From Octopus bimaculoides (taxonomy: Eukaryota): a stretch of 42,927 nucleotides of DNA. The position numbers and the translations under genes were made by a program. Shown in pieces: positions 1-42,927 of this stretch; positions within the stretch are counted from its first letter, which is position 1; the number at the start of each line of letters is the position of its first letter. The stretch spans positions 15,238,085-15,281,011 of the forward strand of contig NC_068998.1 in NCBI RefSeq assembly GCF_001194135.2. Direction: 5' to 3'. Under the pieces are notes generated by a model, which did not search any database, was not told the DNA's origin, and was given only the letters and a program-made list of their open reading frames with translations.

Positions 1-49
1 CCTGATGGGCCGGGGGTAGATGTGAAACCAAATGTGAATTGAAAGTAGT

Positions 50-82
50 AGTAGTGGTGGTGGTAGTGCTGGTGGTGGTGGT

Positions 83-113
<31 letters not shown>

Positions 114-135
114 CTATGTTGTTGGTGATGATGAT
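50..135. repeat. (GGT)n/(GAT)n microsatellite
   Basis: Direct reading: gtggtggtggtg... grading into gatgatgat. Confidence 0.9.
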
Positions 136-619
136 GATATTAGCATTTAAGAATAACGAGGAAAATTAATGGAGATGTAGATATAAAAGAAAAATTGCTA
201 ATGGAAGTTATAAACTGAAATAATAAATTAACAACAAATTATACATTGTGAAATACAGAATGTAGTGAGATTCAAACGTTATATAATGATATACTGATAT
301 AATGTTAGAATACTAAAAAGTAATCTATCACATAAATAATGAGTGAAATAAAAATGTAGTGGAATAAGAATATAAGAGGGGAGAAAGAAAGAAAGACACT
401 GAAGTTGAATAAGTGGTGATCAGTGGGTATAAGTGTATCATCAATAACTGCGAGGATTTGAAGAGGTTCAAAACATGGTAGTTTGTGAACAAGTTATAAA
501 ATAGATAGTATGTGCAAGACTAGGGATGGGACAAAAGCAGAGGAAAATATAATGAGCAAGAATTAGATTAGAAGGGGGCTGTGTGGGAATCAATAATGGG
601 GAAACTAAGGATGTTTAAA

Positions 620-850
620 GATGGAAAGGTTGTGGTGATCATTTTGGTGGGGTTGTCCTTGTTATTGGTAAGGTTTCAGATAGGCTTAAAAGTTTTGAAG
701 AAATTATGGCTGCATGAGGTCCTGCAGAGTGTCTGTTTAGAAGGAGTTATTTAGCATGCAGAACATCGTGTGTCTCTACAGGACAGAAAGTGCAGGATTT
801 TTGGGTTCTAGTGAAATTTAGCATTGGTAGCAACTTTCCAATTTAAACTG
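620..850 (-). mobile_element. Highly degenerate Penelope-like RT C-terminal remnant
   Basis: The minus frame gives CTFCPVETHDVLHAK*LLLNRHSAGPHAAI, weakly like the PLE segment RRICTIV...LLNRHYP...AAI; it carries stops and frameshifts. Confidence 0.3.
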
Positions 851-988
851 TAAAATATATTTCTCTCTTCTTAATCCTTTCTATACATATGCATATATAT
901 ATATGCTTACATGGAAAATCGACGTTAAATGATGATAATGGTGATTTCAAATGCTGAGCCTTACAAAGGAGATGATAGATGACCAAGA

Positions 989-1270
989 TATGTGGCACAT
1001 TGCTCTGTGCTCAAGAAGACTCCCCCACTACAACAAAAGTGGGATCCTAAAACCAAGGTGGCACATAAAAAGCACTGGTGATAATTAATGCCATGTAAAA
1101 ATCTCCCAATACATTCTGTAAAGTGGTTGGCATTAGGAAAGGTATTCAGCTGCAGAAACCAAGCAAAAACAAACTATGGAACTTAGTGCAGCCCCCTAGC
1201 CTTGCCAGTTCCTGTCAAGACATCCAACCCATGCCAGCATGGAAAATGGATGTTAAATGTTGATGATGAT
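989..1270 (+). mobile_element. SINE family D (tail aacccatgccagcatggaaaatggatgttaaa-(gat)n)
   Basis: The same body and tail recur at 18990-19305 and 30250-30680 and, inverted, at 14845-14975, 35903-36140 and 37805-37985. Confidence 0.75.
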
Positions 1271-4111
1271 AAATATGTATATTTGAAAGTCTATCAGAAT
1301 TACTTAACACAGTTTTGAAGTGTAAAGGTGATTTTGTTTTTTGAAATTTATTTTTTTTAAAAACATTATGAGATCTTTTATCAGGATGTTTACACACACA
1401 TATGTATATGTACGTATACTTATATATAAATGTATATACATATGTCTGTGTTTGTATGTGCATGCATATTTTCTTGTTGGATTCAACATATGAGGGTCCA
1501 ACAACATTTTTCTTTTAGACTGTATATCTATGCCTCTTATAACACTTTAATCTAACCAACTTAAATCCACAGATTAGACATATGAAAGGATTGTTAAACA
1601 AAACAGCTGACACATTTGAGACTTTGCCTTTTCTCTCTCACTTCTAAAGAACTGATCTAGATAGCCCAATTCATAGTTCTTTATGGCTCTTTAGCAAATT
1701 AATCTCCATTTCTATACTCAAGTGTACATTTAGCCATCATTACAAGGAGTAAATATTTACAGACCAAAAATTGTAACAAACACTGGTTATAGTTTTGAAT
1801 CTGACAAGCTTCGTAGTACTTTGCTGCTTGGACACATTGTTGTAATTTGCACATTTACTCTTCTCTCTCTCTCTCTCTCTCTCTNNNNNNNNNNNNNNNN
1901 NNNNNNNTATATATATATACTTATTTTCATTGAATACCAATGTCTAAATGGCTAGCAGAAAGGCAACGTGCTAGTGGAAAAACCAAAGAAACATTTTGCA
2001 CTAAGTACATCAAAGAAAGTAGAGTTAATAGGAATTTAAATGGATTAATAGAGATCAAACAGACTCTGCTTAACAAGTGTATTATTTGTATCTCTTAAAT
2101 ACAGTCTCAGATAAAATCTCAACAGGCCAAAAAGAAACAGACACTATGAAAATATGATTTCTCTTTCTTTGCCGATATATGTTGTATGTATGAGTGTGTG
2201 TGGGGGAGTGTGTACACTTACATACACACACACGCGCACACACACACGCACACACACACACAAACACAATTATGTGTGTGCGTGTAAGTGTGTGTGTGTG
2301 TGTGTGTGTATTACCATTCTTGTATGACAAAAAGAAAATGGAGAAATTGATATATAGGCATTAATTTATTAGAACATTTTCATTTTCAAACAATATCAAA
2401 CCAATTGCACCTACAATTGTTTCCATGCCCCACCAATTCAATTTAAGAAATTAAATTAAATTAAATTAAATTAAACTTTCATGTTGAATATCATTAATTG
2501 GTCATTTCATCAGGAGAAGAATTTGATAGAAAGGAGCTACATTCCAGTGTGTTGTTTGACCCTTGTTAGACTCAGAAAAGTACATTTCAGCAACCAATGT
2601 ATTTAAAAACTGTTACTTGTATATAGGTATATGCAAATTAGTTAATGCATCTGTTTGCATGTGCATGTAATGTGTTGAAAAACAAAAGTATCCATTAGTT
2701 AACTTAAACAATACTTCAATAAGATTACTTTATCTAGAAACTAAAAACAATATTCCTAATTTACATTAATATTTATGATAGATCAAAATGTCAATAAAAT
2801 ATTTAATCACTTAAGAAATTTGTTTTAAGTCACCCAGTTGTAATCTCTAGTAATTACAACTAAATAAATTATTATTATTATTATTATTATTATTTATTAT
2901 TCATTATTTATTTTCATTTTAAAACATAGTTATGTATATGTAATACTTTTTTATGTATTTGTGTGTGCATTTGTCAATGTATTGACAGATACTGGACGAT
3001 GACGAACCAAAACTGTTCACTATTTAGCAAAGTTGAATATTACGCCATCTGCACAATATATTTATAATAGTGAGAATAGATGCAAATGGGCATAATTAAG
3101 GAAAGTATTAATGTTAACAAATCAAAATTGATAGAAATTAAAACCATTATTAAATTAATACATAGTATCTTTAACTTAAAATTACCTGTTACTTTATTAA
3201 TAATAATCACAGATTCCTCAGATACGTACTTAAATTAATGTCTCAGCAACCTTTGTATAATACAGTTACTTGTAAATAAAACCTTATATTTATATTTACT
3301 ATTTATTTTATATTTTAATATTAATATATTAACTACTAAGAATTATTTAATCTTTTTAGTTACAACTATTAGTATATTAATCCTAAGATACCACCTAATT
3401 TATAGTCCTAATAATCCTTACATTATATTTAATGGTAATTTTTGAAAACATGTTTACAGGCATGAACACAAGATAACCTACTCTTTTTTTTTTTTGGGTG
3501 TTAAGGAGTCTTTGTCTAGAATTTAAGATTTGAAATAACTCATCTACACAAAGAAAACATATCACCCCTACTCACATATTTCACATTCTTTTACTCCCTA
3601 CCCTCTTATCTCTCCTGTCCCTCCCCCTGCCTCTCCCTTCCTCCCATCACATTAACTTGACCACCAAGTAACACTCCTTTCTCACCTCTTTTTTTTTTAC
3701 TTTTTGTCTTTTTTCTCCCTTTTTTTCTTTTTTCTAATCATANNNNNNNNNNNNNNNNNNNNNNNNNNNNNNNNNNNNNNNNNNNNNNNNNNNNNNNNNN
3801 NNNNNNNNNNNNNNNNNNNNNNNNNNNNNNNNNNNNNNNNNNNNNNNNNNNNNNNNNNNNNNNNNNNNNNNNNNNNNNNNNNNNNNNNNNNNNNNNNNNN
3901 NNNNNNNNNNNNNNNNNNNNNNNNNNNNNNNNNNNNNNNNNNNNNNNNNNNNNNNNNNNNNNNNNNNNNNNNNNNNNNNNNNNNNNNNNNNNNNNNNNNN
4001 NNNNNNNNNNNNNNNNNNNNNNNNNNNNNNNNNNNNNNNNNNNNNNNNNNNNNNNNNNNNNNNNNNNNNNNNNNNNNNNNNNNNNNNNNNNNNNNNNNNN
4101 NNNNNNNNNNN

Positions 4112-4352
4112 NTGTGTGTGTGTGTGTGTGTGTGTTTGCGTGTCTGTGTTTGTCCTCCCACCATTGCTTGACAACCGATGGTGGTGTGCTTACGTCCCCG
4201 TAACTTAGCAGTTCGGCAAAAGAGACCGATAGAATAAGTACTAGGCTTCCAAAGAATAAGTCCTGGGGTCGATTTGCTCGACTAAAGGCCGTGCTCCAGC
4301 ATGGCCGCAGTCAAATGACTGAAACAAGTAAAAGAGTAAAAGAGTAAAAGAA
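4112..4352 (+). mobile_element. SINE family A, 3' half with (agagtaa)n tail
   Basis: Near-identical to 23460-23684; the 5' half is lost in the N gap. Confidence 0.85.
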
Positions 4353-4748
4353 TACATTCTCAAATTTTCATTCACACCATAAAACCATTTCGAACGAGCA
4401 ACACTGATTCCACAGCTCCATACTTTGAAATGACTAAAAATGAACTGCTATTGGAACTTACATACCATGTACAGGAAACTTTTTTAATACTTCAATACAC
4501 CATTTTCCTCGAATAGTGGAACTGCAACTACAATATCTTTATATATCTTATTTCTACTTTCATTCTCTTATGTCCCTCTATATTCCCTATCTCCTCCTCT
4601 TCCACAATAATTCCGACTCAAATATTTTCTCACACCGTCTCTGATGAAGGGATATCCATAATATCCTTGAAACAGCTGTAAGACATTTTTCATTATAAAT
4701 GTCCTGAAAACTCCTCACAGCCTTTGCTTTATTATCTCATTCTACCTA

Positions 4749-4760
<12 letters not shown>
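4353..4760 (+). mobile_element. Probable Penelope-like element 3' end / pseudo-LTR
   Basis: It contains the hammerhead motif typical of PLE pLTRs. An upstream frame RATLIPQLHTLK* weakly resembles a GIY-YIG C-terminus, followed by a pyrimidine-rich spacer. Confidence 0.5.
4637..4684 (+). ncRNA. Minimal type I hammerhead ribozyme motif
   Basis: GTCT (stem I) CTGATGA AGGGATA-TCCATAA-TATCCTT (stem II) GAAA CAGCTG TA AGAC (stem I). The core is intact, stem III is palindromic, and the cleavage triplet is GUA at 4678-4680. Confidence 0.8.
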
Positions 4761-4783
<23 letters not shown>

Positions 4784-5400
4784 NNNNNNNNNNNNNNNNN
4801 NNNNNNNNNNNNNNNNNNNNNNNNNNNNNNNNNNNNNNNNNNNNNNNNNNNNNNNNNNNNNNNNNNNNNNNNNNNNNNNNNNNNNNNNNNNNNNNNNNNN
4901 NNNNNNNNNNNNNNNNNNNNNNNNNNNNNNNNNNNNNNNNNNNNNNNNNNNNNNNNNNNNNNNNNNNNNNNNNNNNNNNNNNNNNNNNNNNNNNNNNNNN
5001 NNNNNNNNNNNNNNNNNNNNNNNNNNNNNNNNNNNNNNNNNNNNNNNNNNNNNNNNNNNNNNNNNNNNNNNNNNNNNNNNNNNNNNNNNNNNNNNNNNNN
5101 TTTTTACTCACATATATATAAGTAAATATATATTGTATATTCCATATTCTATATCCCACATTAATTTTACAAGAATATAAATAAAACATAAAAAACAGAC
5201 AGAGTTGGAACTCTTTTAAACAAAATAATATATTCCTCTATACACACAATCATACAAAACCCCTTTTTTTGTATTTATTTTTACTCACATATATATAAGT
5301 AAATATATATGGGTAAAAATTATTAAAGATAATAGTTTATACCAGTGGCCAGCATATGTAAAAAATTGTCCATAGACCATAATATATTTTTATATATATA

Positions 5401-5679
5401 CGTGTGTATAAATTACACACTGAGAGGAGAACCACTAGGAGGTCTCCTTGCATGCTGAAAAGAGATGTTAAATCCCCAAACCATGAAAAATACATTCTTA
5501 GAACATTGACTGTCGGTGGGCAAAACAATTTGGTCTTTTTAATTTTTCAAATTGTCTTGCCCGCCGACAGTCAACATGCTAAGAATGTATTTTTTGTGGC
5601 TTGAGGATTTGACATCTCTTTTCAGCACGCAAAGAGACCTCCTAGTAGTTCGCCTCTCAGTGTGTAATTTATTTACATG
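5401..5679. mobile_element. Foldback MITE (132-bp inverted arms, 15-nt loop, TA flanks)
   Basis: 5401-5532 is the reverse complement of 5548-5679 with about 17 substitutions and no indels; TA lies on both sides. Confidence 0.8.
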
Positions 5680-6609
5680 TATATAAAGAGTTATATATAA
5701 TATACATGTATTTATAAACATGTGCATATATATATATATCTTTATATATGTGTTTGTTTGTTTTGCATCCATTTTTCTATGCTGGTATGAGGTAGATGGA
5801 CACTTATTGGAGACATTATTTTTAAAGGCAGACCCTCTTCCTGTCACCAACACTTAGCTGTTTCACACATGAGGCTTTTAATTTCTAAAAGATCACTGAA
5901 TCAGTATGAAAAATATCACTACTATCAGTTGGCCTAAGTTTCATTGGTTACAGAGAAGCTCTGATAATAGATTAAACTGTCCCTTTTATTACACAGAAAT
6001 TCTTACTCTAAAATGTATTGCCGTTAAGACAATATACGTGACTGTATTTAACAAATGTGCTTTACACATAAGAAATCTTTGTCAATCTGCCTTGCAGACA
6101 CTAATTACCATAATTCTACCATTTCAACTGTTAATGACACTAAATAAATTACTCAATGTACTGATATTGATATTATAACACTATGTTCTCAGGAAGAGAG
6201 CAATAATAGCAAAAATATCCTATCATCAACTACAATTAGCATTAAACGTTAAATTCTTATGTATAAGTATCAATTTCTTGTATATCATTATATTATATAT
6301 ATTTGTCAGAAATAAATGTATATATGTGTGTGTATAAGTGTGAGACTGTAATTCTTGTAGCTTTCAGTAAATCATAAACAAATATAAGTACAGTGAAGGT
6401 TAACTATAGTTAAAGAGAAAATATTACTACTTCAACATCAATGATCAATAGAAGAACTACAAACACAAAAATAAATAGATTTCAACTGCCATCTGTGTGT
6501 TGTGAAGTAATATCACTATTTCTTGTTTCCTACTTTGACAAAGTATTAATGTAATGCCTGTTAGATTTAACACTAAAAGTTTAAATTCATTTTCTTTTCA
6601 AATTCTACT

Positions 6610-6720
6610 ACTGACAGACAGACAGACAGATAGAGAGATGGATGGAAGGATGGATGGGTGAATGGATGGATGAATGGGTGGATGGATAGATGGATGGATG
6701 GACAGACGGATGCATGCATG
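6610..6720. repeat. Compound (GACA)n/(GATG)n microsatellite
   Basis: Direct reading. Confidence 0.85.
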
Positions 6721-6800
6721 CACAGAGAGACACAGAGAGAAACAGGTGAAAAGAGAGAGAGAGAATTAAATTAATAGACATATGTAGACAAACTACCAAA

Positions 6801-7147
6801 CATAGCTGTGTGGTTAAGAAGCTCACTTTGCAACTAAGTGGTTCCAGGTTCAGTCTCACTGCATGGCACCTTGGGCAAGTGTCCCCTATTGTAGTTCCAA
6901 GTCAACCAATACTATGGGAGTGAATTTGGTAGATGAAAAGTGTGTGATAACCCATTGTGTATGTGTGTGTGTCTTTGTGTGTGCTTGTCTCCTGGCCACT
7001 ATTTCACAACTAGTGTTAGTCTGTTTATATTCCTATCACTGAGTGATCTGGCAAAAAAAAGCAAAAAAAAAAACAATAGAATAAGTGCCAGACATTTGTT
7101 TGGCCAACCCTTCAGAGTAGCGTCCAGGCATGGCTGCATTTCAATGA
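6801..7147 (+). mobile_element. SINE family A, diverged full-length copy
   Basis: tRNA-like head gctgtgtggttaagaagc...ggttccaggttcagtc, a CORE-like gcaccttgggcaagtg segment and an internal (GT)n. Confidence 0.8.
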
Positions 7148-7546
7148 GGGGACAATTCCAGAAGGCAACATTCTAAGAAGGACGGACTGTGTGTAGTGTG
7201 CAGAGCCTGGAGAAGTGACCACACCAAAAGTGGATGAGAAGAGGAGACACAAGTGGGTCAGGAATGCCTGAATAGAGATAGCCAGCCAGTACTGAAGAAT
7301 AAAGGTAATTAAAGTACCAGTTGAAAGAGCAGAACATCAAGACATTTACAAACGTGCCAATCCTTCCTTGATATTGTCTAAAATGTCTTTGTGTACTGTA
7401 GAAGTTCTTGAAGTCAATCACGGCATTTTTTGTTTTTATTGTGTAACTTGTTATCTTTTGGTTTTTATGTGTAACATAGCATTTTATTTTTGCTGAGTAA
7501 CTTGACATCATTGTGTTTTTGACATGGGTGACTATTTGCAATAACA

Positions 7547-7872
7547 ACATGGTTCCAGGTTCAGTCTCACTGCATGGAGCCTTGGGCAAGTGTCTTCTAC
7601 TATCGCCTCAAGCTGACCAAGAACTTGTAAAATAGATTTTATAAATGGAAACTGAAAGAAAAAAAAACCTGTCATATATGTGTGTGTGTGTGTGTCTGTC
7701 TGTCTGTGTTTGTCCCCCACCACCAGTTGACAACCACTGATGATGTCCCCATAACTTGGTGGCTTGGCAAAGGAGACTGATAGAATAAGTACCAGGCTTT
7801 AAAAAAAATAAGTCCTGTGGTGCCCCAGCATGGCCTCAGTCAAATGACTGAAACAAGTAAAAGATAAAAGAC
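7547..7872 (+). mobile_element. SINE family A
   Basis: Colinear with 23258-23684 and ends in gaaacaagtaaaagataaaag. Confidence 0.85.
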
Positions 7873-9371
7873 ATATTTACGGATTCCTATATATTAGAGG
7901 CAACAAATCTCTTCTTGGCATGTGGCTGGCTGTGATAAGGTTCAACAAGGCTGAAATGCACCCAGTATTCTTGCTCACCACTGCTGGAATTTTTTTTTTG
8001 CCTCTGATATATATTGTTTTCAAACTCAGCACATCCATCACAGATGTTATCTCTGGACAAATACTACAGTAAATTGCCCATCAACAATGTATTAAGTATG
8101 ATACATAGATGGTGTTTATAACAAGTTTTGTTTTTATTTGTAACATGTTTCTATTGTTAACATTAGTCTTTATTTTTATTGTGTAACATGATGTTATTTG
8201 TTTTTATCATATCACAATATGTTATGTAATGAGACATCTTTTATTTTTATTTCTTTTATTAAGTAACATGATAATTCCATTGAAATATCATTTTATATTT
8301 ATTAAATAACATATATTTGGTATTTATCATGTAACACAACATCTTTAACTTTTATTCTATAATATATCTTTAATTTAATCATCAAACCTGATATCATTTG
8401 TTTTTATTGTGTAACATGTTTTTTTTTTGGGGGGGGGGGTTCATCTTGACAGGTATCTTTCATTTTTAGCTTGAAACTTTAGCTAATAAGGAAAATACTG
8501 ACCAAACCACATGGAAAAAAAATCACTATATCTCTATTTTCATCACTCGAAAAATTTAAACAGCAGCCTCAACATAGCAAGCAAAAAGGGTTAAACAGGA
8601 TATTTAGAGTCTGAACACAAACACTATTTTCCCTACTCTCTAATTCCAATTTATCTTAATATAAAATTAGGNNNNNNNNNNNNNNNNNNNNNNNNNNNNN
8701 NNNNNNNNNNNNNNNNNNNNNNNNNNNNNNNNNNNNNNNNNNNNNNNNNNNNNNNNNNNNNNNNNNNNNNNNNNNNNNNNNNNNNNNNNNNNNNNNNNNN
8801 NNNNNNNNNNNNNNNNNNNNNNNNNNNNNNNNNNNNNNNNNNNNNNNNNNNNNNNNNNNNNNNNNNNNNNNNNNNNNNNNNNNNNNNNNNNNNNNNNNNN
8901 NNNNNNNNNNNNNNNNNNNNNNNNNNNNNNNNNNNNNNNNNNNNNNNNNNNNNNNNNNNNNNNNNNNNNNNNNNNNNNNNNNNNNNNNNNNNNNNNNNNN
9001 NNNNNNNNNNNNNNNNNNNNNNNNNNNNNNNNNNNNNNNNNNNNNNNNNNNNNNNNNNNNNNNNNNNNNNNNNNNNNNNNNNNNNNNNNNNNNNNNNNNN
9101 NNNNNNNNNNNNNNNNNNNNNNNNNNNNNNNNNNNNNNNNNNNNNNNNNNNNNNNNNNNNNNNNNNNNNNNNNNNNNNNNNNNNNNNNNNNNNNNNNNNN
9201 NNNNNNNNNNNNNNNNNNNNNNNNNNTTCTATTTCCTTATCTATATCTAAATTATTTTAGGTCATTTTTTTTTTCTCTTTAGTATTACCAGAAGAGAATA
9301 TTCTTTTCTCTTGGTAATGGTGAAAAACATCCATGTGTGACAAAACTATATATATAACTTCTTCTTTTTCC

Positions 9372-9485
9372 TCATCATTGTCATCATCATTTTAACATCC
9401 ACTTTTCCATGTTTTCATGGGTCGGATAGACTTTACTGAGTGCAGATTTTCTACAATCAGATGCTCTTCCTGTCACCAACCCTTA
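9372..9485 (-). mobile_element. SINE family D 3' fragment
   Basis: Reverse-complement tail catcatcattttaacatccacttttccatg. Confidence 0.7.
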
Positions 9486-9554
9486 CCAAACAGCTTGACA
9501 TTTAGATCATTATAGATATTACTGATAGAATGCAAAGAAACAGAACATTCTGTC

Positions 9555-9700
9555 AATCCACTGCCCTGGATTGGTACTTCTTGATCAACCCCAAAAAGGA
9601 TAAAAGGCAAAGTTGACCTTAGTAGAATTTGATCTCAAAGCACAGACAGTAAGAACAAATACTGCAAAGAATTCTATCTAATACTTTAGTAACTCTTACA
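9555..9700 (-). mobile_element. SINE family C, diverged
   Basis: ggtactt...accccaaaaaggataaaaggcaaagttgacct matches the reverse complement of the family C core. Confidence 0.7.
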
Positions 9701-9942
9701 ATTTGCTGCTTTGTTCTCCATTGTATTTTTTATTTAACTCTTTAGCATTTAAACTGGCCATATCCAGCCTGAACATTCTACTTGTTTTATGTTCAAACTG
9801 GCCTGATCTGGCTTCTCACACCTACCTACAATGCCATTCAAAGACTAAACAATCATCCCGTCGAAATGTCAAAGCTATGAAATAATGCATGATTAATTCA
9901 AAACAAGGTGTACAAATAAACATTAAATTTGACAGAGTATGG

Positions 9943-10048
9943 ATGGGAACATGGAACATCAGGACCATGTTTGAAACCAGAAAAACAGCACAGGTTGCTG
10001 TTCAGATGTGGCTATAAGCTTGCAGTACTAGGCCTTTGAGCAGACTAA
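9943..10048 (+). mobile_element. RTE-type LINE apurinic endonuclease N-terminal remnant
   Basis: MGTWNIRTMFETRKTAQVAVQM then, after a frameshift, YKLAVLGL. This fits the APE motif GTWNVRT...YxLxILGxSE. Confidence 0.7.
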
Positions 10049-10615
10049 CCTATTCTTTCTCTCTCTCTCTCTTTCTTTTCCTTCTTTCTACACAGTACAT
10101 ATATAGTTTTAAGCTTTGTCTACTATTGACTAGATTAATATAAAACATATTAAATATAAATAATAGAAAAAAAATAACTATTTGAAGCTACCTAGTCTTA
10201 ATAATGAAAGTATTCTAATGTCTTCACATAATGCAATATATGGCTTTTTGACCCTCAGGTCACAATTTCATACTATGATCTGTATTAATGATATAAGCTC
10301 ATAATTTTATAACGTCATTTTCAATAACACTCACTATGGCATGAAATTCAAACTACTTGGTTTCCTCCCCCCCCCCCCACATGGTCTCTTCTCCACCAAA
10401 CCCTCGTCATTTGTATGTGAAATTTATTGCATTGCTCCCAATATATCAATCTCACCATATTTATTCTATCATTAGAAACAACACCACTGTTCCATCCTGA
10501 TATAGCCAAAGAGATTTATGTGGCTGAATCTCTCTCTATCACTCTCAATCTTTCCCTTCTTTCTCATTCTCACCCCCTCTAAACATTTTTGCTTTTTCTA
10601 CTTACTCTGCTTACT

Positions 10616-10616
10616 T

Positions 10617-10670
<54 letters not shown>
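10616..10670. repeat. (CT)n microsatellite
   Basis: Direct reading. Confidence 0.95.
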
Positions 10671-10675
<5 letters not shown>

Positions 10676-10945
10676 TGCCACCTCCTTTATTTCTCTTTCT
10701 CCACATCTCTCACTTAATCTTACATTTATGTTCCTTTCAATATTCATTTATTCCTTTTTTCTTTCTCGACATTCACATTTTTTTCTTTTCTTTNNNNNNN
10801 NNNNNNNNNNNNNNNNNNNNNNNNNNNNNNNNNNNNNNNNTAAGTACCAGTTTCATACTGGGGTCGATCTAATAGACTGTCCCCCTTCCCCCAAAATTTC
10901 AGGCTTTGTGCCTAAAATAGAAAAAAAAAATATTCTCTTGCTCTA

Positions 10946-11160
10946 AGGCAGTGAGCTGGCAGAGTGGTTAGCATGCCGGGCGAAATGCTTAGCGGTATTT
11001 CGTCTGTCTTTACTTTCTGAGTTCAAATTCCACTGAAGTCAACTTTGCCTTTCATCCTTCCAGGGTCAATAAATTAAGTACCAGTTTCATACTGGGGTCG
11101 ATCTAATAGACTGTCCCCCTTCCCCCAAAATTTCAGGCTTTGTGCCTAAAATAGAAAAAA
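10946..11160 (+). mobile_element. SINE family C (tRNA-derived)
   Basis: Head ggcagtgagctggcagagtggttagcatgccgggcgaaatgcttagcggtatttcgtc and core gcctttcatccttccagggtcaataaattaagtaccag; tattctcttgctcta occurs on both sides. Confidence 0.85.
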
Positions 11161-11255
11161 AAAATATTCTCTTGCTCTATTCCCCTCTCTATCTTTCTCT
11201 TCGCTAACACTCTCTTTCTATCAATCCATCCCCTCTCTTTCACTTTCTATCCACC

Positions 11256-11286
<31 letters not shown>

Positions 11287-11432
11287 TCATTTCTCTCTCT
11301 TTCTCTCTATCCATTTATGTATGTATGTCCCTATCTACGTACCTATTCATTTTCTATTTATGTATCTCCTCTATCTATCAGTCTACCTACCTATCTATCA
11401 TTCTCTCTCCCTATTTATTTATCTCTAGCAAT

Positions 11433-11845
11433 TTACTCTTTTACTCTTTTATTTGTTTCAGTCATTTGACTGCGGCCATGCTGGAGCACCGCCTTTAGTC
11501 GAGCAAATCGACCCTAGGACTTATTCTTTGGATGCCTAGTACTTATTCTATCGGTCTCTTTTGCCAAACTGCTAAGTTACGGGGACATAAACACACCACC
11601 ATCGGTTGTCAAGCGATGTTGGGGGGACAAACACAGACACACAAACACATACACACATACATATATATATATATATACATCTATACACACACACATTTAT
11701 GTCTAACAAATCCTCTCACAAAGGTTTGGTCAGCCCAGATGCTGTAGAAGACACTTGCTCAGGTGTAACACAGCAGAAATGAACCTGAAACCATGTGGTT
11801 GGGAAGCAGACTTCTTAACCACATAGCCATGCTTACACCCATACA
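11433..11845 (-). mobile_element. SINE family A
   Basis: Reverse-complement copy from the ttttactc tail to the accacatagccatg head. Confidence 0.85.
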
Positions 11846-12184
11846 CACACACACATATGAAGAGAAAGAGAAATATTGTATGTATGTATATATATCACAC
11901 CAGACAAAAGATTCGTGGAGAAAGTGATTCAAATCCATATAATACATGTATAATGGCTATTCCTAGACAGCCATCATAGCTTTTACTACTTCTCATGCTA
12001 TTATTCACTATGATGGCATCAACAAAGTATCATAATCTTCACCATTATCATCATCACGCTCATCGTCCTCATCTGTCACTATCATCAACAATAATGTCTT
12101 TATTATTATCATTTTCATTGCCACTACAGTCACCATCACCAACATGACCATTACGATCTTAATCGTTTTTCTTATATAAACCAA

Positions 12185-12390
12185 CGGAGGAGCTGTAATG
12201 CAGTTGCTCAGCTTGCTAAAAATAACAACCAAATCTCCTTCAGATCACATCTTACTTGTCTTAGAAGAAAAGGAACACATTACATAATATAGTTTTGGGT
12301 GTACAGTGTCAAGAAAAAGATGGAATGGTCACAGTTGGAATGCTTTTGATCACGTGTCTGATCAATAAGTGCTAATCTGGAGCTAAGGCC
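12185..12390. mobile_element. Dispersed repeat family F
   Basis: Shares ggaatgcttttgatca and caaccaaatctcc segments with 24080-24290, 29762-30006 and 31314-31600. Confidence 0.6.
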
Positions 12391-12568
12391 ACAGCAAGGC
12401 CCAGTCCTTGTTGTGACATTGTAGCCTGTGTGATTCGGTGATCCAGAGGAACTAATCCAGAAGAACACAAGCTCCCTGTAGGACTTCCCTTTCTGGATAG
12501 GTTAAAAGACAGAGGCCAGACTAATATGAGCCACCGCTTCCCAGAAGTAAAAATGGGTTTGTGTAGGG

Positions 12569-12905
12569 CAGTGGTTCTCAACCAGGGTTCATATAAGATT
12601 TCTGAGGGTCCACACAAGCGAAATAATAAATTGGAGATCCATAGTAGTATTTTAGGGTTTCATGAAAAAAATGTTGTTTTAGATGTATTTATTGCAAGAA
12701 GAAGAGAGGTTTCTTTCGTTAACATTATACATAGTTCAAACTACACAAGGAAATGTGTGATAAAACAAAATAGGTATTTTGAAAGAAGTTTCTATAAAAC
12801 TAGTTTTTAAACACTGAATGGCTATGAGGGGAGAGGGGGGAGAGCCACCAGAATAGAATGGTAATCAAAGGGGTCCAATAGGTAAAAAATGGTTAAGAAC
12901 CACTG
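12569..12905. mobile_element. Non-autonomous hAT MITE
   Basis: TIRs CAGTGGTTCTCAACC / GGTTAAGAACCACTG (14 of 15 match) and a perfect 8-bp TSD GTGTAGGG at 12561-12568 and 12906-12913. Confidence 0.92.
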
Positions 12906-13167
12906 GTGTAGGGCCAACACCTCTACCTAGGAAAAAAAGCAATGTTACAGATGAAGAAATGACAAATCAAAACCAACAAGATCTAGGAAAAGAAGGCCTT
13001 TTCCCAGAGAAACATATGACATGGTTGTCGAGATACTAAGACAGAACTGAAAAAGTAGGGCTCTAAATAGGGAAAAGCAGAAAAGACAGCCCAAAGTTAA
13101 GAACAGAGGGGGGGGTGTAAGTGCTTGTGTCCCCTTATCTAGATGTATGTGTATTATAGAATCATCG

Positions 13168-13492
13168 GTGAAGGCACATGGCTTAGTGGTTAGGGTAATC
13201 GGCTCACAACTATAAGGTCATGAGTTTGATTCCTGGTAACATGCAGTGTTCTTAAGCAAGACACTTTATTTCACATTGCTCTTGTCCACTTAGCTGGCAA
13301 AACTGAGTAATACCTGTATTTCAAAGGGCCAGCCTTGTCACACTTTGTATCATGCTGAATCTCCCTGAGAACTACATTAAGGGTACATGTGTCTGTGGAG
13401 TGCTCAGCCACTTGCACGTTAATTTCATGAGCAGGCTGTTCGGTTGATCAGATCAACTGGAACCCTCATCATCACAATCAACAGAGTGCCAG
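13168..13492 (+). mobile_element. SINE family E (tRNA-derived)
   Basis: A-box-like tggcttagtggttagg and B-box-like gagtttgattcc, then gcaagacactttatttcac. A related inverted copy lies at 21270-21570. Confidence 0.75.
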
Positions 13493-14059
13493 CTGTTGTT
13501 ACAGAATCAATCTGTGTAAATGCAAAATTAAAGAAATAATAAAAACCAACATGACTTTGATGACAAAGTCAATAGATTGCTTAGACTCTTCTGATATTAC
13601 TAAATTACCAAATTACCATAATAATCGAGTTCCTTTTTTCAGTAGCACTTTCTAGAAGAGAAGAAGGAAGAAAAAATGGAAATCAAACCCAACAAAGAAG
13701 CAGTTCAGAAAACCCATAAATTAATGCTGTTCAATACAGGATATTCAAAAAGTCACAAATATGAAAGAAAACAAAATGAAACAAACCAGTGTACAAAGTA
13801 TATAAATTACCCCATCAGAAGAAATAGGAGACTTGCAATTTAGAATGCTCGTTAAGAAATTGTTAGAATAAATAAATGATTTATTCATTAAAGATAAGGT
13901 GGTGAATCCATAGAGCCATTATAGAATTGGATTCAGATAAAATGCTTTGCAATACTTGTTCCAGCATTGTACACTCTGAGTAGCTGCACTCATTGTTAGA
14001 GAAACTTAGCCTTGTAAGCTAAGTATGGTATCATGAAAAAAGGCACCTCGCAGACTTTG

Positions 14060-14418
14060 TGCTAGGAATAAAAAAAACAATGGACAGCTTAAGAAGAATA
14101 CACAACATCAAAGAATCCAAACTGACACAATTGAAATGACAACAGGCATCAACAGGATCAGTAGACAATGGAACTGGATTAGACACGTCCTCAGATAAGA
14201 TCAAGAAAGTGATTGTATGGTGGCAGAAAAGTGGCAGCCTAATGGGGAAAAAGAACAGCAGGGCACCCTAAAACCATATGATGAAGGACCATTGACAAGG
14301 AAAGGAGATGAGAAGGGGAAAAGAAGCTGGAATGAGACAGGAACAGTGACAGAAAACAGGGCTGGTTGGAGAGATTGTGTTGCGGCCTTATGTTCCTCAT
14401 GACACTGGGAGAACTAAC
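14060..14418 (+). mobile_element. RTE-type LINE 3' end remnant
   Basis: Frames give RISRQWNWIRHVLR ... KWQPNGEK ... NRAGWRDCVAALCSS*, the typical RTE ORF C-terminus. Confidence 0.75.
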
Positions 14419-14424
14419 ACTTTC

Positions 14425-14600
14425 TAAAATGATTGGTGTTTGGAAGGGCATAGGGTATCCAAATATAGAAACCATGCCAAAGCAGACATTAGAGCATGAC
14501 ACAGTCTTCTGGTCAGTCAGATTTGTTCAAACTGTTAAACCCAAGCCAGTATCAAAGATGGACATTAAAAGATGAGGAAGAGGAGAATGAAGAGGGTATT
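14425..14600 (+). mobile_element. SINE family D 3' fragment
   Basis: ggaagggcat...agaaaccatgccaaagcagac...ggacattaaaagatga. Confidence 0.6.
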
Positions 14601-14844
14601 ATGTATGAAGATATTCCTATGAAAGTGGGTTTATTGCTATCCCTTTCAAAATCTCTGTGTTTTTATCTTCTATAGTATGTGATCCACTTTTTTGGATAAT
14701 CCCTGTTGTAGGTGTTATTAAGACCCAGGACATCTTTAAGGCAGATGTTTTATGGAAGACATTCAAAGTCATGTTCATATATTTCCCCTTATCTACAACA
14801 AATCCTTCTTCCTTAAAAAATGAAGCACACGACCCAAAGAGTCC

Positions 14845-14975
14845 TTCATCATCAACATTTAATGTCCGTTTTCCATGTTGGCATGGATTGGATGGCTTGA
14901 CAGTCCAAACACAGACAGATATTGTAGTGAATGCCCAGTAGAGCAGAAATGGTGCGAGACTAGAGTGTCATTGCC
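14845..14975 (-). mobile_element. SINE family D 3' fragment
   Basis: catcatcaacatttaatgtccgttttccatgttggcatgg. Confidence 0.7.
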
Positions 14976-14976
14976 G

Positions 14977-15338
14977 AGTCTGGTGTCTCGGAGGTGCTCC
15001 ACAAACCATCAGCCAAGCAGCGTCCCATTTGATCAATGTACAGGGAAGGACAGAGATAGCAGGAGATGCAGTAACTGACATTACAAGAGGTGCAGGTAAA
15101 GGAGTCAGTGACATGATAGGGATGGTGATGGGGCCTGTGAGGATGGTGGTATTGGAGAGGTAGGGGCAGGTGTGACAGTGTGGGTGGGAGCAGCAGAAGG
15201 AGCTATACTGGGAGGCAGGGTTAGGCAAAAAACTGTGGACAAGGAGGTCCACAGGTTATGTGATCATTTGAAAGAAGGAAGGGGTAGGTTAGGGAAGATG
15301 TGCAAGGTGGAGGGGCTGGACTGGAGTCGTCGGAAGGC
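14977..15338 (-). mobile_element. Penelope-like GIY-YIG endonuclease remnant
   Basis: DLLVHSFLPN...FCCSHPHCHTCPYLSNTTILTGP, then in a shifted frame SFTCTSCNVSYCISCYLCPSLYIDQMGRCLADG...EHLRD. These are a degenerate PLE Zn-linker and the NVIY...YIGQTGR...EH motifs. Confidence 0.85.
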
Positions 15339-16128
15339 TATATATATATATATATATATATATAGGGCTGAAGACTAGCCACACATTTGAAACTTGAGTA
15401 CCAAGGGGTTTGAATCAAACTGTTTTGATCTATACATGTAACTCCCAATGAATGTGTTGAGTGCCCTTCTTTCGTTTATCTACTCACTCGTGTATATACA
15501 TATANNNNNNNNNNNNNNNNNNNNNNNNNNNNNNNNNNNNNNNNNNNNNNNNNNNNNNNNNNNNNNNNNNNNNNNNNNNNNNNNNNNNNNNNNNNNNNNN
15601 NNNNNNNNNNNNNNNNNNNNNNNNNNNNNNNNNNNNNNNNNNNNNNNNNNNNNNNNNNNNNNNNNNNNNNNNNNNNNNNNNNNNNNNNNNNNNNNNNNNN
15701 NNNNNNNNNNNNNNNNNNNNNNNNNNNNNNNNNNNNNNNNNNNNNNNNNNNNNNNNNNNNNNNNNNNNNNNNNNNNNNNNNNNNNNNNNNNNNNNNNNNN
15801 NNNNNNNNNNNNNNNNNNNNNNNNNNNNNNNNNNNNNNNNNNNNNNNNNNNNNNNNNNNNNNNNNNNNNNNNNNNNNNNNNNNNNNNNNNNNNNNNNNNN
15901 NNNNNNNNNNNNNNNNNNNNNNNNNNNNNNNNNNNNNNNNNNNNNNNNNNNNNNNNNNNNNNNNNNNNNNNNNNNNNNNNNNNNNNNNNNNNNNNNNNNN
16001 NNNNNNNNNNNNNNNNNNNNNNNNNNNNNNNNNNNNNNNNNNNNNATATATATATATATATATATATACTCAAACACACACATGCATGTATGTATATATA
16101 CGCATGTGTGCATGTGTGTGTGTGTATG

Positions 16129-16129
16129 T

Positions 16130-16176
<47 letters not shown>

Positions 16177-16279
16177 TGAAAGAGAGAGAGTGAGAGAGAG
16201 AGAGAGAGAGAGAAAGAGAAAGAGAGAGAGAGAGAAGGAGAGAGAGAGAGAAGGAGAGAGAGAGAGAAGGAGAGAGAGA
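16129..16279. repeat. Polypurine (GA)n tract
   Basis: About 150 nt of almost only G and A on the plus strand. Confidence 0.95.
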
Positions 16280-16324
16280 TGGAATTGCACAGTTTCCATC
16301 TCCCAAATTCACTCAATATGTATT

Positions 16325-16432
16325 GGTCAGCCAGGAGCTGTAGTAAAAGACACTAGGCCACAGTACCACACACTGAGACTGAACCCAAAACTACATACTA
16401 CATGCTTGCAAAGTGAGCTTCTTAACCACAGA
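16325..16432 (-). mobile_element. SINE family A 5' fragment
   Basis: gctgtagtaaaagacact...actgaacccaaaac...gcttcttaaccacag. Confidence 0.65.
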
Positions 16433-16646
16433 GCCGAGATCATCATTAGTTTCTTCAGAGACTATACTTTGCAGAGAAAATTGTAAAAGCTGAAGAAACA
16501 GATAAACAGTAAGCTTTAGTCACAGTTTCTCCAACAAAATCTTTTTCACCCATGGAAAAATAAACATAAATCAGGTAAAAAAAAATAAAAAGCAAAATAA
16601 AAAAAATTGAAGATTTTCTTTTTGAATAAAATAGTTAAAGACTTAC

Positions 16647-16729
16647 CCACAAATATAAGCAAATATCTTCATTGTATCCAGTCGACGGCCACAAGATGAA
16701 ATTTCTGTATAGCAATGCCGATAGACAAT
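16647..16729 (-). CDS. Coding exon of an uncharacterised RUN-PDZ-PTB family (LOC417372-like) protein, PTB core
   Basis: Acceptor ctatatttcag and donor gg|gtaagt; 83 nt, phase 0 to 2. It encodes IVYRHCYTEISSCGRRLDTMKIFAYICG, matching the recalled CDD PTB_LOC417372 consensus FKHSFPEISSCGRRVDDPNYFAYIAG. Confidence 0.9.
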
Positions 16730-16794
16730 CTGAAATATAGTATAACATAAACTCTTCAGCTATTAATTTCAAATAAATACTGAGGCATGGTTAG

Positions 16795-16944
16795 GTGGAG
16801 GCATGGCTGTGCAGTTGAGAAACTTGCTTCCCAACTACATGGTTCTGAGTTCAGTCCCACTGTATGATACCTTGGGCAAGTGTCTGCCTTGAGTGTTGAT
16901 TTGAGACATGAAAACTAAAAGAAGCCTGTTGTGTGTGTGTGTGC
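16795..16944 (+). mobile_element. SINE family A 5' half
   Basis: Head plus CORE-like segment, interrupted at (GT)n by a family C copy. Confidence 0.75.
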
Positions 16945-17160
16945 AGAAACGTTAGCACGCCGGACGAAATGCTTAGCGGTATTTCGTCTGCGCTACGTTC
17001 TGAGTTCAAATTCCGCCGAGGTCGACTTTGCCTTTCATCCTTTCGGGGTCGATTAAATAAGTACCAGTTACGCACTGGGGTCGGTATTATCGACTTAATC
17101 CGTTTGTCTGTCCTTGTTTGTCCCCTCTGTGTGTAGCCCCTTGTGGGTAGTAAAGAAATA
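16945..17160 (+). mobile_element. SINE family C, young copy
   Basis: gcagaaacgttagcacgccggacgaaatgcttagcggtatttcgtc...gtaaagaaata; it retains many CpGs. Confidence 0.9.
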
Positions 17161-17169
17161 ACACACAAA

Positions 17170-17395
17170 ATATTTATCCTTCCTATTATAGGCACAAGGA
17201 CTGAAATTTTGGGGAAGGGAATAAGTCGATAATACTGACCCCAGTACTCAGCTGGTACTTATTTTATTGAGACGAAAGGATGAAAGGCAACGTCTGATCA
17301 GAATTTGAACTCAGAACACGAAGACAAATGAAATACTGCTGAGCATTGTGCCCAGCATGCTAATGATTCTGCCATCTCACCACCTTTCTGGACCA
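17170..17395 (-). mobile_element. SINE family C, diverged
   Basis: Reverse complement of the family C head and core, with the 3' variant seen at 11100-11160. Confidence 0.8.
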
Positions 17396-17547
17396 TTGAT
17401 ATATTACAATGAAAATTGAAGATATTTTTGAAAATTAGGGTATTTAAAGATTCATCTGACGCTTCAACACCAACCCCACAGTCCCTTTGTCCCTAATACT
17501 CATGTACTTTATGTTAAAGCCCTAATAATGATAATAATAATAATAAT

Positions 17548-17777
17548 AATTTATTTCTATATTTCTCACAGGGGGCTAAACATAGTGGGGACAAACAAGG
17601 ACAGACAAGGGGATTAAGTCGATCACATCAACCCCAGTGATTAACCGGTACTTATTAATCGACCCCAAAAGGATGAAAGGCAAAGTCGACCTTGGCGGAA
17701 TTTGAACTCAGAACGTAACAGCAGATGAAATACCGCGAGGCATTTCGCCCAGCATGCTAACGATTCTGCCAGCTCAG
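17548..17777 (-). mobile_element. SINE family C with (taa)n tail
   Basis: Reverse complement of 16945-17160. Confidence 0.88.
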
Positions 17778-17782
17778 GCTGA

Positions 17783-18045
17783 TTAAAGCCTTGTCACTGG
17801 ATTTAGTAGATGGAGACTGAAAGAAGCCCATCTTATGTGTGTGTGTGTGTCTTTGTGTTTGTGTTTGAAACCCCCATCACCACTTGACACTCAATGTCGG
17901 TGTGTTTACATCCCCGTAACTTAGCGTACTAGGCTTAAAAAATTAAGTCCTGAGAGTCGACCCGTTCAACTAAAAACCCTTTAAGGCAGTGCTCCATCAT
18001 GGCCGCAGTCAAATGACTAAAACAAGTAAAAGAATAAAAGAATAC
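17783..18045 (+). mobile_element. SINE family A 3' part
   Basis: aaagccttg...gcagtcaaatgactaaaacaagtaaaagaataaaag. Confidence 0.8.
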
Positions 18046-18099
18046 AAATTATATCAGACATACAACTTGTAAAACACATTCAAATTTAAAACAGACAAA

Positions 18100-18474
18100 A
18101 ACATCATAAGCACACAAGTTACACACATACTACAACATGCCAATTGCACACATACACACACATTGCAAACTACACACACACATTGCAAACTACACACACA
18201 CATTGCAAACTACACACACACAAACTACACAAACATAAAAACTCCACACACAAACACGTCACCACTTGTACAACTACTGCTACTACAAATACAAAATTTA
18301 TGCACAAATGCACACCACAAACACACATACACCACAAACACACACACACACCATAAATACAAAAACCGTACACACACGAACACACCCTCGTACCACTATT
18401 AATACAAAAACTACAGACACATACACAAACAAATTTCATACACATGCCACAAACACTAACAATAGATATAAACT

Positions 18475-18520
<46 letters not shown>

Positions 18521-18815
18521 GCAAAAAAAACTGCACACAAATACACAACATTATCCCTACAACTACAAAAACTACACAGACACACAAACATGCACACGAC
18601 ACGACACACACATACACCACAAATACATACACTCCACACACAACTACTACAAACACAAAAGCTACACACACATACAGTCATACATACAAACACAAACACA
18701 GCCACATACATATACACACAAACACACACAAACAGGCACAGACTCACACAAACACATTCAGACACAGAGAAACACAGAACCTCCTCCCTGGATACAGACA
18801 CACATTAATAAACAA
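18100..18815. repeat. Cryptic (CA)-rich low-complexity tract including a 20-bp unit repeated three times
   Basis: cacacacattgcaaactaca repeats at about 18153-18215 inside a roughly 700-nt degenerate CA tract. Confidence 0.85.
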
Positions 18816-18989
18816 CACTAAGATAGTTAAGCAGCCAAAACGTCTGATGCTTTGTTTACAAACAGTAAAAATAACATTTAACCTTGAAACAACATAAAAA
18901 GAAAGAATATCCAACATATCCGAAAAGGAAGTTAAAATCCTTCAATTCCACAACATTCAACAACAGCTACAATTCCAAGTATGAGCCAG

Positions 18990-19305
18990 TGAGGGAACAT
19001 TGGTGGTTGGTGGTGGTCAACTGACGTGCATGAAATAGCAGCCAAGTTTTCCTTCACCCCCACCTCATGGCTTTCTAAAAGGAAAATGCAGGAAAAGCTG
19101 CTTGATGCTGTATGATGGGATGCTCGTGGCTGGGACCATTTTGACCAAAATGATTTTGGCATTAGGAAGAGTATCCAACCTTAGAAACCATGCCAAAACA
19201 GACTATGGAGCCTGGTGCTGACCCTGGCCTTGCCAGTTCCCATCAAACTGTCCAACCCATGCTGGTATGGAAAACGAACATTAAATGATGATGATGATGA
19301 TGATA
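18990..19305 (+). mobile_element. SINE family D
   Basis: Ends aacccatgctggtatggaaaacgaacattaaatgatgatgat. Confidence 0.75.
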
Positions 19306-19437
19306 ACAGCCCAAATTTAAAGAAACCAGATGATTCCAATAGACGGGATTCCACCATTTAGTTGGAAGAAGAAAACAGGAAGAGATAAAAATAAAGTAAA
19401 CAAAATAAGATTACAATTTCCAACCACATTAGAGTGT

Positions 19438-19690
19438 ATCGTCATTGTTGTTTTAATGTCCACTTTACCATGCTTGTATGGATTGGGTGGACTTTACTGA
19501 GGCAGATTTTCTATAGCTGAATATCCTTCTTGTTGCCAACCCTCACCTGAGTCAAATCAAGGTAATATTTTCCTATAACTATACATATTTTTCACATGAC
19601 TGGAAAGGAATAATCTCATTGCATGACAATGATGCTCATTTACAAACATCATGCGACATCTAGAGAAGTGTACACACAAACACACATACA
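19438..19690 (-). mobile_element. SINE family D-related fragment
   Basis: ttttaatgtccactttaccatgcttg...gttgccaaccctcacctg; similar to 9372-9485. Confidence 0.6.
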
Positions 19691-19704
19691 TATAATATAT
19701 ATAT

Positions 19705-19899
19705 ATGATGGATTCTCTTGTCATGAACGACAAATGTGGGTTCAGTAAAATAAAGCATTAATCATGTTCTTCGGACACGAAAATGTCTCTTGAGGTCTGC
19801 TGATGCCTTGCAAACCTTTTGGTAAATGGAACAAGTTGAGGACTCAGTTTGCTTGAGTGCTTGTGGATCATTCACTGTATGTTTTCTTGAGTGGACAGC
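19705..19899 (-). mobile_element. LINE (RTE-like) 3' end with a decayed C2H2 finger
   Basis: TCSIYQKVCKASADLKRHFRVRRT* resembles CxxCxKxCxSxxGLxxHxRxH; a short UTR follows, ending in ccatcat(at)n. Confidence 0.5.
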
Positions 19900-20171
19900 A
19901 TATATATATATATATGTATATATATATAAAACAAATAATAAATTAGTATATGCATATATACGTACAGGTATGTGCATACCTACGTCTACCTGTATATATA
20001 GGTGCATATCTGGGTACAGGACATTGCAAACAAAACGTAGACAAAAAAATAATAATAAGCAGAGTACAGAACACACACAGGCCACATAGAGAACATTTTC
20101 CTTCATCAGCTACCCCCATTCTAACACAGGCGTTTCGAAGAGTAGTGTGTGTGTGTATATATGTAAGTATA

Positions 20172-20345
20172 TACACACACACAATGGGTTTCTTTCAGTT
20201 TCCATCTATCAAATCCTTTTGCAAGGCTCTGCTCGGACCGGAGCTATAGCAGAAAGCATTTTCCTTAGGCACAACGCTGTGGGACTGGACCCAAGACCAA
20301 ATCATTGGGAAGCAAGTATCTTAACCACACAGTCACACTTGTGCC
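20172..20345 (-). mobile_element. SINE family A 5' half
   Basis: ttctttcagtttccatctatcaaatcc...cttaaccacacagtcac. Confidence 0.75.
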
Positions 20346-21046
20346 TGTTTACAATATTTGCACCTACACTATGTTTCAATCAATCTCAACACTGACAGTC
20401 ACCAGATGTCTTATTCTTGAATGGAACTTGGTTCCAGAATGGATTCAAACCAGATAATTTCATTTTAAATCAAGAATAGTAATTTCCTATACTTTTCCGA
20501 CATTTGCTTAGAAAGAAAGGTTCTTAGTTCTTGATTAAGATTGCTATTGTTATAATTTTGCTTGGTACTGTTTGGGTCTTAATTTATATACTGTCATGTT
20601 TTTTCTAAGGTGAAACATTGAATTCATTGAGAACTATTTTACAGCAAGTCATGCAAATGTTTTATAGCTTCAACTAACAAAAATGGCAAATACGTTACTC
20701 AAAAGACTGGCAAAGGAGATACACTGAAAAAGTCATTCCACCTTGTGGGAGTTCATTCTTGCAGATGGCAATCTTGATCCAAACCAGTCTGAATAGGAAG
20801 ATGATTCAAAGGCCCAGAACACCAATCATTTCCACTACTATGCCATATTTTCTAGCATGCAAGTTAAATTTTTTAGATCAAAATTTATGGCCCAAAAAAA
20901 GGTAGGTTTATTTATACACCAAAACAACTTTAAAGAACCAAAAATTCCGTGTGAAATGTGGCATGATTTGGAAAGATAGTGACAACAATTGAATGTTTAC
21001 ATGACACGTTTACATTATATACCATGTTGACTTGTATACTGGAAAA

Positions 21047-21268
21047 TACAAGGGGGTGCTGGAAAGTTCCTGGCTTTAAGGGTATCATGAAAGGCCTGGA
21101 TGGAAGCCCAACCTTCCAAGTTCTTTTACAGAGTTTAAAAAAACTGAAGGACCACTGCAATAACTGTATGAATCTGAGAGGGGAATATGCTGAATAAAAT
21201 CATAATTAACTGATTCTCCTGTGTTTTCTTTTATCTGAAACCAGGAACTTTTCAACACCCACCTCACA
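21047..21268 (+). mobile_element. Internally deleted mariner element
   Basis: Left TIR tacaagggggtgctggaaagttcctggct and imperfect right TIR accaggaacttttcaacacccacctcaca. It retains a transposase C-terminus LQSLKKLKDHCNNCMNLRGEYAE* (cf. mariner GIxKLxxRWxKCIxxxGEYVE*). Confidence 0.8.
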
Positions 21269-21269
21269 T

Positions 21270-21570
21270 GATAAAGACCCCCTTTGGTCAAGAATGGCCA
21301 TAGGATTGCACCTAGGAAGTTGCTCTCCAAGGCACAAGTCCAGGCAAGGTTGCTTATGGAAGACCAGCAGTTGCCCATACATACCAGCCTCCCTTCTCCA
21401 CAATACTGATGTTGGCAAAGGCCAAATACAGCTTGGCACCAGTGGTGTTGCAACTCATTTCTACAGCTGAGTGAACTGGAGCAACGTGATATAAAGTTTC
21501 TTGCTCAAGAACACAGCACACAGCTTGGTCCAGGAATCAAACTCACTACCACATGATTGTGAGCCCATTA
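21270..21570 (-). mobile_element. SINE family E-related
   Basis: ctcagctgagtgaactggagcaacgtg...cttgctcaagaacac...ggaatcaaactcac is the reverse complement of the family E head region. Confidence 0.7.
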
Positions 21571-22617
21571 AAAACAGAAAAAAATAATTCCTATCAAAGA
21601 GCAGCTAGAACTAAATACCCATCCAGTAATAAGAAACCTGATGACAAGTAGAGATAAAACTACTTAAAATATAATGTAATTTTAAACATTTTGAGTATAC
21701 ACTATAAAAATGTAGTCAATAGTTCAGAAAATTATTGTCTCGTAAACAACAACTTATATCAGACATTTTGAGAAACAAAAAAATAACTTTTACAAATTTT
21801 GATTAGAAAAAAAAAGATTAAACCAATCACCATAGGAATTAAAGTATAACAAAGAAATCCTTATTCATACAATGATATTTTTGTAGTCAAGAAGTTTTGT
21901 AGATAATCTATTACTTTCTTTCTTTCACCTTTTTTTTAGAGTAGGTTTTTGTGATATTTATTAACTACAGTTTAATAACTTAAGTAGTGGCGCATGACAC
22001 ATAATAACATAATTTAGTAACTTAAGAAGTGTCTACTATAAAAATCATTTGATTATTCCTAATATATACCATACCAGGAATAATTATGGATGTGCTAAAT
22101 CATGTGGTTAGAAAAAAGGATTCATAACTAACATTGTTCCTTGGCTGAGAATGCAAGGGAGACAACCCTATGTGTTTCTGCTTAATTAAGTTTCATCATT
22201 AGTGGTTATAGCCTTCACCATTACTTCATAGAACTGTAACAACCAGCTTGCTGTATAGAATGTTCAAGGAAAACAGGCAAGTAGTGCCAGGAGATGAGAT
22301 TGATAATTTAATTTTTAAAGGTTATTATAATATATTTAAGTAATATGAGGCTTGTCTAAAATTAAAGCAAACTTTTTAAAAAGCAAATTTGATGCTTTAT
22401 CTACAATTTAATCAGATTTGTCTCCTTAAAACAGTTTCCTCCCCACCAAAACACTACTTCAAATGACATATCACTCTATCAAACATTGAAGGCTTAGAGT
22501 TGTTAGCCAGATCACTAAGATTTCATTTGTCTATATCACAAACAGGCCAGTGATAGAAGGCAGAAACTAAACTCAGAACACAAAGAATCAGAACAGATAT
22601 CACAAAGCATCTATTCC

Positions 22618-22735
22618 AATGCCTTGGTCGGCCCGAGGCTATAGTAGAAGATACTTGCCCAAGGTACAACACAGTGAAACTGAACCTGGAACCATGAGGT
22701 TCGTAAGCAAGCTACTTATCACACAGCCATAAGTA
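22618..22735 (-). mobile_element. SINE family A 5' fragment
   Basis: ttggtcggcccgaggctatagtagaagatacttgcccaagg...cttatcacacagcc. Confidence 0.8.
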
Positions 22736-23257
22736 AAAAAAAATTTTTAATAGAAAAAAAAAAAAGACAACAGGTGGCCCATGCAATTGGTAAATGATAT
22801 CCAAAAGATTGGAAAAGGCCACTCAAAAGGTCTCCATCATGAAGAGAATGAAGAGAAGATGATTTAGTTAATTGATATTGGCCTAGACAGGAAAAAAAAA
22901 GGTACATTCAAGAAAGAATTAGAAGTATTTTGACCAGCAATGTCTAACAATCACTAATAGTCTGGTTCATGCAGTGATACGTGATGTCATTAATGTTCTT
23001 GTGAAACATGAATGTCACATTATCTCATCTCACTATCATTTCCTTTAGTTAATCATAAAACTTGTGTCTATATGAAAAAACAAAAAATCAGTATTTCATA
23101 ACGAGAAATTAGGCAGAAATGATAGAATCATGAAGTAAATAAATATCAAATTTCAAAAGGAAAAAAGACCCCAATTCCTTCTGAATTGTATTAATCTATA
23201 GGGAAAGATGCTCATCTTCAATTTTAACAGTGCTATGTAGAGGAAAAATAAATCTTC

Positions 23258-23405
23258 GTGGTAAGTAGCTTGCTTACCAACCACATGGTTCTGGGTTCAG
23301 TCCCACTGCGTGGCACCTTGGGCAAGTGTCTTCTACTATAGCCTCGGGCCGACCAAAGCCGTGTGAGTGGATTTGGTAGACGGAAACTGAAAGAAGCCTG
23401 TCGTA

Positions 23406-23438
<33 letters not shown>

Positions 23439-23684
23439 NNNNNNNNNNNNNNTATATATATGTATGTGTTTGTTTGTCTGTGTTTGTCCCCCCAACATCG
23501 CTTGACAACCGATGCTGGTGTGTTTACGTCCCCGTAACTTAGCGGTTCGGCAAAAGAGATCGATAGAATAAGTACTAGGCTTCCAAAGAATAAGTCCTGG
23601 GGTCGATTTGCTCGACTAAAGGCGGTGCTCCAGCATGGCCGCAGTCAAATGACTGAAACAAGTAAAAGAGTAAAGAGTAAAAGA
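23258..23684 (+). mobile_element. SINE family A, young near-complete copy
   Basis: Full architecture: tRNA-like head, CORE-like segment, internal (TA/GT)n, ggggtcgat segment and (agagtaa)n tail. Confidence 0.92.
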
Positions 23685-24527
23685 GAGAGAGCCTATCTTA
23701 GGTAAATTTTCCTCAGAGAAGGAGTTGAACTTGGCACTACAATTAGTTCATTAGTTTTACACCTATTTTCCATGCTACCATAGATTAGTTGGAAAGATAT
23801 TGAACTCTTTTACAGCTGTATACCTTTCCTGTCACTAACCTTTATCAAATTTTTTAGGCAATGACTTTTAACCCCAATTATTTTCAAAGGCACAGAAAAG
23901 AACTCCTTAATTTGTTGGTGGATATGGAGTCTGCTTTATGATCATGTGGTCTTCAGTTCTAATCTTGCGGTGAATGGTCATGGTTGGAGCACCTTAAATC
24001 TTTAATCTTTTAGGTAAAATCAGACCCAAGGTTAAACAACAATACAACATTAACTGTTATAGCAATGATCTAAAAATGTAATTTCTATGCTGTAGACGAC
24101 ATGCTAGAAATAGCAGCCACATTTCAAAGAAATAAAGATCATATCATCCTAAAAATGGAGACACTGAATAAATAATGTTGCACTCAATGTCTGGAAAAGA
24201 AGAGATGAGATTGTCACAGTTAAAAAAATCTTTGATGACTGGTTTGGCAGATCTGGATTGACCTGGGTGAAACACTCTCAATGATGAAAGTGCAAAAACA
24301 AAAGCTTAGCTGATGTAGTTATAACATGAAACTAAAATATACAAAGCAAAACAAAAAAGAAAATGATTTCCAGAAAATTTCCAATGACCTGTTCTATTGT
24401 CGCACCTACTACTGGACCAGTGAATTATTGAAGAACATAAATGATAGTCTTGTTGGGAGTAATAGACAAGACATTCAGTCTAAAGTGTAAAAGTTGCCTA
24501 CTGAGAAATAATTAAATGACTACTCAC

Positions 24528-24587
24528 TTGTTTTTTGTCTCGTGTCATCACAAGTACTTCAGTCTCGCCAAGTTGCAGCAAGAATGG
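24528..24587 (-). CDS. Coding exon of the same RUN-PDZ-PTB family gene, PTB first half
   Basis: Acceptor ttatcacttccag and donor caa|gtgagt; 60 nt, phase 0 to 0. It encodes PFLLQLGETEVLVMTRDKKQ, aligns to the recalled consensus EVLLELGEIGVTVWDKSTSE and joins the 16729 exon in frame with no gap. Confidence 0.85.
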
Positions 24588-24762
24588 CTGGAAGTGATAA
24601 GTAAATTCATGGATGTAACTTTTTATTTCTTTCATTGTCTTCCCTTCTTCTCTCTCACTCTCTCCATAGATATATCTCAAATACATACAGACACACACAC
24701 GTATAACTACATATAAATATATATATATATATATATACACAGACACACACTCACATACATAC

Positions 24763-24817
<55 letters not shown>

Positions 24818-25431
24818 NNNNNNNNNNNNNNNNNNNNNNNNNNNNNNNNNNNNNNNNNNNNNNNNNNNNNNNNNNNNNNNNNNNNNNNNNNNNNNNNNNN
24901 NNNNNNNNNNNNNNNNNNNNNNNNNNNNNNNNNNNNNNNNNNNNNNNNNNNNNNNNNNNNNNNNNNNNNNNNNNNNNNNNNNNNNNNNNNNNNNNNNNNN
25001 NNNNNNNNNNNNNNNNNNNNNNNNNNNNNNNNNNNNNNNNNNNNNNNNNNNNNNNNNNNNNNNNNNNNNNNNNNNNNNNNNNNNNNNNNNNNNNNNNNNN
25101 NNNNNNNNNNNNNNNNNNNNNNNNNNNNNNNNNNNNNNNNNNNNNNNNNNNNNNNNNNNNNNNNNNNNNNNNNNNNNNNNNNNNNNNNNNNNNNNNNNNN
25201 NNNNNNNNNNNNNNNNNNNNNNNNNNNNNNNNNNNNNNNNNNNNNNNNNNNNNNNNNNNNNNNNNNNNNNNNNNNNNNNNNNNNNNNNNNNNNNNNNNNN
25301 NNNNNNNNNNNNNNNNNNNNNNNNNNNNNNNNNNNNNNNNNNNNNNNNNNNNNNNNNNNNNNNNNNNNNNNNNNNNNNNNNNNNNNNNNNNNNNNNNNNN
25401 NNNNNNNNNNNNNATATATATATATATATAT

Positions 25432-25747
25432 ATTCTTTTATTGGTTTCAGTCATTTGACTGTGGCCATGATGGAGCACCACCTTGAGTCAAACAAATCAA
25501 CCCCAGGACTTATTCTTTGTAAGCCTAGTACTTATTCTATCATTCTCTTTTGCTGAACCGCTTGGTTATGGAGACATAAACACACCAACATTGGTTATCA
25601 AGCAATGGTGGAGGGACAAACAGACATACAAACATTGGCCCGAAGCTATACCAGAAGACACTTGCCCAAAGTGCCACGCAGTGGGACTGAACCCAGAACC
25701 ATGTGGTTGGTAAGCAAGATACATACCACACAGCCACTCCTGCACCT
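25432..25747 (-). mobile_element. SINE family A, internally deleted
   Basis: Tail and head are present; the central microsatellite segment is shortened. Confidence 0.8.
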
Positions 25748-26269
25748 ATATATATGCATGTGTATATATATATATATATATNNNNNNNNNNNNNNNNNNN
25801 NNNNNNNNNNNNNNNNNNNNNNNNNNNNNNNNNNNNNNNNNNNNAAAGAGAGAGGCAGGCAGACTGATAGATATAAATATATATTTGTGTGTATGTGTGT
25901 GTGTATCCATTTCTCTTTTTGAAGCAGAAACAATGGCCTGATCATTCGAAAAATTGAAAGAAAAAAGAAAAAGATTTTTCTCAAAATGTATTTTATTGCA
26001 ATTTTAAGTCTACCACCTAATATATTTTAACAATACTCTACAAAGCAGACAAAACAAAACAGGTGATAAAACAAACAAGAAAAATGAAAATGGCAATGAC
26101 AGTGATGATAAAAAATATTACAAATGATGAATGTAAATGCATTGAAATTATTTTAATTAATGAGCTCTTTACAAAGCAGAAAGTCTTGAGAAAAATGGTG
26201 AGCAAGGGGGAAGAGTGGGCTCAACAATCTGTCAATGATAAATTTGCTTCGTTTTAATTCATATTTTTT

Positions 26270-27056
26270 TTTACTTAAGTTATTGGACTGTGGCCATACT
26301 GGAGTACCACCTTGTAGAGTTTAGTGAAACAAATTAATCATTTGGTACTCATACTATTAGTTGTTTTTGACCAAATCACTAAGTTACAGGGACATAAACA
26401 AACCACCACGGGTTGTCAAGCAGTGGAGGGACAAGCACAAACACAGACACATGCATATACATATAGATACATTACACATATGAGGGGCATCTACACATAG
26501 AAATCATGTCAAAACAGACAATTGGAGTCTGGTGTGGGGCTCTCCAGCTTGCCAGTTCCTGTCAAACCATGCCAGGCATGGAAAACAGATATTAGATGAT
26601 GATGATGACGATGATGATGATGACGATGATGATGATGACGATGATGATGATGACGATGATGATGATGACGATGATGATGATGACGATGATGATGATGACG
26701 ATGATGATNNNNNNNNNNNNNNNNNNNNNNNNNNNNNNNNNNNNNNNNNNNNNNNNNNNGATGACGATGATGATGATGACGATGATGATGATGACGATGA
26801 TGATGATGACGATGATGATGATGACGATGATGATGATGACGATGATGATGATGACGATGATGATGATGACGATGATGATGATGACGATGCATGCAGGCAT
26901 GCAACAAGCTTCCACTCAGTTTCTGTCTACCAAATTCACTCACAAGGAATTAATTGGCCTGGAGTTATACAGCAGAAGCCACTTGCCCATTGTGCTGTAA
27001 GATTGAAACTGAAACCACATGTTTGCAAGGAGGGCTTCTTAGCCACGCAGCCATGT
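26270..27056 (-). mobile_element. SINE family A split by a plus-strand family D tail and a GAT array
   Basis: The A 3' half is at 26270-26480 and the A 5' half at 26900-27056; the D tail (26503-26594) and the array lie between them. Confidence 0.7.
26595..26887. repeat. (GATGATGATGATGAC)n 15-bp higher-order microsatellite
   Basis: A GAC occurs every fifth triplet on both sides of a 50-N gap. Confidence 0.95.
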
Positions 27057-27221
27057 CTAAATCATTGAGTTGTTAAGCATGTTAATACCATAGATTGATC
27101 AACAAGGATTTGGTTACTCATATGGTTGTCCAGAATTATGGGTAATCCAGATTTTGTCAAGCTTATGTCAGAATCGCATTCTCAAACTGAATCCACTTAT
27201 CCATACCAATGCTATTAATCT

Positions 27222-27592
27222 TTTATCTTCTATTTGTTTCAGTCATGTGACTGTAGCCATGCTTGGACACCACCTTGAAGCATTTTAGTCAAACAAATTG
27301 GCCCCAGTACATATTTTTCTTTAAAGCCTAGTACTTATTCTATAGATCTCTTTTGACAAACCACTAAGTTATGAGGATGCAAACATACCAACACTGGTTG
27401 TCAAGTGATGGAGAGGAAGAAGCACACACACACATGAGCTTCTTTCAGTTTCCGTCAACCAGTCTACCAGCTCCATTCACAAGGCTTTGGTCAGCTCTAG
27501 GCTATAGTAGAAGACACTTGCCCAGGGTGTGATGCAGTGGGACTGAACCCAAAACCATGTGGCTGGCAAGAAAACTTCTTACCACACAGCCT
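27222..27592 (-). mobile_element. SINE family A
   Basis: Full reverse-complement copy, diverged. Confidence 0.85.
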
Positions 27593-27661
27593 ATATATAA
27601 TTTCTAAAACAGAAGACATGATCTTTTTTTATAGCAAAACATCTTTGCTGAGAAGTTTATT

Positions 27662-28192
27662 TTTATGTCCATTTTTTCCCATGCTGCAATTGGTTAGAGG
27701 AATATGTATTATTGCTGCACCTCTTATGTGTCCATAGCTTTCACTGGGTACACTGTATGGAGTTTCTACCAATACCTTTTCTACATATCAAGCAGGGCCA
27801 TCGCCTTGAAGGGATCAATAATTTGTCTGTTTTCCTACTAACTTTGGTATTTGCTAAATTAACTCTAAGGCTGTTGGATTCCAGACCTTGCTTTCACACC
27901 CGAAACTTTTTCTGTAGTTCTGGTAGGGATTAAGAAAAAAAAAACATCAACATAGAGGAGCTCCCAAAGACCGCCAGTTTTAAATTCATCTGTTATGGTC
28001 TAGGGGACTATGGAAAAACAAGAGGGGACTGAGATCTGATCTTTGGTGAACTCCTACTTATACACTAAATTCCATGCCATACTCATTGCCAACTTTCACC
28101 TTCCTGACAGCATTTCTCTACATGGCTTGTACAGCTCTCACTAACCCCTCATCTATCCCCAACTTCCTCATAAGGGAGCATAAGACCCTGTC
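27662..28192 (-). mobile_element. RTE-type LINE RT fragment with a Cys-rich insertion and an attached 3' tail
   Basis: MRKLGIDEGLVRAVQAM...VGVHQRSDLSPLLF...ELLYVD...KQGLESNSLRVNLANTKV...WPCLICRKGIGRNSIQCTQ*KLWTHKRCSN, then the tail gcagcatgggaaaaaatggacataaaa. Confidence 0.88.
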
Positions 28193-29529
28193 AAATATTT
28201 TTTGATTGAAAATTCAAACAAGTTTGAAAAGAATAAGTGAAAATGCAGAGGTTATAGAAGTTAATGGTAACGAAGGCTGTGGAATGATAAAGAACGTTAC
28301 AACATTCATTTAAAAAAACACGTTAGAGTTTGTGTATGTGCGTGAAACAAGTAAAAGTATAATATTAAAACAAAATATTTTTCAAATACCTCTTAAAATC
28401 ACTGGATATAATATATATATATATGTATAATATATAATAATTCCAGATTGCAGAATAGATTTGAAAATCTAATCCATTTCCCCTTTGGAATTTTTGGCAC
28501 CGAAATTGGGTAAATAATGTGTTTCATTATCTATCTATCTATCTATCTAATTTCTTTCTTTCTGTCTGTCTGTCTGTCTGTCTGTCTTGCTGCTTCTTTT
28601 TATCTGTCACTCTTTCAAACATTTATATTTCCACACATTTTTTTTTTTTGTCTCTTTCAAACAGTCTCACTTTCTTACATTTGCAATAATTTCTTCGTTA
28701 CAAATATACTTTCTTCTAAACATTCTTCCCTCTTTTATTATCATCAAGCATTCTTTCACAAATTCTTCACTTCTTTCTTTCTTGCAAACATCTTTTTTTT
28801 TTTTTTTGTCTTTCAGTCATCATTTGATCGTCTGCTTTTTATTTCTTTTCCAAATAATTCTTTCTTTCTTTCTTTTAATCATTCTCTTCTTATTTTCTTC
28901 TTTTCTTTCTTCCAGTCATTATACCCTCCCACCATCTCTGTGTATTTTCCTCTTTTTTTTTTTAATATAATTCTCCTCTTTTCCATGTTGGAACTCTACC
29001 ACACTACTTCCCTGTACCCACACAACATTTTTTCAAAACACCACACTGTCTGCATAACATAACAAGGGATATATTTTCATCTGTTATTACATAAAACAAA
29101 AGTTTCCTTTGGAGATTTTTAACAATATACTAACTGCAACGACATATATCACTGCTTGTTTTCTCTCATACAAATTTTTGAAAATAAATAGTGTGTGGAG
29201 TGGGGGAGTTCTCCTGTAAATAATGATAACAATCAGTGTGTAAACTTACAAAAATGTTGCCAGTCCACTAACAACAACAACAACAACGATTTCTTTTATG
29301 GCCACAAAGACAATGAATGGAGACGATAATAACCGGTATTTTGGGTGACAGATATTAATCATAAGAAAAAAATTATAAAAAAACTTCTCAGGAAAAATAA
29401 CCATAATTCAGGAAAAAATTATAAAAATACTAAAAACATACTAGTTTTTAAAAAAGAAAGAAAAGCTAAAGAGAGATAAAGAAATTAACTGTAGGTGCAA
29501 TTTATTTTATAATAGTATTATTTTGTTGA

Positions 29530-29720
29530 GCTGGCATTAATACAGTGCTGGATTGGCAGATCAGTAAATCATTGAACAAAATAACAAAATTAGTTCTACC
29601 CGCTTATATTGTGAGTTCAAATCCTGCCAAAGTCAACTTTGCCTTTCGTTATACCAGGATCAATGAAATAAAAGAAATCAATCTACAAGTACCAGAGTTG
29701 ATTTAATCAACTGATGCTGA
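29530..29720 (+). mobile_element. SINE family C, diverged
   Basis: gagttcaaatcctgccaaagtcaactttgcctttc. Confidence 0.6.
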
Positions 29721-29761
29721 TGTCACACTATAGGGTTGTTCAAGCAATGAGACTAGAGCTG

Positions 29762-30006
29762 AAAAACCTCAATGTTTTTAAGTAAAGAAGAATATATTTG
29801 ATACTATAGTCCTTAGTTTCCCTAAAATGATGTGGTCATGATTGGAATGCTTTTGATCATATGTTTGTTTGATCAAAATTAACCTAAGGTTAAACAACAA
29901 CATTTGCTAATGATCTGATATAGAAGTTGGTAAATTACAGCCTATGGCCTCATTTCTTCTGGTTTGCCAACTTTATTGAAATAGGTGACATTACATACAG
30001 AAATCT
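29762..30006. repeat. Family F copy, left arm of an inverted pair
   Basis: Its reverse complement aligns with 31314-31557 over about 245 bp. Confidence 0.8.
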
Positions 30007-30134
30007 TTGTCATGCATGAAGGGGTGGATGAACAAATAAACTCCCAAATGTCTTCTTAGTATTCTTGTGAACAGTAACAATCTCAGATATTATTAGGTTT
30101 GAAGGAGAACAATGAAACAATGTCACATAAATAC

Positions 30135-30212
30135 TATCATCAATGACATATCTAGCTTGTCCATCATATTCAGTGTGAGGCGACAGAAGATGATGTTTGT
30201 GTCGCACATCCT
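30135..30212 (-). CDS. Candidate upstream exon (unverified)
   Basis: Acceptor caatttgttttag; open frame EDVRHKHHLLSPHTEYDGQARYVIDD. The donor is ambiguous (gtattt giving exon end 30135, or gtgaca giving 30127). Similarity to the PTB N-terminus is weak. Confidence 0.35.
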
Positions 30213-30249
30213 CTAAAACAAATTGCATTCTGTCACAAGAAATCATTTA

Positions 30250-30680
30250 TTATGAGCTGTAAGAAGAGATGGGAAGACATAAGATGAAGTACTGAAAGCT
30301 AACCTCAAAATGCTGAACTTTATGAAGGAGATAACAGAGTACTGAGATATATGGTACATTGCTGTATTTGAGAAGACCCACCCACCACAACAGAATTAAG
30401 ATCCTAAAACCAAGGTGCCACATAAAAAGCATTGGTATGGGTGCTGATGCCACACAAAAAGCACTGGTGCCATGTAGAAAGCACTAGTAATGGTACCACA
30501 TAAAAAGTACCCAGTACATTCTGTGAAGTGGTTGGTGTTAGGAAGGGCATCCAGCCATAGAAACCAAGCCAAAACAAACTATGGAATCTAGTGTAGCCCT
30601 TGGCCTTACTAGTTCCTGTCAAGCAATCCAACCCATGCCAGCATAAAAAACAGACATTAAATGGTGTTCTTGATGATGAT
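30250..30680 (+). mobile_element. SINE family D, long copy
   Basis: Colinear with 989-1270 and ends in a (gat)n tail. Confidence 0.8.
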
Positions 30681-31031
30681 GAATGTATAGTAGTTTGATC
30701 ATCCATTTCTCTTTATTTCGGGTCAAAGATCCATATACTTTCTTGGAAGTGAGCTGAATTGGAAATAATTTTATGACTCATAATAATTTTATGAAGTAAA
30801 TAAAAGAGGAAACCACCATTATATAAGGCTGATAGAAACAGCTTGTTTTCTTTTCACATTTTCTTTTTATAAATATTACCTGCATAATGAAAGATTCGCT
30901 GTATACTTAAAATATGAAAATCAGTGTGTGTTTTGTGAAACATAGAATGCAGTGAAGAGTTAAAACATTTATAGTTAGGCTGAATAGGAATGATTGTGGC
31001 TTCAGGGTAAGTGAAATACCAGCCACTTTAC

Positions 31032-31079
31032 CTGCTTTCCTCAACAGATAAGAAGCACTTTTTATCACTACCTGCTTTC
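31032..31079 (-). CDS. Candidate 48-nt exon (unverified)
   Basis: Acceptor ttattgattatag and donor cag|gtaaag; two frames are open (KQVVIKSASYLLRKA or KAGSDKKCFLSVEES). Confidence 0.3.
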
Positions 31080-31313
31080 CTATAATCAATAACTCATGCA
31101 AATTTAATGTAACAACATATAGATGTTCTTAGTCATTGCTACTCTACTCATTTAGGAAGGTAGAAACATTTACTGCTTAAATTATTGCACCTTGGGAAAT
31201 GTTTATTTTGTTTCTTTGTGCTAATATAAAAATAAAGATTTCAGACAATAAAAAACTGAAATTTCTGTTCTATCTTTTGATACAGAACTTTATTGTTTGC
31301 AAACCAAAGAAAA

Positions 31314-31557
31314 GATTTTTGTATGTAATGTCACCTATTTCAATAAAGTTGGTGAGCCAGATGGAATGAGACCACAGGCTGTAATTTGCCAACTTCTGTC
31401 TCAAATCATTAACAAATGTTGTTGCTTAGCCCCAAGTCAATTTTGATTAAGCAAACATATGATCAAAAGCATTCCAGCCATGACCCCTTCTTTTTAGGGA
31501 AAATGTGGACTACATTTATCAAATGTGTTCTTCTTTACTTAAAAACATTGAGGTTTG
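31314..31557. repeat. Family F copy, right arm of an inverted pair
   Basis: Reverse complement of 29762-30006. Confidence 0.8.
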
Positions 31558-31756
31558 CCTTTCTTGGAGATTTTGCTGCTATTTCTAGTAGCTTAAGTGA
31601 CCATACAGAGGAGGTATGTGCAACATTTTTCACAAGGTGGCTGCATAAAACACAGCGCACCATCAGGCAGGCCACGCTACTAAATCTATTCAAGGTAATT
31701 TTTTGTTAGGTATGTCACTCAAAAATTCCCATGGGCTTAATTGGGTACGTGGTTTC

Positions 31757-31800
<44 letters not shown>

Positions 31801-31802
<2 letters not shown>

Positions 31803-31995
31803 GGCAGTGAGCTGGCAGAATCATTTGCATACCAGCCAAAATGCTTAGCTGCATTTTGTCCGTCTTTACATTTCTGAGTTCAAATTCCACTGAGGATGAC
31901 TTTCATCCTTTCAGGGTTGGTAAAATAAGTACCAGTTGAACACTGGGATTGATGTAATCGACTTGAACCCTCCCCCGAAATTGTTGGAGAAAGGT
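31801..31995 (+). mobile_element. SINE family C inserted after (TTA)n
   Basis: atggcagtgagctggcagaatc...ctttcatcctttcagggttggtaaaataagtaccag. Confidence 0.85.
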
Positions 31996-32220
31996 ATGAA
32001 ACCTAAGGATGGTAAAAAAAAATCTTAAATGATAAAAACAAAAAAACAAAGCGGAAGCAAAAAAAAATAAAAGGGAAAATGTATGAGTTGAAACTAACAC
32101 CTGGAATGTTACTTAACAGCCAAGAGTCCATGTTTGTCTAAATTTATGAGTGTCAAATTTTGGCACAAAGCCAGCAGTTTTAGGGGAGAGAGTAAGTTGA
32201 TGAAATTGACTTTAGTGTGC

Positions 32221-32293
32221 AGCAGCAGCAGCAGAAGAAGAAGAAGAAGAAGAAGAAGAAGAAGAAGAAGAAGAAGAAGAAGAAGAAGAAGAA
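32221..32293. repeat. (AGC)n(AGA)n microsatellite
   Basis: Direct reading. Confidence 0.95.
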
Positions 32294-32320
32294 CTGTGGT
32301 ATTGCAAAAATCAGATTTAC

Positions 32321-32419
32321 CTGGAACTGAATCCATATTGCATAAAGTACTGTCCATCTGAGGTCCTTGTTGTGACTTGACAGACAGTACAAATCTCCGG
32401 TACATACAATATCTTAAAT
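32321..32419 (-). CDS. Candidate 99-nt exon (unverified)
   Basis: Acceptor gttgtatgtag and donor cag|gtaaat; non-repetitive; two frames are open (LRYCMYRRFVLSVKSQQGPQMDSTLCNMDSVP or FKILYVPEICTVCQVTTRTSDGQYFMQYGFSS). Confidence 0.4.
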
Positions 32420-34227
32420 CTACATACAACATCACAATATTGGGTACTGTGTGACATCTTACATCATAATAATAATGATAATAATAATAATCATAATAAT
32501 AATAACAGAACAGGACACTGAGGATGGTTAACAAGAGAGCAAGGTGCTTTATGCTACTTTACTGCGATCTGGAAAATATCCATTAATATCAAGCAAATAA
32601 CAATAAAGAAAAGTTTTTTAAAATAATGAAATTGCTAAAGGATACTTATGTGAGCACTACATTAAAATATTAGTGATGTTGTATTACTTTTTGCCTAATA
32701 TAAGTAATGGATTGTCAATGTTCAATCTAATGGTCAATTAGCCAGCATGTGTAAGCAGCACACTAATGGAGCACACAAGTCAAACCACCACCAGACAAGT
32801 TCACCCACTTCCGAAAATGAGAAACAGCACAAATGAAAACCATAAAATTTGGCCTGAGGCCGAAGGGGAATACATACTTTGAATCTGATGCATAACAAGT
32901 ATGGAAAATGGAGTGTACAAAATGAAAAATGACACATGGTCAGATACCTAAAAACCAGTACTGAATCTAAATAAAGAACCACATTTTATTTAGTGAATAT
33001 TGCAAATAATACAAAAAAGATATAAATGGACACAAGAGAAATATGTTTCTCTGATACATGAATATTTTACAGATAGGCTTTATTCAAAAAGAAAGATGAG
33101 ACTACTGTAATATTTAAATTAGAATACCTGGAAAGAAAAGACCTTGGTCTGAAAGTAGTTTTAGATGCCAAGAGTTAAGCTAAATTAAGAATCTACAATT
33201 TCAAGACCAAAAAAAAATATCAAATAGAAATAAAACACCTAAAAGAAAATAAACTGTGACAAAAACACAAACCAAAAAAAAAATGTAAACAGTGAAAATC
33301 AAAGCATTTAAGCTAAAAAAAAAAAAAGGTGAAAATATAATCCACAGAGAATAGGCTTTACAGGTGCAAAAAAAAAAAAAAATGAATGAGAAAATACAAG
33401 AAAATTAAACCTTGGTACACTTACAAAATACTACGCATCAGCAGTCTAGCCAGAACAATGGAAACATGAATAAATTGAAATACAAGAAAAGTTCAGGAAT
33501 AGAAAATTCTAATGAAGAAAATTCCGAATAACAGTCTAAAGATGGAAAAAGAGAAAAAAGAATTAAACTTAACAGATCTTTCTAAAGTCCAATAAAAGAC
33601 ACTATTGATGAAAAACTTTAATTCTTTGTAACCATATCTCTAAAGATTTACAATGTTTTGATTACTTTTGAAAATAATCAAGAATTTAGAATGATTAAGT
33701 GAAACTGGCTTTTCATTAAGACAGTCTGGGTTTTGGAACATAATAAAAACAGCACATAAAATTATTAAAGGTTTCAGTTTTTTAACGAGAGATTTTATAT
33801 CATGTACCAGAGACTGTCTTAGATTGGTATTGAAAGGGTTGATTAAATAGCTACAACTATAAAAAGAACTCATAAACCAGGCCATTGTAGACTTAATGGA
33901 TACACTTGTGAATATCATACAATGAAATAACAGCAATAAAAAAATCACGACCCACGCTTTCAAATTAAAAACGCTCATGAATATCATACAATGGAAATAT
34001 AGGTGTATATATAAAACCCCGAGTAAACAATTTGGAAAGCAGACATACACTAAAAGATATAAAATAAATGAAAATATCTCAAACTTTAATTAAATTGTAT
34101 GAATCTTTCCTGATGAACTGCATTTCATATGCATATACTTAATCAACATGACGAGTAGAACATGCACTGTTTTTCAAGAGCATTAGTGTAACATTCTAAA
34201 ACTTGTCACATTGATCAAGTATGTTTT

Positions 34228-34700
34228 ATATTTTACTTGCTTCAATCATTGGAGTGTGGCGGCCATGCTGGAGCACTGCTTTGAAAGGTTTTAGTCCAAC
34301 AAATCGATCCTTGTAATTATTTTTTAAGCCTGGCACTTATTCTAGAAGTCACTTTTTGCCAAGTTATAGAGGTGTAAATAAACCAACACCTGTTGTCAAG
34401 TGGTGATGGGACATACATATACACACACATACACAGACACACATACATACAAACAAATGTATATGAATGTAGGGGCAGGCATGGCTGTGTGGTAAAGTCT
34501 TGCAGTGGCATTGCCTTTTATGGTTGCTCGATCCTGGTGTATATACTATATGGTCCTTGAACCCACTGGCCACTAGCACCTCATTGTAAGCAGGAGCCGC
34601 TGCATCGAAAATATCTTTATTTGAAGATAAGATCGAAATCCATTTACTGAACCCAGAACCATGTAAATGGGAAGCAAACTTCTTACCACAAAACCACACA
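34228..34700 (-). mobile_element. Rearranged SINE family A (3' half, inverted head fragment, PLE insert, head)
   Basis: The A tail region is at 34228-34445, a plus-strand head piece at 34470-34500, and the minus-strand head at 34646-34700. Confidence 0.7.
34509..34645 (-). mobile_element. Penelope-like RT C-terminal fragment
   Basis: Stop-free KWISILSSNKDIFDAAAPAYNEVLVASGFKDHIVYTPGSSNHKRQ, like the PLE segment RRISxLSSNxxIFxxAAPxYNxALxxSGF. Confidence 0.8.
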
Positions 34701-34750
34701 TATTATCATCACATATATATACATATACATATATATATATATATATTTTT

Positions 34751-34850
34751 ATATATAATGTTGACCACTAAAGTGGACATTTAATGTGCTAGAAATAGAC
34801 CACATGTTCTAGCACATTAAATGTCCACTTTAGTGGTCAACGTTATATAT
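34751..34850. mobile_element. 100-bp palindromic MITE-like hairpin
   Basis: 44-bp arms with a single mismatch (34759/34842), a 12-nt loop, and an (AT)n context. Confidence 0.85.
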
Positions 34851-34964
34851 AAACATATACTTTAATCCCCTGAGATTGCAGATATTTTTTCTGAATCTCT
34901 CTGATTCTTTAAATGTGCTAGCTTCCTGGTAATAAATCGATATTAATTAATATCNNNNNNNNNN

Positions 34965-35026
<62 letters not shown>

Positions 35027-35649
35027 ATATCCATTACTCAATTAACACAGCTTGCCTTAACAGAAATAACATTTCTCAACGCTGAAACAGAAAATCTTTT
35101 ACTATTTACAACATTATTCTGTCACTTAAGCTTGTGCCAGTCAACAACTTGTGGCAAGTAGAAATCATAGATTCTCCGCTCCACATTTTCTGTAGAATCA
35201 AACCATTTATTCTAAAATATTCTGTACTTTATCTTCTGCACTCCCCGAATGCATATTTCCAACAAAATCAATAACTAAAAGACACACACTAAAATTACTG
35301 CAGAAAATATAAAATAAGAATCAACTAAAATCAAAGCACGCCTGAAACAAAGGATTCTTGCTAAATTTCAAAGTATCTGTTGGCATCAAAAGTGACAAAA
35401 ATTCTTTGAACAAAACAAACTGTTCAACTCTAATCCAAACACATTCTATTAAGAACTAAAAGAAAAGAAAATATAAATCAATGAAGTACTAACTGCAAAA
35501 AGTAGAGGAGTACAAACTTGTGACTGCTATGCATGGGGACGTTTGAAACAACAAATTAGGGGATGTCATGCTTGAACAGACATGGGAGCTAATGTCAACT
35601 CAAGAAGTAATGCTACAGAAAACAAGCAAATAGAAGGTGCCAAGGCAGC

Positions 35650-35870
35650 AAACTGGCAGAAACGTTAGCACGCCGGGCGAAATGCTTAGCAGTATTTCAT
35701 CTGCCACTACGTTCTGAGTTCGAATTCCGCCGAGGTCGACTTTGTCTTTCAGCCTTTTGGGATCGATAAATTAAGTACCAGTTACACACTGGGGTCAATG
35801 TAATCGACTTAATCCCTTTGTCTGTCCTTGTTTGTCTCCTCTATGTTTAGCCCCTTGTGGGCAATAAAGA
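35650..35870 (+). mobile_element. SINE family C
   Basis: ctggcagaaacgttagcacgccgggcgaaatgcttagc...gggcaataaagaa. Confidence 0.9.
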
Positions 35871-35902
35871 AGTAACAAGGTACCAAGGTATATTGTTCAT
35901 TC

Positions 35903-36230
35903 ATCATCATCATTATCATTGTTTAGCATCTATTTTCTATGCTGGCATGGGTTGGATGGTTTGATCAGAGCTGGTGGTTTGATCAGAGCTGGTGGCCCTT
36001 CCTAATGCCAACCACTTTACAGAGTGTGCTGCATGCTTTCCATATGGCATCAGCATGGGTGCTTTCTATGTGGAACTGACACAGGTGCTTTTTGCATGGC
36101 ATCACTGTGGGTGCTTTCTATGTGACACTGGTACTAGAGTCAATTTGTTTGACTAAACCTGTCAAGGTGGCACCCAAGTATGGTCACAGTCCAATAAGTG
36201 AAACAAGTAAAAGATAAAAGATAAAAGACA
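35903..36230. mobile_element. Family D (minus) fused to a family A tail (plus)
   Basis: The D reverse-complement tail is at 35903 and the A tail gtgaaacaagtaaaagataaaagataaaag ends near 36230. Confidence 0.7.
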
Positions 36231-37257
36231 GGATTTGAACTCGGGGGGCATAAAGAGACATATAACTGAAAACTGCAAGATGTATAGAGTCCGCTACCCT
36301 CACACTTCTATCATCCTAAGAATTTTCCTTTTCTTTGGAAGTGAGGTTGGGTGGGGGGGACTTTCTTTTCATTTCTGTTCTTTAACATGGATAATGCATT
36401 GAAATGAAAATATGAGAAAAATTCCCATTTTCAATGGTGACTGTGAAATTTAAAGAAACAAACAAAACAAATATAATATAATATAACCCCATTTCTGAAA
36501 AACTGCAGTAAAAGCCAATGATAGGTGAAAACATTAGGATACAACTAAGATATTAGCATTTGTATGGCATATATTGGGTGCAACATTGCAGAAAATGTCA
36601 GAAATAACATTTGTTTTGTTTTGTTGGGAGATTTTTTTTTTATTCTTTTCATCCTGTTAAACATTAGTTACCAGCTTTTTTTAATATTTTCTCTCCTTTT
36701 TCATTTTCATGCTGTTGTGGCTGGTTATTGTCACATCTTTTTCTTTTTCTTTTTCTTTTTAAAGAAAATAGTTGGACAGAAAACAGAAAGAATATTTTTG
36801 AATATTAGTAATAATAATAATATAAAAAAAAAAACAGAAAAGATCAGCGCAAGTTTATGTGCATGTTTGTGTGTGCGTTTGCTTGGTAAAATCCCAGCAT
36901 TAATATATTTAAAAAATGAGTTTAGAAGTCTATAAATACATCTACACAAATCAGCATTCGTGCACATACTTGAGATTTATAATATCATAATATTAGAATT
37001 ACTGTTTAGGGGGAATTTATAAATATCATCTTTGCTGGCATATAAGATGCATACTCACATGCAACACATCCCTATTTTACAAGTATAGTTTATGGGAAAA
37101 AAACAAATGTGGTATGTTTCATCATCGAACATTTATCGAGAGATATTTTAAAGTGGTTTTGTAGAGGAGAATGTATAATTCTGTACATTTAAATACAATG
37201 ATGTAACAGTGTACTGTAAAAAGTATGAAACTATAAATTTACCATAAACAAACAGCA

Positions 37258-37585
37258 TTCATCATCATCATCGTTTAACGTCCGCTTTCCATGCTAGCAT
37301 GGGTTGGACGATTTGACTGAGGACTGGTGAAACCAGATGGCTACACCAGGTTCCAATCTGATTTGGCAGAGTTTCTACAGCTGGATGCCCTTCCTAACGC
37401 CAACCACTCAGAGAGTGTAGTGGGTGCTTTTACGTGTCACCCGCACGAAGGTCAGTCAGGCGGTACTAGCAATGGCCACGCTCAAAATGGTGTATTTTAT
37501 GTGCCACCCACACAAGAGCCAGTCCAGGAGCACTGGCAACGATCTCGCTCGAAAATCCTTACACATGTCACGGGCACAAGTGCCA
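37258..37585 (-). mobile_element. SINE family B, 3' part
   Basis: catcatcatcgtttaacgtccgctttccatgctagcatggg...; highly similar to the reverse complement of 39230-39482. Confidence 0.9.
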
Positions 37586-37804
37586 GAACAGTGTATGCTA
37601 ATTTGGCTGATTTGCAATCTTTTACTATTAGTAATAATCACTGTACCAAACAGACTTATACTCATCTGGCTCCCAAGTCTATGATACTTGATCTCCCAGT
37701 TAATAATACAGCAACATTAGATGCAAGGCAATTTTGGGGTGCATTCAAAAATATTAAAAAAACATCTCTTATATGCCAGCAAGTATAAGAGATATATATA
37801 ATAT

Positions 37805-37985
37805 CATCATCATTTAACGTCCACCTTCCATGCTGGCTTGAGTTGGACATTGGACAGTTTGATAGCTATCAAACTAGAGGATTGTGCCAAACTCTGTCTG
37901 CTTGGGCATGATTTCTATGGCTGGATACCCTTCCTAGTGTCAACCACTTTACAGAGTGTACATGGTGGCTTTTCACATGACACCA
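37805..37985 (-). mobile_element. SINE family D 3' fragment
   Basis: catcatcatttaacgtccaccttccatgctgg. Confidence 0.7.
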
Positions 37986-38699
37986 GCGTGTGTGAGTATG
38001 GGGGGTATTTATATACACACACACACACACATTATAAATACATATATACATATATTTTTTTTTTTTACTTGTTGGGCCTAGAGAAAGATGGACTGCAAGA
38101 AAGATGGATTTACTGCTATTAATGTTGTTTCAACTATTGCAGATCAACACCTGCCGGAAAGACATGAGCATGGAGAAGATTCCAGAAAGTCAATGTTCTG
38201 ACAAAAAGTATTGGCAACAGGAAAGGCATCTAAGGTACCAACATTGCTGCAACAGTATGCATCCCTCACATAACCACACTGCTAAACTACACTCTGTACA
38301 ACATGGCCACACTACCAAACTCCACCCCACACTTCACTGCTAGATTACATTCTAAGATACAATGCCTCTTTGCCAAACTGCATTCTACAAAACAAAGCTT
38401 AGCTTTTATACTGTCATACTGTCAATCTCACTGCAACTCTGTACACTATACACATTGTAAATACTACAGATTAATGTTTGATATAATCTTGGATAGAGGT
38501 AAGCCAAAAGAAAAGATATTAAATGGGATTTGCTAACAAGAGTTAGAGATTTTATTGACAAAAACAAAGATTATTTTATTTTTTCAGTTTTTTTTTTAAA
38601 CTGTTTATTATTTTATATGCTTTTTTTCTCTCTGTAAGCATGGATCGGAAGTTTTTGATTAAATATTGATGCATTTTTGAAGCAATCATTTTTACAGTT

Positions 38700-38960
38700 A
38701 GAGTACAAAAGTTTTGATAACTTGATGCAATGTTTTGTAAAACAAATACACACATTGTTTGTTAACTTGACCCACCGTTCATTTAATCTGATATATTCTT
38801 TTGGTAACTAGATATATAATTTAGTACACAAACCCTGCAATTTTCATCAACCACTTACACTGTTTTGTTAACTAGACACAGTTTTGTCAACTTGCAAAAT
38901 ATACTGTTCTGTGAATACACAGTTATGTTACATAAATATTCTGTTTTCTTAACCAGATAA
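38700..38960. repeat. Degenerate 21-bp minisatellite, left block
   Basis: Recurrent (g)ttaactagatacacagtttt-like units. Confidence 0.7.
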
Positions 38961-38999
38961 AGAGACCTAAATCTAAGTGAGACCTAAATCTAAGGCCTC

Positions 39000-39482
39000 A
39001 GCCAGCCCACTTATACGTACCTTCATTCACTGGACACTAAACTCCGCTTGCGAAGACCTGTTGAGGCAAATGAAATCGAAATCGAATTAAATTCGATGAC
39101 TGGCACCCATGCCAACGTCGTCTCCCTCATTGGACACGAAACACGGCTTGCGAAGACTTATTGGGGCAAGCGAAAGTGAAATCGTCATGGCACCTGTGCC
39201 CAGCATCGCCTTCCTGGCACTTGTGCTGGATGGCACGTGTAAAGACATTCGAGCAAGATCGTTGCCAGTGCCGCCGAACTGGCTCCTGTGCAGGTGGCAC
39301 GTAAAAGCACTCACTACACTCCTGGAGTTGTTGGCGTTAGGAAGGGCATCCAGCTGTAGAAACTTTGCCAAATCAGATTGGAACCTGGTGTAGCCACCTG
39401 GTTTCACCAATCCTCAGCCAAATCGTCCAACCCATGCTAGCATGGAAATCGGACGTTAAACGACGATGATGATGATGATGAT
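39000..39482 (+). mobile_element. SINE family B with an internal duplicated segment
   Basis: ggacactaaactccgcttgcgaagac... occurs twice; the tail is ggacgttaaacgacgatgatgat. Confidence 0.88.
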
Positions 39483-39504
39483 AAACTGTTTTCCTAATTA
39501 GATA

Positions 39505-41030
39505 TCACTCAATCAATCAATATTTATTATTCAAAAGAAACATGGGTATAGTCAGTCATTGGCAGACATAGTTTATTAAGGCGTTTTGCTCATTTCCATC
39601 TTCAGCCACTAGAAGCATTTCATTGAGCAACATCCTGCAGTCTGCACAAGTCATACAGTGGTAAGTCGTTCTTGGTTGTTTCCTCTTACACTTTCCACTT
39701 TGTAGGGTGTTAAGCAGCAGGCATCGTTGATAGCATTCATTGAGTGAGTGTTGCAGTTGGTGACCAGTCCATCTTAGCCAGCGGACTTTTATCTTTGGGC
39801 TCATTTACTCTGGTACAGAGTATCATTGGAAATATGGTCATATTAGGATATCTTATATATTTTCCTCAGATTTCTTGTGTGTAAAGTGTTCACCATGGCC
39901 CTTTGCCAGTTCATATTTGCTACTATGTCCTGCATCCACATGTAAAAATCTGAAGACATAGAGTTTTATACATCTTTATCTTCATTGTTGGGTTAATGCC
40001 TGATGACCAAAGGTGTTGAAGCTGTGACATTGCTCCATATGTTGCTCTCCTTTTGTCTATGATGTCACAGTTGTGAGAGAGATCAGTTACAGTCAATCCA
40101 AGATAAGTGAATTTATCAACCCTGGATAGCTGCTTTCCATTTGCCGGGACACCTGCTGTTTCATCTGTGTTTATATTAACGGTGATTCACTCTATCTTCT
40201 ATTCCCTTATTCCTAGCCCCATAGTCTTTGCTTCTCACATGACACGATCCAAGTAGTCCTGTGCTTCTATGAGGCTGGGGGCAAAGAGAACAATATTATC
40301 TGCAAATGTAAGATAGGTCAACTTATGTGACTCTGATATGTAAATTCCATCTTCTGTATGGGTTGCAGCTTTCGTCACATGATTCATAACCATCAGAAAT
40401 AGATAAGGTGCTAACGTATCACCTTGCAGAATTTCACTCTGCAGTGTGAAGTCAGAGGACTGTTTTCCATTAACAAGGACATAGGCTGTTTGATGTTCAT
40501 AAAGACATCTAACTGCCGATGTTACTTTCAATGGTATCCCTGTCCTTTCAAGAATCACAAGCATAGCAGTTCTGTTGACACTGTTGAATGCTTTTTGAAA
40601 GTCTATGAACAGTGCAGCTATTGGGAGACACCACTGAAAGCAGGTCTCCAGTACCCTCTTCAATGTGTGAATTTGTTCAAGGCAACCACAGTTCATTCTA
40701 AAGCCTTTCTGGTAGACACTTATATTTTTGCACTTACGCAATTTAACAGAAGCCTATTAAAGAGCTTTGCTCCTTGAGTCATGAGACTTATTCCTTGATA
40801 GTTGTACATTTGTCACAAATCACCTTTCTTTGGTAGTGATACTATTATTGATGACCTCCATTCACTAGGCTGCGCACTTGTTATAGGAACCTTGTTGCAT
40901 ATGTCATCGAATGCTACTTTAGATGCTTCTCCTCTATATTTGAGTGATTCATTCACTTGACTGAGGTTTGTACTAACTGCTTTGTCATTTGATGCCCCCC
41001 CTGAAGTACAACAAGCAGTTCAGACACCTC
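39505..41030 (-). mobile_element. RTE-clade LINE, 5'-truncated, degenerate RT
   Basis: EWRSSIIVSLPKKGDL*...GISL, FIDFQKAFNSV, QGDTLAPYLF, FADNIVL, KFTYLG, RWLRWTGH; multiple stops and frameshifts; (tgat)n-like tail near 39505. Confidence 0.92.
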
Positions 41031-41880
41031 AAATACTGTTTCCTTAATCAAATACCCTATTTTGTTAACTAAACACATTGTTTCCTTAATTAGTTACACT
41101 GTTCTGTTAACTAACCAGATGCAATGTTCCATTAACTAGTCACAGTGCTTTATTAATAAAATACTCTATTCTCTTAACTAGATAACTTTTTGTTAATTAA
41201 ACAGTTTTATTAAACAGACAGTATTATTAGCTAGATACAGTGTTTCCTAAACTAGATACACCGTATCGTTAATTAAATACAGAGTTTTGTAGTTAACAAG
41301 ATGTTTCATTCACGAGACATTGTTTTGTTGACTACATACAATGTTTCAATATTTTTTTAGAGTTTCTTTACTTAGATATACTGGTTTGTTCACGAGACAA
41401 ATTTTGTTACACAGATACAATGTTTTGTTCAATTCAAAAACTAGACTGTATTGTGAACTAGATATAGTATTAACAAGACACAATGTTGTGGCAACTATAT
41501 CTTGTTTTGCTTTGTTTTTTTTTTAAACTAACAACATACACAATTCTGTGAACTAGATACATTGTCATATTAATAAGGTACACTGTTTTTGTTGAATAGA
41601 TACACAGTTTTCTGAACTGGGTTCACAGTTTTGTTACATCAATACAGTGTTTCATTAATTAGATATATTGTCTGCTTTTTGAAACTAAACACACTGTTTT
41701 GCTGAATAACCACACTGCTTGGTTACATAGATATACTGTTTTGCTGACTAACTACAGTGTTTCAACAAAGTGTTTCTTCAAACAGATACCTTGCTTTACT
41801 ATCTCTACACTCTATTTGGTTAATTAGATAAATAGTTCTACTGACTAATCATATTGTTTTATAAAATAAGTACAATACTT
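41031..41880. repeat. Degenerate 21-bp minisatellite, middle block
   Basis: Units such as aactagatacagtgtttcct and gaactagatacattgtcat. Confidence 0.8.
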
Positions 41881-41884
41881 TAGG

Positions 41885-42310
41885 CACAGGTGTGGCTGTG
41901 TGATAAGAAGCTCACTTCCCAAACACATGGTTCTGGATTCAGTCCCACTGTGTGGTACCTTGGGCAAATGTGTTCTACTATAGTTTTGAGCTGACCAAAG
42001 CCTTGTTGGTGGATTTGGTAGTTGGAAACTGAAAGAAGCCCATCATATGAATAGATATATGTGTGTATGTATATATCTATGTCTGTGTCTTTGTGTCAGT
42101 GTTTGTCCCTCCCACCACCGCTTGACACCCAGTGTTGGTGTGTTTACATCCCTGTAATTTAGCGGTTCAGCATAAGAGACCAGCAGAATAAGTACTAGGC
42201 TTAAAGAAAGAAATGGTTCTGGGGTCAATTTGTTTGACTAAAACTATTCAATGCAGTGCCCCAGCATGACTGCAGTGAAAATGACTGACACAAGTAAGAG
42301 ATAAAAAAGA
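41885..42310 (+). mobile_element. SINE family A inserted in the minisatellite
   Basis: Full head-to-tail copy ending agagataaaaaagataaaag. Confidence 0.88.
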
Positions 42311-42558
42311 TAAAAGATACACAATTATGTTAACTAACTACAATAGTTTGTATGTGCAGACATAAGCTGCTCTGCTATGGGAATAGACAGTTTTACTAAC
42401 TCAATACACTACTTTGTTAAACAGATACACAGTCTTCTTAAATAGACATGGCTTTGGTAAAACTAGACAGAAAGTTCTGTTAGGCACTGTTTGGTTAACT
42501 AGATGCACAGTCTTATTAACCTGATATGCTATTTTGTATCTAGTTAGCAGACGATTCT

Positions 42559-42927
42559 GTTAACTAGACACAAGGTTTAGTTAACTACATACACAGTTTT
42601 GTTAACTAGACACAAGGTTTAGTTAACTACATACACAGTTCTGTTAACTAGACACAAGGTTTAGTTAACTACATACACAGTTCTGTTAACTAGACACAAG
42701 GTTTAGTTAACTACATACACGGTTCTTTTAACTAGACACAAGGTTTAGTTAACTACATACACAGTTCTGTTAACTAGACACAAGGTTTAGTTAACTACAT
42801 ACACAGTTCTGTTAACTAGACACCAGGTTTAGTTAACTACATACACAGTTCTGTTAACTAGACACAAGGTTTAGTTAACTACATACACGGTTCTTTTAAC
42901 TAGACACAAGGTTTAGTTAACTACATA
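42559..42927. repeat. 42-bp tandem repeat (dimer of 21-bp units), about 8.8 copies, running off the window
   Basis: Unit gttaactagacacaaggttta+gttaactacatacacagttct starts at 42559, 42601, 42643 ... 42895. Confidence 0.97.

What the first reader, a model, noticed from the sequence alone, without database searches (positions are those of the whole stretch)
16647..24587. Unannotated exons of an uncharacterised RUN-PDZ-PTB family gene
Neither exon is called as a gene in the ORF track: one is absent and the other is buried in a gap-spanning ORF. Both have strong splice sites and join across a 7.8-kb intron to give PFLLQLGETEVLVMTRDKKQIVYRHCYTEISSCGRRLDTMKIFAYICG. The EISSCGRR...FAYI motif is what I recall as diagnostic of CDD PTB_LOC417372, a family with RUN, PDZ and PTB domains and no known function. 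That domain combination suggests an adaptor linking small GTPases or motors to receptor tails, but this is inference. It is the most substantial unexplored protein here.
Basis: partly seen in the sequence, partly recalled or inferred. Interest (0 to 1): 0.7.

Follow-up and report, generated by a model that had tools for sequence, protein, structure and literature searches.

The report
Two known octopus PTB-domain exons
The two segments are real coding exons (16 and 17) of an already annotated Octopus bimaculoides gene for an uncharacterised RUN-PDZ-PTB adaptor protein; the only new point is that the public gene models stop too early, because the last three small exons are missing from this stretch of the assembly.

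Summary
Window 24587..24528 (60 nt) and 16729..16647 (83 nt), minus strand, are exons with canonical AG/GT sites. They join in frame across a 7,798-nt intron to give the quoted peptide. The window is 100% identical to Octopus bimaculoides chromosome CM046618.1.

The 14-N gap at 23439-23452 lies inside that intron, in the (TA)n/(TG)n core of one SINE-like repeat. Both flanks are collinear, so it does not affect the frame.

"Unannotated" is wrong against public annotation. RefSeq XP_052830320.1 (LOC106869617, 416 aa) and UniProt A0A0L8IAY2 both end with exactly these 48 residues.

The family call is right:
- Relatives across Bilateria are about 445 aa with RUN, weak PDZ and Dab/Numb-type PTB domains, and all examined are unnamed or auto-named.
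- Among the 120 best hits to a frog member there were fish, amphibians, reptiles and birds but no mammal.
- The ISSCGRR motif is the predicted beta5 strand, which is the peptide-binding strand in solved PTB complexes.

Both O. bimaculoides models are 3'-truncated. Their stop is the TAA of exon 17's donor (GG|GTAAGT). O. sinensis/vulgaris and Argonauta orthologues carry 41 more residues (last strand plus C-terminal helix), on three tiny exons in Argonauta. None of these is in the window's sequenced letters.

Verdict: already known, ordinary, low interest.

The parts
24528..24587 (-). Coding exon 16 (60 nt, phase 0/0) of O. bimaculoides LOC106869617. It encodes PFLLQLGETEVLVMTRDKKQ, which is PTB strands beta2-beta3 in the model.
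   Evidence: sequence, AG/GT. (exact threading of XP_052830320.1; the Argonauta exon 16 is also 60 nt). (strands 368-374 and 378-383).
16730..24527 (-). Intron 16, 7,798 nt as assembled (2,951 nt in Argonauta). It is filled with SINE-like repeats and microsatellites.
23439..23452 (.). 14-N assembly gap inside intron 16, in the internal (TA)n/(TG)n of one SINE-like copy. The flanks are collinear.
   Evidence: (families D7, D10, D11).
16647..16729 (-). Coding exon 17 (83 nt, ends in phase 2). It encodes IVYRHCYTEISSCGRRLDTMKIFAYIC and the first two bases of a Gly codon. In the model this is PTB strands beta4, beta5 (ISSCGRR) and beta6.
   Evidence: (Argonauta exon 17 is also 83 nt with the same GG|GTAAGT donor).
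16643..16646 (-). GTAA of exon 17's splice donor. Both public O. bimaculoides models read through it (GGG TAA) and take the TAA as their stop codon. This is most likely an artefactual CDS end.
   Evidence: (gene end L001 98291 = window 16643). One search found no AATAAA/ATTAAA in the sequenced bases from this donor down to window 15400, on either side of the gap.
15505..16045 (.). 541-N gap lying 0.6-1.1 kb downstream of exon 17. It is a candidate hiding place for exon 18 (67 nt), because the Argonauta intron 17 is only 532 nt. Unproven.
24588..42927 (-). 3' part of intron 15 (22,510 nt in all). Exon 15 lies outside the window, at window-equivalent 47098-47166. This stretch contains the 596-N gap 24818-25413 and a decayed reverse-transcriptase fragment.

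Best explanation
The two segments are coding exons 16 and 17 of the Octopus bimaculoides gene LOC106869617, transcribed from the window's minus strand.

The gene encodes a cytoplasmic adaptor of about 457 aa. It has an N-terminal RUN domain, a central PDZ-like domain, an acidic disordered linker and a C-terminal Dab/Numb-type PTB domain. Only exons 16 and 17 lie in the window; exons 1-15 are upstream of it.

The two exons encode five core strands of the PTB domain. One is the family's most conserved element, ISSCGRR, which is the predicted beta5 strand. In solved PTB complexes beta5 pairs with the NPx[YF] peptide ligand.

Shown here: exon identity, boundaries, splicing frame, purifying selection, orthology, domain architecture and fold.

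Inferred from the known behaviour of the three domain types:
- The RUN domain docks on a small GTPase of the Arl/Rab/Rap type.
- The PTB binds an NPx[YF]-type tail without needing phosphotyrosine.
- The PDZ binds a C-terminal peptide.
- Together these would link membrane cargo or receptor tails to GTPase-marked endolysosomal membranes.

The public O. bimaculoides protein models are truncated. They end at a stop created by reading into exon 17's donor. The real protein almost certainly continues for 41 residues (beta7 and the C-terminal helix). Those residues are encoded by three small exons that are not in the sequenced letters of this window.

The confidence figure applies to the identity of the exons and the gene. 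The adaptor mechanism itself is less certain, at about 0.3-0.4.
For: Identity and annotation:
- The window is 100% identical to GCA_001194135.2 CM046618.1.
- XP_052830320.1 and A0A0L8IAY2 end with the exact 48 residues.

Conservation:
- Argonauta hians has the same exon lengths for exons 1-17, apart from linker exon 13, followed by exons of 67, 25 and 35 nt.
- Codon differences in exons 16+17 are 20 synonymous to 4 non-synonymous.
- A 2,751-nt Logan contig (SRR6517992; it clusters at 90% with an Acanthosepion/Sepia pharaonis protein) has an uninterrupted 468-aa CDS running across the positions of the 16|17|18 junctions, so it is probably a transcript.

Architecture:
- Pfam finds RUN at 1e-12 to 1e-20 in eight of the nine relatives (1e-08 in the ninth), PID up to 1e-08 in eight, and a weak PDZ in three.
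- The family profile hits FYCO1, PLEKHM1 and RUFY3 RUN domains, ZO-1, GIPC and Dvl PDZ domains, and ANKS1B, ARH, GULP1 and Numb PTB domains, in that order along the protein.
- The AlphaFold model has pLDDT 87.5.
- Foldseek best matches are the AIDA-1 and APPL1 PTB domains (TM 0.81) and the SKIP and PLEKHM1 RUN domains solved in complex with Arl8b.

Truncation:
- P0135 (O. sinensis/vulgaris, 457 aa) equals the 416-aa model plus 41 aa.
- The missing part is strand 426-433 plus helix 436-456.
- No polyadenylation hexamer follows exon 17.
Against: - No O. bimaculoides RNA data could be examined. Splicing in this species rests on public gene models whose evidence I could not inspect, plus orthologues.
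- Exons 18-20 were not found anywhere in the window. Their existence in O. bimaculoides is inferred from relatives.
- PDZ hits are below Pfam's cut-off in single sequences.
- No ligand or GTPase partner is known for any member, and no paper mentions the family's locus names. The mechanism is inference from domain types.
Confidence: 0.92

Rival explanations
1. The annotated stop is genuine. O. bimaculoides would make a protein ending ...FAYICG, with exon 17 as a terminal exon through intron retention or intronic polyadenylation. That would give a RUN-PDZ protein with an incomplete PTB domain.
For: Two independent annotation efforts give the same C-terminus. No downstream exon is found in the sequenced parts of the 16.6 kb downstream.
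Against: - Both models rest on the same gap-rich assembly sequence: the window is 100% identical to the record that carries the RefSeq model and has 11 gaps.
- The stop is simply the TAA of a consensus GTAAGT donor in phase 2. The same donor in Argonauta is spliced onward to exon 18.
- No AATAAA/ATTAAA lies in the sequenced bases from the donor down to window 15400, on either side of the gap.
- The truncated product lacks beta7 and the C-terminal helix that close the PTB fold.
- O. sinensis/vulgaris, at 98% identity, carry the 41 residues.
Confidence: 0.06
2. The two segments are a dead gene fragment or pseudogene remnant rather than part of a working gene.
For: Only two exons lie in a repeat-rich 43-kb window, and the expected downstream exons are absent.
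Against: - All 17 exons are collinear, open and bounded by GT-AG over 88 kb.
- Codon differences versus Argonauta are 20 synonymous to 4 non-synonymous.
- The splice sites are intact.
Confidence: 0.02
3. The ORF pieces and splice-like sites are chance matches in AT-rich DNA.
For: Short open stretches flanked by AG and GT are common at 35% GC. Pfam PID on the peptide alone is below the cut-off.
Against: E=1.4e-21 to the Argonauta orthologue, 100% identity to annotated proteins, and conserved exon boundaries.
Confidence: 0

Closest known systems
Octopus bimaculoides LOC106869617 (RefSeq XP_052830320.1, 416 aa) and UniProt A0A0L8IAY2 (172 aa, 'PID domain-containing protein')
   Same: It is the same gene.
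   Different: The models add GTAA of the donor as 'G-stop' and lack the last 41 residues. The 2015 annotation split the gene into a RUN model (A0A0L8HNA4, 257 aa) and a PID model.
Octopus sinensis XP_029646086.1 = O. vulgaris CAI9736122.1 (457 aa); Argonauta hians GAB1605907.1 (468 aa)
   Same: These are orthologues, 98% and 92% identical in the 48 residues. Argonauta has identical exon 16 and 17 lengths and phases.
   Different: They are complete: they carry ETTCSIAQNFKCHIFEAESIDD|AKIILCAIG|QGFHRTTFYV. The CDS spans 185-188 kb in O. sinensis/vulgaris and 48 kb in Argonauta, against 88 kb up to exon 17 here.
RUN-PDZ-PTB family
   Same: Same length (about 430-470 aa), same RUN / PDZ-like / PTB order, and same HSYTEISSCGRRxD...FAYIAGETTC signature.
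   Different: Nothing differs in kind; this is the cephalopod orthologue. The CDD model itself could not be run. Chicken LOC417372 was not seen by name, only other bird orthologues.
Dab/Numb-type PTB domains: ANKS1B/AIDA-1, APPL1, Numb, ARH (LDLRAP1), GULP1, Mint/X11, Fe65, ICAP1
   Same: Same fold (Foldseek TM up to 0.81; profile E down to 1e-12). Exon 17 encodes the strand equivalent to the ligand-pairing beta5.
   Different: Only 9-21% identity. Different partner domains. The ligand is unknown.
RUN domains of FYCO1, PLEKHM1, PLEKHM2/SKIP, RUFY3/RPIPx; RUFY4 (the name some annotations give)
   Same: The N-terminal domain matches these RUN domains (E 5.5e-19 to FYCO1; Foldseek hits to the Arl8b-bound SKIP and PLEKHM1 RUN domains).
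   Different: No FYVE hit appears in the Pfam scan, and the model shows PDZ and PTB folds where RUFY4, from general knowledge, has a coiled coil and FYVE domain. 'RUN and FYVE domain-containing 4-like' is therefore a misnomer. The RUN domain lies outside this window.

Membership tests
RUN-PDZ-PTB family (PTB_LOC417372 / si:ch211-250n8.1 / LOC106869617) | The peptide's significant matches are to this family and not to other PTB families. | tested here: met
   only 20 proteins at E<=0.001 among 1.84 billion. Nine were fetched and scanned: all nine have RUN and eight also PID. Two of the 20 (P0015 and P0020, odd match patterns) were not examined.
RUN-PDZ-PTB family (PTB_LOC417372 / si:ch211-250n8.1 / LOC106869617) | N-terminal RUN domain in the same gene. 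| tested here: met
   XP_052830320.1 carries PF02759. Exons 1-15 are collinear upstream of the window. Profile hit to the FYCO1 RUN domain at 5.5e-19.
RUN-PDZ-PTB family (PTB_LOC417372 / si:ch211-250n8.1 / LOC106869617) | Central PDZ domain. | tested here: met
   Family profile positions 181-262 hit ZO-1, InaD-like, LNX, GIPC and Dvl PDZ domains at E 7e-5 to 1e-2. Precomputed PF00595, PF17820 or PF13180 hits in several members. Single-sequence Pfam scores are below the cut-off, so the support is moderate.
RUN-PDZ-PTB family (PTB_LOC417372 / si:ch211-250n8.1 / LOC106869617) | Signature EISSCGRR ... FAYI(A/C)G in the PTB domain. | tested here: met
   consensus HSYTEISSCGRRxDxxxYFAYIAG. G402 is invariant; S399, C401 and R403 are at least 90% conserved over 70 sequences. 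The window encodes TEISSCGRRLDTMKIFAYICG.
RUN-PDZ-PTB family (PTB_LOC417372 / si:ch211-250n8.1 / LOC106869617) | Complete PTB domain (last beta strand plus C-terminal helix) encoded at this locus. | tested here: inconclusive
   Present in the O. sinensis/vulgaris and Argonauta orthologues. The three exons are not found in the window's sequenced letters. Six gaps lie downstream of exon 17, and the window ends 16.6 kb downstream.
RUN-PDZ-PTB family (PTB_LOC417372 / si:ch211-250n8.1 / LOC106869617) | A hit to the CDD model PTB_LOC417372 itself, and chicken LOC417372 as a member. | not testable with these tools
   No CDD library is available. 'LOC417372' occurs in no held paper. Bird orthologues were found, but the chicken entry was not among the 120 listed.
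Pfam PID / PTB (PF00640), Dab/Numb-like class | Score above the Pfam gathering cut-off and a PTB fold. | tested here: met
   The 48 aa alone score 17.8 bits, below 20.9. Eight of the nine scanned relatives give PID hits of 20.6 to 35.5 bits, seven of them above the cut-off. Foldseek TM 0.81 to the AIDA-1 and APPL1 PTB domains.
RUFY4 (RUN and FYVE domain-containing 4) | C-terminal FYVE zinc finger, with a coiled coil after the RUN domain. | tested here: not met
   No FYVE hit in any of the nine family proteins at E<=0.01. The model shows PDZ and PTB folds in that position.

The most novel reading that the evidence does not exclude
The family to which these exons belong may be a bilaterian-wide adaptor that was probably lost in mammals. 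It would couple an Arl8/Rab/Rap-type GTPase on endolysosomal membranes (through RUN) to NPx[YF]-bearing receptor tails (through the ISSCGRR beta5 groove of the PTB) and to C-terminal PDZ ligands. That would be a new cargo-to-organelle link, and cephalopod neurons with their very long introns and heavy editing might diversify it. None of this is specific to the window, and none of it is excluded by the evidence.
Probability: 0.25. Interest if true: 0.45.

Novelty: already known. Interest (0 to 1): 0.12.

Why it matters
It matters little as a discovery. The exons are already in RefSeq and UniProt, and the family is already catalogued as having no assigned function.

Two modest practical points come out of it:
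- The O. bimaculoides models XP_052830320.1 and A0A0L8IAY2 are 3'-truncated by an assembly problem. They should not be used as a full-length PTB domain, for example in domain censuses or editing-site catalogues.
- The 'RUFY4-like' names given to the O. vulgaris and Argonauta orthologues are misleading.

The family is conserved from nematodes to birds. No mammal was among the 120 best hits to a frog member, and its locus names appear in no paper in the held library. It is a reasonable target for someone studying RUN or PTB adaptors.

Tried and rejected
- The word-indexed protein search with the 48-aa peptide found nothing, although exact matches exist in that collection.
- Pfam on concatenated minus-strand ORF fragments from 11.7 to 32.9 kb found no further PTB, PDZ or RUN pieces.
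- A PDB sequence search with the peptide alone gave only a chance hit to UBR1.
- Searches for the missing exons all found only exons 16 and 17 plus dispersed repeats. These were tblastn with all homologues, a family HMM against every stop-to-stop fragment of 8 aa or more on both strands, PAM30 short-query tblastn and motif scans for the ETTC..., AKIILCAIG and QGFHRT exons, and sensitive blastn of the Argonauta gene tail.
- O. sinensis and O. vulgaris DNA could not be fetched because the gene range exceeds 100 kb. The size of intron 17 in Octopus remains unknown.
- Paper searches for LOC417372, ch211-250n8.1 and RUN+PDZ+PTB found nothing on the family.
- Considered and rejected: chance ORFs, a pseudogene, and a genuine stop after exon 17 (see rival explanations).
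- Recoding by RNA editing could not be addressed.

Full report
**1. Observation**

On the minus strand, 24587..24528 reads cttccag|CCATTC...AAACAA|gtgagt (60 nt). On the same strand, 16729..16647 reads tatttcag|ATTGTC...TTGTGG|gtaagt (83 nt). Exon A is open only in the stated frame (read from the sequence). Joined at a phase-0 junction, the two give PFLLQLGETEVLVMTRDKKQ|IVYRHCYTEISSCGRRLDTMKIFAYIC plus two bases of a Gly codon. The intron is 7,798 nt as assembled.

Exon A sits inside a meaningless 327-aa ORF (24498..25481) that runs through the 596-N gap 24818-25413. Exon B's frame is a 38-codon stop-to-stop stretch and is not in the 40-aa ORF list.

**2. The flagged gap**

The 14 Ns at 23439-23452 lie inside the intron, 1,076 nt below exon A's donor. 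They sit in a (TA)n/(TG)n run. The DNA on both sides forms the two halves of a single SINE-like repeat. It aligns collinearly with another copy at 17685-18055, and the gap falls where that copy has its short internal microsatellite. The flanks are therefore continuous. Only the intron length is uncertain, and frame is not an issue.

**3. Source and annotation**

The window is 100% identical to Octopus bimaculoides GCA_001194135.2, chromosome CM046618.1, in reverse orientation.

An exhaustive HMMER search with the 48 residues gave 20 hits. The best was an Argonauta hians protein at 92% identity, E=1.4e-21. Searching with that protein returned:
- O. bimaculoides XP_052830320.1 (LOC106869617, 416 aa).
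- UniProt A0A0L8IAY2 (172 aa, 'PID domain-containing protein'), through its cluster.
- O. sinensis XP_029646086.1, identical to O. vulgaris CAI9736122.1 (457 aa), through the same cluster.

Both O. bimaculoides models end with exactly the 48-residue peptide. The exons are therefore not unannotated.

Exact threading of XP_052830320.1 on the locus gives 17 GT-AG coding exons. Exon 16 is window 24587..24528 and exon 17 is 16729..16643. Exon 15 lies 22.5 kb upstream, outside the window.

**4. Conservation**

Argonauta has 20 coding exons. Exons 1-17 have the same lengths as in octopus, apart from linker exon 13, and exon 17 has the same GG|GTAAGT donor. Exons of 67, 25 and 35 nt follow.

In exons 16+17, 24 codons differ between the two species: 20 synonymously and 4 conservatively. 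Apart from dispersed repeats, these two exons are the only DNA shared between the window and the tail of the Argonauta gene.

A 2,751-nt Logan contig (SRR6517992) clusters at 90% with an Acanthosepion/Sepia pharaonis protein. It carries an uninterrupted 468-aa CDS running across the positions of the 16|17|18 junctions. It is therefore probably a transcript and gives RNA-level support from a relative.

**5. A truncated model**

The annotated CDS ends at window 16643. That is GGG TAA, read straight through the donor GG|GTAAGT. The O. sinensis/vulgaris and Argonauta proteins continue with 41 residues, ETTCSIAQNFKCHIFEAESIDD AKIILCAIG QGFHRTTFYV. In the AlphaFold model (pLDDT 87.5) these form the last beta strand (426-433) and the C-terminal helix (436-456) of the PTB domain.

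No AATAAA or ATTAAA lies in the sequenced bases from exon 17's donor down to window 15400, on either side of the gap.

None of the three exons is detectable in the window's sequenced letters. There are two possible locations:
- **In a gap.** The 541-N gap at 15505-16045 begins 0.6 kb downstream, and the Argonauta intron 17 is 532 nt.
- **Beyond the window's start.** The O. sinensis/vulgaris CDS spans 185-188 kb, against 88 kb up to exon 17 here. Octopus intron 15 is ten times the size of the Argonauta one.

I cannot decide between these. A genuinely truncated protein is unlikely; I put it at about 6%.

**6. What the protein is**

Nine relatives were scanned against Pfam. All nine show an N-terminal RUN domain, eight also a C-terminal PID hit, and three a weak PDZ hit.

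A 70-sequence family profile hits solved structures in three blocks along the protein:
- RUN domains at positions 8-176: FYCO1 (5.5e-19), PLEKHM1, RUFY3/RPIPx and PLEKHM2.
- PDZ domains at 181-262: ZO-1, GIPC and Dvl.
- PTB domains at 303-442: ANKS1B (1e-12), ARH, GULP1 and Numb.

Foldseek agrees. The best PTB matches are AIDA-1 and APPL1 (TM 0.81). The RUN matches include the SKIP and PLEKHM1 domains solved in complex with Arl8b.

Exon 16 encodes strands 368-374 and 378-383. Exon 17 encodes strands 389-394, 398-404 and 407-416. Strand 398-404 is ISSCGRR, the best-conserved stretch of the domain. G402 is invariant, and S399, C401 and R403 are at least 90% conserved. By its position in the fold it is beta5, the strand that pairs with NPx[YF] peptides in solved PTB complexes. 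That last point is established knowledge applied by inference.

**7. Mechanism**

The likely mechanism follows from the domain types and was not tested. The protein would be a three-handed adaptor:
- RUN docks on a GTP-bound Arl, Rab or Rap protein.
- The Dab/Numb-type PTB binds an NPx[YF] tail, and possibly phosphoinositides, without phosphotyrosine.
- The PDZ binds a C-terminal motif.

**8. Distribution and literature**

Members occur in molluscs, annelids, nemerteans, brachiopods, hemichordates, echinoderms, amphioxus, arthropods and nematodes. Among vertebrates they occur in fish (si:ch211-250n8.1), amphibians, reptiles and birds. No mammal is among the 120 best hits to a frog member.

All examined members are 'uncharacterized', or are mis-named 'RUN and FYVE domain-containing 4-like' although no FYVE domain is detected. 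No held paper mentions the locus names.

**9. Verdict**

The family assignment is right. The claim that the exons are unannotated is wrong. This is an already known gene of an already catalogued family with no assigned function. The only added value is a curation point: the O. bimaculoides models lack the last 41 residues because of the assembly. Interest is low.

Noticed in passing
window 40238-40753 (-), with further open pieces at 39926-40186 and 39559-39804 (-): A decayed non-LTR-type reverse-transcriptase fragment (Pfam RVT_1, E=1e-14) lies inside the 22.5-kb intron 15, in the same orientation as the gene.
   Followed up: partly
window 23255-23690, 17685-18055, 16818-16940, and inverted copies at 20156-20323 and 22621-22722: There are several copies of a SINE-like repeat with an internal (TA)n/(TG)n microsatellite. 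The four gaps inspected (15505-16045, 23439-23452, 24818-25413 and 25782-25844) are bordered by (TA)n-type microsatellite sequence, so these gaps are likely collapsed simple repeats.
   Followed up: partly
L001 67837-90346 vs L002 48716-50983; window 16730-24527 vs L002 51044-53994: Introns are far larger in O. bimaculoides than in Argonauta hians at identical positions. Intron 15 is 22,510 vs 2,268 nt and intron 16 is 7,798 vs 2,951 nt. The exon lengths are identical apart from linker exon 13 (221 vs 254 nt).
   Followed up: yes
window 14963-15255 (-): Two overlapping open stretches are rich in Cys, His and Pro. One contains ...CPSLYIDQMGRCLADG..., which is faintly reminiscent of a GIY-YIG/Penelope-type element. 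Pfam gives only a sub-threshold IBR_1 hit (E=0.034). It is probably a decayed transposon piece just below the 15505-16045 gap.
   Followed up: partly
proteins P0135 and P0001 (O. vulgaris CAI9736122.1, Argonauta GAB1605907.1): Public names say 'RUN and FYVE domain-containing 4-like', but no FYVE domain is detectable. The architecture is RUN-PDZ-PTB, so the name is an annotation carry-over from RUN-domain similarity.
   Followed up: yes
window ~32230-32293: A trinucleotide microsatellite reads as poly-Leu, poly-Asn or poly-Phe in different frames. It matches a similar repeat in the Argonauta locus (L002 56419-56443). It is simple sequence of no evident significance.
   Followed up: no
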